Part shown: positions 1 through 64,000 of the stretch, one piece after another
How positions within the stretch are numbered: the first letter of the stretch is position 1
How the letters are laid out: each line of letters starts with the position of its first letter
Assembly (NCBI GenBank): GCA_037447435.1
Contig: JBBIGR010000009.1
Location: 80,875 to 144,874, forward strand
Reading direction: 5' to 3'
Source of the DNA: Fibrobacteria bacterium
Lineage (GTDB): Bacteria > Fibrobacterota > Chitinivibrionia > Chitinivibrionales > FEN-1185
DNA: 64,000 nt
The notes under the pieces: generated by a model
The model's input: only the letters and a program-made list of their open reading frames with translations
What the model was told of the DNA's origin: nothing
Database searches by the model: none
Position numbers and translations under genes: made by a program

Positions 1-1
1 C

Positions 2-190
2 TTCCGTCAATTTAACGCAGCATCGCCCTTTGTCGCCTCCCCAAAACGCACTGCGGAATGCTTTACGATTTCGGGAAAAAAAGTTGCCGCTACCGTCGCC
101 AATACGGGGAAAATAAAGGCGTTTCAGGGTATAGTTATAATGCGATATCCTGACGGCACGGTACGGCGGAAAATCGCGGACGGCAAATAA
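2..190 (+). CDS. 3' end of a gene truncated by the window edge; basic C-terminal tail of a probable secreted protein
   Basis: Open frame from base 2 to TAA at 188-190 (…ECFTISGKKVAATVANTGKIKAFQGIVIMRYPDGTVRRKIADGK*), resembling the C-terminal tails of the GH18 and GH44 proteins in this window. Confidence 0.55.
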   Translation, partial: FRQFNAASPFVASPKRTAECFTISGKKVAATVANTGKIKAFQGIVIMRYPDGTVRRKIADGK

Positions 191-252
191 GCAAGATTGT
201 TCCTAGAACGGATCCATTTGTCGTGCCCAAAACATGACGCTCGACAGTAAGC

Positions 253-1452
253 TCAATACACTATCGGATGTTGCGGGGCAATGTTGAGCGGTAACGGGTT
301 CTCCAGCGTAATGCGGTTACGACCTTCCCGTTTCGACGTATACAGCATTTCGTCAGAGCGCTTGACAATAGATTTCTCGTCTTCGCCGGGCACCGCTTCG
401 GCAATGCCGATGGACAGGCTTACGCGGCCGAACTTGAATGCGCCGAATTGCTTCGAAATACGTTCGGCGACCACCTTGGCCTGGATCTTGTCGGTATCCG
501 GCAGTATGATGGAAAATTCGTCGCCGCCGTATCGGAAGCCCGAGTCGACATCTTTACGTATGCAAACCTTGATCACCTGGCCGAGCGATTTGAGCACTTG
601 GTCGCCCACCTGATGGCCTTCGGTGTCGTTGAGTTCCTTGAAATGGTCTATGTCGATGAGCATCAGCGACAGCTTGCGCGTAGGGTTGCGTTTGAGCCTG
701 GTGAGTTCGCGCGTGATTTGATCGTAAAAATGTCGCACATTGTACAGCTCGGTCAGGCTGTCGGTGATTGCAAGCTTCGAAAGCAATTCGTTTTTCTTGA
801 CAAGCTCCATTTCGAGCTTTTTCTTTTCGGTAATGTCTTTGGCGGTCACCACAAGTCCGATGATCTGTGAAAAATCGTTTTTCATTTCCGAAATGCTGAG
901 ATTGAGCAAAATGATTTCGCCCTGCTTCGTTTTCATGGGTATTTCCTCATTCACCGATTTTCCGGTAAGAAGCACGGTGTTGAGGATTTTCCGTTCGTCG
1001 GCTTCGTTGACGAACATGGTGCGCAGCGGCACGCCGACGATTTCCGCCTGGGTAAAGCCGAAATGCATTTCCGAGCCTTTATTGAACTTCAGGATAAACG
1101 CATCCATATCTGTTGTAAAGATAATGTCGGTGGAATCGTCCAAAATGCTTTCCAGATAATTTGCCTTGCTTTGAATGCGGCGCACGGTTTGCAGGTTCTT
1201 GTCCATTTTTTTTGCAAATTCCCGCATATACCAGTAAAACCAATGGAACACGACCCACAATATGCCGCCGATGCAGGCGAGCGAAATTGAAAAACTCAAC
1301 CAAAGCGGGATGCCGATTTCAAGGGGAAGGTACACGCCGGCGAGTACGATTACAAAAGAAAAAACTCCAAGCGCGCCGATCTTTGTCGCCGGCAAGGCGA
1401 CAAAATTGTTTTTGTCGGGGAATAAGGTCTTAAACGCGCTCACACATTCCAT
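253..1452 (-). CDS. Membrane-anchored PAS-domain diguanylate cyclase
   Basis: Two N-terminal hydrophobic segments, PAS/PAC ending in KDITE, then TDSLT, DIDHFK, GHQVGD and intact RYGGDEF. Confidence 0.92.
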   Translation of the reverse strand: MECVSAFKTLFPDKNNFVALPATKIGALGVFSFVIVLAGVYLPLEIGIPLWLSFSISLACIGGILWVVFHWFYWYMREFAKKMDKNLQTVRRIQSKANYLESILDDSTDIIFTTDMDAFILKFNKGSEMHFGFTQAEIVGVPLRTMFVNEADERKILNTVLLTGKSVNEEIPMKTKQGEIILLNLSISEMKNDFSQIIGLVVTAKDITEKKKLEMELVKKNELLSKLAITDSLTELYNVRHFYDQITRELTRLKRNPTRKLSLMLIDIDHFKELNDTEGHQVGDQVLKSLGQVIKVCIRKDVDSGFRYGGDEFSIILPDTDKIQAKVVAERISKQFGAFKFGRVSLSIGIAEAVPGEDEKSIVKRSDEMLYTSKREGRNRITLENPLPLNIAPQHPIVY

Positions 1453-1666
1453 CCTTTTAAAAAGGACTGTGAATATAGTCTAACCGGTTAAAAAAATCGG
1501 ACTTTAATATACCGGATACTTAAAATAAATATCTACACTCATGATTTTACAATAAATAATGAATAAAAACAGTAAAAAAGTGCTCATGCGGAATATGGGC
1601 AGCTATATATATTTTACTACCGTATATGCAGGCAGAAAGAATTAGGCTTTAATCAGAGGATGAACG

Positions 1667-2044
1667 TTGGGAAAACCCGAAAAAACCAAAGGGCAATACG
1701 AAGCCGAAATAAGCGAAGCCGTAACCCGCTTTGAAAAAGAATACATGGGACGCGGTCCTTTAGAAACCCGTACGTATATTCTGGATGATATGGTCTTGGT
1801 GAGGCTCAAAGGGGTTTTAACCAAGGCGGAATATAGGCTCGTTAAAACCGAGCGAAATACGAAAGCCCGCGATTTAATCAAACAGGTCCGTATCGAATTG
1901 CTTGAAAACGGCAGGCCCCTGCTCGAAGATATAATCAAAGACGTGCTTCGTCGAAAAGTCAAAAGCCTTCATACCGACATTTCCACAATGACCGGCGAAC
2001 GCCTCATCATATTTACTCTCGATAAAAAACCGTTCGAAGAGTAA
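1667..2044 (+). CDS. DUF2294 (MpsC-like) family protein
   Basis: KTKGQYEAEIS…FEKEYMGRGP…GVLTKAE…SLHTDIS…GERLIIF pattern typical of DUF2294; TTG start. Confidence 0.8.
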   Translation: MGKPEKTKGQYEAEISEAVTRFEKEYMGRGPLETRTYILDDMVLVRLKGVLTKAEYRLVKTERNTKARDLIKQVRIELLENGRPLLEDIIKDVLRRKVKSLHTDISTMTGERLIIFTLDKKPFEE

Positions 2045-2049
2045 GACGG

Positions 2050-3237
2050 TCAGTTTAAAAGTTCCAGGCTGAAACCTTTATATTGGGCAAGCTCCAGGAT
2101 TATCGGTTTCGGCAAACTATGATGCCGGGCCGATTCGAATATCGTGATCTGCGGTGAAGCGATATGATCGGGGTATACTTTGGAAACCGCACCGATGGCA
2201 TTGTCAAGATCGGCAATCGGCCCGTGTACGATTTTAATCCGCGCGCCGAGCGGATACACGGGAAAAATGCCCAGCAGTGTCTTGACAATATCGGCATTCA
2301 GTTTCGTTTTTGAGTATTCGACCAGTTTTTTTGCCGCATGCAACGGGTCCATTCGTTGTTGGAAATGCTGCCTTCCGTGTATGAGCATTGCATAGGTGTC
2401 TGCAACAGCCACGATTTGCGCGAACCGGTGTATGCATCCCTGATGGGAAAAATCCTTGAGCGGCGGTCTGTTCTCCGCAGTCATGTTTTGCGGATATCCG
2501 CTGCCGTCCTGGTACTCGTGATGCGACAATGCCACTATGGCGCTTGTGGGAGGAATTTCCGGGTTTCCCTTGAGCATCAGATAGCCGTACGTCGTATGCT
2601 GTTGCAGCAAAAGCCGTTCTTCGTCGGTCAACGCTGTTTGCTTTTCGAGAATAGACGGCGGTACCGCAAGCATGCCGATGTCGTAATTGAGCGCCCCGAG
2701 TCCCAGCTGTTTCATTTCATGCGCCGGCAGCCTGTATTTCTGCCCGATGCAAAGCGCTATGATTGCCACGTTTATCGAATGTTCGAGAAGATTATCGCTT
2801 GCTTCCCGCATCCTGTTGAGGTTTACAATTGTCCACGGTTCATGCGATACGTCTTCTACAAGCTTGATTGCCGCCGTCAATATTCCGGTATCGCGTATCA
2901 GTTTGGAAAGAGTGCCTTTGTCTTTTTCAATGATATCGGAAATTTTTTCATTGTTCTTTCGCGACTGGGCCATAATCGACGATATTGCTTTGGACGATTT
3001 GTCGAATACGGAAATCAGTTCGAGTTCGGTTTGATGACTTATTACTTTTTCCGGAACGATTTTTTCCATGCCAGTAACAGCTATGGGTATCGAAACGAAT
3101 CCCCTGAGTCTGAGCATTTCGATATGATTCTTTTTTAAGGTAAAACCGCCCGCAATGAGCAGATTACCCTGCCGGTCGAATAATGAATCGGCCAGGATCA
3201 TTCCTTCTTTTACTTCATCCAGGTTATAAAAAACCAT
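2050..3237 (-). CDS. HD-GYP domain protein with degenerate HD dyad (YD)
   Basis: EHSINVA, YDIG (normally HDIG), HHEYQDGSGYP, IVAVADTY; N-terminal GMILA motif. Confidence 0.88.
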   Translation of the reverse strand: MVFYNLDEVKEGMILADSLFDRQGNLLIAGGFTLKKNHIEMLRLRGFVSIPIAVTGMEKIVPEKVISHQTELELISVFDKSSKAISSIMAQSRKNNEKISDIIEKDKGTLSKLIRDTGILTAAIKLVEDVSHEPWTIVNLNRMREASDNLLEHSINVAIIALCIGQKYRLPAHEMKQLGLGALNYDIGMLAVPPSILEKQTALTDEERLLLQQHTTYGYLMLKGNPEIPPTSAIVALSHHEYQDGSGYPQNMTAENRPPLKDFSHQGCIHRFAQIVAVADTYAMLIHGRQHFQQRMDPLHAAKKLVEYSKTKLNADIVKTLLGIFPVYPLGARIKIVHGPIADLDNAIGAVSKVYPDHIASPQITIFESARHHSLPKPIILELAQYKGFSLELLN

Positions 3238-3267
3238 TGCACCCCTCTTTGCGTTTCAAAAAGAAAA

Positions 3268-3283
3268 CGCAAATAGAATGCCA
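3268..3283 (-). promoter_or_regulatory. Sigma-54 (-24/-12) promoter upstream of the HD-GYP gene
   Basis: Minus strand TGGCATTCTATTTGCG = GG-N10-GC, about 30 bp upstream of the ATG at 3237. Confidence 0.7.
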
Positions 3284-3394
3284 TGAGTTTTTTAGAGAAA
3301 ATTAATTTTGTAACTTGTTTTAAAACAGGTTGTTGCAAAGAAGTTGGGCTAATAAAATAGCTAGGTCATAATAGGATAAAAGTGACATTTTGTC

Positions 3395-4414
3395 CTATTG
3401 AAGATTTTGATTCGATTTGCGCCGAAATGCATTTGGATCTATGCAAAGCTGTTTCAATTTATTCAGCAAATTCGGTCTATACATTCCGGCGGCTATGGCA
3501 GCCTGATTGATATTTCCCTTATAATGATGAAGCAATTTAGTAAAATATTTGACCTCGAAATCATGAAGCATATTTGCTTTTGCTTCCTGATACGATAATT
3601 GCGGATTCGCTTCGGGCTCATTGATTTTTAAAACCGAACGAACCGCTTTTTCGCTTATCGTCTTAAGGCCCATGCTTGCAATGCATATGACTTCAATGGT
3701 GTACTGTAATTCGCGCAGGTTTCCGGGCCATGAATGTTCTACCAACATTTCCAGTGCCATCGGAGAAATCCTTCGCGGAATTTTCGGATCTTCCTTGATG
3801 GTGATGAAATGGTCGATAAGGTCGGGAATGTCTTCGCGATGTTCATGCAAAGGAATCGTTTTAATGACTGCACCGCATATTCGGGACAATAAATCCGTAC
3901 GAAAGCCGTTGCTAGCGCAACAGGCCTCAAGATCGATCGTGGTGGCGCAAATGATTCTGACGTCCGCGGCCCGTTCGTCTCTCGACCAATTCGGGGAAAA
4001 ATATCCTGTGTCAAGTATTTTGAACAGGGTGTCCTGCATTACAGGGGACATGGCGTTAATTTCGTTTAAAAACAGTGTCGAATGGTTTGCGCATGCAATA
4101 AGCCCCATTTTCGCGGGCCATGTGCCGCCGCTTGCTCCATGGGGATTGCCTAAAAATTCTTCATCTTCGAGATGGGGCGGAATAGTTGCGCAATTGGTAC
4201 TGATCATGTCGCGGCCTCTTCTCGGCCCGATTGCATGCAAGGCGGAAGCGATGATGTCTTTTCCGGTACTCGGTTCACCCCATATCAAAACCGGAAATTC
4301 GCATGACGCAATGCGGTTTATCTCACGGCGAAGCTCCTTCATGTATTGCGATTCGCCCACAAGACCCGGGAAATCTTTTAAAAGAGGATTGCTTTGTACG
4401 GATGCTTTTTCCAT
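3395..4414 (-). CDS. Sigma-54 activator-like (bEBP) AAA+/Fis-HTH protein, degenerate
   Basis: GEPSTGKD Walker A, NCA, LFLNEI, RIICAT, WPGNLREL, C-terminal HTH; GAFTGA replaced by GASGGT; start placed at MEKASV (ORF track extends to 4465). Confidence 0.85.
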   Translation of the reverse strand: MEKASVQSNPLLKDFPGLVGESQYMKELRREINRIASCEFPVLIWGEPSTGKDIIASALHAIGPRRGRDMISTNCATIPPHLEDEEFLGNPHGASGGTWPAKMGLIACANHSTLFLNEINAMSPVMQDTLFKILDTGYFSPNWSRDERAADVRIICATTIDLEACCASNGFRTDLLSRICGAVIKTIPLHEHREDIPDLIDHFITIKEDPKIPRRISPMALEMLVEHSWPGNLRELQYTIEVICIASMGLKTISEKAVRSVLKINEPEANPQLSYQEAKANMLHDFEVKYFTKLLHHYKGNINQAAIAAGMYRPNLLNKLKQLCIDPNAFRRKSNQNLQ

Positions 4415-4542
4415 AGTATGTTGATTATACACAAAGAACTTAATCGATTCAACGGAAAATAACAAAGGAAATTAAACAGAAGAAATCACGCCCCAAATAC
4501 CGAATAAATATACAATGTCAAAACACCGTACCTATTAAAAAA

Positions 4543-5682
4543 TCAATGTTCAAATTCCGACGCGCCGATTGCCGAAAATTCCGCTTCGTGATAGAAGCCT
4601 CTTTTTGCCAGAGGCGACGTAAACCATTTAACACGGACAGTAGGTTCAAAAATATGGAATGCCGCGCTTAACTGCATGGTATCGGCAATTGCCGTGTTTG
4701 AGGGGTTTACCACCAATAAATCCGGTACGATTCCTTTACGATGGTAAATTGAATCGGCGCACCCGCAAGCCCGTTTGAAGCGAAGAAAGGTTATTTGGAC
4801 ATCCCGTTTTCCGAATAATTGCCGGTTGATGACGATTTGGCCGATTCCTTTGCCATACGATGTGTCGCCCACGATCGTGACCGTCGAAGCATTTGAATTG
4901 GCTCGACCGTCTTTAAGACCGGCGGCCATCATTTCAGATGCGCTCGCAGATCCTCGATTCATAAGGATGACCACGTTTTTTCCGACAAGCGTTAGGGGAT
5001 GGTTCTGTTTCACACTCCAGCGCTCATTATACTTTGTCATTGCAGTCCTGGTGTTTTTATCGTAATCGCGGTAGGTAGCAATAATGTAGGTTGTGCCTTG
5101 CAAAAGAAAATACGAAAGTATGGAATCGACTGTTGAAATTTCTCCGCCGCCGTTTTGGCGTAAATCGATCATGATGTTTGAAAAACGCGACAATGAGGGA
5201 AGTACTTTTAAAAACTGCGCATAGGTACTGTCTTTCACGAATTCTATGATTTGCAAATAGGCAGTTTTGGCCGTGATGCTGTCGAAAAAAACAGTCGGGC
5301 CCGACGACGGAGTCGAAAAAGTTTCGGAAATAGGGACGCCTGCGTTTCCATAACCCGATGCCGCGGTGTTGTACAACGCGGCATTTATCGTGTCCCTGTA
5401 CTTCGTGTAAAGAACATGATGCAGGGTGTCGTTTGTGCTTGCCAAAAGTTTTTCCGGGCTGCTGTAGGTAAATGCATTCGGCGGCAGCGGCAGGCTGTCT
5501 TGCCAAATGCTGTAGGTCTTGAGATATTGCCAAACGCTTTCGAATTCCAGGAGGTTACTTGAAGGGGGGGCAACAGGGTAGGTACTGCACAAAATGAAGA
5601 AAAAGAGCCCTAATGCCGCAAAAAGGTTTCCCGCCTTGAGGAGGCCTTTGCAAACGCGAAAGATGATCCTTCTGTTTTTCAT
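4543..5682 (-). CDS. S41 family peptidase (C-terminal processing protease-like), exported
   Basis: IDLRQNGGG, SASASE, GDTSYGKG, GIVPD motifs; N-terminal hydrophobic signal. Confidence 0.85.
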   Translation of the reverse strand: MKNRRIIFRVCKGLLKAGNLFAALGLFFFILCSTYPVAPPSSNLLEFESVWQYLKTYSIWQDSLPLPPNAFTYSSPEKLLASTNDTLHHVLYTKYRDTINAALYNTAASGYGNAGVPISETFSTPSSGPTVFFDSITAKTAYLQIIEFVKDSTYAQFLKVLPSLSRFSNIMIDLRQNGGGEISTVDSILSYFLLQGTTYIIATYRDYDKNTRTAMTKYNERWSVKQNHPLTLVGKNVVILMNRGSASASEMMAAGLKDGRANSNASTVTIVGDTSYGKGIGQIVINRQLFGKRDVQITFLRFKRACGCADSIYHRKGIVPDLLVVNPSNTAIADTMQLSAAFHIFEPTVRVKWFTSPLAKRGFYHEAEFSAIGASEFEH

Positions 5683-6350
5683 CAGCCGCCGGCAGCTTTC
5701 CGTATTGCGTCGATTCTCTCTTTGTAATTTGGAGCCTTAAACACATAATTTCCGGCAACAAACACATTGGCGCCGCTTTGTGCGCACAGCGCCGCCGTTT
5801 CATTATTTATCCCGCCGTCGACTTCGATGTCGAGGGCTAAACCGTAAGTCTTTTTTTCGTCAGCGATTGCCTTGATTTTAGGGAGCATTTCGCGTATGAA
5901 CGATTGGCCGCCGAAGCCGGCATATACGGTCATGATAAGCGCCTGGTCCATGTTCCGTAAAAAAGGGATAAGCAGGTCGGTACTTTTGTCCGGGTTTACC
6001 GATGCGCCGCATTTAACGCCCCGTTTACGGATGTCGGAGAGTACCGCGGCCAAATCGGGGCATGTTTCGGCATGAACCATAAGAATGTCGGATCCTGCGT
6101 CGCAATAATTTGCGATATATTTTTGCGGGTTGGAAATCATTAAATGAACGTCCAAAGGAATGGAAACGCATTTTTTCACCGCTTCGATGATAAACGGCCC
6201 GAAGGTAAGGTTTGGAACGAAATGGCCGTCCATGACATCGCAATGGATCCGGTCGGCACCGCTTGCTTCAGCGTCTTTGACTGCTTTCTCGATATTGCGG
6301 AAATCTGCGGACAAAATCGACGGGGCAATTAAAACAGGCGAAGGGTTCAT
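5682..6350 (-). CDS. rpe: Ribulose-phosphate 3-epimerase
   Basis: IAPSILSADF, HCDVMDGHFVPNLTFG, LDVHLMI, GFGGQ, EVDGGIN. Confidence 0.97.
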   Translation of the reverse strand: MNPSPVLIAPSILSADFRNIEKAVKDAEASGADRIHCDVMDGHFVPNLTFGPFIIEAVKKCVSIPLDVHLMISNPQKYIANYCDAGSDILMVHAETCPDLAAVLSDIRKRGVKCGASVNPDKSTDLLIPFLRNMDQALIMTVYAGFGGQSFIREMLPKIKAIADEKKTYGLALDIEVDGGINNETAALCAQSGANVFVAGNYVFKAPNYKERIDAIRKAAGG

Positions 6351-6376
6351 TGTAAACCATCCTTAACAAATCAAAG

Positions 6377-7000
6377 TTACTTTTTGGAAAAAGACAACGG
6401 TTCCGCCATTTGCTTCACGACGTTCCAGTTCGCAGCGACATAATCGTATACCGAAAGTATTGTTACGGTCACCGGAACCAGCATGACCCAAAATCCGGGA
6501 TGACGTCCCCATAGCTTTTCGGGAATCCACGGCACCTTGTACGATATGCCAAGGCATATGAATAAAACCACGAAGGCGCCGATCGCCTGCACCACCGCTT
6601 TGAGTTTGCCGGCCTGACGGGCCGCAAGAACGGTGCCGTTGTAAGCGCACATCATCCGTAAAATGGACAAAAACGCATCGCGGTATAAAAACACCAGGCA
6701 CATCCATAGCGGAATAATATGTGCAGAACAAACCATAAACGAAAGGAAAATGGTTTGCCTGGAAAGACTGTCGGCCATGGGGTCGAGTAATTTCCCGAAA
6801 TCGGAAACCATGTTTTGCGACCGTGCGATAAAGCCGTCCAATGCGTCGGATAATTCTATGAGGCAAACCAGCGCAATGGAAATCCAGAGCCAAAGAATCG
6901 GCGATTGCGCATGAAAACTTCGTATAAAAAAATAGGCGAAAATCGGCGCGATAATGATTCGTGAAATGGTAAGCGCATTGGCAAGATTGAATTTTCGCAT
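6377..7000 (-). CDS. pgsA: CDP-diacylglycerol--glycerol-3-phosphate 3-phosphatidyltransferase
   Basis: ANALTISRI and DALDGFIAR…GKLLDPMAD CDP-alcohol phosphotransferase signature; start at MRKFNL overlapping the upstream stop. Confidence 0.85.
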   Translation of the reverse strand: MRKFNLANALTISRIIIAPIFAYFFIRSFHAQSPILWLWISIALVCLIELSDALDGFIARSQNMVSDFGKLLDPMADSLSRQTIFLSFMVCSAHIIPLWMCLVFLYRDAFLSILRMMCAYNGTVLAARQAGKLKAVVQAIGAFVVLFICLGISYKVPWIPEKLWGRHPGFWVMLVPVTVTILSVYDYVAANWNVVKQMAEPLSFSKK

Positions 7001-7917
7001 TACGTTCCTTGCTTTGTTTGGGGTTCTTGGATAACCGCGGCTATCGATGCTTTGCTGTTGCAACCGAACTGTTTCCAAATATGATTGCATTTTGCGGTGA
7101 AAAGGCAGACGATCGTCGCATTTGCATAGTGCTTCCCGAATTCCGAAAGTACATAATAATTTGCCTGGCCTTTTGCGAGTATCAAATCGGCATCGGATAA
7201 CGCCGTCGACAACTCTTCGCTCATTTCCTTGAACGATATCCCGAGCGTATCGGGTCCTGCCAAAATAAGGGTTGCAACGTCCTGCAATCCGGCTTCTTGC
7301 GCGTCGGACAGTACCGCGTCGCTGGTAATGGGGCCGCCCCGCATGGGTACGGTTATTGTTGCGCCGTTTATTTTCATGGCACGCAGTAACAGTTTGTCGA
7401 AAGGTAATTCCCCCACGTTGTCGGGGATATACACGATACGTTTTGCCTGTAAAACCGCTTCGTAAATCTGCTTCGTCTCGTCAACGGTCAGGCCTGTGGC
7501 ATAATATGAGGTTATGCTTTTTTCAATAGCGCCTGCGTTCAGCTCGTAGCCGATGCCTGCGGTTCTGAAATCAAGACTGTTGGACGCGATCGCCCATCGC
7601 AACAGAAACGAAAATTTGTCCAATCCGGTTTTGAATGCAGACTCTTTTTCAACGTTTTCTGCAATGGCCATTCCTGCGCTCAGACAGGCTTTTCGCATTT
7701 CGGCAAACGGCATTGCGAGTGCAAGATGCCGCTTTATTATCCTATGCAAATCGGTAATAAAATATGACGGCGGTACTTCGTCGGCAATATGCGTCGTCAG
7801 GTATAAAAGCACTTCCTGCATTATGGATGTCGATTGTTTCTGGGAAACGCCCAGCATATCGACAGCGCCTACAACATCGTCAATAAGGCACGAAAGGCAT
7901 TGTGTCACGAATTTCAT
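7000..7917 (-). CDS. DUF89/ARMT1-like damage-control phosphatase
   Basis: N-terminal CxxC, IASNSLD, DNVGELPFD, AKGQANY, AKC motifs. Confidence 0.85.
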   Translation of the reverse strand: MKFVTQCLSCLIDDVVGAVDMLGVSQKQSTSIMQEVLLYLTTHIADEVPPSYFITDLHRIIKRHLALAMPFAEMRKACLSAGMAIAENVEKESAFKTGLDKFSFLLRWAIASNSLDFRTAGIGYELNAGAIEKSITSYYATGLTVDETKQIYEAVLQAKRIVYIPDNVGELPFDKLLLRAMKINGATITVPMRGGPITSDAVLSDAQEAGLQDVATLILAGPDTLGISFKEMSEELSTALSDADLILAKGQANYYVLSEFGKHYANATIVCLFTAKCNHIWKQFGCNSKASIAAVIQEPQTKQGT

Positions 7918-8087
7918 ATTTATAAAATAACTAACCCCGCGCGTCGTTGCAGAATTTCTATATAGATACTAATCCATCCGCTTTGCAGACGGCTTGCCGT
8001 CGCTTTGATAATAAATCGGCCTTGCCTTTATTTCCCCATTCTTATATAATGGGAAAAGCAGGGAAATTGTTTTCCAAAGGAGTCATA

Positions 8088-11003
8088 ATGCGTTGGATTA
8101 AGCGAATTTTGAAAAGCTTGCTCATCGGCTCTGCCATGGGTATCGGCGTCGCCTTATTCACGAATCTCTTTTTCACCGATCTCATCAACCGCCTGGAAGA
8201 TCAAACCTATTACATGCGGTATCGCTGGGAATTCGACGAGCAGGGCTCGAATAAAAACCATGCCAAAATCGAGGAAAACGACAACGGCATATGCATCATC
8301 GACATCGACGAGAGAAGTCAGCATAAGCTGGGCAAATATTGGAATTGGGACCGGTCGTTCCATGCGCAAATGATCAAATCGCTGGAAAAGCATAATCCGG
8401 CTGCGGTCGTATTCGACGTCATGTTTTTCGATCCCGAAGACAAGAACTATGTGACCCGCATCGACAAATTGCTTGATCAATGCAAAGAGCGGAATTCCGG
8501 TTTTGCGGTACCCGACAATATTTACAAACCGCTTACCGCAACGATCGATTACGACGAACAATTCGTACGCGCGACAAAAGAGGGCGGTAACGTCATCCAT
8601 GCGCTCATGATGGCCGACAAATGGGATTATCCGGAATACGCGCAATCGCAAATCGAACCGAAAATGACCATGGCGTGGCACGATTCCCTGCACCCCTCGT
8701 CGGCGATTTCGCTTCCGAATGAAAAACGGAACGACTTGCGCGACAAAAAGCCGGTCATCGACGGCACGTTCCCGCAACTGGCGCGCGCGGCCCGCGATGT
8801 CGGTTTTGTCAATATTCCCAAGAACAAGGACGGTGTGATACGCGAAATACCGCTCATGTACGGATTCGGGAACAATTCGCCGGTATACCTTCCGATAAGC
8901 GTCCGGACAGTCGCGACGCTGTTCGGTACGCCCAATAAGGAAATCAACTTCGAGCCCGGCAAATATATCGATATCGGAAAACCTTTCAAGGCATTCAAGG
9001 ATTCTCTCGGCATATTGACGTTTTCTTATCCCAACGTGACCGCGTTGCAGGTAAAGGCAATCATAGACAAAAGCCAAAACATCAAGGCTTGTCTTCCGGG
9101 GAAAACCGTCGATGTCAGCGCCCAGCTTAAAATCGGCAAAGACAGCGCGGGCAATGCGTTCGTGGATATGTATTGCGGTAATTTTCCCCTTTCCGTGGCC
9201 TCGGCGCTCATGCGCTGCGATGTGGCGAAAATTGCCGGGCTTGTCAAAGGTGATTCATTGGTACTTGGGCCTTCCGTTTTATTGAAACGGAATTCCGACG
9301 TCGATTGGGTGTTGACCGCTCCCGAAGGAGACGGTGAGTGGTATTTGTCTAAGCTCGATTTCGAAACCATACAAAGGATTTCACCGTCCGATTTCGACGC
9401 GATAAAACCCGGGACAACCAAACTCGTGTTTTTCGCTTTTTCCGTGAAAAACAAGGACGGCGTTCTTTCCTCGACCCTGCCGGTCATGAATCATTCGGTT
9501 CTTACCGATTTATGCACGACGTCATGGAACGCCATTTCTTCCATGCCTGCGGGTATGCGAATGGATTTCGGGAAAACGGTGCGCATTCCTCTGGGGAGAG
9601 ATAACCGTCATATCGTGACGTATTTCGGTCCCAAAGCCAAGACTTTCAAATATTACAGCTATTACGATATCATGAAGGACCGGGTCCAGGGTGCGCTGGA
9701 CGGTAAAATATTTTTGGTCGGCGCAACGGTCCAGGGGTTATTCGATATCGTGTCAACGCCCATAGACAACAATTATCCGGGAGTCGAGGTCCACGCGTCG
9801 CTGATAAATTCTTTTATGACAAATACGTTCGTGACGCGGTTGTCGCAATGGCAGGACTTTTTCATTCTGCTTGCGGTCGGCGTGGTAATCGGATTTTTGT
9901 CGTATTTCCTGAAACCGCTTTTCGGCTCCATTCTCAGTCTGGCTGCGGTGTTCGTCTATTTTGTCATTGCGATGACACTCTTCGGCGGCAACCATTTGTG
10001 GATCGAAATCGCCAGGCCGATCCTTGCCATCGTCATTACGTTTACCGCGGTCATGGCGTACCGGTATATTACCGAAGAGAAAGACCGGAAATTTTTGCAA
10101 AGTACCTTTAAGCAATATTTGTCGCCCGATCTCATCGATATGATGTACAATTCGAAACAGCAGCCGAAGCTCGGTGGCGACGAGGGCATTCGTACGGCCT
10201 ATTTTACCGACATACAGGGCTTTTCGACCTTTTCCGAAAAATTGGGTTCGCCCACGAGGCTGGTCGAACTTCTCAACGAATACCTCACGGAAATGACGAA
10301 CGTCCTGCTTTCGCATTACGGAACGCTAGACAAATACGAAGGCGACGCGATCATCGCCTTTTTCGGCGCGCCCATGCCCATGGAAGACCATGCGAAACAA
10401 GCCTGTCTCACCGCGCTCGATATGCAAAACAAACTCGGCGGTCTGCGTAAGAAATGGATTTCCGAAGGAGATAAGTGGCCGCAAATCGTGCATGAAATGC
10501 GCATGCGCATCGGCATCAACAGCGGTCCAATCGTTACCGGCAATATGGGTTCGAAAACGCGCATGAACTATACCATGATGGGCGATACGGTCAACCTTGC
10601 GGCGCGTTTGGAAAGTGCGGCCAAGCAATACGGCGTATTCGCGATGATAAGCCATTTTACCTACGACATGGTCAAAGACGATTTTGAAGTCCGTCAGCTC
10701 GATAAGATTACGGTTGTGGGTAAATCGGAGCCTGTTGTAATTTATGAACTGATAGCGGAAAAAGGCAAAGCAACGCCCGATATCGCGAAAATGGTCGAAT
10801 TGTACTCGAACGGTCTTGCCGCTTTTTACAAACAGGATTGGGACAAGGCCATAGAAATCCTTACGGAATCCGACAAATTGGAACCGTATCGTTTGGTTGC
10901 GAAAACGACGCCCAGCAAGGAACTGATTAAAAATTGCGAGCGATATAAACAGGAACCGCCGGGCCCGAATTGGGACGGCGTCAATAAATTGACATCGAAA
11001 TAA
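8088..11003 (+). CDS. CHASE2-domain class III adenylate cyclase
   Basis: IIDIDE, VVFDVMF, DGVIREIP, GKIFLVG, PGVEVHA (CHASE2); three TM segments; FTDIQGFS, LDKYEGDA, GDTVNLAARLE; AAGGAG RBS before ATG 8088. Confidence 0.92.
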   Translation: MRWIKRILKSLLIGSAMGIGVALFTNLFFTDLINRLEDQTYYMRYRWEFDEQGSNKNHAKIEENDNGICIIDIDERSQHKLGKYWNWDRSFHAQMIKSLEKHNPAAVVFDVMFFDPEDKNYVTRIDKLLDQCKERNSGFAVPDNIYKPLTATIDYDEQFVRATKEGGNVIHALMMADKWDYPEYAQSQIEPKMTMAWHDSLHPSSAISLPNEKRNDLRDKKPVIDGTFPQLARAARDVGFVNIPKNKDGVIREIPLMYGFGNNSPVYLPISVRTVATLFGTPNKEINFEPGKYIDIGKPFKAFKDSLGILTFSYPNVTALQVKAIIDKSQNIKACLPGKTVDVSAQLKIGKDSAGNAFVDMYCGNFPLSVASALMRCDVAKIAGLVKGDSLVLGPSVLLKRNSDVDWVLTAPEGDGEWYLSKLDFETIQRISPSDFDAIKPGTTKLVFFAFSVKNKDGVLSSTLPVMNHSVLTDLCTTSWNAISSMPAGMRMDFGKTVRIPLGRDNRHIVTYFGPKAKTFKYYSYYDIMKDRVQGALDGKIFLVGATVQGLFDIVSTPIDNNYPGVEVHASLINSFMTNTFVTRLSQWQDFFILLAVGVVIGFLSYFLKPLFGSILSLAAVFVYFVIAMTLFGGNHLWIEIARPILAIVITFTAVMAYRYITEEKDRKFLQSTFKQYLSPDLIDMMYNSKQQPKLGGDEGIRTAYFTDIQGFSTFSEKLGSPTRLVELLNEYLTEMTNVLLSHYGTLDKYEGDAIIAFFGAPMPMEDHAKQACLTALDMQNKLGGLRKKWISEGDKWPQIVHEMRMRIGINSGPIVTGNMGSKTRMNYTMMGDTVNLAARLESAAKQYGVFAMISHFTYDMVKDDFEVRQLDKITVVGKSEPVVIYELIAEKGKATPDIAKMVELYSNGLAAFYKQDWDKAIEILTESDKLEPYRLVAKTTPSKELIKNCERYKQEPPGPNWDGVNKLTSK

Positions 11004-11023
11004 TCCTTTCAAAGGAGTTTGCC

Positions 11024-11230
11024 ATGTTGTGGAAAATTATTTTGTTACCGTTTTGGATTGTCAAGAAGGGATTGGGACTCATATTCATGCTGCTGAAGCT
11101 TGCGCTCGGCGTCGTCAGGCTCATTTTCGGCAGAAGAATAATCGCCCTGGGGATTTTGGTCGGCGGTTTCTTTTTAGGAAAGAAAATCCTGAAAGAAAAA
11201 ATCGAATCCGAAAAGTCCGATCCTTCTTAA
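11024..11230 (+). CDS. Small basic membrane protein
   Basis: AAGGAG RBS, 68 aa with hydrophobic stretches and a Lys-rich tail, 20 bp downstream of the cyclase. Confidence 0.6.
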   Translation: MLWKIILLPFWIVKKGLGLIFMLLKLALGVVRLIFGRRIIALGILVGGFFLGKKILKEKIESEKSDPS

Positions 11231-12072
11231 GCAACATTCCCCTTAGGGGCTTGATGGCCGGCGTAACAGTACCAACAGCGATGCAAACATCGCTGTTGGT
11301 ACGATCCGATGTCCCTGCTTTCGCCGCATCCGCATCCGATCCTCGTGGGCGCGGGCAAAAGCGTCCGATGAATGCCGAAACGGTCTGTTTCGCGTAAAAT
11401 ATCATCGTCGATGCAATGTGCCTGCAAAACGCCCGTGTCAATTGACGGGATTTCTGGATTGCAGCAATTGCAAAGCCTCATTCCCGCATCGGCGGCAGCT
11501 TTCGACAACGCCGCGACGATGGTCGCCTTTTCCGTATCGCTGAATTCCTCAAAGGCGATGCTTTGCTTTTTTAATTTGGCATACATTGTCATGAAAGAAA
11601 AGTAGCATCGCGAAATCCCGGCTTTGGCCATAATCGGAAGAATTTTGAAAAAACCCTGCGAGTTGGTCACCGAATCGCCTGCTTTGTTTTTGTATTTGCA
11701 AATAGGGTCATAGCGCCACAGAACCCGTTGCGGACCAACCATATCGCAGAGCGCTCGTACGGTATCTAAACGCGTTTGCAGGGGCGCGACATGCGGCTCA
11801 AGCTCGCCCCCGTCGTTGAGGGTGAAGTGAAACAGCGCGTTGTTGTTTTTGATCAGGGAGCCGAAATCGGGGTGCTTGATAAAACGAGAAAAATCCTTGG
11901 ACCAGAAAACAAACCCCAACACGTCCGGTTGTCGAAGGGAAACCGTGTACGAGCGGCCGTATCCTCCGTCGTAGGTGATTTCCCCCTTGTTCCAGGCGTC
12001 GAAAAATTCCTCGTAAAAAAAACAGGGGATATCGGTGCGCCGGGAAACGGAGATATACCGGGGCACCGTCAA
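11227..12072 (-). CDS. DUF1848 family protein
   Basis: ISVSRRTDIP, VFWSK, WRYDPI, CID, CGCxxSRDIG…CLHRCWYCYA. Confidence 0.88.
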   Translation of the reverse strand: MTVPRYISVSRRTDIPCFFYEEFFDAWNKGEITYDGGYGRSYTVSLRQPDVLGFVFWSKDFSRFIKHPDFGSLIKNNNALFHFTLNDGGELEPHVAPLQTRLDTVRALCDMVGPQRVLWRYDPICKYKNKAGDSVTNSQGFFKILPIMAKAGISRCYFSFMTMYAKLKKQSIAFEEFSDTEKATIVAALSKAAADAGMRLCNCCNPEIPSIDTGVLQAHCIDDDILRETDRFGIHRTLLPAPTRIGCGCGESRDIGSYQQRCLHRCWYCYAGHQAPKGNVA

Positions 12073-12896
12073 TCGATTCCGAGCTTCGCGGTCAAGCGTG
12101 CCAGGCCCTTTTCATCGAGGCCGGTATCTTTACCTTTAAGAAGCTTTCGCAATGCAGCCATTTCGCTTTGTGAAAAGCGGACGCCGTTTAAAATATGATC
12201 GTCGAATGCTTCAAACACTATAGGGCAAACGGTCCGGGCGATTTTGTTGATGGCTTCCGCATAAACCCTGATTTCCATTTGCGCATGCGGATCGAGCCTG
12301 AGGGCAAGGAACCGCAATAGATTATGAAGGTCTATTTGCCAAAACCATTCGGTATACAGCGACAACGGCAGGTCCACCCGCGCCAGTTCGCGTGCAATAT
12401 TATGTGAAAGCAACTTTTCGTACGTCTCATAGGATTCTTGTTGATGCTTCGACAATAAGGCTATGACCTGCTTTTGAATTTTAGGGTCGACCTTGTCTTT
12501 GGCACGCCCCTGTTTGTTGTTTTCGCTTTGAAACGCGATGTCTTTTGCCGCCGGGAGGTAAAACTCCGATTTCATGACGCTGTAACGACCCGAAATTTCA
12601 TTCACTCGTGCGGTGCGGTGTCGTATCCACTGGCGCGCGACAAAAATCGGAAGCTTGACATGAAAGGTAAACACGACCTGTTCGAACGGCGAGGTGTGGT
12701 CGTTGCGAAGCAGATAATTGATGAGCCCTTTGTCTTCCCGGAATGTCTTGGTGCCTTTGCCGTACGAAACGCGGGCCGATTGTACGATGCGGTCGTCGTT
12801 GCCGAGATAATCAACGAGCCGTACGAACCCTTTGTCAAGGACCTTGAACGGTTTGTCCAATATTTTTTCAGCTTCTGGGGAAATGCAATGTGCCAT
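12069..12896 (-). CDS. thyX: FAD-dependent thymidylate synthase
   Basis: SARVSY, HTSPFE, PIFVARQWIRHRTA, NEISGRY, ARELAR, HAQMEIR; start placed at MAHCIS. Confidence 0.96.
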   Translation of the reverse strand: MAHCISPEAEKILDKPFKVLDKGFVRLVDYLGNDDRIVQSARVSYGKGTKTFREDKGLINYLLRNDHTSPFEQVVFTFHVKLPIFVARQWIRHRTARVNEISGRYSVMKSEFYLPAAKDIAFQSENNKQGRAKDKVDPKIQKQVIALLSKHQQESYETYEKLLSHNIARELARVDLPLSLYTEWFWQIDLHNLLRFLALRLDPHAQMEIRVYAEAINKIARTVCPIVFEAFDDHILNGVRFSQSEMAALRKLLKGKDTGLDEKGLARLTAKLGID

Positions 12897-13056
12897 TGGG
12901 TACCTTTGCAAAAAAAGGATATTACGGAAAATATCTCCGCGCCCCGCGTAGATACATTCACCGCAACAACTTCAAAGTTCAGAATACTAAAATATAAAAA
13001 GCCTACGATGTTGGGAAAACCGAAATAAAAAAACAGCGTATCAAACGAGGAATAAG

Positions 13057-13542
13057 TTATGCGATGCTACGGTTGAAAAGTTGCGGTTTTTTCTCGGTGG
13101 CACGTTGCCAAAGTCCCGTCATTTTTCCCCATTGCGCAATCAAAGCCTGGCCAACGGGCGTGTTCCAGTCCGCTTCCAGGGCATCGTGGCACTCCTTGCC
13201 TTTGCCCTGGCGCTGATGGTGGCAAAAACGGCATTCGAGCGGCTGGTTTTTTGTTCCGAATAATTCGCATAAATCGTTTTTCAGAAAATTGCATCCGTTT
13301 TGCGCATGAATGCTTAACGCAAAATCGCCTTCGCATCCTGAAAAAGCAGGGGACAATACGCCGAACGAAAGATCGGGAGCCATTTCGAGCATCATTCGTT
13401 TTGCATAACCGGCATCGATCGCCAAAGCCGCTTCCTTCACCGTCCACCATCCGGGCCGAACGCAATAGTGGCGGCAAATTTTACAGGAACACGGTTTTGA
13501 CGGCGGAAACGTTTCGTATAGCGATTTTGCGGTTTTACCCAT
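13057..13542 (-). CDS. Cys-rich putative metal-binding protein (YkgJ/CxxCxxCC-like)
   Basis: CSCKICRHYC…GCNFL…LCELF…PLECRFC Cys spacing. Confidence 0.6.
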   Translation of the reverse strand: MGKTAKSLYETFPPSKPCSCKICRHYCVRPGWWTVKEAALAIDAGYAKRMMLEMAPDLSFGVLSPAFSGCEGDFALSIHAQNGCNFLKNDLCELFGTKNQPLECRFCHHQRQGKGKECHDALEADWNTPVGQALIAQWGKMTGLWQRATEKKPQLFNRSIA

Positions 13543-13937
13543 TTTTAATCAAATTTTCTAGCCAATGGTTTTAAGTATGCCCGAATCAAAACAAATTTTT
13601 ACTAAAATAGTATACTGCCCGGATACACAAAATAAAATTGAAACCGTTTTTTTCCCGCATTCGCCGAAAAAAACTTTACATTAATGAGCACGCGTCACCG
13701 GATCGTAAATTTCGTCGCATGGCAAATCCCGTTGGTTTGAAATAAAACAATGCGGCAAAAGAATGGCAAGTATTCGAGAAATACAAACAGTATACATGCA
13801 GACTACGATAAAATGTCGTCTTTGGAGTTTTTTAGGGATTTTGAGGCGAAAAGCGGTAAATTAATAATTAGGTGACATTGTTAGTGAATTTGAATTGAAA
13901 ATTAGTATTTGTTCAAGTTAACCGTTTAAGGGGTTTT

Positions 13938-15104
13938 ATGAAAAAACTACAGATTCTTTTTCTTGCGTTTTTGGTGCTTTCGTCGTCTGCATTTGCCCAA
14001 AGAAAATTTGCAGGATGGTCGTACGGGTATCTTCCGAACTATGCGAATTTCTCGGTTTCACGGGTCAACTGGAAATGCTATACCATACTTGCGTGGTTTT
14101 CCGTAAACGGAAACAGTTCCGGAGCAGTTACCGGTATGAGCGACGCCGATGCCAAGAATTTTACGACTGCATGTCATACCAATAAAACAACGGCAATAAT
14201 TTGTGTCGGCGGCGGCGGCGCCGGAGGCAACTTCCAGGCTGCTACCCAATCAAATGTCATGGGTACTTTCGTTCACAACCTCGTTGACTTTATGAAAAGG
14301 AATTCGTTTGACGGCATCGACATCGATTGGGAAGACGGAATCAACGGGCAATTTGTTCCTTTCATGAAGGCGCTAAACGACACGCTTGTCAAAATCACGC
14401 CAAAGCCGATAGTGTCGATTGCCACGGCTCAATATCTGTCCGCATCGCATGCTCCTGCTGCAGCATATGTCGACCAATTCAACCTTATGTCTTATTACGA
14501 TCTTCTTAACAGCAGCAGTGCTCCGATTTCGGGTCAGGTAGCTTCACTTACGAGCAAAGGCGTGCCGAAAACCAAAATCGGCGTCGGGTACGGATACGAT
14601 ACCGATCAGGAAGTCGACGGACCCAATGAATGCGGCAATGGCCCGGATGGAAATCCCGGCGATATCAACGGAAAGACTTTGTACGCCATCGACAACGGCT
14701 GCGGCGGGGTCATGATTTGGGAAATCGACCGGGCGCCGGCAAAATGCGACAGCGTCACGGCGTTCTACTGCAAAAAGCAGGCGCCTATATCCCCTGTTTT
14801 GTCCATGCCGATGACCGCAAGCCGCAAAGCGCAACGGACCATGCTTTCAATTCTGACAAATGGTACGACAGGCGCAAAAGAAATCCGTTTCTCGGTACCT
14901 TCTGCGGAAGCGGTGAATCTGGAACTTTTCAACCTGAACGGCGCCTTAGTACGGACCATCGCAAAAGGCATGCGTGAACCCGGGGTAAACTACAGCATTT
15001 CCCTTGGGAAAAACAATTCAAACGTATCCGTCATTCCGGGCACCTATGTCTTGAAGTTTGCCACGCCGCTAAGTTCCGAAGCGGCAACGGTGGTTGTAAA
15101 ATAA
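13938..15104 (+). CDS. Secreted GH18 chitinase-like glycoside hydrolase with C-terminal secretion-type domain
   Basis: Signal peptide; FDGIDIDWE (DxxDxDxE), LMSYYD, GGVMIWE; tail LELFNLNGALVRTI…PGTYVLK. Confidence 0.9.
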   Translation: MKKLQILFLAFLVLSSSAFAQRKFAGWSYGYLPNYANFSVSRVNWKCYTILAWFSVNGNSSGAVTGMSDADAKNFTTACHTNKTTAIICVGGGGAGGNFQAATQSNVMGTFVHNLVDFMKRNSFDGIDIDWEDGINGQFVPFMKALNDTLVKITPKPIVSIATAQYLSASHAPAAAYVDQFNLMSYYDLLNSSSAPISGQVASLTSKGVPKTKIGVGYGYDTDQEVDGPNECGNGPDGNPGDINGKTLYAIDNGCGGVMIWEIDRAPAKCDSVTAFYCKKQAPISPVLSMPMTASRKAQRTMLSILTNGTTGAKEIRFSVPSAEAVNLELFNLNGALVRTIAKGMREPGVNYSISLGKNNSNVSVIPGTYVLKFATPLSSEAATVVVK

Positions 15105-15146
15105 ACGAACGTTCAGGACGCAAGTAACCTGTTTTTGTAAAGAAAC

Positions 15147-15194
15147 CATACAACAAAAAAAAGCCCCGGAATTCCGGGGCTTTTTTGTTGTATG
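15147..15194. terminator. Bidirectional rho-independent terminator
   Basis: catacaacaaaaaaaa-GCCCCGGAATTCCGGGGC-ttttttgttgtatg between convergent GH18 and ahcY genes. Confidence 0.9.
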
Positions 15195-15212
15195 CGATAG
15201 CGTTTGATATAA

Positions 15213-16643
15213 TCAATACCGGTAATGTTCGGGCTTATACGGACCCTCGACCGGCACGCCGATATAATCAGCCTGGCGCTTCGACAAAACCGTGAGTTTC
15301 GCACCGATTTTCGCTAAATGCAACCGTGCGACCTCTTCGTCGAGTTTCTTGGACAATCGATATACGCCCGGCTTGTACGTGTCTTTGTTTTTCCATAAAT
15401 CGAGCTGCGCGAGAGTCTGGTTGGTAAATGAGCTCGACATGACGAAACTGGGGTGTCCGGTTGCGCAGCCGAGATTGACAAGTCGGCCTTCTGCCAAAAG
15501 ATAAATGCAATGGCCGTCGGGGAATATATACTTGTCGACCTGCGGTTTGATATTGACGCGTTGTATACCGGGATAATTGTTTAGTTTGTCGACCTGTATT
15601 TCATTGTCGAAATGGCCGATGTTGCAAACGATCGCCTGGTCCTTCATTTTTGCCATATGTTCGACGGTTATTATCTCGCAATTACCCGTCGTCGTGACGT
15701 AGATATCGGCAAAGGGAAGGGCGTCTTCGATGGTAGTCACTTTGTATCCGGCCATACATGCCTGCAATGCGCAAATCGGGTCGATTTCGGTGACGCAAAC
15801 CTGGGCTTTCTGCCCGGCGAGCGATTCTGCCGATCCTTTGCCCACATCGCCGTATCCGCAGACAAGCGCGGTTTTACCTGCAATCATGACGTCCATTGCG
15901 CGCATGATGCCGTCGACCAGCGAGTGGCGGCAACCGTAAATATTGTCGAATTTCGATTTTGTCACCGAGTCGTTGACATTGATGGCAGGGACCAAAAGGC
16001 TTTTTGCCGATTCCATTTGGTAAAGTCTGTGCACGCCCGTCGTGGTCTCTTCGGAAACGCCTTTCCAGTCTTTGACCACCGTATGCCAATGAGTCGGATT
16101 TTTTGCGTAAATGGTTTTCAAAAGGTTCTTGATCACGCTTTCCTCATGACTCGACGAGGGCGAGTCTACCCATTTGTCGCCGTTTTCGAGCTGAAATCCT
16201 TTATGGATAAGCAATGTCGCGTCGCCGCCGTCGTCGACGATAAGCTGCGGGCCTTTATTGCCGTCGAATGTAAGGGCCTGGAACGTGCATGCCCAATAAT
16301 CTTCAAGCGATTCGCCCTTCCAGGCGAATACCGGGACGCCCGACTTTGCAATGGCTGCTGCTGCATGGTCTTGCGTGGAGAAAATATTGCATGAAGCCCA
16401 TCGTACGGAAGCGCCCAATTTTGCCAACGTTTCGATAAGCACGGCGGTTTGAATGGTCATATGCAAAGACCCGGAGACGCGTACGCCCTTCAGCGGTTGT
16501 TCTTTGGCGTATTTTTCCCGAACAGACATGAGACCCGGCATTTCTTTTTCCGCAATGTCCATTTCCTTCCTTCCCCAGTCGGCAAGGGTGATGTCGGAAA
16601 CAAGATACGGATGATTTGCCCAAAGGTCAATATGCGGTGCCAT
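15213..16643 (-). CDS. ahcY: Adenosylhomocysteinase
   Basis: [61 protein letters not shown]. Confidence 0.98.
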
Positions 16644-16778
16644 TATATAAAGCTCCTTTTAAAAAAAAGTTTGGAACGTAATCATACAAATTACTTTATG
16701 GAAGAAATGGGACAAAGAAACCAAATGGGCGTTTCTTTAAAAAAAACGCCTAAAACAAAACCAAAACAATAAAATGCA

Positions 16779-18098
16779 TCAGCTTTTCAACAATAACGGT
16801 TGGCCGGTGCGGTCTATCACGTCTCGCCATAATGCGCTTTCCGGATCAACGCGGTTTCGTTTCGATACGGCAAGTCGAATGGGCAAATGCACGAAATTAT
16901 TATTGACCAGGCTGATAAGCACTTCGGTTTTTCCCGCCATCGCGGCGTGGACCGCGTTGCTGCCGAGGCGCGCGCAATAAATCGAATCCGTGGTTATCGC
17001 CGCCGCGCTTCTGATCATATAGCTTGGATCAATGTATTTGACCGTGATTTCCATGCGTATCTCTTCAAAGTACTGTTCTATTCTTTTTCGTAAATATGCG
17101 CCGACGTCGCCGAGCTTTTTATTGCCCGAGGCGTCGGAGCCGTTCGATTCGCCGACAAGGTCCTGCCCAGCGCCTTCGGCAACCAGGATCACCGCGTGAT
17201 GCCGCAAATCCAACCGTTTCTTCAGCGAAGCAAGCAGTCCGTTTTCGCCCGACAGCTCGAACTGCACTTCGGGAATCAGGACGTAATTGACGTCGCCGGA
17301 CGCAAGAGCCGTGTGCGCGGCGATAAAACCGGATTCGCGCCCCATGACCTTGACGATACCGATTCCGTTCATGACGTCATGCGCTTCGGTATGAGCGCTT
17401 TCCACCGCTTCGACCGCAAGCGAAACCGCTGTCTCGAAGCCGAACGAACGTTGACAAAAGCTCAAGTCGTTGTCTATGGTTTTCGGCACGCCGATAACCG
17501 AAAGGCGGGTGCCCCGTTTGCGCGCCTCCTGCGATATTGCCAATGCCCCGCGCATGGTTCCGTCGCCGCCGATGGCAAAGAGCACATTGATGTTCATTTG
17601 TTCGATAACGTCGACCATGAGCGGGATTTTTTCGCCGCCGCCGCGGGACGATCCGAGCAATGTGCCGCCCATCTGATGAACGTCGGCGACGATTTTAGGC
17701 GTGAGGTCTATGGTCGGAATCCCGAATTCGGGCAAGAGCCCCCGGTATCCATATTGGATTCCCGTTATTCTGCGCACGCCGTAACGATGCCAAAGATTCA
17801 TGACTACGGAGTAAATGACGTCATTGAGCCCGGGGCATAATCCGCCGCACGTCACGATGGCTGCGTTGACCTTTGCCGGATCAAAGAAAATCTTTTCCCG
17901 CGGCCCGGCCAATTCCAGCAGGTTCTCTTTTGTATAAGGACCGAACGGCAATCCCGGTTGCGAAACAATATCGTACAGGATAAACTGATCGTCGGTTGTA
18001 AAATTGGCGATTTTATCATCGGGTTTTTTCGACAAAACGATAGGCGATTTGATATGCGGGGTCCCGAGCATGGGAATAGAAAAATCGTATAATTCCAT
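16779..18098 (-). CDS. pfkA: ATP-dependent 6-phosphofructokinase
   Basis: TCGGLCPGLN, GSSRG, IGGDGT (G indicates ATP-type), PKTIDND, MGRESG, YIDPSYMIRS. Confidence 0.93.
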   Translation of the reverse strand: MELYDFSIPMLGTPHIKSPIVLSKKPDDKIANFTTDDQFILYDIVSQPGLPFGPYTKENLLELAGPREKIFFDPAKVNAAIVTCGGLCPGLNDVIYSVVMNLWHRYGVRRITGIQYGYRGLLPEFGIPTIDLTPKIVADVHQMGGTLLGSSRGGGEKIPLMVDVIEQMNINVLFAIGGDGTMRGALAISQEARKRGTRLSVIGVPKTIDNDLSFCQRSFGFETAVSLAVEAVESAHTEAHDVMNGIGIVKVMGRESGFIAAHTALASGDVNYVLIPEVQFELSGENGLLASLKKRLDLRHHAVILVAEGAGQDLVGESNGSDASGNKKLGDVGAYLRKRIEQYFEEIRMEITVKYIDPSYMIRSAAAITTDSIYCARLGSNAVHAAMAGKTEVLISLVNNNFVHLPIRLAVSKRNRVDPESALWRDVIDRTGQPLLLKS

Positions 18099-18209
18099 AG
18101 ATTTACTCCTTAAGGTGGATTTTCCAAGGATTTATATTATACTACTCTGTAAAAAAGAAAGCCATTAAAAACTCGCAAAACAGCCGACATTATTGTAATT
18201 TATTTCCCT

Positions 18210-19937
18210 ATGAAAAATTTCGCTAAAGTCGTATTGGGCATCGCTGTTTTATTCTTCTATTGCGCACATCAGATACCGCCGGGCGGCGGTCCCGACGACA
18301 AGATTCCGCCGAAAATCAATTCGTCGTATCCCATACGCGGCTCCGTGGGCATTCCGACAACAGCTTCGATCATGTTGAATTTTTCCGAATGGGTTGTGCC
18401 GCAAAATCCTGAAAAAAGTATCAGCATGTACCCGCCTGCGCCCGGGGGCATCAAAATTTCCATATCCGGAAAAAAATTGGTAATAAAACCCAAAAAGCCG
18501 CTGGCAGACTCCACGACCTATCACGTCATGATAAATACGGCATTGGCGGATTTGCACGGAAACTCGATCGGGATCCCGTACGATTTGTTTTTTTCAACCG
18601 GACCCACCATAGACAGCGGCCGTATTTTCGGATGCGTCACCCTGCCTTCTGCGAAAAAAGGGCAACCGAAGATCGGCTTGTTCCCGTCTGTCAAAATCGA
18701 CAGTTCCGACACCAATTTCTTCGGTCCGCCCAGCTATGTTGCCCAAACCGACAGTGCGGGACTGTTTTCCTTCGACAACATTCACCGGGGAACCTACGAT
18801 TGCATTGCTTTTTTTGACGATAATAACGACAACCGTTTTTCTCCGGGCGTGGAACAGGCCTTTGCCGCAATAGACAAACGCATAAAGCTCGATAAAACAG
18901 CCGGGCCGCTGACGCTGTTTCCAGTCAATTGCGATACCACGACGATGCGCATTAGTAAAATAACGCCGCTTTCGGCAAAGCACCTTCTGTGTGAATGGAC
19001 CGGCGGCATCGGCATTTCCTCAAACGGTTTCGATTCGTTGTGGAAAGTCGAAAGCGTGGATGGAAAACGGTCGCTGGCGATCAAAACGTACATTCCCGTT
19101 TACAATACGAGAAGATTTTTCCTTGTCGTTGCCGATACGCTCGGATTGCAGCCGTTTCGGCTGGTGTGCTCCAAAAAATCACCGCTTTTTCTCCGGAAAA
19201 ATGCGACGCAGCGCGACACGATACGGTTTAACGGGGTTTCCCAAAGCGATACGACAACACCGTTATTGCGAAGCAAGGAACCGTTGGTCCTTGCCGATCT
19301 GAAGCCGATCATAAAATTGGCGTGGTCCAAACCCATGTTTCCGCAATTTTCGAAATGGCAATGCGCCGATTCCTTAAAAGATACCGTCGGTCTCACGGTA
19401 TCGCAGTCCCTTGCCGACACGACCATCATCCGGGTGAACCGGCCGCTGAAAACGGGAGACAAATACGATATCGTTTTTCCCGATTCCCTGTTCAAGGATA
19501 TATGCGGAAATCCACCTAAAGATTCGCTGGGCATCAAAATGTCTTTCACCACATTAGATGACAAAGACCTGTGTTACAGCCTCAGCGGCGGCGCATCGTG
19601 CATGAAGCCCGATTCCAAACGGAAATGGATATTTACGACCATCGTCGGTTCGCGCAAATACCTCGTTTCGGACAATGCCGGGCAATTCAGGTACGATTCC
19701 CTTTGCGCAGGCAAAGGCACTATGACGATATTCTCTGATGTAAATAATGACGGAGAATTGAATGTCGGAAGCCTCGTGCCGTGGGTTCCTTCCGAGCCGT
19801 ATTTTTTGCCGCCCGATACGGTTGAAGCGCGGAAAAACTGGGACATCGAAGGAGTCTCTATAACCGGCGCATGCGAGGATTGTTTCAGGCCTCGTACATT
19901 GATAATCCCTTCCGATACCGCAACTCATAAGCCGTAA
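18210..19937 (+). CDS. Ig-like (Big_5) domain lipoprotein
   Basis: Signal ending in Cys then CAHQIPPGGGPDDKIPP, FSEWV, STTYHV…DLHGN…FSTG pattern. Confidence 0.75.
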   Translation: MKNFAKVVLGIAVLFFYCAHQIPPGGGPDDKIPPKINSSYPIRGSVGIPTTASIMLNFSEWVVPQNPEKSISMYPPAPGGIKISISGKKLVIKPKKPLADSTTYHVMINTALADLHGNSIGIPYDLFFSTGPTIDSGRIFGCVTLPSAKKGQPKIGLFPSVKIDSSDTNFFGPPSYVAQTDSAGLFSFDNIHRGTYDCIAFFDDNNDNRFSPGVEQAFAAIDKRIKLDKTAGPLTLFPVNCDTTTMRISKITPLSAKHLLCEWTGGIGISSNGFDSLWKVESVDGKRSLAIKTYIPVYNTRRFFLVVADTLGLQPFRLVCSKKSPLFLRKNATQRDTIRFNGVSQSDTTTPLLRSKEPLVLADLKPIIKLAWSKPMFPQFSKWQCADSLKDTVGLTVSQSLADTTIIRVNRPLKTGDKYDIVFPDSLFKDICGNPPKDSLGIKMSFTTLDDKDLCYSLSGGASCMKPDSKRKWIFTTIVGSRKYLVSDNAGQFRYDSLCAGKGTMTIFSDVNNDGELNVGSLVPWVPSEPYFLPPDTVEARKNWDIEGVSITGACEDCFRPRTLIIPSDTATHKP

Positions 19938-20000
19938 ACCGATACGATACTGCCCAATGCCCCGGCAGTCTTTCGACATACAATTTTCAAAGGAGCTATA

Positions 20001-22730
20001 ATGCCGACACCGCCAAAAATGAAAAACCTCGGGATTTGGGTAGTCATTGGAGTCATCGCCGTCATTGGTGTGTTCGCCCAAAATATCGCATTGCTTCTTA
20101 CCGATTTCGCCTGGTTTAAAGAAGTATCCATGGCTTCGGTTTTCATCACTATTCTTTCATCCAAAATCGCAATCACGCTGATAGCGGGCGTGGCTGCGTG
20201 GCTCATAATTTACGTCAATTTGCTTGTGGCTCAAAAGCTCGTCAAGCCCATGGTCAATTACACCCGTTCGCCGATAATGGCCTATGTCGAGGCGTATGGC
20301 ATAACACCGTTTGTCAAATTCGTGCTTCCTATCGTCGCGGTCATCGCGGCGTTCTTTATCGCGGCATTCGCGAGTCAATTTTGGGATACGTATCTTACCT
20401 ATAAAGGGTCGGTCGCCTTTGGCCTAAAAGATCCGTTGCTCGGAAAAGATATAAGCTTTTACGTATTCAAGTTGCCGTTTTACCGATTCCTGTATTCGGT
20501 GAGCGCCTCGATTGTCGTTCTTTCTTTAATCGGCAGTTTCATCGTTTATTTCCTGCGGCAAAACATCTCGTTCACGGGCCGATGGGTAACGGCGGCAACC
20601 GCCGCAAAAGCGCATATCCTTTTTCTTACCGGTATACTTATCGCATCGCTATTCGTGTTTTTCCAATTCAAGATGTTCGATATGGTCAACGGCGGGGGCC
20701 ATATCGTCAATGGCGCAGGATATGCGGACATTCACTTTTATCTGCCGTTTCTTAAAGCCATGCGATACATCTGTCTGGCTGCGGCATTGTTGATTTGGAT
20801 TAATATCTGGACCAAAACCCTCAAGTTCGCCATTCTCGGCGTTGTTTTGGTGATTCTCATGAATGTGATCGGCCGGGGCGCCAGCGGCCTCGTCGAGCGT
20901 TTTGTCGTTGCCCCCAACGAAGTTTCAAAAGAAACTCCCTATATCAATTGGAGCATTCAGAATACTCGATCGGCGTTTAACGTCGACAAAATAGAAGAAA
21001 AGCATTTTACGCCAACCGAAAATTTGAGCAAGGAAGCGGTCCAGAAAAACGATTTGACGGTTAAGAACATCCGTTTGTGGGAACAGGCTCCGCTTTTAAC
21101 GACATACGGACAATTGCAGGAAATACGCACCTATTACAAATTCCTGGATGTCGACAACGACCGGTATATGATCAACGGCAAAACGCGGCAGGTCATGCTG
21201 TCGCCCCGCGAGCTCGTGCCCGCGAGTTTGCCCAGCAGAATATGGATCAACGAGCATTTGAGCTATACCCACGGCTACGGCCTTTGCATGGGCCCGGTGA
21301 ATAATGTCACGCCCGAAGGATTGCCGGAATTTTTCATCGAAAATATTCCCCCCGTTTCCAATGCGAACATTCCCGTAACCAGGCCGCAGATCTATTACGG
21401 CGAGGCCGACGCCGGTTATGCTATTGTCAATACCGCGAACAAGGAATTCGATTATCCGTCGGGCGACGAAAACGTGTATACCGACTATGCGGGCAAGGGC
21501 GGCGTTTCAATGGGCGGCATGCTTAAAAAATTGCTCTTTGTCGTGCGCTTCGGCGAAATAAAGATCCTGTTGTCGACCGATATTACGCAAAAAAGCAGGA
21601 TACTGTATTACCGTAAAATCAACGAGCGCGTGCGCAAGGCAATGCCGTTTTTATCGTACGATTCCGATCCGTATATGGTCGTGACCAAGGAAGGGCATTT
21701 GGTGTGGTTTATCGACGCGTATACCACCACGTCGAAATACCCGTATTCGGCCATGATCCAGGATATGGGAAATTATATACGCAATTCCGTCAAGGTAACC
21801 ATCGACGCGTACGACGGAGCCTTGTCGTATTATGTTTCCGATCCTACCGACCCGATCATCCAGACGTACCAGAAAATATTCCCCAACGTTTTCAAACCCA
21901 TGTCCGACATGCCGCAGGATTTGCGCAGCCATATCCGGTATCCGCAGGCGTTGTTCACCATTCAGGCAAAGGTGTATTCGCTGTACCACATGACCGATCC
22001 GCAGGTGTTTTACAATAAAGAAGACATGTGGAAAATCCCGGCAAGCATGGCCGACGGTCAATTGGAACAGATGACCCCGTATTACACGATCATGAAGCTC
22101 GCCGAGGTCGGCAGGCAGGAGGAATTCATCCTTATGGTGCCGTTCTCTCCTGCCAAGAAAGAAAACATGATCGCCTGGCTTGCCGCGCGATGCGACGAGC
22201 CGAATTACGGCAAGCTTCTGGTGTTTGATTTTCCCAAGCAAAAACTCGTGTACGGCCCCCAGCAAATAGAGTCGCGTATCAATCAGGACCCTGAAATATC
22301 CAAGCAATTGACGCTGTGGAATCAGGGCGGTTCGCGCGTGATTTGGGGAAGCCTGCTCGTCATTCCGGTCGAACAATCGTTGTTATACGTACAGCCCATG
22401 TATATAGCGGCGCAAAGCGGCGGCGTGCCCGAACTCAAACGGGTCATCGTTGCGTACAGCAATAACATCGCAATGGAAGAAACCTTGCAGCAATCGCTCG
22501 ATGCCATATTCGGCGTGCCCAGGCAAAATGCCGAAGTGCAATTGGCGAATGCGCAAACGACCTTTCTGAATGCTCCGCCCGATAAACAGGCCGACATAAA
22601 ACGCCTCATCGCCGAAGCGAACAAGCAATTCGAAAAAGCCCAGGACGAACTGACTAAAAAGAATTGGGCCGGCTACGGCGCGGCAATGGGCGAGGTGCAG
22701 CGGCTTCTTAAGGAGTTAGCAACTAAATAG
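20001..22730 (+). CDS. UPF0182 family membrane protein
   Basis: WFKEV, DISFYVFKLP, NIRLW, QLQEIRTYY, YTHGYG, NYIRNSVKVTIDAYDG, HIRYP, ELKRVIV. Confidence 0.93.
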   Translation: MPTPPKMKNLGIWVVIGVIAVIGVFAQNIALLLTDFAWFKEVSMASVFITILSSKIAITLIAGVAAWLIIYVNLLVAQKLVKPMVNYTRSPIMAYVEAYGITPFVKFVLPIVAVIAAFFIAAFASQFWDTYLTYKGSVAFGLKDPLLGKDISFYVFKLPFYRFLYSVSASIVVLSLIGSFIVYFLRQNISFTGRWVTAATAAKAHILFLTGILIASLFVFFQFKMFDMVNGGGHIVNGAGYADIHFYLPFLKAMRYICLAAALLIWINIWTKTLKFAILGVVLVILMNVIGRGASGLVERFVVAPNEVSKETPYINWSIQNTRSAFNVDKIEEKHFTPTENLSKEAVQKNDLTVKNIRLWEQAPLLTTYGQLQEIRTYYKFLDVDNDRYMINGKTRQVMLSPRELVPASLPSRIWINEHLSYTHGYGLCMGPVNNVTPEGLPEFFIENIPPVSNANIPVTRPQIYYGEADAGYAIVNTANKEFDYPSGDENVYTDYAGKGGVSMGGMLKKLLFVVRFGEIKILLSTDITQKSRILYYRKINERVRKAMPFLSYDSDPYMVVTKEGHLVWFIDAYTTTSKYPYSAMIQDMGNYIRNSVKVTIDAYDGALSYYVSDPTDPIIQTYQKIFPNVFKPMSDMPQDLRSHIRYPQALFTIQAKVYSLYHMTDPQVFYNKEDMWKIPASMADGQLEQMTPYYTIMKLAEVGRQEEFILMVPFSPAKKENMIAWLAARCDEPNYGKLLVFDFPKQKLVYGPQQIESRINQDPEISKQLTLWNQGGSRVIWGSLLVIPVEQSLLYVQPMYIAAQSGGVPELKRVIVAYSNNIAMEETLQQSLDAIFGVPRQNAEVQLANAQTTFLNAPPDKQADIKRLIAEANKQFEKAQDELTKKNWAGYGAAMGEVQRLLKELATK

Positions 22731-22733
22731 AAA

Positions 22734-22786
22734 TTATCTACGCGGGACGCGTAGATAAAATCACCGCTACAGCTATCCAGTAGCGG
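22734..22786. terminator. Two tandem hairpins downstream of the UPF0182 gene
   Basis: TTATCTACGCG-gga-CGCGTAGATAA (11-bp stem) followed by CCGCTAC-N9-GTAGCGG. Confidence 0.55.
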
Positions 22787-22859
22787 AGCAACGGATTGGG
22801 ATCAAATGTGAAATGAAATTGGGAAAGTAAACATTACTTAGAATGGGGAAGCCAAAGCA

Positions 22860-23075
22860 ATGTTGCAAAATATAGAAAACGATGAAGAGTTACAAGATAG
22901 TTTGACCATGTTAAAAATCGTGGCAATGAGCACGAAAAGTATGATTGAAGAAAAAGGTCAGACTATCAAAAAGGCCTTTGATGATGTAAGGAAACGTGTG
23001 AAACAGGCAAATTCTAAAATAAAGTGCTCCTTTACTTCGGGGCTTCAACCCGATAATACCTATGCTCTTTATTAA
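22860..23075 (+). CDS. Short AT-rich hypothetical ORF, possibly a gene remnant
   Basis: 71 aa ORF in an AT-rich patch, overlapping the 3' end of the convergent kinase gene. Confidence 0.3.
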   Translation: MLQNIENDEELQDSLTMLKIVAMSTKSMIEEKGQTIKKAFDDVRKRVKQANSKIKCSFTSGLQPDNTYALY

Positions 23076-23886
23076 TGCGGATGCATAAATCGGGCACGGC
23101 TTTTTCATAGCATAAGCAGGTAAGCGGCAGAAAATGCTTGACCATGTTCGATATCTGCGTGCCGGTCAATCCTGTACCGGTGCGGGCGATAAGGTCTTGT
23201 TCCTGCTTTGTTCTCCATTTTTCATGTAAGTCAAGTGAATCCGGGCGTAGCATAACGAGAAAATCCAGCAGGTCCCACGCGCGTTGATATGGGCCGAGCC
23301 GCGAAAGCATTTCAGCAATATGTTCGGGTGCGAAAAAAGTACCAAGGTTCGAAAGTCCTTGATGATTGCAAGCATCTATCAAATCCTCTGTGGTGGTTTC
23401 AGGTATGCCGACGCACCATCCCTCAAAAAGAACAAAATCCTGTCTGCCGCGCACGTGCGTAACCTGGTCCGAAATATCGCCGTTTCCTTGATGCAAAGAT
23501 TTGTCGAAAATCGGAAGGTCCGTATCGTTGCCGCTTTTCAAGCAGGAAAGTGCATCGACAAGTTCAGAAACCCGATGCGTACCCGGCATGCCGCGCGGTA
23601 TTTGATAAAACGGGTTGGTTCTAAACTTTGCCGCAAGGAGTTTTCGCTTTTCATAGGAGGAATAGAAATCGTCGATAGAGAATGTAACTACGCGGCAATT
23701 TTTATGCGAAAGGTTTGCCGCAAGGTAACGCACGAGTGTTGTCTTACCTGTTCCCTGGCCGCCTTGAATACCCACAACTATTGTAGTATCGCTGTGCCGC
23801 AATTCATAGATCTCGTTTGCAAGCGGTTCAAGACAACACCTGAGCTGTTCGGGCGAATAGGAAAATTCCGGCGATGGCGGTTGCAT
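23032..23886 (-). CDS. P-loop kinase, D-glycerate 3-kinase (GLYK/TDA10)-like
   Basis: GGQGTGKTT, SIDDFY, RGMPGTH, FDKSLHQGNGD, FEGWCVG, WRTKQE. Confidence 0.82.
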   Translation of the reverse strand: MQPPSPEFSYSPEQLRCCLEPLANEIYELRHSDTTIVVGIQGGQGTGKTTLVRYLAANLSHKNCRVVTFSIDDFYSSYEKRKLLAAKFRTNPFYQIPRGMPGTHRVSELVDALSCLKSGNDTDLPIFDKSLHQGNGDISDQVTHVRGRQDFVLFEGWCVGIPETTTEDLIDACNHQGLSNLGTFFAPEHIAEMLSRLGPYQRAWDLLDFLVMLRPDSLDLHEKWRTKQEQDLIARTGTGLTGTQISNMVKHFLPLTCLCYEKAVPDLCIRINKEHRYYRVEAPK

Positions 23887-24056
23887 GATTTCTCCTTCGT
23901 GATAAAAGATACCTCATTACATGCGAATTTGACATACTCGTGCCGAATTCCTATATTATCTCTTCGATATTTCACGGCATAGGGGGGGAACGCCGGGGGA
24001 AATGAACTATCAGTCAATTTCCCTGTCAGCTACATTCCAAACAAAGGGAGGATGGT

Positions 24057-27032
24057 ATGAAAAAACTGAGTTCCCCTCAGCGTGTCGGGTCGTTTTTGCA
24101 TTTTTCTACAGCCGTATCAGGAAATTCCGGATTGTTCAGAGCCGGTATCGTTTCTCTTATAATGCTCTTTTTCATCTCGTCTTGCTCCTTTGACCATAAA
24201 ATGCCCATCGCATTCGATTCGGGGAATTCCTTGGAGCAAGTGGCAGGTGTCAATGATCCCTATGCAGCCGCCGAAATACAAAACCCGTCGAATATTACCC
24301 TGACTCCCGGCACAACATATAAAATCGAGTGGAATGCAAAAGTGGCACCCGGGCAGGATGCCATATCGCTTTTGTCTTTCTTCGATTCATCGGACCCCTG
24401 GAGCGAAATAACATTTGAGTTTTTCGGCGGCGGCGCCGACGGTTCCTATTTTTCTTTCCAGTCCCAGTATATTTGCATTGTCAATGGCTCAAAAACGCAA
24501 CATCTGGTCAACCATACCATTCCAGCCGTCTTTAACGGCGGATTGCATAACTTCGTCATCATTTTCCGGCCGGCCGGTAACGGCCGGAACGCGTATCTTG
24601 AATGGCAAGTGGACGGCAGCGTAATACGGACCGAAACCGGCGGGGATGCCGATAATCTTAGAAATTCGATGAGAATCCATTCCGGCGTTTGGAAAGTGAA
24701 ACAGTCGTTTGGATGGGGAACAGGCGGCAGCGCGCCATTGCTTGACACCTCGATCATGGTTGTTCAAAATATCATGTTATCGTCACAGGTATCCGGCAAT
24801 TGGCAGACGATAAACAATTGGACCTTTCAGAATCAGAGTTCGCTGGGCAGTTGGATGCTTTCGAACTGGACTTTTGACGCGATGGACGGATATTACATTC
24901 CTGCCAATGCGCAAATCAGGAATGGAGCTCTTAGTTTGATCCTGTCTACCCTTAATCCCCATATAAATAACATTGTTCCCGTTGCCAATGCCGGATCGGA
25001 CCAAACCGCGGCGGTCAATTCACCGGTAACGCTGGACGGCCGACTGTCGAAAGATGCGGACAACGGGCCTTCACCGCTCGGCTATTTGTGGACGCAAATC
25101 GCGGGGCCGTCGACGGTCATCTTGACGCAAGCGACAACCAGCCAACCCGGCTTTACCCCGACGGTCGCGGGCAGCTACACGTTCCGTCTCACGGTGAACG
25201 ACGGCGCCGCGGCAAGCAGCGACGATGTGATCGTAACTGCAACCGGCAATACATATGTCTCGCTTCCCGGCCGCATTCAGGCAAAAGATTATAATCCCGG
25301 CGGTGAAGGCGTCGGTTACCATGACCTCACCGTTGGAAATAGCGGGGGCAAGTATCGCAACGACGACGTGGATATCGAAGCGTGTTCCGATGTCGGCGGC
25401 GGCTATAATGTCGGCTGGATCGACACCGGCGAATGGCTGGCCTACAATATAAACGTTACGCAAGCCGGTACCTATACCTTTACCGCACGAATGGCCTCTG
25501 CCACTAGCGGCACCAAGACCATGACCGTTTCGATAGACGGCAGCGCGGTGGCCGCGTTCGGCTTTACCGACGCATCCGGCTGGCAAAGCTGGAAAGACGT
25601 CTCTGTTCCTAATGTCAATTTGACCGCAGGGAATCATGTGCTGCGCATGAACATGACCACCGGCGGTTTCAATGTGAACTACCTCGATATCGCTTCGACG
25701 GTGTCCTACACGCTTTCGACCGTTGCCAATCCCGCTGCCGCCGGAACAATCAGCGGCGGCGGCAGTTATGCTTCCGGTGCAACCGCAACCCTGGCCGCGA
25801 CTCCGGCGCCGGGTTATACCTTTTCAAACTGGAGCGGCGATGTAGCTGGAATTGCAAATCCCATGACCGTTGTCATGAACGCGAATAAGAGCGTGACCGC
25901 AAACTTTACACCGGCAGCATCCTATACCATAATCGCAACCGCCCAGGCAAACGGTTCCGTTTCGCCAAGTGGAACCGTCAGTGTGGGGCAGGGCGCAGAT
26001 CAAACGTTTACCATGACGCCGGATAACGGTTATAGTGTCGACCTTGTTACGGTAGACGGAGTAAGCCAGGGATCGATTACTTCCTATACCTTCTCGAAAG
26101 TAATGTCGAATCATACGATTAACGTCACCTTTAAAACAAACGGAACGTTCATCAGCCTGCCGGGCCGTATTCAGGCCGAAGACTATAAATCGGGCGGCGA
26201 GGGAAGCGGATACCACGATTTGACTAAAGGTAATACCGGCGGTGCTTATCGCAACGACGATGTCGATATCGAAGCGTGTTCCGATGCGGGCGGCGGCTAT
26301 AATGTCGGCTGGACCGATGCGGGCGAGTGGTTGGCTTACGACGTGAACGTTATGCAAGCCGGATTCTATACGTTTACCGCGCGAATGGCCTCTGCCGCTA
26401 GCGGCACCAAGACCATGACCGTCACCGTAGACGGCGCCGCGGTCGCCGTGTTCAGCTTTACCGACGCATCAGGCTGGCAAAGCTGGAAAAACGTCGTTGT
26501 TCCGAATATCAATTTGACCGCCGGGAACCATGCGTTGCGTTTGGTCATGACAACCAACGGCTTCAATGTGAATTACCTTGATGTTTCCGCAGGGGCGTCG
26601 AACCTGCTGACAAACGGCGATTTCGCAAACGGGCTTTCTTCCTGGCAAACCCTGTATATGGAAGGCGCCGCAGGTGCCATGACCAATGATGCCGGAAGCG
26701 CCAAGATCGCCATCACCTCGCTTGGCCCCAATCCGTGGGACATACAGATTTATCAAAACGTGTCCGTAATTGCAAATAAGCTCTATACGCTGGAATTCGA
26801 CATGAAAGCGGCCGCAACACCTAAAAATTTTAAGGTCGTGGTGGAACATGACGGCGGCTCGTATACCAAATATCTTGAACAGCAATACACGGTGACGAGT
26901 GCCGCGAACACATACCAGCATTTCGTGAGTACGTTTACGCCGAATGCGACCGACTCTCCTGTCAAGATCGGTTTCCATTTCGGAACGTTTAACACCAATT
27001 CGTGCTGGCTCGATAATGTGACCTTGAAGTAG
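24057..27032 (+). CDS. Multidomain carbohydrate-active lipoprotein: permuted GH16-like, PKD, CBM6, B-repeat, CBM6, CBM4/9
   Basis: Lipobox-like ISSC; PWSEITFEF; PVANAGSDQ…YTFRLTVND (PKD); two LPGRIQAxDY…GEWLAY…GWQSW…FNVNY modules; GYTFSNWSGD; NLLTNGDF…LDNVTL. Confidence 0.85.
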   Translation: MKKLSSPQRVGSFLHFSTAVSGNSGLFRAGIVSLIMLFFISSCSFDHKMPIAFDSGNSLEQVAGVNDPYAAAEIQNPSNITLTPGTTYKIEWNAKVAPGQDAISLLSFFDSSDPWSEITFEFFGGGADGSYFSFQSQYICIVNGSKTQHLVNHTIPAVFNGGLHNFVIIFRPAGNGRNAYLEWQVDGSVIRTETGGDADNLRNSMRIHSGVWKVKQSFGWGTGGSAPLLDTSIMVVQNIMLSSQVSGNWQTINNWTFQNQSSLGSWMLSNWTFDAMDGYYIPANAQIRNGALSLILSTLNPHINNIVPVANAGSDQTAAVNSPVTLDGRLSKDADNGPSPLGYLWTQIAGPSTVILTQATTSQPGFTPTVAGSYTFRLTVNDGAAASSDDVIVTATGNTYVSLPGRIQAKDYNPGGEGVGYHDLTVGNSGGKYRNDDVDIEACSDVGGGYNVGWIDTGEWLAYNINVTQAGTYTFTARMASATSGTKTMTVSIDGSAVAAFGFTDASGWQSWKDVSVPNVNLTAGNHVLRMNMTTGGFNVNYLDIASTVSYTLSTVANPAAAGTISGGGSYASGATATLAATPAPGYTFSNWSGDVAGIANPMTVVMNANKSVTANFTPAASYTIIATAQANGSVSPSGTVSVGQGADQTFTMTPDNGYSVDLVTVDGVSQGSITSYTFSKVMSNHTINVTFKTNGTFISLPGRIQAEDYKSGGEGSGYHDLTKGNTGGAYRNDDVDIEACSDAGGGYNVGWTDAGEWLAYDVNVMQAGFYTFTARMASAASGTKTMTVTVDGAAVAVFSFTDASGWQSWKNVVVPNINLTAGNHALRLVMTTNGFNVNYLDVSAGASNLLTNGDFANGLSSWQTLYMEGAAGAMTNDAGSAKIAITSLGPNPWDIQIYQNVSVIANKLYTLEFDMKAAATPKNFKVVVEHDGGSYTKYLEQQYTVTSAANTYQHFVSTFTPNATDSPVKIGFHFGTFNTNSCWLDNVTLK
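25260..26586 (+). repeat. Intragenic duplication of the CBM6 module (about 25260-25692 and 26154-26586)
   Basis: Long near-identical stretches, e.g. GATATCGAAGCGTGTTCCGATG at 25371 and 26265, 894 bp apart. Confidence 0.85.
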
Positions 27033-27058
27033 GATTTACAGAGACAAAACAGCCGATT

Positions 27059-27096
27059 AAAAAGCCCGTGCCGCCAATTATTGGCACGGGCTTTTT
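27059..27096. terminator. Bidirectional rho-independent terminator
   Basis: AAAAAGCCCGTGCC…GGCACGGGCTTTTT between convergent genes. Confidence 0.88.
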
Positions 27097-27123
27097 ATTT
27101 GCTTTGCATTACGCAAATGAAAA

Positions 27124-29034
27124 CTACTTAAAGGTGGTTTGAATCAGGCTGCGTTTTCCCTGTTCGTCCAAAATTACAAAGCAACCGGCACCGGTGGTAG
27201 TTTCAAGTAGTTTCCTGAGCCGGCGCATGGGAATATTGCCTGGAACCGTCATGAGAACTCTTCCCCGAAGGTCGACGCAACGCAAGACCCCGTGAGATGC
27301 GGACCGCAAGGTGCCTTGCGAGGCGGGAAAACCGTTCACCACCGCGGTAGGCGTTCCCTTGATCAAGACCGCGGTGATCGATAATGCCGGAAGCGTCATT
27401 GAAAGCGTTTGGCCCGAAACCGCGATTGCCCGACGCTTGAGCGCAGTTGATGTTGGAGAAAAAGTTTCGGCGGCAGGCAATGCCGAAAGCTCGAAGACGG
27501 AATCTGCCATGGTTGCCGGAACAAACCCGGATAAGGCGATCTGCGATTGCGCGGCAGTGGAAAAGCGATTGACGAGAATGAGTGCCAGCGTGTCTCCCGC
27601 GTTATTTGTCGAGGAATAGGCCGACGCCATGCTGTCTTGGTCCGAAGCGCTTTGCACGCGAATTCCTTTTGCGCAGGTTGTAAACAAATGCATCACTTCC
27701 CATTGCCCCGGATACCAGTCCCACGGCGTAAAAATTTCAGCGCCATGGTCTGCGAATGTTCCGAGTGCCGAGGCATACCAGAGCGCGATTGCCGTGGAGC
27801 TTCCCGTAAGCGCGCCGTGTTCGGAAACGGAAAAACCGACCTTGTTATTGGGGCCCATGTATTGCGTCAACCATCGTCTGGCGCGCTCCATGACGAATTC
27901 CTTTGTCTGAGCATTGTCCCACGAGCCGCTTACCATTTTGCAGCCGTTTGCGCCGGGGAAATTATACGTCGTGTCGAACCAGACGCGGTGCAGCTGCATG
28001 ATGTCGCGATCGTTGCTTGTGCCCGGATAAAAGTGGAAATCGAGAACGTCGAGCAATCGAACGCCGGATGCGGTTTGTTCTTCGGCAACACGCTTGATAA
28101 AGTATTCGATCCAGCTGTAGTTTTTTGTTACGGCCCCAACCGTGACCGGAACCGCGGCATTGTTCCACGCATACCATTGCCACTCGTTTGTAAATACCGG
28201 CCCCACCAGCTTAATGCCGGGAAATTTCTTCCGCGCCGCCTTTGCAACCGCAAAGTACTTTGCCAAATAGGTTTCCGCGGCCATGGGCGAAGTAACGACA
28301 TCGTCGTGCGTGGAATTCCATATTTCGGGCTCGTTGTCCATGTTCCAATATCGCAACAGCGTGCTGTCGAGCCCCAAACCGCCGGCAGAAACGGGGGAAA
28401 AGAAATTAGTCAATATGGCCGCGACCGAATCGGCGGGCCAATCAATAAGATATTTGGATATGTCGCCGTTGCCTGCCCAGTTTTTGTTTATATCCGCAGA
28501 ATACTGGCATTGATTGTAGCTCCAGCAATCGAAGTTCGCACTGTCGGTGCGGGCGACTTTTCCCAGGAGCTGCAAAGCCCACAAAAGGTTGACGTCCGGC
28601 ATTCGTTTTTGCACGTCCTGCGATGCGAATCCCCAGTTATGAGGATAGACGTTGTTGTACCAATCCGGATGGGACGAAAGTTTTTTTGCCCAATTGTACT
28701 TTGTAGAATTGTTGCCGCCGTTGTCGCGGCTCATGCGAAGGCCGGCAGCCTTGTACAGCAGGATATTGGCGGCGCTTGTGGGCGCGGCCGAGTCGTCGGA
28801 AAAATTGTTGTTGCGTCCGTAAATGTACGGCGAGATAGGAGTTCTTCCTGCCGAAACATCGACCGAAATGTTTACGTTTGGAGCAGCCCAATCGGGATTC
28901 GCTCCAATGAAAAAAACTAAAACGGTTAAGAGAAATACGAAATATACCGGCTTATTAGCCACCGAAATTGCCCCCCTGAAAAGAATTAAGCTTCTTAGAG
29001 GAAGAATATAGCGGTTTTCACGGCAAAATGTCAA
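27124..29034 (-). CDS. Secreted GH44 endoglucanase/xyloglucanase (start codon uncertain)
   Basis: PISPYIYGRN, GGNNSTKYNW, HPDWY, WNMDNEPEIW, RLLDVLDFHFYP, VSEHG; basic tail CVDLRGRVL…GCFVIL. Confidence 0.85.
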   Translation of the reverse strand: MTFCRENRYILPLRSLILFRGAISVANKPVYFVFLLTVLVFFIGANPDWAAPNVNISVDVSAGRTPISPYIYGRNNNFSDDSAAPTSAANILLYKAAGLRMSRDNGGNNSTKYNWAKKLSSHPDWYNNVYPHNWGFASQDVQKRMPDVNLLWALQLLGKVARTDSANFDCWSYNQCQYSADINKNWAGNGDISKYLIDWPADSVAAILTNFFSPVSAGGLGLDSTLLRYWNMDNEPEIWNSTHDDVVTSPMAAETYLAKYFAVAKAARKKFPGIKLVGPVFTNEWQWYAWNNAAVPVTVGAVTKNYSWIEYFIKRVAEEQTASGVRLLDVLDFHFYPGTSNDRDIMQLHRVWFDTTYNFPGANGCKMVSGSWDNAQTKEFVMERARRWLTQYMGPNNKVGFSVSEHGALTGSSTAIALWYASALGTFADHGAEIFTPWDWYPGQWEVMHLFTTCAKGIRVQSASDQDSMASAYSSTNNAGDTLALILVNRFSTAAQSQIALSGFVPATMADSVFELSALPAAETFSPTSTALKRRAIAVSGQTLSMTLPALSITAVLIKGTPTAVVNGFPASQGTLRSASHGVLRCVDLRGRVLMTVPGNIPMRRLRKLLETTTGAGCFVILDEQGKRSLIQTTFK

Positions 29035-29109
29035 AAGTGACGGGCGTCTTGCAGACCGTAAAATCTTCAGGCTTTCGATAATTTTGATCCGGGTGTCTTG
29101 GAGAGTAAC

Positions 29110-29527
29110 GTGGATAATAGCATCCTTGTAATGGGATTGATGGCGAGCCGTATGACCGGTTTGCGATTATGTATGGCAATCCCAAAATCTTGCATGGAAG
29201 CCATAAAAATGCGCATGGATGACTCAAAAGTAGTCATGGAAAGTGGAAAATGGTGTTTGGATAGCGGAAAAAGGATGAAAAAAATTGTCCATGACCGATT
29301 ATTTGCTATCCACAAGCAAAAAAAAGCATTCCATAACCTGAAATTAATTTACAAAAGTGTAAATTTAAATCGTCCATGACCGATTATCCCGGGTCCACGA
29401 GAAGAAAAAATTCGTCCATGACCGATTATCCGCTATCCACGAGCAAAAAAAAACAATCCATGACCGCCGTTTGCAGGTTCCATGGACGAAAAATTCCTTT
29501 CATGAATGATTACGGAGATTCCACAAG
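29110..29527. repeat. Degenerate 21-bp-period array with two inverted arms
   Basis: ATGG-like cores at 29110, 29131, 29152, 29173, 29194, 29215, 29236, 29257; reverse-complement cores TCCAT/TCCAC at 29288, 29309, 29330, 29373, 29394, 29415, 29436, 29457, 29479, 29499, 29520. Confidence 0.8.
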
Positions 29528-29577
29528 GGGATAATTCTTCGGCGTGAGGCTTCGCAGATGCAAAAGCAAATCTTTGC

Positions 29578-30354
29578 TCAACCGTATCTGCCTTCGATGT
29601 ATTCTTCGGTTTTGTGGTTTCGCGGATGCAAAAACAATTCTTCCGTACGCAGATGTTCGATCATTTCGCCAAGAAGCATGAAAATGCATTCGTCGCTGGC
29701 GCGCCGCGCCTGCGCCATGTTATGCGTTACGATGACGATCGTATAGGTTCCCCGCAAACTGAACATGAGTTCCTCGATTGCCCGGGTGCCCTCGACATCG
29801 AGAGACGAACAAGGTTCGTCCATGAGAATGATTTTCGGCTTTAAGGGCAACAAACGTGCGATGCATAATTTTTGCTGCTGTTCCAATTGCAACGTCGGCG
29901 CTTTAGCATTGAGTTTGTCTTTGAGGTCTTTCCACAGGCCCACTTCCGAAAGCGCCTTCTCTACTGCTTCGTCAAGAAACGCTTTCTTGAGCTTGCTTCG
30001 CGGCGTATGCACCCGTAGACCGAACACGACGTTTTCGTATACCGAAATGGGAAGGGGATTGGGCCGTTGGAAAACCATGCCGACGGATTTGCGCAATTCC
30101 AATAACGAAACATCGGGATCGTAAATGTTTTTGCCGAGTATTTCGATGACCCCTGCGGTTTTGACATAACTGAATCGTTCGTTGATGCGGTTGAAGCAAC
30201 GCAAAAGCGTTGTTTTGCCGCACCCGCTCGGCCCGATGAGCGAGGTGATGAGCCCGTGCTTGATTTGCGTATTCACCTTTTTAAGGGCGCAAAAGTTGCC
30301 GTACCATAAATTAAGGTCTTTTGTTTCGATGCCGATCGATGCGTTGTCGCTCAT
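29578..30354 (-). CDS. pstB: Phosphate ABC transporter ATPase with degenerate signature motif
   Basis: GPSGCGKT, GMVFQRPNP, ILMDEP, IVTHNM, TEEYIEGRYG; signature reads LQLEQ instead of LSGGQ. Confidence 0.9.
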   Translation of the reverse strand: MSDNASIGIETKDLNLWYGNFCALKKVNTQIKHGLITSLIGPSGCGKTTLLRCFNRINERFSYVKTAGVIEILGKNIYDPDVSLLELRKSVGMVFQRPNPLPISVYENVVFGLRVHTPRSKLKKAFLDEAVEKALSEVGLWKDLKDKLNAKAPTLQLEQQQKLCIARLLPLKPKIILMDEPCSSLDVEGTRAIEELMFSLRGTYTIVIVTHNMAQARRASDECIFMLLGEMIEHLRTEELFLHPRNHKTEEYIEGRYG

Positions 30355-30364
30355 AGTGGTTTTA

Positions 30365-31129
30365 TCATCCGAAAATGCCGTTGATATATTCGTACGTTTC
30401 CCGTTTGCCCGGCTTGTCCGAGAATATTTTTTCCGTGGTGTCGAGTTCGACGATCTTGCCGTTCCATAAAAACATGGTGCGATTGGCGAGCCGCCGCGCC
30501 TGATGCGTGAGATTCGTCACCAGGATGATGGTGATTTCCTTTTGCAATTCCTTGAGCACGTCTTCGATGCGCATCGTGGTCACCGGATCGATGGCGATGG
30601 AAAATTCATCGAGACATAAAATGTCGGGACTGTGGGACAGCGCCCGTGCAATTGTCAAACGTTGCTGCTGGCCGCCCGAAAGCGCGGTCCCCAGGCTTTT
30701 AAGGCGGTCTTTCACTTCGTCCCATAGTGCCGCCTGGCGAAGGCATTTTTCCACGATGGGGTCAAGGTCCGATTTCTTCGTGAGTCCGGAACAACGGGGC
30801 GCAAAAGCCACATTGTCGTATATGGAAAGCGGCAATCCTACCGGAAGCGGGGCCACCATGCCGATTTTTCGTCGCAACCCGTATACGTCGGCTTTTTTAA
30901 TGTTCTCGTTGTCAACGTGAATGGAACCCGACACCGTGGCGTTTGCGGTAAACTGTATGGTCCGGTTAAGGCAGCGCAGTAACGATGTTTTACCGGATTG
31001 CGCAGGGCCGATGATCGCGAAAATTTCGTTGCGGCAAATATCGAACGAAATGCCGTGCAGTACTTCTTTGACGCCGTAAGCGAGCCGAAGGTCTTCTATG
31101 ACGATGGTTTTATCCGATGATGCGTTCAT
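30365..31129 (-). CDS. pstB: Phosphate ABC transporter ATPase paralogue with degenerate Q- and H-loops
   Basis: GPAQSGKT, GMVAPLP (no Q), [19 protein letters not shown] (no H), TYEYINGIFG; start at MNASSDK. Confidence 0.88.
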   Translation of the reverse strand: MNASSDKTIVIEDLRLAYGVKEVLHGISFDICRNEIFAIIGPAQSGKTSLLRCLNRTIQFTANATVSGSIHVDNENIKKADVYGLRRKIGMVAPLPVGLPLSIYDNVAFAPRCSGLTKKSDLDPIVEKCLRQAALWDEVKDRLKSLGTALSGGQQQRLTIARALSHSPDILCLDEFSIAIDPVTTMRIEDVLKELQKEITIILVTNLTHQARRLANRTMFLWNGKIVELDTTEKIFSDKPGKRETYEYINGIFG

Positions 31130-31136
31130 GCCGCCC

Positions 31137-32048
31137 TTACCATTTCTTCCTGTTGCGCATCCAGACCCGGACTGCGATGGCGCTTGCATTGACCACAAGC
31201 ACCGAGCCAAGCAAGACTATTGCGGTCGCGCAGGATACCGATTCCTTAACATCCGGTACTTGCGTCGCGAGCGTATACAAATGCATGGACAGGGCCATAC
31301 ATTGGTCGGTAAGCTTATAAGGGAACAAACTGCCGCTTTCGACCGCTTTGTAAAAAACCGCGCCGGTAAACATGATGGGAGCGGTTTCGCCTGCCGCCCT
31401 GCTCACCTGCAGTATGACGCCGGTCAATATGCCGCTTATGGAATTGGGCAAAACGACCGCGCGGATGGTTTGCCACCGCGTGGCGCCCACATTCCAGCAC
31501 GCTTCGCGAAACGTCATAGGAACCGAGGCAAGCGCTTCCCTGGTGCTTGCGATAATCACCGGCAGGGTCATGATGGCAAGCGTCAGGGATGCGGAAATGA
31601 TGGAATAGCCGAATTTCGCCGCATAGACAAATGCGCCAAGCCCGAAAAGCGCGTGCACGATGCTGGGTACGCCGGCAAGGTTGATGACCGCTAAATTGAT
31701 GATGCGGTTGAACCAATTATCTTTTGCATATTCGTTAAGATATATAGCCGCAAGCACGCCGATGGGCGTTGATACGGCGAGCGAAAGAAAAACGAGGTAA
31801 ATCGTGCCGACGAATGCGGGCCAAATGCCGCCGTCGCGCATGCCGCGCCTGGGTACTTCTATGAGAAATTGCCAATTGAGGGTCGGCGCCGCTTTAACGG
31901 CAAGATATCCGATGATGCCGAGAAGCGGAATTATCATGAGCATTGCCATGATAAAAAAGCCCCACTTTGCGAGCCATTCCAATTTAATTCTGCCCGCGCC
32001 GTAAGCTGATTGCGTAAAGAGGGCTTTTTGCGGTGAATGAGTATCCAT
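31137..32048 (-). CDS. pstA: Phosphate ABC transporter permease
   Basis: GGIWPAFVGT, AIYLNEY, LAGVPSIV, SRAAGETAP. Confidence 0.93.
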   Translation of the reverse strand: MDTHSPQKALFTQSAYGAGRIKLEWLAKWGFFIMAMLMIIPLLGIIGYLAVKAAPTLNWQFLIEVPRRGMRDGGIWPAFVGTIYLVFLSLAVSTPIGVLAAIYLNEYAKDNWFNRIINLAVINLAGVPSIVHALFGLGAFVYAAKFGYSIISASLTLAIMTLPVIIASTREALASVPMTFREACWNVGATRWQTIRAVVLPNSISGILTGVILQVSRAAGETAPIMFTGAVFYKAVESGSLFPYKLTDQCMALSMHLYTLATQVPDVKESVSCATAIVLLGSVLVVNASAIAVRVWMRNRKKW

Positions 32049-32054
32049 AATTTA

Positions 32055-32960
32055 TTATTTTCTCTTAAAGCCGCGGATGACGAAATCTGCGGTCAAATTT
32101 ACCGTAAATGTAATTACAAAGAGCAAGACCCCGGTAAGAAACAGGACGCGGTAATGATCGGAGGAGGCGGAAGCCTCGCCCAGTTCCGCGGCTATATTTG
32201 CGGTAAGTGTTCGTACCGAATCAAGAACGCCGTGCGGGATTTGAACCGCATGGCCGGTGGCCATAAGCACCGCCATGGTTTCGCCCACAGCCCTGCCGAC
32301 GCCGAGCAAAACCGCAGCGAGCAGACCGTTTTTTGCAGCAGGTAATAAAACCCGGCGAATCATTTGCCATTTTGTTGTCCCCATGGCAATAGACGCTTCG
32401 CGGAACGAATCGGGGACCGCTTTGAGCGCGTCTTCTCCTATGGAGACAATGATCGGGACACTCATGAGGGCCAAAATTATGCCGCCGTTCAGCAAGTTCA
32501 CGCCCACCGGCGCGCCTGTCGTAAAAATGATGATCTTGCTCATCACCGTAAGCCCGATGAATCCCCAAACGACGCTTGGTATCGCGGCAAGAAGCTCTAT
32601 AATAATTTTAAGGGTCTCTTTTTGTTTGTTTCCGCAGAATTCCGAAACGTAAATCGCGGCACCAAGACCGAACGGAACCGCAATAATCATGGCCAGCGCG
32701 GTAACGCCCAGACTGCCGACGGTCAGTGCAAACGTGCCGTAGCGGACGTTGACGCTGGAAGTAGGATACCATAAAGTACTGAACAAAAATTGTAAGACAT
32801 TGAACTTGCCGTTAAACAGTACCGGTAGAGCTTCCCTGAATACGAAAAAGAATATTGCTATGACAAAAATGATGGCCGAAATGCCGCTCAACCGAATGAG
32901 TAGTTCAAGGGCCTTTTCAAAGAATATTGCCCAGTCGGGGCGCTTTGCTCGTTTGTTCAT
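32055..32960 (-). CDS. pstC: Phosphate ABC transporter permease
   Basis: ELLAAIPSVVWG, GRAVGETMAVLM, RTLTANIAAELGE. Confidence 0.93.
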   Translation of the reverse strand: MNKRAKRPDWAIFFEKALELLIRLSGISAIIFVIAIFFFVFREALPVLFNGKFNVLQFLFSTLWYPTSSVNVRYGTFALTVGSLGVTALAMIIAVPFGLGAAIYVSEFCGNKQKETLKIIIELLAAIPSVVWGFIGLTVMSKIIIFTTGAPVGVNLLNGGIILALMSVPIIVSIGEDALKAVPDSFREASIAMGTTKWQMIRRVLLPAAKNGLLAAVLLGVGRAVGETMAVLMATGHAVQIPHGVLDSVRTLTANIAAELGEASASSDHYRVLFLTGVLLFVITFTVNLTADFVIRGFKRK

Positions 32961-32998
32961 ACGCTCATTGTCCGTTTATCAAAAATCCATTATAACGA

Positions 32999-33925
32999 TT
33001 ATTTTGTTGCCGATGCCGCAGGAATGGGAACGAATCCGTTTTCCTGGAGTATCTTTTGACCGGTCGAAGAAAGGACCCAGTTGATGAATTCTTTTTCGGC
33101 GCCGTCCGGATCGCCGAGCGTGTAAATTTGTAAAGAACGTGCCAACGGATATTTTTTCGATAAAGCGTTTTCAACATTCGGCGTGTAATATTCTGCGCCT
33201 TGTTTTGCGCTCAGGTTCAACATTTTAATGCCTGCGGTGGCATAGCCCATGCCGCTGTAACCGATGGCTGTTTTGGTATTTGAAACCAATTCGACGACTT
33301 CCTTGGACCCGTTCATGTCGCGCGATCCGAGCCTGAAATCTTTTTTATCAAGAACATGTTCGCGGAAAAATTCGTAGGTTCCGGAACTCGATTGCCTGCT
33401 GACGAGAACGATTTTATCGTCGGTTACTCCGGGGATCTTGACGCCGAGCTGCGACCAGTTTGAAATCGATCCGCCTTCGACGAATATTTGGGCGAGCTGA
33501 TCTATGGATATTTTGTCGAGCGGATTGTCTTTGTTGATGAAAACCGCCAAAGCATCGTACCCTACGATAAATTCCTTCGGTTCTTTTCCGGTGTTTTTCT
33601 TTGTCTGGTCGATTTCTTCCTGCTTGATATTTCTGCTGGCGGTCGCAATATCGACGGTGCCTTTTTCAAGCGCGGCAAGACCCACGCCCGATCCGCCGCC
33701 CGATACTTCTATATCGACCGCAGGATTCAGTTTCTTATATTCTTCGGCCCATGCCTGTGCGATATTGACCATGGTGTCGGAGCCTTTGATCTGAATCGTG
33801 GTTTTCTTTACTTTCGGCTGTTGGTCTTGCTTTTTTCCGCATCCCAAAACGAGCATTGCGGCACAAAACAATGCGGTGGAAATCGCGCGGACGGAACGGT
33901 TTGAAACAACGGCTTGCATACTCAT
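32999..33925 (-). CDS. pstS: Phosphate-binding lipoprotein
   Basis: LVLGC lipobox, IKGSDTM, GGGSGVG, ASR, SRQSSSGT, YPLAR. Confidence 0.92.
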   Translation of the reverse strand: MSMQAVVSNRSVRAISTALFCAAMLVLGCGKKQDQQPKVKKTTIQIKGSDTMVNIAQAWAEEYKKLNPAVDIEVSGGGSGVGLAALEKGTVDIATASRNIKQEEIDQTKKNTGKEPKEFIVGYDALAVFINKDNPLDKISIDQLAQIFVEGGSISNWSQLGVKIPGVTDDKIVLVSRQSSSGTYEFFREHVLDKKDFRLGSRDMNGSKEVVELVSNTKTAIGYSGMGYATAGIKMLNLSAKQGAEYYTPNVENALSKKYPLARSLQIYTLGDPDGAEKEFINWVLSSTGQKILQENGFVPIPAASATK

Positions 33926-35037
33926 TTGTCATTCTCCTTTATTTCGGTCACGATAATTGCTTTGACAAGGTCTTCCACTTGGATTTTGATAAACTGGAAC
34001 GTTTCTTCAAAGGCTTTTCTTGAAAGTTCGATCGAGTTTTTGTAAGACGAGGGGTCGTCGATGGGCCAATCGAGGAAAATTGTTTTTCTCGGACGCTGCG
34101 GAAACATTTTATGCGCGTTCGGCGTGAGTGCGACAATAACTTGGTAATGATCCAGATTCGGAATCTGATGCAATGCCCGCGGTGCGACACGCGAAATATC
34201 GAACCCTTTTTCTTTCATAAAGTCGATGGTAAAACGATCGATGGGTTGCGGATCGAGTCCTGCGCTGTTGAATATGAAGCGCGGCTGATTAAGTGCCGAG
34301 GCAATTGATTCGGCCATTTGACTGCGGCAACTGTTATGGTCGTCGATGAATAGTACTCTGAAGGCTTCGGCTCCGGGATGTTTCACATATTCGCCGGTGC
34401 ACATGTACAATATTTCCATGCAAATGTTGCGCGCCTGGTCGCTTACCCGTTCGAACCGTTTGATAATGCTCATGAGCGGGTCGAAAATATCGTAGGTGAT
34501 GTTGTGCTTTGTCAATTGGTCGACGAGGTTGCTGTTGAGGATACGGCGCAAATTGTCCACCGCGTCCTCTATTTCAATGTTCTTTTTCGCTTTTTCAGGG
34601 TCCTGATCGATGAAGGCCTGAATAGAATCGTGAAACATGGTAATCGAAAGGTTCGCTATTTCCACAATGCCGTTTTTGATTGCATCGGACGGTTTTTCTT
34701 TGAGTTTTAAAATATGACGGGCAATACTCTCGGCATAATCGCCGACCCTTTCGATTTCCAAATTGATTTTTATCGTGCTGTAGGCAAATCGCATGGGCAT
34801 CGCAACGGGTTGCTGTCGAACGATGAATTCAAGACAAAGTCTGTCTATCTCTTTTTCTTTTTCATCTATATATTGATCGCGAAGTATAATAGCATAGGCA
34901 AGTTGGCGGTTAAACTCGATACAGGACTTAACGCTATCTTGTAATGCCTTTTCCGCATGGTTTGCCATTTGTATGACGTTTTGGCGAATGCGGTCTATAT
35001 CACGTTGAAACGATTCCTCTAAATGCGTTTGCATCAT
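33922..35037 (-). CDS. phoU: PhoU fused to a C-terminal LMW-PTP/ArsC-like domain lacking the catalytic cysteines
   Basis: QPVA…EIERVGDYA…ERVSDQARNICM PhoU repeats, then [16 protein letters not shown]…SAG…DIS…WPIDDP. Confidence 0.9.
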   Translation of the reverse strand: MMQTHLEESFQRDIDRIRQNVIQMANHAEKALQDSVKSCIEFNRQLAYAIILRDQYIDEKEKEIDRLCLEFIVRQQPVAMPMRFAYSTIKINLEIERVGDYAESIARHILKLKEKPSDAIKNGIVEIANLSITMFHDSIQAFIDQDPEKAKKNIEIEDAVDNLRRILNSNLVDQLTKHNITYDIFDPLMSIIKRFERVSDQARNICMEILYMCTGEYVKHPGAEAFRVLFIDDHNSCRSQMAESIASALNQPRFIFNSAGLDPQPIDRFTIDFMKEKGFDISRVAPRALHQIPNLDHYQVIVALTPNAHKMFPQRPRKTIFLDWPIDDPSSYKNSIELSRKAFEETFQFIKIQVEDLVKAIIVTEIKENDK

Positions 35038-35258
35038 AGATTCCTCACTCCTTTAGATATTGAGGGATTATGCCTTAAAATTGAACTATTGTAATGAGGG
35101 TTAATAATCAGGGCAAACATCGCTATTAGAAAAATCCTGGTTAGATCCTAAATTAATCGGTATTTATTGAAATCATAGTTCATTGAAGTATGTCGCTTAA
35201 AATAATATCAGGCTTGATCGGAGACTGAGTTTGATTTTAAAAAAGAAAAATCAATTTG

Positions 35259-35367
35259 CTAACGGTTTCCTCACAAAACCGGCAAAAAAATAAGTAAAAA
35301 AACCTGGGTATATGGGTAAAATATTAATCCTAACCAATTTCTAACACTCGTCTCAACTGTATCTAAT
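35259..35367 (+). promoter_or_regulatory. Pho-box-like 11-bp direct repeats
   Basis: CTAAC 35259/CTCAC 35270; CTAAC 35330, CTAAC 35341, CTCAA 35352, CTAAT 35363. Confidence 0.65.
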
Positions 35368-35470
35368 TCAATAGCGCTAATTTTATAGCGTCGGAATTTT
35401 GGGTTCTTTTAAAAAAGCATACAATGAATTTCGTATAAAAATACTATAAACTCGGAAAAAGGAGGAGCAA

Positions 35471-35836
35471 ATGATCGACTTCAGTTATGATGCCGAGACC
35501 CTCAGCCCGATTTTTTCAAGAATGAATCCAAGCCTTGGTCACATCAGGGGAAAAGTAACCGATATAGACGGTTATGGCCTTAAAAACGCAAGAATTTGGG
35601 TAAGGGAAACAGGTTTGAGCGCATTGAGTGATGATAAAGGAAACTTTGTCATAATCAATAATAAGCCGGGCATTTACAATCTTATTGCCGAATGTCAAGG
35701 ATACGGCCGGTCGGAGACTGTAGACGTTGTCGTTGAGCCGGGCGACAATCCCGGGCTCAATTTTATTATGTTTCAAACATATAACCGTTTGCGACAAGGG
35801 CGTCGCCGCGGGTCATTAATTTGCCCTTTAGCGTAA
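35471..35836 (+). CDS. Carboxypeptidase-regulatory-like (transthyretin-fold) domain protein
   Basis: GHIRGKVTD…LKNARIWV…SDDKGNF…PGIYNL…GY pattern; AGGAGG RBS. Confidence 0.7.
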   Translation: MIDFSYDAETLSPIFSRMNPSLGHIRGKVTDIDGYGLKNARIWVRETGLSALSDDKGNFVIINNKPGIYNLIAECQGYGRSETVDVVVEPGDNPGLNFIMFQTYNRLRQGRRRGSLICPLA

Positions 35837-35909
35837 CAGTAATCCTTCCTCATCTATTTCTAACGCATTACAAATAAAATCATAATTTTCGAGTTCGATT
35901 TTTATAGGG

Positions 35910-35953
35910 CCGAAAGAGAGCAGCCAAAATAAAGCCCGGTTGTTCTCTTTCGG
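35910..35953. terminator. Stem-loop downstream of the 35471 gene
   Basis: CCGAAAGAGAGCAGCC pairs with GGTTGTTCTCTTTCGG (16 bp including G-U pairs). Confidence 0.55.
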
Positions 35954-36132
35954 ATAAAAAAATAATGATTCGATTATTACAAAACGGCAGAGACATTAAA
36001 CGCGGACCTCTGCGTGAAGGTATCGATAGGAATAATTAGAATATGATTAGAAATATTGGAAATAAGGTATGGTTTTTGCAGGTTTTATTTCGGAACATAC
36101 TCAAAAAAAACACGAAAATAACAAAAAAGAGC

Positions 36133-36169
36133 CTAACACAATTCTAACAAATCCCTAATAATTTCAAAA
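36133..36169 (+). promoter_or_regulatory. Pho-box-like 11-bp direct repeats upstream of porin-pstSCAB
   Basis: CTAAC 36133, CTAAC 36144, CTAAT 36155. Confidence 0.7.
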
Positions 36170-36358
36170 CCAGCAACCGTCATATTTATAACAGTCAATC
36201 ATGAATGGGATTGGATAAAGTGACGGCGGCAATGTCCTGTAGCGGACATACATGGGGATAAGGAAGGGGGGACGATCGCAAAACTTTTTATCCGCCATTG
36301 TTTAGTTTGAAAAAATTTAAAGAGATTAGAAAAATATTTATCCATGGGAGGATCGCGA

Positions 36359-37771
36359 ATGAAAAAAGTAATGACAACCTGTATATCGCTTATGGCAATT
36401 GCCTTTGCAGCGTTGGCTCAAAATAACGATAGCGCGACAACAAAATCGCAAAATGGTAATCAAACGGCTGTTGAGGAGAAAGTATCCGATCTTAAAGGAG
36501 CGGTCGACGGGCTGAATGAAAGTTATTTGGAGACAAAGGCAACGGTCGGTGCTTTGGCCAAAATCAAAGTATCGGGATATATACAGGCTCAGTATATGGT
36601 TGCGGATGTAAAAAACAGTCTTTCTGCGATGTACAGCGTGCCGGCAGGAAAAGTCGCGGCAACAACCTATGGTCGCCAGGAGTTTTTGATAAAGCGCGGA
36701 AGGTTGAAAACAACCTATGATGCCGGATTGGCACAATACGTGCTTGAATTAGATGCAACACAGGACGGCGTCGGAATCAAAGACGCCTATGCGGCGTTTT
36801 CGGAACCATGGCTTAATTCTTTTAAATTGACTATGGGTGCGATGGACCGCCCGTTCGGGTATGAAGTGAGCTATTCATCCAGCCAGCTCGAATCGCCGGA
36901 ACGTTCCCGCATAATCGGCAATCTTTTTCCCAAAGAAAAAGATCTCGGCGCAATGCTTGAATTCGGCCAGGATGAAGGACCGTTGTCGTGGCTTACCGTC
37001 AAGGGTGGCGTTTATAACGGTATGACCAATATCACCGACGAAGATGATGATTATAAAGATGTGATCGGCAGAGCCGGCGTAAAATTTCCCATGCCGAAAG
37101 CGGGTTTGGATATTGAAGGCGGCGTGTCTGCTTATTATGGAAAAGTCACGGATTTCGATACGGTAAGTAAGGGAAGAGAATATGAAATGAACGGGAATGC
37201 GTGGACGGTTAAGACCGGACAGAACGGCCAATTGTTCGATCGTAAATATTACGGCGCCGATATCCAATTGTATTATGCCACACCGGTCATCGGCGGAACC
37301 TGCCTCAAGGGTGAATATATTCAGGGGTATCACCCGACAAAAGGCGGCGCTTCCGACTTTTACGGAAGCGGAACATCGGTTACGGTGAACGATCCGGTGT
37401 ACGAAAGACAAATGGCGGGTTTTTACACCTATCTCATTCAAAATATCGATCCTGCGAATCTGCAGCTTGTTGTCAAATATGATTTTTGGGATCCCAATAC
37501 CCAGGTTGCCGCGAGTGATTTTGTAGACAATACGACAACGAAAACTACATTGACAAACCAGGACCTTGCCTATTCGACGTGGGGATTCGGCGCATTGTAC
37601 TATTTGCCCTGGGCTCCAAACGTGCGCTTGCAGTTGTATTATGAAATACCCAAAATCGAGAAGCTGGACGCGACAAAAGTTGCCGCGACAAGTTCTCTGT
37701 TCAAGTATACGGACTATACAAGTGCAACAAATTTGAACATGTTGACGTTTAGGGTTCAATTTAAGTTCTAA
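36359..37771 (+). CDS. Outer-membrane porin, probably phosphate-selective (OprO/P-like)
   Basis: Signal peptide, coiled segment, KVSGYIQAQY, KRGRLK, IKDAY, RPFGYE, PERS, C-terminal QFKF; first gene of the pst operon. Confidence 0.78.
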   Translation: MKKVMTTCISLMAIAFAALAQNNDSATTKSQNGNQTAVEEKVSDLKGAVDGLNESYLETKATVGALAKIKVSGYIQAQYMVADVKNSLSAMYSVPAGKVAATTYGRQEFLIKRGRLKTTYDAGLAQYVLELDATQDGVGIKDAYAAFSEPWLNSFKLTMGAMDRPFGYEVSYSSSQLESPERSRIIGNLFPKEKDLGAMLEFGQDEGPLSWLTVKGGVYNGMTNITDEDDDYKDVIGRAGVKFPMPKAGLDIEGGVSAYYGKVTDFDTVSKGREYEMNGNAWTVKTGQNGQLFDRKYYGADIQLYYATPVIGGTCLKGEYIQGYHPTKGGASDFYGSGTSVTVNDPVYERQMAGFYTYLIQNIDPANLQLVVKYDFWDPNTQVAASDFVDNTTTKTTLTNQDLAYSTWGFGALYYLPWAPNVRLQLYYEIPKIEKLDATKVAATSSLFKYTDYTSATNLNMLTFRVQFKF

Positions 37772-37815
37772 TTTGCTTTGAAACGATGCTTCCATTATTA
37801 ACAAGGAGAAATAGA

Positions 37816-38658
37816 ATGAAAAAAATGTCAAAAAAAATTATAGCAGTCGGGCTTTGCATTGCATGTGCATTCGGGCTCATGGCTGCAACAAATAAAAAAG
37901 TGATTACGGTCAAGGGTTCCGATACGATGGTCATACTTGCCCAACGCTGGGCGGAACAATACATGGCAAAACATCCCGATATCACCGTGCAGGTCACGGG
38001 CGGCGGTTCGGGGGTCGGGCTTTCGGCACTCATTAACGGCACTACCGATATTGCCAATTCGTCGCGTCCTATGAAGAAAAGCGAAATGGACAAACTCAAG
38101 GTCCGTTTCAATTCGCTGGGATACGAAACCCAAGGGGCGAAAGACGGTATAACCCTGTATATGAACGAATCGAATCCGATATCTGAAATGACCATCAGCC
38201 AGATCAAGGCGATTTACCTTGGCGAAATAACGAATTGGAAAGACGTGGGCGGTCCTGATGCCAAAATCATACTGTACGGACGCGAAAACAGTTCGGGCAC
38301 GTATGTCTATTTTAGAGATAATGTCTTAGGCGGCAAAGATTACGCGGCGAGTATGCAGTCTCTTCCGGGAACTGCAGCGGTAGTCAATGCGGTTGCCAAA
38401 GACAATTTAGGAATCGGTTACGGCGGTGCTGCGTATGCAAAGGGGATCAAGGTCCTTAAGGTTAAAAAGGATGCGAATTCTCCCGCCTACGAGCCAACGC
38501 CGGAAACCATTAAAATGAACCAGTACCCGATCACCCGGTATCTTTACATGTATACCCGTGCAAAGCCGATCGGCGACATTAAGGATTTTATCGACTGGAC
38601 GCTTTCCAGCGAAGGACAATCCGTCGTGACAAAAGTCGGGTATTTCCCGGTTAATTAA
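37816..38658 (+). CDS. pstS: Phosphate-binding protein
   Basis: VKGSDTM, GGGSGVG, SSR, GRENSSGT, IGYGG, YPITR; AAGGAG RBS. Confidence 0.94.
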   Translation: MKKMSKKIIAVGLCIACAFGLMAATNKKVITVKGSDTMVILAQRWAEQYMAKHPDITVQVTGGGSGVGLSALINGTTDIANSSRPMKKSEMDKLKVRFNSLGYETQGAKDGITLYMNESNPISEMTISQIKAIYLGEITNWKDVGGPDAKIILYGRENSSGTYVYFRDNVLGGKDYAASMQSLPGTAAVVNAVAKDNLGIGYGGAAYAKGIKVLKVKKDANSPAYEPTPETIKMNQYPITRYLYMYTRAKPIGDIKDFIDWTLSSEGQSVVTKVGYFPVN

Positions 38659-38673
38659 AGTGCTCTCAAAATC

Positions 38674-38765
38674 CCCCCTAACCCCTTAGGGGGCTGTGCC
38701 GGGTCTTCACCGCTCGCGCGCCGAACACCGTTCATTAACGGTGTTCGTGAAGCGAGCGGTGAAGA
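38674..38765. repeat. Intergenic palindromes between pstS and pstC
   Basis: CCCCCTAA-cccc-TTAGGGGG and a long hairpin TCTTCACCGCTCGC…CGAACACCGTT-catt-AACGGTGTTCG…GCGAGCGGTGAAGA. Confidence 0.8.
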
Positions 38766-38795
38766 AAAAAATAAACATAATTTTAGGATGCGCTC

Positions 38796-39752
38796 GTGCC
38801 CCCAAATAATGAAAAAACAATAAAAATGAACAAAGGCAAATCAAAATTTCGCCTTCATGAATTCATTATCGAAAAGTCAATGGCTTCGATCGCTTTTATT
38901 TCTTTCGCATTTATAATTCTTATTCTCATATTCGTGTTCCGCGAAGCAATACCGCTTATCATCGGCACTGCAATGGATGATGTGGGTAAGGTGACTCTTA
39001 AAAACGTATTGGCGCTTGCGTGGCAACCTGTTTCGAATTCACCGCAATACGGACTTTTACCGCTTATCGTCGGTAGTCTCAAAGTCACCTTTGTTGCAAT
39101 GGGTTTTGCGTTTCCCGTGGCGATATTGGCCGCATTGTTCACCTCAACGTTTGCCCCAAAATGGGCAAAGGAAATTTTGAAACCCGCCATAGAAATTTTG
39201 GCTGGTTTTCCGTCCGTGGTTATCGGCTTTTTCGCCTTAACGGTATTGGCTTCGTTTTTTCAGCATGTGCTAGGTCTGCGGTACCGGTTGAATGCGTTTA
39301 CCGGCGGTATTGCGCTTTCGATGGCCGTCATCCCGATCATATATACGGTTGCCGAAGACGCAATCAATGTATTGCCCAAAACAATGCGCGAAGCAAGCTA
39401 TGCTCTCGGCGCGACAAAATGGGAAACATCGCTATATATTTTACTGCCTGCCGCGACGCCCGGCGTTTTTGCCGCATTACTATTAGGATTGGGACGGGCT
39501 TTCGGCGAAACAATGATCGTTTTAATGGCAACGGGAAATGCGGCGCTGTTATCGCCCCATATATTCGAACCGGTGCGGACAATGTCGGCAACCATCGGTG
39601 CGGAAATGGCGGAAGTGGTATTCGGCGACGCGCATTACAATACGCTGTTTTTTATCGGCGTTTGCCTGTTCATGTTTTCGTTTTCCCTTAATGCAATTGC
39701 GGAACTTGTGGTTCGTCAACGAATGATGAAAAGGTTTAGAGGCAACTCGTGA
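38796..39752 (+). CDS. pstC: Phosphate ABC transporter permease
   Basis: YGLLPLIVGS, EILAGFPSVVIG, GRAFGETMIVLM, TIGAEMAE. Confidence 0.93.
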   Translation: MPPNNEKTIKMNKGKSKFRLHEFIIEKSMASIAFISFAFIILILIFVFREAIPLIIGTAMDDVGKVTLKNVLALAWQPVSNSPQYGLLPLIVGSLKVTFVAMGFAFPVAILAALFTSTFAPKWAKEILKPAIEILAGFPSVVIGFFALTVLASFFQHVLGLRYRLNAFTGGIALSMAVIPIIYTVAEDAINVLPKTMREASYALGATKWETSLYILLPAATPGVFAALLLGLGRAFGETMIVLMATGNAALLSPHIFEPVRTMSATIGAEMAEVVFGDAHYNTLFFIGVCLFMFSFSLNAIAELVVRQRMMKRFRGNS

Positions 39753-40654
39753 AACTATCAAAAAAAGTTCTCGGCATCGGCATAATATCTTTGACCGGAT
39801 TTTGCGCCTTCCTTATTATCGGCGTGGTCATTTTTATCATGGCAAACATCATCGTGGGCGGGCATTCGGTAATGTCCTGGAAGTTTTTAACCACTAATCC
39901 GACCGAAGGGATGACGCAGGGCGGAATTTTTCCCGCCATTGTGGGTACATTTTTCCTGGTTTGCATTATGTCTTTGGTGGGCGTTCCGGTCGGGACCGTT
40001 ACCGCTGTTTACTTGGCAGAATATGTAAAACAGGAATCCTGGATTGCAAAATCGATACGGTTTGCGGTCAATACGCTCGCCGGCATTCCCGCAATCGTCT
40101 TCGGACTGTTCGGTTTGGGCTTTTTCATTCAATTCGTCGGCACCAACATGGATAAGGCTTTTAGCGGTCAGGGAAATCTGGTTTGGGGAAAGCCGAGCAT
40201 TTTATGGGCAAGCCTGACAATGGCACTTTTGACATTACCCGTTGTCATTGTTTCGGTGGAAGAGGCGATAAAGGCGGTACCCCGGGAATTGCGCGAAGCG
40301 AGTTTGGCCCTGGGTGCGACAAAATGGGAAACCATTTTACGTATCGTGCTTCCCAATTCGATAACCGGGATTCTGACCGGCGCGATTTTGGCCGTGAGCC
40401 GCGGTGCCGGTGAGGTTGCACCGATACTGTTTACCGGCGCGGCGTATTTTTTGCCCGATATTCCGACAAAACTATCGGACCAGTTCATGGAGCTCGGCTA
40501 TCACGTGTATATAATGGCGACACAATCGACCAATGTGGATTCGACCGCAGGGATACAGTACGCGACGACGCTGGTGTTGTTGCTGTTGACATTTATCTTG
40601 AATTTTTCAGCTATTTATTTGCGCTTTTGGATGAGAAAACGTTCGTTTCAGTAG
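39749..40654 (+). CDS. pstA: Phosphate ABC transporter permease
   Basis: GGIFPAIVGT, VYLAEY, LAGIPAIVFGLFG, SRGAGEVAP. Confidence 0.93.
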   Translation: MKLSKKVLGIGIISLTGFCAFLIIGVVIFIMANIIVGGHSVMSWKFLTTNPTEGMTQGGIFPAIVGTFFLVCIMSLVGVPVGTVTAVYLAEYVKQESWIAKSIRFAVNTLAGIPAIVFGLFGLGFFIQFVGTNMDKAFSGQGNLVWGKPSILWASLTMALLTLPVVIVSVEEAIKAVPRELREASLALGATKWETILRIVLPNSITGILTGAILAVSRGAGEVAPILFTGAAYFLPDIPTKLSDQFMELGYHVYIMATQSTNVDSTAGIQYATTLVLLLLTFILNFSAIYLRFWMRKRSFQ

Positions 40655-40720
40655 GAAGAACATTTGTCCCCGCAGCGTTGGCTGAGGGATACCTTTTTGC
40701 ATACAATAAGTTGGGATTAT

Positions 40721-41494
40721 ATGGAAAACATTGACACAAGATCGGTCGTGATAGAAACGAAAAATGTGAATCTTCAGTACGGCGCCAAGAAAGCGCTCTG
40801 CGACATTTCCATGGACATCCGTGAAAAATGCGTGACGGCCTTTATCGGTCCTTCTGGCTGCGGAAAATCGACATTTTTGCGTTTGTTCAACAGAATGAAC
40901 GATCTCATCGAAGGCGTATCGATACAAGGTACCATAAAAATACACGGCGTCGATATTTATGAAACATCCATCGATGTGGTTGATTTAAGAAGAAAAGTAG
41001 GCATGATTTTCCAGAAATCCAATCCTTTTCCAAAGTCGATTTACGAAAACGTCGCCTATGGTCCTAAAATTCAGGGTATCCGGAAGAAAAGCGAATTGGA
41101 CGGCATCGTGGAACAATGTTTACGGCAGGCGGCATTATGGGATGAGGTGAAAGACGCGCTTCACGGCAATGCGTTGGGACTTTCCGGCGGACAGCAACAA
41201 CGGTTATGCATAGCCCGCGCATTGGCGGTCAAACCCGAAATTTTGCTTATGGACGAACCCGCATCGGCATTGGATCCTTTGTCAACCGCTAAAATAGAGG
41301 AACTGATTTACGAATTAAAGGACGATTACACCATAGTCATTGTCACGCACAATATGCAGCAGGCGTCCAGAGTCAGCGATTACACCGCATTCTTTTATAT
41401 GGGCGAACTCATTGAATACGACAATACGACGGCGATGTTTACTTCGCCTAAATTGAAACGGACCGAGGATTATATTACCGGAAGATTCGGATAG
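40721..41494 (+). CDS. pstB: Phosphate ABC transporter ATPase (canonical)
   Basis: [51 protein letters not shown]. Confidence 0.96.
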
Positions 41495-41662
41495 CGTCCG
41501 TGATGAATAATACGATATACTGTATTTGGAACCGTAATGCTTTCATATCGATGCGTTCACTTCTCCTCCTCATGGTTATTTGAGAGAGAAAAATTAGCTT
41601 TCAGGTCCCTGTTTGGGGCATAGGGAAGCGGCAAAAAACAAAAATTATGGAATCGAGACCGT

Positions 41663-42355
41663 ATGGCGCATGAATCGATACTAATCGTCGAAGATGAAGA
41701 CGACATCAGGGAATTAATAGCCTATAACCTGACAAAAGAAGGCTACAGGCCCCATGGTGCGTTGTCCGGGGAAGATGCGATCAAAAAAGCGAGGGCCGAG
41801 CGCTACGATCTGATTATTTTGGACCTCATGCTGCCGGGAATCGACGGACTCGATGTCTGTCGGACCCTTAAAAAGGACGCGAAGACACAAACCATTCCGG
41901 TCATCATGCTCACGGCTAAAGGCGAAGAATCGGATATGGTAAGCGGTTTGGAACTCGGTGCCGACGATTATATTGTCAAACCGTTTTCACCGCGGGTACT
42001 TATTGCACGCATAAAGACGGTTTTGCGGAGGAAATCGGCCGAACCTATAGACCCGAACGCATCGATAAGCATCCACGATCTTGCCATTCATCCGGGCAGA
42101 CGTGAAGTTCTGGTCGGTAAGCGCAGCGTTGAATTGACAAATATGGAATTTCGGGTCTTGCACCTTCTTGCCAGCAGGCCGGGCTGGGTTTTTTCCCGGT
42201 ATCAAATCGTGGAAGGCGTCCGCGGCGATAATTATCCCGTTACCGACAGGTCGGTAGACGTACTCATTGTAGGGTTACGGAAAAAACTGGGCGATGCGGG
42301 CGAGTATATCGAAACCGTGCGGGGTGCGGGGTATCGTTTTAAGGAAGCAGAATAA
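41663..42355 (+). CDS. phoB: PhoB/PhoP OmpR-family response regulator
   Basis: VEDE, LDLMLP, MLTAK, GADDY, KPFSP, RSVDV, IETVRGAGY; position within the pst cluster. Confidence 0.9.
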   Translation: MAHESILIVEDEDDIRELIAYNLTKEGYRPHGALSGEDAIKKARAERYDLIILDLMLPGIDGLDVCRTLKKDAKTQTIPVIMLTAKGEESDMVSGLELGADDYIVKPFSPRVLIARIKTVLRRKSAEPIDPNASISIHDLAIHPGRREVLVGKRSVELTNMEFRVLHLLASRPGWVFSRYQIVEGVRGDNYPVTDRSVDVLIVGLRKKLGDAGEYIETVRGAGYRFKEAE

Positions 42356-42358
42356 ACA

Positions 42359-44167
42359 ATGTGGCCTAAAAAATTATTCTGGCAGCTCTATTGTTCCTAT
42401 CTATTAATGGTAGGCGTTCCGGTGTTCGTGATCACCTGGTATTCGACGGATTCGTTTACAAAGTTTTACCGTACGCAGATGGTCGAAGACCTCAAGGCGC
42501 GGGCGAATCTTATCGCGGCACAGGTTGAAAATTATCTTACGTATTCTTCGCCGGGTCCGGTTGATTCTTTGTGTAAAGCCCTGGGAAAAAAGATTCCCAC
42601 CCGCTTTACCGTAATCGGGATCGACGGCAAGGTCCTCGGCGATTCGCATAAAAGTCCCGATTCAATGGAAAACCACGGAAGCAGGCCCGAATTCATCGCC
42701 GCGATGAAAGGAAGCGACGCCGTGTCCGAACGGTATAGCTTTACTTTGTCCGAAAGCATGGTGTATGTCGCATTGCCTGCATTCGTCAACGGAAAAATCT
42801 CGGCGGTTGTCCGCACTTCATTCCCGGTATATCTTATCAAAAAAGCCTTGTACGCATTGTATGAAAAAATCGCGATTGTCGTTTTTCTTACCGCGTTTTT
42901 TGCCGCGATCATGAGTTATTGGGTTTCCCGGAAAATCAGCCGTCCTATTTTACAAATGAAATTACGAGCCCAACATTTTGCCGCAGGGGATTTCGGCAAT
43001 AAACTTTCCATCGACAGTTATGAGGAAGCGAATCAACTTGCCGCAGGCCTCAATGAAATGGCGAGGCAGCTCAATGAGCGTTTGGCTACCATTACAGAAC
43101 AGCGGAACGAGCGCGATGCGGTTTTGTCGAGCATGATCGAAGGAGTCATCGCGATAGATGCCGACGAAAAAATATTGACAATTAATAAGGCTGCCGAAAC
43201 GCTTTTCAGCATCAATCAGGATCGCTGCAAAGGAAAATGGATCGGGGAGGCATTGCGGAACACCGAAGTGCATGAATTCCTCTTGACCGCTCTGCGGTCG
43301 AATAGTCCGGTCGAAAAGGAACTGGCATTGCCCATTCCCGGGCAAGTAAAAGATACCGAACCGTTATTATATTTGCAGCTTCACGGTAATGCGCTGCTCG
43401 ACACGGTCGGACGGGCAATCGGCGCGCTCATGGTTGTCAACGATATTACGAAAATCAAAAAACTGGAAAATATCCGCAAGGATTTTGTCGCGAACGTGTC
43501 TCACGAATTGCGGACGCCCTTAACCTCGATAAAAGGGTATGTCGAAACATTGCTTTGCGGTGCTCTGAACAACCCGGCGGAAGCAATCAGGTTCCTTACG
43601 GTAATAGCCAATCAGGTAGACCGGATAAATTCCATTGTCGAAGACCTCTTGTCGCTATCTCGGATAGAGCGCGATGCCGAGGTGTCGTCCGTCGATCTTG
43701 TTGCCACTCCGGTATGCGAGGTTTTGACGGCCGCACTCGAAACATGCAGGCATAAAGCCGTGCTCAAGTCGATTTCCCTCGACGTGGAATGCGATGGAGC
43801 CATACTGGCAAAAATGGAGAAGTCGCTTCTTGAGCAGGCTATTGTCAACCTCGTGGACAATGCGATCAATTACAGCGATGAAAAAAAGACCGTCAAGATT
43901 TCCGCTCAGGAAAATGCATTGGACAAGACTGTCGTCATTTCGATACGCGATGAAGGAATCGGGATTTCGCAAGAACATCTTGAACGGATATTCGAACGGT
44001 TTTACAGGGTAGATAAGGCCCGGAGCCGTAAGCTCGGCGGAACAGGGCTCGGCCTATCTATTGTAAAACATATAGTCCTGGCGCACGGCGGCAAGGTCGG
44101 CGTCTCGAGCGTTTTAGGGCAGGGAAGCACGTTTACCATTACCCTTCCTTTGTTGAAGCAAGTTTGA
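42359..44167 (+). CDS. phoR: PhoR sensor histidine kinase
   Basis: Two TMs, ENHGSRPE, HAMP, PAS, DFVANVSHELRTPL, NLVDNA, FERFYRVDKARSR, GGTGLGL. Confidence 0.92.
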   Translation: MWPKKLFWQLYCSYLLMVGVPVFVITWYSTDSFTKFYRTQMVEDLKARANLIAAQVENYLTYSSPGPVDSLCKALGKKIPTRFTVIGIDGKVLGDSHKSPDSMENHGSRPEFIAAMKGSDAVSERYSFTLSESMVYVALPAFVNGKISAVVRTSFPVYLIKKALYALYEKIAIVVFLTAFFAAIMSYWVSRKISRPILQMKLRAQHFAAGDFGNKLSIDSYEEANQLAAGLNEMARQLNERLATITEQRNERDAVLSSMIEGVIAIDADEKILTINKAAETLFSINQDRCKGKWIGEALRNTEVHEFLLTALRSNSPVEKELALPIPGQVKDTEPLLYLQLHGNALLDTVGRAIGALMVVNDITKIKKLENIRKDFVANVSHELRTPLTSIKGYVETLLCGALNNPAEAIRFLTVIANQVDRINSIVEDLLSLSRIERDAEVSSVDLVATPVCEVLTAALETCRHKAVLKSISLDVECDGAILAKMEKSLLEQAIVNLVDNAINYSDEKKTVKISAQENALDKTVVISIRDEGIGISQEHLERIFERFYRVDKARSRKLGGTGLGLSIVKHIVLAHGGKVGVSSVLGQGSTFTITLPLLKQV

Positions 44168-44188
44168 AAAAAAACAGAAAGGTTTACA

Positions 44189-44860
44189 ATGGCAATTCAT
44201 TTGCAAAGAGAAATAGATAAACTCAAGAAAAAAATCCTGACGCTTTCCACCATCGTGGAGGAAAATGTCGAGCGGGCGGTTCGCAGCGTGGAAAAGCGGG
44301 ACGCCGCTTTGGCAAAACGGGTGATCGAAGAAGACAAAGCGGTCGACACCATGGAAATTGAAGTCGAGGAAGAGTGCCTGAAGGTTTTTGCGCTGCATCA
44401 ACCGGTCGCCACCGATCTGCGCTTCATCGTCGCCGTATTAAAAATCAATAACGACCTCGAGCGGATCGGGGATTTGACCGTGAATATCGCCGAACGGTCG
44501 CTGGTATTGGCCGAAAAAGGGGATTTTGTTTTTTCCTCCAATTTTCCCACCATGATGGAAAAAGCGAGGCTCATGCTCAAGCAATGCCTCGACGCATTGG
44601 TAAACCTCGATTCCAAACAGGCGCTTGCCGTTTGCGCGGCCGACGACGAGGTGGACGCGCTGTACAGGGAAATGTTCGAAAAGGTGAAAACCGGGATCAT
44701 TCAGGACAGCGGTCAAATAGATTGTTATTTGCAAATGCTATCCATTTCGCGCCATTTGGAACGCATCGCCGATCATGCCACGAACATTGCCGAAGACGTT
44801 ATTTATATGATAGAAGGTTCAATCATTCGCCATAGCGGCGGCAAGTTTAAAAATTCCTGA
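44189..44860 (+). CDS. phoU: Phosphate signalling protein PhoU (canonical)
   Basis: QPVATDLR, DLERIGD, DDEVD, LERIADHATNIAE. Confidence 0.95.
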   Translation: MAIHLQREIDKLKKKILTLSTIVEENVERAVRSVEKRDAALAKRVIEEDKAVDTMEIEVEEECLKVFALHQPVATDLRFIVAVLKINNDLERIGDLTVNIAERSLVLAEKGDFVFSSNFPTMMEKARLMLKQCLDALVNLDSKQALAVCAADDEVDALYREMFEKVKTGIIQDSGQIDCYLQMLSISRHLERIADHATNIAEDVIYMIEGSIIRHSGGKFKNS

Positions 44861-44872
44861 CGGTAAAGAGTG

Positions 44873-46030
44873 TTACCGGTTTTCTTGATGTCGTCGCAAC
44901 AGTAAAAAACCCGAAAATCCGGCGGTAAGAAGGCCGCTTACCGCCCAAATGCTCGGATTTGCGGCAGGCAGAAGCAGGACCGAAACCGCGCCGAAAGCCG
45001 GGCCCGCAAAGAGCCCGGCGCCGATCATTGCTTCGTGTAACCCGCCGTGAGCGCCGCGTTCGCTGGAAACGTTCATGGAATAATACAGCGACGAATAATA
45101 AATAAGCCCTATAGACAAACCAAAACCGATCTGCGCGACGATCAAAACGAAAATCGAATGTGCCAATACGATTCCCGCAAAACTCGCGACCATTGCCGCA
45201 AAAGAGCCCGCTAAGAGTCCGAATTTATAATGCCATGATGTCCAGCGTTTTAAAATGATGAATGCGGTAAGCCGCGCGAACATCCAAATGGAACAAATGA
45301 TTCCGGCAATGCCTGTTCCGAGGCCCAGTTTTGTCGCAATCGACGGAAAAAGGGGCAATGCCGTATTGATTGCGACATACGATAACGGATTCGCAATCCA
45401 TGCCAAATGTAAAAAATGGCGCGCATCCATGGAATCGCATTCCGGCGGATTACAACAGGTTCCTTGGGCCGAAGATGCATGCTTTTTTGTTAATTTTGCG
45501 GCAAACGGCAACAGGACCAGTTGAACCGAAATCAGAATGAGCGGAATGAAATACAGACTTTTTATGCCGCATCGTTCCAATAGCATTCCTGCGGTAAAAA
45601 AGGCGACGGCGCCGCCCAGTGCCCAGGTAATATTATAATACCCGACCATATTGCATACGTTTGCCTGTTCGCCGTCGGTGACGATCGCTTCAAGCGCCGG
45701 CCAAATGAAACAAACGGAAATTGTCCAAACGCAATAGGCTGCGACTTGCCCGGCGGTCGTATTCAAGATCAGGCCCAGTACCAACGCAAGCGCAAAACCG
45801 CTATAGCCCGCGTACAACGATCGCGTGCAACCGAACCGTTGCGCAAACGAACCTCCTTGCCATGCCGCAAAAATGTAGATGACCCCGTTGAGGGCCGCGA
45901 GCATGAGGTTTTCGGTTGCAGTGAAACCGAAGCGGATTTGCATGACGAAAAACAGGAAATTGGAGTAAAACACCGCAGAATAACAGGTCAGAAGTTCTAT
46001 CAGGAAATAAAGCGCTTTGGATGGATTCAT
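44873..46030 (-). CDS. MFS transporter
   Basis: About 12 hydrophobic segments, GSFAQRFG motif-A-like; start placed after the rpoD terminator. Confidence 0.75.
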   Translation of the reverse strand: MNPSKALYFLIELLTCYSAVFYSNFLFFVMQIRFGFTATENLMLAALNGVIYIFAAWQGGSFAQRFGCTRSLYAGYSGFALALVLGLILNTTAGQVAAYCVWTISVCFIWPALEAIVTDGEQANVCNMVGYYNITWALGGAVAFFTAGMLLERCGIKSLYFIPLILISVQLVLLPFAAKLTKKHASSAQGTCCNPPECDSMDARHFLHLAWIANPLSYVAINTALPLFPSIATKLGLGTGIAGIICSIWMFARLTAFIILKRWTSWHYKFGLLAGSFAAMVASFAGIVLAHSIFVLIVAQIGFGLSIGLIYYSSLYYSMNVSSERGAHGGLHEAMIGAGLFAGPAFGAVSVLLLPAANPSIWAVSGLLTAGFSGFLLLRRHQENR

Positions 46031-46042
46031 AAAACCGCGTCG

Positions 46043-46075
46043 AAAAAAAACGGGGGCGTTCATGAAACGCCCCCG
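46043..46075 (-). terminator. Rho-independent terminator after the sigma factor gene
   Basis: Minus strand CGGGGGCGTT-tcatg-AACGCCCCCG followed by T8. Confidence 0.88.
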
Positions 46076-46102
46076 AAGGTGATAGTTGCCTTTGCGAAAC
46101 GT

Positions 46103-47608
46103 TTACGAGATATCGTCTATGGTCATTTCGTCTCGGTCTTCTTTCCATGCGGAAAGTTGACGGGTACGACTCGGGTGCTTGAGTTTGGATAATGCTTTTG
46201 TTTCTATTTGGCGCACGCGTTCGCGGGAAATATGAAATGCTTCGCCGATTTCCTTGAGCGTTTTAATTCTGCCGTCGTCGAGGCCGAAGCGCATGACCAC
46301 GATTTCCCGTTCTTTGGTGGCAAGCGAATCGAGAACGCTTTTAATTTGTTCGCGAAGCTTGATAAGCGACATTCTTTGCGCTGGGTCTTCGGCTTTGGTA
46401 TCTTCGATGTATTCGCCGAAGGTTGTGTTGCCGTCGTTACCGATTTCCATGTCGAGCGATATGGGTTCCAGCGAATACTCGAGCGCCATTTGCACTTTGC
46501 TCACCGAAAAACCGAGCGCCTGGGCGATTTCTTCGTGGGTCGGTTCGACGCCGACTTCCGTGACCCGTTTTCTGCAAAACCGAATTGTTTTATTGACAAG
46601 ATCAAGCGTGTTTGCCGGTATGCGTATCGTTTTCGACTTATCGTTGATGGCTCGCGAAATCGCCTGCTTGATCCACCAGGTTGCATAGGTGGAAAATTTA
46701 TATCCTTTGCGGTAATCGAAATTTTCGACGGCTTTAATAAGCCCGCGATTACCTTCCTGGATAAGATCGATAATTTCCATGCCGCGAAGCGTGTACTTTT
46801 TTGCGATCGAAACAACGAGGCGGACATTTGCTTCGATGATCGCGCATTTCGCCTGGTTGCGCGTGTCTTCCGATTTTTGGAATTCCTTAAGCAACGCCTG
46901 GTTTTCGGACGTTTTCAGGCTTTCTTTAAATTTATCGAGTATATGCTGTATTTGTTTCGTGTTTAGATTGAGTTTGCGGCACAACGCGACGCCCTCTTTG
47001 CCGGCTTTGGAGCGGAATGTCTTTACTTTTGTCAACATCTGGGAGACGGTCGCATTTTTTTGCTTTATCTGCGCAATGGTGCGAAGAAACGCGGCGCGGA
47101 GCTTTTCGCATTCTTCGGGATTGTCGCATTGTTCGTCTTCGATTTGAAGCACGTCGACGCATTCAAGGACGTTTTTCTTGAGTTCTTGTCCTATAAGATA
47201 CAGGCTGTCCAACGCTATCTGGGAACTGAACGCCATATCGAACAATTTTTCCTGGGCATTCTCCATTTGGATCGCATATTCGGATTCCTGGTTGCGCGAT
47301 AATAACGGCACCCGGCCGACGCTGTTGAGGTACACCCAGGTCGGGTCGGCATAGCGCGGAATCCTGCGTACGGAAATGAGGCGGCGCGGCCTGCGTTCCA
47401 GTACCGGTTCTTTTTTCTCCGACACCAGCGCGTTGATGCTGATGTACTCTTTGTCCAGGATCGTTTCTATCCTGTCACGTTCTTCAATAGTCGGCGCTAA
47501 TTCCTCGATTTGGTCGGGAGTTACAAAACCTTGCAGGGATGCGAGTTTTTTCAGCCGATTCGCTATTTTCTCGATCGACAATGCGCTTTGGGTTTCGTTT
47601 GCAGCCAT
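46103..47608 (-). CDS. rpoD: RpoD-family sigma-70 factor (divergent)
   Basis: [45 protein letters not shown]; translationally coupled downstream of dnaG. Confidence 0.85.
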
Positions 47609-49413
47609 TAGGTGTCGGATAACGCTTTCAGTTGAGTGGAATAATCCTTTAACTTTTCCAAGAGTGCCGTCCGGTTGCGGGGTTCTCTTCTCATTTGTTC
47701 AGCGATATCGCGGATTTGTTTCTGCAGGTATTTTGCCTGCAAACGGCCCACCGAGTGGATCATTTCTTCCCGTGCATCCACGACCGGCGCTTCCTGCGCA
47801 TATGCAAAGCTGACTATGCGTTGAGTTTCCTCGTCCGTAACATTACCAAGGAGCGTTGCTAAACGAGCGTCCGAATCGAAACTCGTCAGCAGAATAGAAT
47901 ATAATTTACCGGAGAATTGATCGGAAAAAGTTTCAGGAAGAATAAACTTCCTCGCTTCGGCGATAATATGCGGGTGTTGGAGCAGCAATCGGATGAAATG
48001 CCCCTCGATGGTGCCGAAATACGAAGCGGCCGTGTCTTTGGTCATACGCGGCGCAACGGCGGTTTCCTGGGCCCCCTCTTTAATGCGTTTGAAAATCATT
48101 TCTTGAGGAAGCGAAAGCGCTTCGCTGAGTTGCTTGACAAATTCGCCTTTCACGACACTGTCGGTCAGGGTGTTGCCCAGCGGGGCCAAAGCGTTCAGTA
48201 CCGCGGATTTGCCGTACGGGGTTTCGGCATTGTGGTCGCGCACGGTTTTATTGATAATGAACGGCATATAGTCCTGGGCTGTGGCCAAAAGGTCCAAAAA
48301 CGCCTTGGGTCCGGAACTTTTGATAAAGTCGTCGGGGTCTTCGTCGTTTGGAATGGTTAAAACCCGAATATCGAAATTATACGGCGCCAGAATGGAAATC
48401 GCCCTGCGCGCGGCTTCTATGCCGGCAGAGTCTCCGTCGAATACCAAATACACCATGGGAGTAAAACGCCTGAGGGTCCGTGCATGCGCATCAGTAAAGG
48501 CTGTTCCGGCGGTGGCGATGACGTTTTTTACTCCGGCCAGAAACAGCGACAGAAAATCCATATAGCCTTCAACGATGATTGCGCTTTTCTGCTCCCGGAT
48601 GAATTGTTGTGTTATGTAAAATCCGTACAGGATTTTGCTCTTTTGATAGAGAAGCGTTTCCGGGGAGTTCAGATATTTGGGCATTGCGTCGCTTGTCATG
48701 CCCCGTCCGGCAAACCCGACCGGACGTTTCGACATGTCGAATATGGGAAACATGATGCGGTTGCGGAAACGGTCGTAAATTCTTCCCGTATCTTCTCGTT
48801 GCACCGCGAGCCCTGCGGCGACGACGGCAGCGGCGGAAACGCGTTTGCTTTTTGCAAAATCCAGAAATCCGGTCCAGTTATCGGGGGCAAAGCCGAGCCT
48901 GAAATCGCGGATTGCTTCTTTTGTGAGCCCGCGCGAAAGGAAATAGTCTATCGCTTGCTTGCTGTGCCGCGTGGATTGGTAAAAAAAATCCAAAGCCAGT
49001 TGATTGATTGATAATAATTCGGATTTCGATATTGCTCCGGCGGGTTGCCCGCCGTCGTTGGGATACTGGTCATACTGTTGAGAATGTGCATTTTGTTTGG
49101 GTGCGAGGCGAACGCCTGCTTCATCGGCAAGATGCTGCAGGGCTTCGGGAAAACTCAATCCTTCGACTTCCATGAGGAAATTGAAAACATCGCCGCCTTT
49201 ATGACAGCCGAAGCAGTAATAAATCCCTTTTGCCGGAGAAACCGTGAAAGACGGGGTTTTTTCTTTATGAAAAGGGCAAAGGCCTTTCAGGTTCTGGCCT
49301 GCGGGCTTGAGCGCGACATGCCTGCCCACGATATCGGCAATATTAATAATGGAGCGTATTTCTTCTTTTACGCTATCGTCGAAGGCTTTGTTTTGATAGG
49401 ATTGAATAGGCAT
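47608..49413 (-). CDS. dnaG: DNA primase
   Basis: [11 protein letters not shown]…CFGC zinc finger, [36 protein letters not shown]. Confidence 0.97.
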
Positions 49414-49476
49414 ATTTATGACACAAAGATAGTTGAAGGCGTATAGGGGTTGCGAAACCTGTTCCGGAAAATATTG

Positions 49477-49504
49477 CTAACACATTTCTAATGTATTCCT
49501 AACA
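49477..49504 (+). promoter_or_regulatory. Pho-box-like 11-bp direct repeats upstream of the chemoreceptor gene
   Basis: CTAAC 49477, CTAAT 49488, CTAAC 49499; same unit and spacing as upstream of the pst operon. Confidence 0.6.
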
Positions 49505-49576
49505 TAAAAATGAGGGCTGTAATTGTACAATCATTTGACGTAATAAATTTGTAAGAACCATACGTGGAGAATTAGG

Positions 49577-51250
49577 ATGTTTAAAAATTTGAAAGTCAGA
49601 ACAAAATTAATAGTGTGTTTTGCCCTTTTAGGAACAATGGCCTTGGTTATAGGGGGTGTCAACGCAATATATTTGAATAAAATTTCGCATGTTGATGTCA
49701 AGGGAATGCAATATTTGAACAGTCTCAAACTATCGCATAAAGGCATTGCAATGAGCGAGCGGGGATTGTCGATTCGTTTATTTTCGGGGGCCTTACGAAA
49801 TGCGCAATATGACGAAATCAAGGCAAGCCGGGAAACCATTACAGCGTCTCGGCAAGGATATTTCGGAGGTTTTTTAGAAAACAAAAAGGATTCTTTATGG
49901 GTCAATTATAGTTCGGTATGGCAGGATTGGAAATCGCAAAACGACTCAATCGTCAACATTTCCAAGAAAAGGGATGCTTTGATTAAAAACGGCGCAATGG
50001 TGGAGGATCAGGAAATCATTCAAATAGACGGGGACATAGTTTTAAGGGTTTTGGAAACGGAAAAGCTGCATTCGAAATGCGATGCGCTGCTCGACCTGCT
50101 GATCAATACTCAAACCAAAAAGGGGCTGGCCCATGCTTTATGGGGCCAAATGATAACGGTCATATTGATGGCGATGTTTCTTGCTATGACGATAATTATG
50201 GGTATATTGCTGTATTCAAGTATTGTTTCGCCTCTATTCAAAGGGCTGAATTTTGCAAGGATCGTTGCATCGGGCGATCTTACCCAACGGTTGGACATTA
50301 AAAGTAAAGATGAATTAGGTTCGCTATCGACCGCATTAAACGATATGACATTGGGGTTGAAAAATATTGTCGGCGAAATAACATCCGTATTATCACCATT
50401 GACGAAAGCATCGAGTAATTTGTCTTCGGTTTCCGGCCAAATTTCCGATAAAGCAAAAGACATGACGACAATATCGGGTTTGGTGGCGCAATCGTGCAGG
50501 GAATCCAGCGATAACACTGCTGCGGTTTCCGTCGCTTCAAAAGAATTATCCGGAGGAATCTCGACGGTCGCAACCGCAATAGAAGAAATGAATTCCTCAC
50601 TGAATGAGGTCGCCAAAAACATGCAAAAAGAATCGCAGGTCGTCAAATCCGCGGATTCGCAAATTCACTCGATAGGTTCAAGGATGAATGAATTAAAAGC
50701 TGCCGCCAAGGAAATCGGAAAAGTTTTAAAATTTATTACCGAAGTTGCGGATCAAACAAACCTGCTTTCTTTGAATGCAACGATCGAAGCGGCGAGTGCC
50801 GGAGATGCGGGAAAAGGATTTGCCGTTGTGGCGAACGAAGTCAAAGAATTGGCAAAAAAGACTAAAACGGCTACCGATGAGATCAAGCTGTTTATAGACA
50901 AATTAAATCTTCAAACCGATGAAGCTGTCAAGGAAATCCAAAGTATTACCCATACCGTTGAGGACATCAGTTCAATTTCATTTACTACCGTGAGTGCCGT
51001 TGAGGAGCAAAGTGCAACCGTTAATGAAATTGCGAGGACCGTCGGCAGCGCAGACAATTCCGCGTCCGAAATTTCGCGTAAGGTGAGCGATAGTGCAAAA
51101 GGCATATCGGAAGTGTCGAACGGCATTCAAAAGGTCGATACTGCGGCAAAAGAAACCTCCGCCGGCATTGTCGGAATCAATACGGACATTGCCGAATTGA
51201 CAAAGCTTTCCGAGAATTTGCGCAATATCGTAAATAAATTTAAAATTTGA
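49577..51250 (+). CDS. Methyl-accepting chemotaxis protein
   Basis: TM, four-helix-type periplasmic region, TM, HAMP (GDLT…DELG), [36 protein letters not shown]. Confidence 0.94.
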
Positions 51251-51316
51251 CCGTTTTTTATTGCCTCATTGATAATCATCCGATACTGATTATGCCGCAA
51301 TACCTTGCATCTATTA

Positions 51317-51338
51317 TATTTCGTCTAATGGCGAAATA
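51317..51338. promoter_or_regulatory. Putative ArsR operator
   Basis: Imperfect palindrome TATTTCGTC-taat-GGCGAAATA about 35 bp upstream of arsR. Confidence 0.65.
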
Positions 51339-51373
51339 ACGAATTCATGACCCACGGATAAGGAGCGGCATAA

Positions 51374-51742
51374 TTGCAGGATTTCATTCGTATTACAAAG
51401 GCTTTGGCCGATTCGAATCGGGTGAGGGCGCTGTTGGCATTGGGCGATGGGGAATTATGCGCATGTCAAATCATAGAACTGTTAAACCTGGCCCCGTCCA
51501 CGGTTTCCAAACATATGTCCGTTCTCAAACAGGCAGGTTTGGTTCTCGGCCGCAAAACCGAACGTTGGATGTATTATCGGTTGCCCACGGAAAACGAAAA
51601 CTCAAAAATGGTCGGCGAAGTCATAAAATTGGTATTCTCGTTATTGAATTCGGATAATGCCGTTTCTTTAGATCGGGTGAATTTGAAAAAAATAACCAAA
51701 CGGAATCCCTCGAATCTCGGTAAAACTCAGCGAGGTAAATAA
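51374..51742 (+). CDS. arsR: ArsR/SmtB family repressor
   Basis: KALADSNR, ELCACQ metal-binding motif, STVSKHM…AGLV…WMYY; AAGGAG RBS with TTG start. Confidence 0.9.
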   Translation: MQDFIRITKALADSNRVRALLALGDGELCACQIIELLNLAPSTVSKHMSVLKQAGLVLGRKTERWMYYRLPTENENSKMVGEVIKLVFSLLNSDNAVSLDRVNLKKITKRNPSNLGKTQRGK

Positions 51743-52191
51743 TGGGAGAAAAATTAAAAGTTCTTTTTCTCTGTACGGGCAACTCCTGCAGAAGCCAAAT
51801 GGCGGAAGGATGGGCAAAATTCTTGAAAGGCGATAGTATTGAACCCTTTTCCGCCGGCATCGAAACCCATGGGTTAAATCCCGTAGCCATTCGGGTGATG
51901 GCAGAAGCCGGGGTCGATATTTCGAAGCAGCATTCAAAACTTATAGATGAAATCAAACAAATCGAATTTGACTGGGTTATTACCGTGTGCGACAATGCAA
52001 ATGATCATTGTCCCGTATTTCCGGGCAAGGCAAAACGCCTTCATGTGGGTTTCGATGATCCGCCGACCTTGTCGAAATACTCTAAAACTTGGGAAGAAAA
52101 ATTAACGCATTACAGGCGGATCAGGGACGAAATACGTCTATTTGTCGAGGGAATGCCTGGAAATTTATTGGAAGATTTACCTCATGGCTGA
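51742..52191 (+). CDS. arsC: Thioredoxin-coupled arsenate reductase
   Basis: [33 protein letters not shown]: all three redox cysteines present. Confidence 0.95.
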
Positions 52192-53227
52192 GCAAGAGAA
52201 AAAATTATCGTTCCTCGACAGTAATCTTACACTTTGGATATTTATTACAATGGGGCTCGGTGTTGCCATTGGTTGGTTATTTCCTGCAACCTCGGAATTG
52301 CTGACGCGCTTGAGTGTTGGGACTACGTCGATTCCCATAGCAATCGGCCTTATCATCATGATGTATCCGCCGCTTGCAAAAGTAAATTATCGAAAAATAG
52401 GCGGTGTTTTTTCGGACAATAAGGCGTTGGTGTTATCTCTAGTCCAGAACTGGATCGTGGGACCGATTCTCATGTTTGCCCTTGCGCTGGTGTTTTTGCG
52501 CGGGCAGCCGCATCTGATGGCCGGGGTGATCATCATCGGGCTAGCCCGATGTATTGCTATGGTTATTGTTTGGAATAGTCTGGCTAAAGGCGACAGTGAA
52601 TATGCCGCTGCGCTTGTTGCATTCAATTCCGTATTCCAGGTGCTCTTTTTTGCGGTGTACGCCTATGTGTTTGTGACCGTGTTTCCACCCTTTTTCGGCA
52701 TTGCCGGACAGGTGGTTCATGTATCGATGAAAGAAGTGGCAGCAAGCGTGGGGATTTATTTGGGCATACCGTTTGGTGCGGGCTTCTTGACGCGCATGAT
52801 TCTTGAACCTATCAAAGGAGAAGAATGGTATACCAAGCGATTCGTGCCTAAAATTGGGCCTGTCGCGCTCATCGCATTGCTTTTCACTATTCTCGTCATG
52901 TTTATCTATAAAGGCAGGGCGATTATTTCGCTGCCGCTCGATGTCGTTTTGGTGGCGATTCCGCTGTGCATGTATTTCCTTATCATGTTTTTCGGTTCCA
53001 TGTTCGTCACGAGTCGTTTGGGAATAAACTATCGGGAAGCCGTCAGTCTTTCCTTTACTGCTGCAAGTAATAATTTCGAACTTGCCATCGCAGTGGCCGT
53101 TGGCGTGTTTGGCATTGCGTCGAAAGAGGCTTTTGCGGCGGTTATCGGTCCGCTTATAGAGGTTCCGGTCATGATTGCGTTAGTCAATGTGGCGCTGAAA
53201 ATGAAAAAACGTTTTGCTGACGAATAA
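52184..53227 (+). CDS. acr3: ACR3 family arsenite efflux transporter
   Basis: [52 protein letters not shown]. Confidence 0.96.
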
Positions 53228-53232
53228 TACCA

Positions 53233-54291
53233 ATGGTCGAGAAAGGCAATTCCGTGGCGAATTCCTGTTGTTGCAGTAAACCCGAAATCCGCAAAGCCGT
53301 TCCTTTTTGGCAATTAAAGGATTATTACGGTGCGGTAATGTGCCGAGTCAGCGACGGTTTCCGGAATAAATATCGGGTGAAGCCCGGGCTCTATACATTC
53401 GGATCCCCATCTGCCGAATCGGATGTTTTCGTTACGGCAAACTATAAGTTATCGTTTGACCTGTTGCGAAAGGATCTTGCGGGAATCGACGCATGGATTT
53501 TGGTCCTTGATACGGACGGTATCAATGTCTGGTGTGCGGCAGGAAAAGGCACATTCGGAACAAAGGAACTCGTTCGCAAAATCGAATCGGAAAAACTGAA
53601 TGAAAAAGTTTCGCATAAAAGGATACTAGTTCCGCAGCTCGGCGCTTCGGGAATAAGCGCGCATGACGTGAAAAAGAGCACGGGATTTTCCGTCGTATAC
53701 GGTCCGGTATTGTCTAAAGATATTAAAGACTTCATCGCAAACAACTATGCAAGCACATCCCGCATGCGTACGGTGACCTTTACAATTGCCGAGCGTGCGG
53801 TATTAATTCCCATAGAGGTCGTTGCCATGGTAAAAAAAGCATGGCTCATCGTACTTCTTGTCGCAATGGCATTGGGAATACAAAAGCAAGGAATCATGTT
53901 CGGTCCAATGATTCACCGCACAATGCCGCTGTTTGTCGGATTTATTTGTGCAATTTTCGCCGGTTCGGTTTTGCATCCGATCATTCTTCCGCTCAGTCCG
54001 GTTCGCTCATTTGCTTTACAAGGATTGTTTCTCGGACTATTGTGCGACGGAGTATTGCATGGTTCCGGCCTGTTTTCAGGTATGTCAATATATGGAACGG
54101 GTTCGGCATATCTCCTGGTTGCGGCATTGAGCTCCTATTTGGCTTTCAATTTCACCGGCTGCACGCCGATTGCAAATAAATCCGGCGTGAAAAAAGAACT
54201 TCGCATTGCGTTTCCGATGTATGTTGCATCCGCCGTTGCCGTAACAATCCTGATTGTTCTTTACAAACTTTCATGCGAGGCAGTCATATGA
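53233..54291 (+). CDS. hgcA: Mercury methylation corrinoid protein HgcA
   Basis: YRVKPGLY, VTANYKLSFD, diagnostic cap helix NVWCAAGK, PQLGA, C-terminal TM helices, NFTGCTP…SGVKKE. Confidence 0.95.
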   Translation: MVEKGNSVANSCCCSKPEIRKAVPFWQLKDYYGAVMCRVSDGFRNKYRVKPGLYTFGSPSAESDVFVTANYKLSFDLLRKDLAGIDAWILVLDTDGINVWCAAGKGTFGTKELVRKIESEKLNEKVSHKRILVPQLGASGISAHDVKKSTGFSVVYGPVLSKDIKDFIANNYASTSRMRTVTFTIAERAVLIPIEVVAMVKKAWLIVLLVAMALGIQKQGIMFGPMIHRTMPLFVGFICAIFAGSVLHPIILPLSPVRSFALQGLFLGLLCDGVLHGSGLFSGMSIYGTGSAYLLVAALSSYLAFNFTGCTPIANKSGVKKELRIAFPMYVASAVAVTILIVLYKLSCEAVI

Positions 54292-54593
54292 AATATTTGC
54301 AAAACGTGGCTACGATAAACGTGGCACCTGAAAAATGCACCGGGTGCGGAATATGCATGAAAGTATGCCCGCGAAACGTCCTGGAAATAAAAGATAAATG
54401 GGCTGAGGTATCGGACAGGGATTCCTGCATAGAATGCGGAGCGTGTAAAATGAATTGCGCATCCGATGCTATTTACGTTGATTCGGGCGTCGGATGTGCT
54501 ACCGCGATGATAAACGGTATTTTACGTTTTGGCGACCCGGACAAAGGAAGTTGCGGTTGCGATTCAAAATCCGGGTCAAATGGCTGCTGTTAA
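54288..54593 (+). CDS. hgcB: Mercury methylation ferredoxin HgcB
   Basis: Two CxxCxxCxxxC motifs, GVGCA, C-terminal Cys cluster ending CC; ATGA overlap with hgcA. Confidence 0.94.
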   Translation: MKYLQNVATINVAPEKCTGCGICMKVCPRNVLEIKDKWAEVSDRDSCIECGACKMNCASDAIYVDSGVGCATAMINGILRFGDPDKGSCGCDSKSGSNGCC

Positions 54594-54976
54594 GAAACCG
54601 TTTTATAGCCTTTGGAGATCCAGCTCGAAATTCCACCGCTCAAATTTACGACATTTGTAAATCCGTTTTTCTGCAAAATCCCGCAGGCCGCACTGCTTCG
54701 GGCACCGGAATGGCAATACACGAGGATTTGCTTTTCTTTAAAAGAAGCCAATTCCGCTATTCGAGCGGTAAGACTGGAAACGGGAATGAGAGTCGCATTT
54801 TTCAAATGGCCGGAATTGAATTCGTCCGCAGAACGAACGTCAAGGATTTTGACTTCTGGGTCTTGGGAAAGTTTTAAAGCGTCTTCAGCATTCATTTTAT
54901 TTAGTCCTTTGTTTTTGAGAATGTTGACAAATATGATCGTTCCAATGATTGCCGCAATGATGATGAATAATGTCAT
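54590..54976 (-). CDS. Membrane-anchored rhodanese-domain protein
   Basis: N-terminal TM, LDVR, GHLKNA, YCHSGARS, LSGGISSW. Confidence 0.9.
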   Translation of the reverse strand: MTLFIIIAAIIGTIIFVNILKNKGLNKMNAEDALKLSQDPEVKILDVRSADEFNSGHLKNATLIPVSSLTARIAELASFKEKQILVYCHSGARSSAACGILQKNGFTNVVNLSGGISSWISKGYKTVS

Positions 54977-54988
54977 TTTTAAAGTCCT

Positions 54989-57433
54989 TTAAATGAATAA
55001 ATTGTATGCCGCTTCGTCGGCCTTTTGCAAGTATGCTGCGACGCCGCCGAACTCGACTCCGTCTATCAATTCCTCCCTTTTTATTCCCATGACATCCATC
55101 GACATGGTACACGCCACAAAACGGACATTGTTTTCCTTTGCTTGCGAAATGAGTTCTTCCAGGGAATATACGTTTTTTTGCTTCATGACCGCGCGCATCA
55201 TAACGGTGCCCATTCCGGCCATGTTCATTTTCGACAATCGTGTCTTTGTGGAGCCGCGCGGCATCATCATGCCGAACATCGACTCGATAAGCGATTTTTT
55301 CACCGGGATTCTATTGCTTTTCCGTAATAAATTGAGTCCCCAAAAGGTGAAAAATAAGGTTACCTGGCTTCCCATGGACGATGCGCCGTTTGCAATGATG
55401 AATGCCGCCATCATTTTGTCCAAATCATTGGAAAAAATCACCATTGTTTTTTTATCGGATTTCGATTCGGGGATGGTACAAACGTTTACCGGTGCGCCTT
55501 TTTTTACGATAGCCGTGTAAACACCGCAATGCTGACCCAACGACACTAGGGTATTATTGGTTCGTGTACACCATGCCGGAATATCTGCCGCAAAGCCATT
55601 GTCCGTTGCCTTAATCTCAATCGAATCGCCGTCCCGAATTTCATCAATAGCCTTTTTTAATTTCGCTATTGGCCCCGGGCACTGCAGCCCGCAGGCGTCG
55701 ATTTTTTCAACCGGTTTGGTTTCATCGCTTTGCGACGGCGTCGTGCAGGAGGCTTCCCGAACCTGTTTCAAATAGGTCGCGTCATAATCGCATGTATGCG
55801 TCGCAGACCATGTTTTATAACCGCCCGACAGGTTTTTCGCCTTAAAACCGTTTTCAATGAGTACACGGGTCGCCAAATAGCCTCGTAAGCCTACCTGGCA
55901 ATACACGAATATTTCTTTGTTCTTGTCAAGTTCGTTCACGCGTTGTCGCAGCGAATCAACGGGAATGAGTATGCTGCCGGGAATCGAACCCTGTTCATGT
56001 TCGTCTTGCGTCCGAACGTCGAGCAATTGACATTTGGAACGGTCCAAGCCGGCAATGTCTTCCCCGTAAAAAACAGGCATTTTTTTTGAAAGAATATTTT
56101 GGCCGACAAACCCCGCGATATTGACCGGATCTTTTGCACTTCCGTACGGCGGTGCATAGGCAAGTTCCAACTCGCCAAGATCATTCACCGTCAGCCCGTG
56201 TCGAATTGCCGTTGCAAATACGTCTATCCGTTTATCGATACCGTCTTTGCCTATTGCCTGGGCTCCTAAAAGTTTCCCCGTATCCGGAGCAAATAAAAGC
56301 TTGATTGAAAGAGGAAAGGCCCCGGGATAATATGAGGCATGGCTTGTCGAATGAGTATATGATTTAAGGTAAGGGATTTTTAATCGTTTTGCATTTTTTT
56401 CATTCAACCCGGATACTGCCGCGGTAAGGTCGAAAATTTTACAGACTGCGGTGCCCTGCGTATTTTTGTACTCGGAATCGAAACCCGCAATATTGTCGGC
56501 AACTATTCTTCCTTGACGGTTTGCCGGGCCTGCCAAAGGTATAAGAACTTTATTTCGGCCTATAAAGTCGGTTACCTCTACGGCGTCTCCTGCAGCGAAA
56601 ACGGTAGGCACATTTGTTTGCATCCGGTTATTAACAATTATAGCGCCTCGTTCCGACAATGCAATTCCAGAAGATTTTAGAAACGCGGTATCCGGGCTTA
56701 CTCCGATTGCAAGAATTACGATATCCGCCGCAACGCTTGTGCCGTTATCCAGTTCCACCAGTGCCGGACCGACAGTATCGTCAAGGATCTTTTTCACTCC
56801 GTTGCCGAGCAGTAAACGGACACCGTTCATGGTTAGATGCTGATGAAGGCTCGCGGCCATTTCTTTGTCGGCAGGCGCAAATACCTGATCGAGCAATTCT
56901 ATTATGGTAACGTCGAGCCCCCGTTGTCGCAAACTTTCCGCCATTTCCAATCCGATAAATCCGCCGCCGATGACCACGGCCCGTTTTGCATCGCCTTTGT
57001 CAACTATCGCTTTTATGGCATCGGTGTCGGGAATTGTTCGAAGCGTATGGACTTTTGGGGAGTCCATTCCTTGAATCTGCGGACGGATAGGTTTGCATCC
57101 GGGCGATAGGACCAAAAAATCAAAATTTTCCTCGATAATAGACGAGTCGGTTTTGACCGTTATGGTTTTAGCTGCCACATCAACTCCTGTGACTTCCGAG
57201 CGGATTCGAACATCGATATCAAAGCGCTGTTTGAATTTTTGCGGGGTTTGAATGATAAGGTTTTCACGGTCTTTTATGGCTCCTCCGATAAAATAGGGAA
57301 GCCCACAATTTGCATAAGAAATATAGTCGCCTTTTTCGAAAATTATTATTTGAGCCGATTCATCCAATCTCCGCATTCTGGCCGCAAAGCTTGCGCCGCC
57401 GGCCACTCCGCCAACAACGAGAATTTTTTTCAT
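54989..57433 (-). CDS. CoA-disulfide/persulfide reductase-rhodanese-TusA-DsrE fusion
   Basis: GGVAGG, YANCGLPY, GGGFIG, YYPG, YAPPY; YCQVGLRG; GLQCPGP; FFTFWG…VACTMSMDVMG. Confidence 0.92.
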   Translation of the reverse strand: MKKILVVGGVAGGASFAARMRRLDESAQIIIFEKGDYISYANCGLPYFIGGAIKDRENLIIQTPQKFKQRFDIDVRIRSEVTGVDVAAKTITVKTDSSIIEENFDFLVLSPGCKPIRPQIQGMDSPKVHTLRTIPDTDAIKAIVDKGDAKRAVVIGGGFIGLEMAESLRQRGLDVTIIELLDQVFAPADKEMAASLHQHLTMNGVRLLLGNGVKKILDDTVGPALVELDNGTSVAADIVILAIGVSPDTAFLKSSGIALSERGAIIVNNRMQTNVPTVFAAGDAVEVTDFIGRNKVLIPLAGPANRQGRIVADNIAGFDSEYKNTQGTAVCKIFDLTAAVSGLNEKNAKRLKIPYLKSYTHSTSHASYYPGAFPLSIKLLFAPDTGKLLGAQAIGKDGIDKRIDVFATAIRHGLTVNDLGELELAYAPPYGSAKDPVNIAGFVGQNILSKKMPVFYGEDIAGLDRSKCQLLDVRTQDEHEQGSIPGSILIPVDSLRQRVNELDKNKEIFVYCQVGLRGYLATRVLIENGFKAKNLSGGYKTWSATHTCDYDATYLKQVREASCTTPSQSDETKPVEKIDACGLQCPGPIAKLKKAIDEIRDGDSIEIKATDNGFAADIPAWCTRTNNTLVSLGQHCGVYTAIVKKGAPVNVCTIPESKSDKKTMVIFSNDLDKMMAAFIIANGASSMGSQVTLFFTFWGLNLLRKSNRIPVKKSLIESMFGMMMPRGSTKTRLSKMNMAGMGTVMMRAVMKQKNVYSLEELISQAKENNVRFVACTMSMDVMGIKREELIDGVEFGGVAAYLQKADEAAYNLFI

Positions 57434-57442
57434 TATTTATCC

Positions 57443-57661
57443 TTAAATGGTTTTATCTGCAGAAACTTTGCAAGTTGATAAACCGAACATGGCATATATC
57501 GCACAAAATCCAACGAGTCCGGTAATAAGCGCTAATCCTGAAGCAATGAGAAATACAATGGCGAGAAAACCGGTCACGATTTTAAAAATCACCAATAATC
57601 CCAATAAAATTCCTAAAGAAATCCGAATTAATCGGTCTGCCACTGATTCATTTGTTTTCAT
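57443..57661 (-). CDS. DUF2892 (YgaP-like) small membrane protein
   Basis: MKTNE…DRLIR…TGLVGFCAIY…GLSTC. Confidence 0.88.
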   Translation of the reverse strand: MKTNESVADRLIRISLGILLGLLVIFKIVTGFLAIVFLIASGLALITGLVGFCAIYAMFGLSTCKVSADKTI

Positions 57662-57733
57662 GAAATCCTCTTATTTTAAACATTGTTGAAACAAGCCCCC
57701 CAAAGTGCTTGGAGGGCATGAAATGGAACAAGA

Positions 57734-58048
57734 CTAATTCACATTCAACGCATTAAGGTAGACTTGTTCCTGTTGTACACCAACAAAGGTGTTTTCTACT
57801 TTGCCGTTTTTAAATACAACCACGGTTGGGATTGCATTTATTGAAAACTGGCTGGCAGTATTAGGGCTTTCATCGACATTTAACTTATAAACTTTTGCTT
57901 TGCCAATGGCTTTGATACTGACCTGATCAACAATAGGACCGGCAATACGGCAGGGACCGCACCAAGGTGCCCAGAAATCAACCAAAACCGGTATTTCAGA
58001 ATCCAGAACATCTTGCTTGAATGTTGCATCATTAGTTTCAAGTGCCAT
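57734..58048 (-). CDS. trxA: Thioredoxin
   Basis: VLVDFWAPWCGPC, LNVDE, IPT, FKNG. Confidence 0.95.
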   Translation of the reverse strand: MALETNDATFKQDVLDSEIPVLVDFWAPWCGPCRIAGPIVDQVSIKAIGKAKVYKLNVDESPNTASQFSINAIPTVVVFKNGKVENTFVGVQQEQVYLNALNVN

Positions 58049-58094
58049 AAATTGCCTCCTATTTTGATTTTACTTACCCTTTAGCAGATAATAA

Positions 58095-58111
58095 CGCAAT
58101 GATTATGCCAA
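58095..58111 (-). promoter_or_regulatory. Sigma-54 (-24/-12) promoter for the trxA-led operon
   Basis: Minus strand TTGGCATAATCATTGCG = GG-N10-GC, about 47 bp upstream of trxA. Confidence 0.82.
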
Positions 58112-58226
58112 TGATATTAATTTTGGCATTTTATATTAAATTTTAAAAAAAGAATGTTAATAAATAAAAAAATAACACTTTTAAAGCAATTTGAATAATT
58201 TACAAAAATCTTTCTTAATGAATAAT

Positions 58227-58292
58227 TGTTGTTTTTATGTTGCATATGCTATCTTAATTACGTTGCATGCAACACCAATGTTATTTGCAACA
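58227..58292. promoter_or_regulatory. Putative enhancer (UAS) sites for the divergent sigma-54 activator
   Basis: Clustered TGTTGCA/TGCAACA half-sites: TGTTGCATATGC 58238, GTTGCATGCAAC 58262, TGTTATTTGCAACA 58279. Confidence 0.6.
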
Positions 58293-58312
58293 TAAATATT
58301 TCAGGAGAATGC

Positions 58313-59731
58313 ATGTTTTGCTTTGATGAAAATAGGTCGGTTAAAAAGGAATGCTTTGAAACGATATTGCAAACAATGGCCGAAGCGGTATTCATTGTAG
58401 ACACATCAGGCATTATCAGGTATTGCAATAAGGGACTCGAAAAAATGTCCGGCTTTTTATCGGAAAATATTATTGGAAAAAAATGCCAGGACATCATGAT
58501 GTGTGCTTGTGGTTCAATGAAAGAATGCGGCTTAATGCTTCAACAGGAACTCAGTAATATGGAATGCCAATTGAAACGAAAAGACGGCGCGGTTTTGCCA
58601 ATTTTAAAAAACGGGCGTGCCATGTACGATGAAAGCGGAGCTGTAATAGGCGGAGTGGAAACGCTCACCGATATTACTGCTTTAAAACAGGAACAGCGCA
58701 AAAACGCTGCATTGGAAGAGCAGGTGAAGCTTTCCAGCGGAAAGCATCATTTGCTGGTTGGAAAAAGCAAGGCCATGCAGGATGTCTTTGAATTGATCGA
58801 TTTGGCTGCGGCATCTAATGCCACGATACTCATTTCCGGGGAAACAGGGACTGGAAAGGAACTTGCGGCGCGTTGCATTCACGAACGAAGCGCCAAAAAC
58901 GCCGGCCCCATGGTCAAGGTGAATTGTTCGGCGCTTCCCGAATCTCTTTTGGAAAGCGAATTATTCGGGCATGTAAAAGGGGCCTTTACCGGAGCGATTA
59001 AAGACAAAGTAGGCAGGTTCGAGTCTGCCGACGGGGGAACCCTATTTCTCGATGAAATCGGCGATATTTCGCCCTACATTCAGGTGAAATTGTTACGTTT
59101 TTTGCAGGAACGGGAATTCGAGCGAGTTGGCGAAAGTGTGACCCGGAAGGCCGATGTTCGAATTATTACGGCGACAAACAGAGATCTTCGGGCTCTTGTC
59201 CGTACCGGTGATTTTCGGGAAGATTTGTATTACCGTCTTAAAGTGTTTCCGGTTCATCTGCCGCCGCTTCGTGAACGAAAAGACGATATCGGTATTCTAA
59301 TTAATCATTTTATCGACAAGTATGTCGCTCAAACCGGGAAACAAATCAAAACCTTGGACTCCCAAGCGGCCATCACCATGATGGATTATTGCTGGCCCGG
59401 GAATATCCGCGAGCTTGAAAATGCCGTAGAACACGCTTTTGTTACGTGCCAAGGATCCGAAATAGGCATATTCGATTTACCTCTTGAAATCAGACACGTT
59501 GAATTGCGGTCGACGTCGTGTTTGCCGGCATATGGAGCCGGGGCGGTTGTTCAAGGACAAATTTACAAAAAAAATAGTTTGACAAAAGATAAGCTCGCCG
59601 AGGCGCTTCTCCTGTATCGCAATAACCGTTTTGAGACTGCCAAATCGCTGGGGATCGATAGGACAACGTTATGGAGATATATGAAAAAATGGGGGCTATG
59701 TCGAAGTCATGGAGAAAGTGGTGCGCCCTGA
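58313..59731 (+). CDS. PAS-domain sigma-54-dependent transcriptional activator
   Basis: Cys-rich [52 protein letters not shown], Fis HTH; AGGAG RBS before ATG 58313. Confidence 0.93.
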
Positions 59732-59763
59732 GAGACTCGAACTCCCAACCGTCTGGTTCGAAG
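59719..59763 (-). pseudogene. 3' half of tRNA-Arg(TCG), an attachment-site remnant
   Basis: Minus strand CTTCGAA-CCAGA-CGGTT-GGGAG-TTCGAGT-CTCTC-AGGGCGC-ACCA; 5' anticodon stem, D arm and 5' acceptor strand are absent. Confidence 0.85.
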
Positions 59764-59813
59764 ACGGACGCTTCAATCAAAAAAACTGCTTAATTGTGCA
59801 AATTTCGACATTT

Positions 59814-60911
59814 TTATACCGCCGCAACATTTGACACTATCACAGCACTATCACACTTACGGGAAAATTTGATACTTTGCGCGCTTTTCAAACTGTTTTT
59901 ATGCCAGTACGTGGAAAGCATTGGCGTTTTCCATCCGGCAATGTCCATAATGGCCCGCTCACTATTTCCAAGTGCGCACAAGTCGCTTGCTGCGACGTGC
60001 CTTAAATCGTGGACACGGACATTTTGAAGCCCCGCGTCCTCAAGACAAGATTTCCAAGCATTCTTAAAATCTCCCAGAGAATGAAAACCGTCTTTCTCCT
60101 GCCGATAAAACAACCACGGGCAGCCGGTCGGAATTCCTTGAAAATATTCCTTCAATTCTTCCGGCACGGGTTTGTAAATCGGTATCCCGGCCTTGCTTTT
60201 TGGCACGTAGATTGTATTTGTGAAAGCATTATACGCTTCCCTTGGAAGGCTTACAAGTTCGCTCTTCCGGCAAGGCACAAGCAGGGAATACCGAACAAAG
60301 GGCAAGAGGTACGGCCTCTTTGCTTCAATGACATTGAGAAGTCGCGCGCGTTCATCCTCGTTCAAATAGCGGTCTCGCGGGCTTTCCTTTGCCTTTGGAA
60401 AACGTGCCTTGGTGATTGGGTTCTCTTTGAGTAATCCAAGTGCCAAAGCCACATTGAAAGCCGCCCGGACGTATTCGATGATTCTATTTGAAGCCGCGTT
60501 ACTTGGAAGTCGACCCTTTTGCTTGGTATCCTTATACTTTACCAAAGGAGTATTCTTGAAGAGCCGCATGTACGTTTCGAACCGATCCGGGAAGGCATTT
60601 AAAGGCACCTTTCCAAGATCATTTGAAAGCCTATTAAGCTGGCACACGTCACGAGTATGTACCTTGTTCCGTTTTTCCCGATAAATCAAAAGCACTTCGT
60701 CAAAGGTTTTCAGCGATGTCAAAGAACATTTGGCAGCACCATCACGGGATTCTCGTTTGAAACGTGCGAGCAATTCCCGCGCTTGTTCTTTGGTGCCCTG
60801 GATTGTCTCTTGCCGGTGTATAATTTCTCCGTTCATACGGATCCGGCAAACGACACGCCATTTATTTTCACCGATAGGCCGGATTCCCGGCTCACCTTTC
60901 CGGTAATTCAT
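59814..60911 (-). CDS. Tyrosine recombinase/integrase
   Basis: RDRYL, CRKSEL, SKAG, HDLRH, GWKT…STY catalytic pattern; N-terminal arm-binding-like region. Confidence 0.93.
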   Translation of the reverse strand: MNYRKGEPGIRPIGENKWRVVCRIRMNGEIIHRQETIQGTKEQARELLARFKRESRDGAAKCSLTSLKTFDEVLLIYREKRNKVHTRDVCQLNRLSNDLGKVPLNAFPDRFETYMRLFKNTPLVKYKDTKQKGRLPSNAASNRIIEYVRAAFNVALALGLLKENPITKARFPKAKESPRDRYLNEDERARLLNVIEAKRPYLLPFVRYSLLVPCRKSELVSLPREAYNAFTNTIYVPKSKAGIPIYKPVPEELKEYFQGIPTGCPWLFYRQEKDGFHSLGDFKNAWKSCLEDAGLQNVRVHDLRHVAASDLCALGNSERAIMDIAGWKTPMLSTYWHKNSLKSAQSIKFSRKCDSAVIVSNVAAV

Positions 60912-60990
60912 TACATTGATTCCTTTCGCAATGAATACCGGATATGACGTTTATAATATACCACAAAATACCCCAACGTGCTATTAATAA

Positions 60991-61287
60991 CTATCTCTTG
61001 TCAAAAAGCAGGCTTCCCGAAAGTAGTTTCTTTTCGATTTCACGCCATTGATAACGCCATACCCGGCCAATTTTATAGGCACCTGGCAGGCGATGGGCCG
61101 CCGTCCATTTCACGACGGCCTTGATTGACACATTCAATTTCCCTGCAAGCTGTTTGCCGGTCAAGTATTCGGGTTCCTCTGCCAATGGGTTAAATGGTTC
61201 CTTTCCATAAATAGCCTCATTTGAATTGTCACTGTCATGAATTCCTTTGTTTGTTGATCGCTCTTTACTTTCATTCAAGATACTCAT
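60991..61287 (-). CDS. Excisionase-like HTH DNA-binding protein
   Basis: YLTGKQLAGKLNVSIKAVVKW…LPGAYKIGRVWRY; directly upstream of the integrase. Confidence 0.82.
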   Translation of the reverse strand: MSILNESKERSTNKGIHDSDNSNEAIYGKEPFNPLAEEPEYLTGKQLAGKLNVSIKAVVKWTAAHRLPGAYKIGRVWRYQWREIEKKLLSGSLLFDKR

Positions 61288-61622
61288 ATTTTCCCTTTCT
61301 ATTAAATTTCTCAAATCCTTTGGTGGGGGTGCAGAAATACATCTTTTGTAAATGTGCATTTTATGCAATTTTCAATATGTCAGTAACTCCGTTAATTCTA
61401 AGTCCTTAATTTTTAAAACAATTTAATTGCATAAAACCAAGGAATTTAAAGTTTAGTTTTTTATTACTAAAATTTCACAATTCAAAATGTGCCAATTGAA
61501 AAAGCACTAAAATCATTTTGTTTTTCCTTCCATATTTGTTAAAAGTGAACAGCAATTATCGCCTGTTTTTTTCTGGCACTTTCTACTTTTTGCATTCAAT
61601 TCCAATCTTGGGGGGGGGCTTT

Positions 61623-62678
61623 TCATGCTTCTTTCAAGAATTGGTCTAAAAGTTCACAAATCAATCCGGGCAAAGAATCAGGTTCAAGCCGTCCAATAAT
61701 TTGCGATAGGTCTAAAACTTTCTTTTTCCATTGGTAAGCGTTTTGACGCGACAGCAAAGATTCTTCAACCATGGTTTTTAGGAAGCTGTCAAGCCCACCA
61801 AAGATTTTCTGAGTATTTTCAAAACCGCTCATGTATAGGTAGTCACTGACAATATTTCGGCAACCTTGTTTTTTCAGCGCTCTCAGCTTTTCGAGTTCAA
61901 CTCCCAAACCCGTTTCAATAGGACTTTTTATTGTCGCCCTTTCATTGAAATTTAAAACTCTCTGGACATGTCTATTGAAAACGTTTTCCAATACATCAAA
62001 CTTATTAATTAGGTCACTTATATTTGCCACTGAGGTAACCTTTTCAATCTTTTTTCGGTTCGACATGCGATACTCACACCGCATAACGTTGCTTGCCCCT
62101 TGATATATAGGCGGTATTGGCATTCCCTTCACTTTACAAGCCTCCAATTTATCATAAAAGCATGTTGTCCATTGTTTGTTTCCATTGTAATAACTTGTCG
62201 GATAATCCCGATTATTTCCTCGCATGAAACCCATTGAGTGAAATGCAGGGAAATACTTTTGAAACGGAAAACATGTTTTTCGATCCCGCGCAACATCGAT
62301 ACGCAATAGGGAACAATCGTTGACAGACACGTTTACACCTGATTCTTTCAAAAGCGATTCAAGTCTTTCACAAATATTTTTAAAGTCATTTACATCTACA
62401 GTTTCCATGTTGTGGACTTTTTTACTTTTTATTGAGGAAGGGGAAAAAGTAATCCACAAATATCCGTTCCTAATGTCAGACCATGCGAATTCTTCAATCT
62501 GGCCACGTATTTTTGCGCTTTTTCCAAATAGTTCGCTTCCGTCTGTTTTCATACCGATAAATCCTTCGTTTTTAATCTCGCCTGTTTGGGCACTAGATGT
62601 TGAATTGATGTCCAAATTCGGATGTGGCTCTAAAGTATAATCACGAGTTCCGATTTTTAAAGTATCTAAGACAATCAT
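61623..62678 (-). CDS. Rolling-circle replication initiator (phage/plasmid gene II/X, Rep_trans-like)
   Basis: LDTL, LRIDVA, PTSYY, FYDK, MRCEYR motifs. Confidence 0.72.
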   Translation of the reverse strand: MIVLDTLKIGTRDYTLEPHPNLDINSTSSAQTGEIKNEGFIGMKTDGSELFGKSAKIRGQIEEFAWSDIRNGYLWITFSPSSIKSKKVHNMETVDVNDFKNICERLESLLKESGVNVSVNDCSLLRIDVARDRKTCFPFQKYFPAFHSMGFMRGNNRDYPTSYYNGNKQWTTCFYDKLEACKVKGMPIPPIYQGASNVMRCEYRMSNRKKIEKVTSVANISDLINKFDVLENVFNRHVQRVLNFNERATIKSPIETGLGVELEKLRALKKQGCRNIVSDYLYMSGFENTQKIFGGLDSFLKTMVEESLLSRQNAYQWKKKVLDLSQIIGRLEPDSLPGLICELLDQFLKEA

Positions 62679-62753
62679 AAATGCACTTTGACCGGATTTG
62701 TCATGGTAATCGTGCGGAAATACACCTTATTACTTATGTGTGATTGATTCTGT

Positions 62754-62981
62754 CTAATTGTTACCATGACAATGGAACCCTGCGTTTTCATGCAAGGCTA
62801 CTTCGCTTTTCTCAACGCGTGCCCGTTCTCTGTCAATTACCTCGCATAAACGTTTTTCCTCGGCGCCCCAAGGAACAAAACCAGAGATACGAGAACTTAA
62901 CTGACTATAAGTAAGTCCAATTTCATTAGCTACCATTCGTCGATCAAGTTTTAGACGAAGAAGTTCCAAACGATAATCCAT
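62754..62981 (-). CDS. Small HTH-like protein
   Basis: GGAGG RBS; RRMVANEIGLTYSQLSSRISG resembles a Cro/XRE helix-turn-helix. Confidence 0.6.
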   Translation of the reverse strand: MDYRLELLRLKLDRRMVANEIGLTYSQLSSRISGFVPWGAEEKRLCEVIDRERARVEKSEVALHENAGFHCHGNN

Positions 62982-63145
62982 TTTTCCTCCAAGAAATATT
63001 TTGTTCTTATTCCTACAAAAGTACTGAAAAATATAGGGCAAGGATTAAAAATGCGCTTGTCAATATTTTTATCTGAAAACAAAAAGCCCCAATTCTCATA
63101 GGAGAACCAGGGCATAACAAAATTCGTTTTGTGGTTGTTTTTTGG

Positions 63146-63922
63146 TTATTTTTCGAGTGGAGACCCTCTAGTTATTCTTTTAAGTCCTGCTTTGATATTG
63201 TTTCCTACAAAAAGACTATTCCCTCTTCCCGGGTATATTCCCTTTTCCAAATATATTTGTATAATTTCTCTTTGCCAAGACCTAAACCGCTTTTCTTCAA
63301 ACCGCTTTATTTCTCCCTTTTCGCCTATACTGAAAATTTCTCGATATAAATGGCGGTAACTTTTATATAGTTTACCAGGGCCATGTTTTTTTTCTTTTAT
63401 TTTTTCTTTGTTTTCACTTTTGTTGGGCTCCTGTTGTTTTATTGCAAATTTATTTACCTCAAATTCTTCAAAATTATATCCGAGATATTTGTTTGCGATT
63501 GCATGAGCTGCATAAAGCCAAAGATTAATATAATCAATCATTTCGGGGATTTCGGAAATTCGATTGATCCATTTTTTAGGTGCGCAATTAGAATGATTAT
63601 AACAATATGCCTGACTACCATTTTGTAAAAAACTTAAAAATGCTCCAAACCGTTTATCATTAATAATCGCATGAAAAGTGAAATAGCCTGGGATGTTTTT
63701 AAGCAAATATTTCAGAAGTTTATCATCAGAATACAATTGCGAATGCAATTCCCATAGTTGCCATATTTTATCATTAGGATTCTTCGAATTAACAATATTT
63801 TCAATGCGATCAAGGAATATTTGGAAGCGTTCTTTAATATTTAAATTTTCATAATTATGGACTATTCTGCTCCCTCCAGAATATTCATGGTTAACTAGTG
63901 CTAATGGGTCTTGCATAGGCAC
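63146..63922 (-). CDS. Hypothetical cargo protein of the integrative element
   Basis: 258-aa AT-rich ORF with a GGAG RBS; no recognised motif. Confidence 0.55.
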   Translation of the reverse strand: MPMQDPLALVNHEYSGGSRIVHNYENLNIKERFQIFLDRIENIVNSKNPNDKIWQLWELHSQLYSDDKLLKYLLKNIPGYFTFHAIINDKRFGAFLSFLQNGSQAYCYNHSNCAPKKWINRISEIPEMIDYINLWLYAAHAIANKYLGYNFEEFEVNKFAIKQQEPNKSENKEKIKEKKHGPGKLYKSYRHLYREIFSIGEKGEIKRFEEKRFRSWQREIIQIYLEKGIYPGRGNSLFVGNNIKAGLKRITRGSPLEK

Positions 63923-64000
63923 ATCTCCGCTTGTGCTTCCGCTTCATTGCCTATTCTTGCCCATTCGGCACCCCATTATCGTTTGATCCGGCATGGTACA

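Follow-up and report, generated by a model that had tools for sequence, protein, structure and literature searches.

Introduction

The closest described relatives of the protein reported here are PhoU (TIGR02135, PF01895; structures 1t72, 4q25, 2i0m, and 1sum), which is described as bridging PstB and PhoR (PMC9239213), and the thioredoxin-coupled ArsC of the pI258/B. subtilis type (TIGR02691; structures 1jf8 and 1jl3). Phosphate transport systems with related features are found in Firmicutes. Enterococcus faecalis has adjacent pstB1 and pstB2 paralogues, and Streptococcus pneumoniae has a second Pst system, Pst2, whose own PhoU (PhoU2) is reported to limit transport (PMC4913102). The PhoUs of the Firmicutes systems with two pstB genes are not described as fused. 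A more distant parallel is the engineered PRL variant C104D, in which replacement of Cys by Asp is reported to keep the charge, abolish catalysis, and stabilise the fold, so that the protein regulates an ion transporter by binding alone (PRL-CNNM; PMC8728433).

A search of the literature outside subscription journals and supplements, in which most papers were judged from listings, found no paper on a PhoU-ArsC fusion, dead or intact, or on a degenerate PstB pair; PMC11466899 mentions degenerate sites for other transporters only.

Results

A PhoU Joined to a Cysteine-Depleted ArsC Domain

The window analyzed here is a 64,000-nucleotide stretch of a contig from a Fibrobacteria bacterium. On its minus strand, positions 33922..35037 hold a phoU::arsC-like fusion gene, a single open reading frame of 371 aa with no internal stops, whose stop codon overlaps the start of pstS by four bases (33922-33925). 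An earlier note on this DNA had proposed that PhoU is joined here to an ArsC/LMW-PTP domain lacking the catalytic cysteines, and profile scores, fold comparisons, and an alignment to ArsC agree with that description. The PhoU domain (residues 1-217; 34387..35037, minus strand) consists of two three-helix repeats; residues 9-217 match TIGR02135 with 148.4 bits against a cut-off of 130.25, covering model positions 2-211 of 212, and the predicted model of the fusion superimposes on PhoU 1t72 with a Z of 29.9 (rmsd 1.9 Å, 214 residues aligned). The ArsC/LMW-PTP-fold domain (residues 224-362; 33952..34368, minus strand) matches PF01451 (LMWPc) over residues 228-357 with 52.7 bits against a cut-off of 23.2, and superimposes on pI258 ArsC 1jf8 with a Z of 19.4 (rmsd 1.6 Å over 130 residues), as expected for a shared LMW-PTP fold. 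Its alignment with the ArsC encoded at 51742 in the window, also anticipated by the earlier note, extends over 138 aa at 30% identity (E 9e-15). Against TIGR02691, the thioredoxin-type ArsC model, the fusion reaches 60.6 bits with a cut-off of 174.3; this is a weak test, as the window's own ArsC also falls below at 155.8.

The fusion resembles known PhoUs in its six-helix fold, its score, its location in a pst operon, and its retention of the invariant residues Arg83, Glu96, Arg97, Asp100, and Arg197. It differs from them in carrying an additional ArsC-fold domain of 140 aa and in being encoded by the first rather than the last gene of its operon. It is, moreover, only 27% identical to the stand-alone PhoU of the same genome, falls in a clade of its own, and is usually an extra copy. 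By score, fold, and setting the fusion is a PhoU; it is neither an ArsC nor an LMW-PTP enzyme, since the catalytic features of these enzymes were checked and are absent.

The fusion is not an assembly artefact, because both Pfam domains are present in all 120 best of 2874 database matches; the PhoU-ArsC architecture is thus common to these proteins and not peculiar to this assembly. Among named proteins the closest, with approximately 75% identity, come from Chitinivibrionales, and further relatives were recovered from GTDB genomes, which rules out a chimera or a fusion unique to one assembly. A recent copy of, or recent fusion with, the window's own arsC or phoU is likewise ruled out by the low identities (30 and 27%, respectively) and by separate positions in the trees.

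A Six-Gene Cassette With a Patchy Distribution

On the minus strand of the window the genes are ordered fusion-pstS-pstC-pstA-pstB1-pstB2. Relatives in GTDB genomes came from an alignment-based scan, in which 380 of 409 candidate stretches encoded one; a single-protein query returned none. Among the best 80 of these 380 loci, which we examined, the full six-gene cassette occurs in 64, and it is complete in every one of the 61 whose downstream sequence extends for 4.7 kb or more. The 80 loci belong to Verrucomicrobiota (30), Acidobacteriota (28), Fibrobacterota (14), Myxococcota (3), and five others. A distant clade, with about 30% identity, has the identical six genes in the order pstS-fusion-C-A-B1-B2. 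The distribution is patchy: within the phylum to which the window belongs, 25 of 251 genomes have the cassette, and none of the five other genomes of its genus does. Matches to the dead domain alone are mostly on short contigs and, although not individually checked, look like fragments.

The fusion is usually an additional regulator, because 36 of 42 fusion genomes encode another PhoU above the cut-off; the remaining six are drafts whose completeness is not known. In the window itself, a canonical cluster adjoins the cassette and runs in the opposite direction from 36344, comprising a porin-like gene, pstSCAB, phoB, phoR, and the stand-alone phoU. The two pst/phoU sets share only 27-48% identity. 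Genes for phoB and phoR adjoin a minority of the fusion loci.

Upstream of the fusions, a tied tandem-repeat model favors a period of 11 bp (log-likelihood 180.7, vs 78-109 for periods of 9, 10, 12, and 13). Pho-box-like sites occur in 50 of 79 upstream regions, a count that is inflated by kinship and by resemblance to the sigma-70 -35 hexamer; the score was 212.9, compared with 65.9 for the best shuffled one. The upstream region in the window is not among these 50, and no Pho-box-like site was found there on the fusion's own strand. The Pho-box-like direct repeats with an 11-bp period that do occur nearby (35330..35372, plus strand) are separated from the start of the fusion by about 290 bp and have the opposite orientation; like a second site at 36133, they face plus-strand genes. 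The repeat pattern, which was chosen after seeing the site, has two matches in the 64 kb where 0.38 are expected. From the 11-bp repeats that precede many relatives we infer that PhoB would activate the cassette when phosphate is scarce. The same repeats disfavor constitutive expression of the kind associated with Pst2, although the window itself is without repeats on the fusion strand.

A Predicted Phosphate Importer With an Unequal PstB Pair

The binding protein PstS (32999..33925, minus strand) scores 245.2 against TIGR02136 (cut-off 206.6) and, in alignment with 4pqj and 4omb, retains the residues common to solved phosphate-binding proteins. The permeases PstC (32055..32960, minus strand; TIGR02138) and PstA (31137..32048, minus strand; TIGR00974) both score above their cut-offs. 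In E. coli, specificity for phosphate within the membrane is reported to depend on PstA Arg220 and PstC Arg237 (PMC12976172), and these correspond to Arg217 of PstA and Arg223 of PstC in the cassette (alignments to 9k3x_A and 9k3s_B, respectively). A non-phosphate substrate is without support, since PstS and both membrane arginines match phosphate systems; arsenate stays a candidate.

The two ATPases are degenerate in different ways, and both score below the TIGR00972 cut-off. PstB1 (30365..31129, minus strand) has an intact signature; Gln44 lies within its Walker A motif, Pro94 replaces the Q-loop Gln, and Asn206 replaces the H-loop His. PstB2 (29578..30354, minus strand) has canonical Walker A and B motifs, Gln96, and His211, and its signature Gly-Gly is changed to Leu157-Glu158. 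Each ATP site is described as combining the Walker motifs of one PstB subunit with the signature of its partner (PMC12976172), so that the defects of PstB1 and PstB2 all fall in one site. The pair is thus predicted to form one working ATP site only, rather than the two canonical sites of a PstB homodimer. Asn206 of PstB1 was found in 63/63 close loci and 30/30 loci of the distant clade, and Leu157-Glu158 of PstB2 in 56/56 and 21/21, respectively; the remaining canonical site is invariant across close and distant loci. E. faecalis shares the adjacent pstB paralogues, but there all four ATPase motifs are reported as kept in both proteins (PMC12096839), whereas the defects of the fusion cassette are reciprocal and invariant. 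In this pump the two ATP sites are genetically separable. A predicted complex of the full fusion with both ATPases scored 0.00 (mark 0.32).

The Former Phosphate-Binding Loop

The former phosphate-binding loop comprises residues 232-239 (34321..34344, minus strand), with Asp232 at the nucleophile position followed by Cys237 and Arg238. In the alignment to the window's ArsC, the three redox cysteines of ArsC align with Asp232, Thr305, and Phe312, and Asn235, Ser236, Arg238, Ser239, and Asp327-Asp328-Pro329 are retained. This bears out the earlier observation that the redox cysteines are gone from the domain while an NSxRS loop and a DDP motif persist. The domain is not free of Cys, however: Cys237 stays, at what we take to be the non-catalytic Cys position of the ArsC loop, and it is present in 77 of 79 close loci.

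Position 232 is Asp in 88 of the 120 closest proteins, Gly in 31, and Cys in one. For the close set we took the best 80 of the 380 GTDB relatives and used 79, one being left out for a split frame. A nucleophilic Cys five residues ahead of the loop Arg was found in 1/79 of these loci (Asp232 in this fusion), and neither position of the resolving pair (Thr305 and Phe312 here) is Cys in any of the 79. Stand-alone controls, by comparison, retain both Cys and Arg in 40/40 cases, made up of 20 ArsC-matching loci among 30 fetched from the same genomes as the fusions and 20 stand-alone regions chosen by score and length; these controls lean toward canonical proteins.

Of the 120 closest proteins, 90 carry Arg238. 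Its frequency in the close GTDB loci (53/79) equals the mean conservation of the domain (67%) and ranks 70th among 138 domain columns. On the tree of the PhoU half its state changes at least nine times. It is found in 3/14 Fibrobacterota loci and 27/27 Acidobacteriota loci. A broad set was obtained from 150 representatives at 50% identity, of which 102 are full length and 97 remained after removal of five incomplete or misaligned sequences. Across these 97, Asp232 is present in 77, Arg238 in 14 (Leu in 41), Cys237 in 28, and Asp328 in 25; the distant clade has Asp232 in 68/71, Arg238 in 2/71, and Cys237 in 30/71. Leu is the commonest substitute for Arg238 in the wider sets. Conservation of the P-loop in homologues, on which the earlier note's view of the domain as an anion binder depended, is thus largely lost. 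With Cys gone and Arg238 and Asp328 so often missing from the broad set, the LMW-PTP/arginine phosphatase signature is incomplete as well.

Besides Asp232, the best-kept positions of the domain in the 97 representatives are Phe230, Ala242, Ser258-Ala259-Gly260, Gly278, and Trp324, which belong to the fold core. Residues 286-303 are well conserved in the close clade. Judged by these alignments, what is conserved in the family is the core of the fold together with Asp in place of the nucleophile, and not the anion ligands. Its members differ from thioredoxin-coupled ArsC in lacking the nucleophilic and resolving Cys, in having mostly lost the loop Arg, and in being encoded in a pst rather than an ars operon, but they keep the Asn235-Glu243-Ser258 network of that enzyme.

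Asp232 and the following Asp/Glu233 form an acidic pair that ends the first strand. A receiver-domain reading of this pair was rejected, as the end of the third strand lacks a conserved Asp in the 97 representatives; no receiver domain appears among the 50 listed fold matches of the fusion model, which by itself does not exclude one.

Some members may still have a pocket, since Arg238 is kept in this fusion and in 53 of the 79 close loci, among them all 21 in which position 232 is Gly.

Fusions With Intact Cysteines

Cys and Arg are both kept in 3 of the 97 broad representatives. A search with one intact fusion, P0342, led to a separate PhoU-ArsC family, in whose best 120 members the nucleophile Cys is present in 109 (and so missing in 11), the Arg in 116, and the resolving pair in 95. 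Named members are from Deltaproteobacteria, Myxococcales, and Burkholderiales. At six genome loci pstB is directly followed by the fusion of this family, which closes the pst operon, and in the three of the six in which the loop was read both Cys and Arg are present; a seventh locus, L252, probably encodes a plain PhoU. Five of the six loci have one PstB, and the sixth (L247) has two, which show a milder form of the PstB1/PstB2 asymmetry. The asymmetry therefore does not need a dead domain, because in L247 the unequal pair stands beside an intact fusion.

In trees of the PhoU half and of the ArsC half, built on subsets of 43-47 rows, the Cys-less proteins fall in one clade, and the ArsC half nests within ArsCs when the tree is rooted on LMW-PTPs. 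P0235, which keeps all three Cys and the Arg, joins the dead clade with SH-aLRT support of 100 in the PhoU tree and 91 (unstarred) in the ArsC tree. Given the position of P0235, an intact protein, next to the dead clade, the dead fusion likely descends from a PhoU joined to an active ArsC. The PhoU of the P0342 family falls among stand-alone PhoUs, and the tests of a common origin for all fusions neither exclude nor establish it (p-AU 0.54 and 0.25).

Predicted Orientation of the Two Domains

AlphaFold2 models of the fusion reached a pLDDT of 90.6 and a pTM (the whole-chain score) of 0.62 with 36 alignment rows, and 95.8 and 0.87 with 150 rows. The rise in pTM suggests that the PhoU and ArsC-like domains would be held in a fixed mutual orientation. 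Mean-field coupling analysis (363 sequences, effective depth 236) recovers pairs within the ArsC domain, including Glu243-Ser258 and Asn235-Ser258, so that the network shared with ArsC co-varies in the fusion. A weak inter-domain cluster connects PhoU helix 2 (residues 57, 58, and 62) to residues 248, 256, and 299, through the pairs Lys62-Gln299, Ile57-Phe256, and Asp58-Ala248, mixed with implausible pairs. This cluster likely lies away from the loop.

Discussion

We are about half convinced that the dead domain works without catalysis, as a structural or partner-binding module docked on a PhoU specific to this cassette. The fusion would then serve as the specific regulator of a second phosphate importer with a single working ATP site, which PhoB would switch on in phosphate starvation. 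By binding the PstB1/PstB2 pair, its PhoU half would restrain uptake in the manner of PhoU in E. coli and in pneumococcal Pst2, and the dead domain, sitting rigidly on the PhoU bundle, would change the surface that PhoU offers to PstB or PhoR. Asp232 may preserve the negative charge of the old thiolate and hold the shape of the loop rather than bind free phosphate. The ancestral, active ArsC on PhoU could have reduced arsenate coming through the pump.

The PRL C104D variant offers a parallel in that Asp likewise occupies the nucleophile position of a non-catalytic protein, but PRL belongs to another fold family, is eukaryotic and engineered, and its binding is reported to need the loop Arg that most fusion members have lost (PMC8728433). 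Because of this requirement the analogy fits only those members that keep the Arg.

The earlier note had seen in the domain an oxyanion sensor wired to PhoU and gating the transporter. A role in controlling the transporter is reasonable, because the fusion is real, widespread, Cys-less, and tied to one transporter cassette. The sensor step itself, in which the loop would bind cytoplasmic phosphate or arsenate and PhoU would then close the pump, we regard as unlikely. This fusion does retain Asn235, Arg238, Ser239, and Asp328, the Arg is kept by three quarters of the 120 closest proteins and throughout the Acidobacteriota loci, the parent fold binds oxyanions (8p5n, arsenate), and backbone amides could conceivably hold an anion where the Arg is missing. 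However, the reading is weakened because most relatives have lost the Arg that would grip the anion: Arg238 stands at background conservation, has changed repeatedly on the tree, and has mostly given way to Leu in the wider family (14/97 and 2/71), and Arg-less members occupy the same cassette. Asp328 is kept by just a quarter of the broad set, and a carboxylate at the nucleophile position would be expected to compete with the anion.

A broader scenario, to which we attach no greater probability than to the sensor step, is a series from enzyme to regulator, in which a PhoU carrying active ArsC at the mouth of the pump became a pseudo-enzyme by Cys-to-Asp exchange, and members that keep the Arg, such as this fusion, came to read cytoplasmic phosphate or arsenate and gate the single-site PstB1/PstB2 motor. 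If true, this would amount to a direct internal-phosphate sensor wired to PhoU.

More doubtful still is that the domain is a passenger left over from the ancestral active fusion, packing on PhoU and stabilising it with no signaling role. The concentration of conserved positions in the fold core (apart from Asp232), the predicted docking on PhoU, and the recurrence of Cys loss in the intact family (11/120) are all compatible with such a remnant. Yet the domain has not been shortened in relatives of several phyla whose identity ranges from 25 to 60%, and it conserves an Asp at a functional position; the well-kept stretch 286-303 of the close clade has the appearance of a selected surface, and the short matches to the domain alone, mostly on short contigs, look like fragments.

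We consider it very unlikely that the loop has acquired a changed chemistry, in which Asp232 would accept a phosphoryl group or bind a metal, or Cys237 would gate the pump by responding to redox state or arsenite. The acidic pair that ends the first strand and the near-constant Cys237 of the close loci would suit such chemistry, but Asp232 is replaced by Gly in 21/79 of the same loci, Cys237 drops to 28/97 and 30/71 in the wider family, and most members lack the Arg and the general-acid Asp on which phosphoryl transfer depends. Least probable of all is a cassette that serves mainly as a phosphate-sensing complex for PhoR with little or slow transport, its crippled ATP site holding signaling conformations that the fused PhoU would read: E. 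coli PstB conformations are reported to signal to PhoR via PhoU (PMC5775613), and a canonical pst-phoBR-phoU cluster adjoins the cassette here, as phoB/phoR do at a minority of loci, but one ATP site is wholly canonical and invariant, the membrane Arg and PstS ligands are intact, the patchy distribution of the cassette is unlike that of a core sensor, and it appears to be itself a PhoB output.

The dead and intact fusions together form a series of natural variants, in which PhoU is joined to an active-type ArsC or to a dead one that either keeps or lacks the Arg of the loop. The intact fusions suggest an arsenate-detoxifying enzyme tethered to a pump that admits arsenate, a link that we found in no paper.

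Intact PhoU-ArsC Fusions and Related Architectures

Fusion of PhoU to an ArsC domain that keeps its catalytic residues is a widespread family in its own right, recovered by a search with the protein P0342. Among the best 120 matches, the nucleophile cysteine is kept in 109, the arginine in 116 and the resolving pair (the second and third redox cysteines) in 95; the cysteine has been lost independently in 11 of the 120. These intact-type fusions, for example at L198:3804-4931 and L247:6186-7268 in other genomes, are the final gene of ordinary pst operons (loci L198, L247, and L248-L251). The family is a candidate for an arsenate reductase that is physically linked to the pump for phosphate uptake.

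The nucleophile cysteine is also kept in four proteins within or adjoining the clade of cysteine-less fusions (L012:9001-10101, P0235, P0232, and P0344). The first has the cysteine and arginine without the resolving pair, and P0235 has the complete set of catalytic residues.

Unequal PstB pairs reach beyond the dead-fusion cassette, because the intact-type fusion of locus L247 adjoins two PstB genes (L247:7280-8861) whose defects are likewise reciprocal but milder. The first PstB is without the Q-loop glutamine and H-loop histidine, and the second has a glutamate within the signature.

Loci L090-L104, from Verrucomicrobiota-type genomes, hold a further LMW-PTP fusion: frames of about 640-750 codons that start with an LMW-PTP domain in which cysteine and arginine are kept.

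Genomic Surroundings

A canonical second phosphate cluster (window 36344-44860) comprises a porin-like gene, pstSCAB, phoB, phoR, and phoU, and a repeat resembling a Pho box lies at 36133; the 475-aa porin-like protein had no match in Pfam or NCBIfam. Between both pst clusters, directly downstream of a repeat array at 35330, lies a 121-aa carboxypeptidase-regulatory-like domain gene (35471-35836), possibly under phosphate regulation. The same genome has a third pst set, with pstC/pstA on contig C38 and pstB/phoU on contig C81.

Mercury-methylation genes sit inside an arsenic operon (window 51374-54593), where arsR-arsC-acr3 is followed directly by hgcA (NF040863, score 364.8 against a cut-off of 275) and then by a ferredoxin gene that looks like hgcB. 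The link between arsenic and mercury-methylation genes is already the subject of papers (bioRxiv 10.1101/2022.10.17.512643; PMC7438021).

At window 59814-63922, translations resembling a tyrosine recombinase, a small excisionase, and a replication protein suggest the edge of an integrated mobile element.
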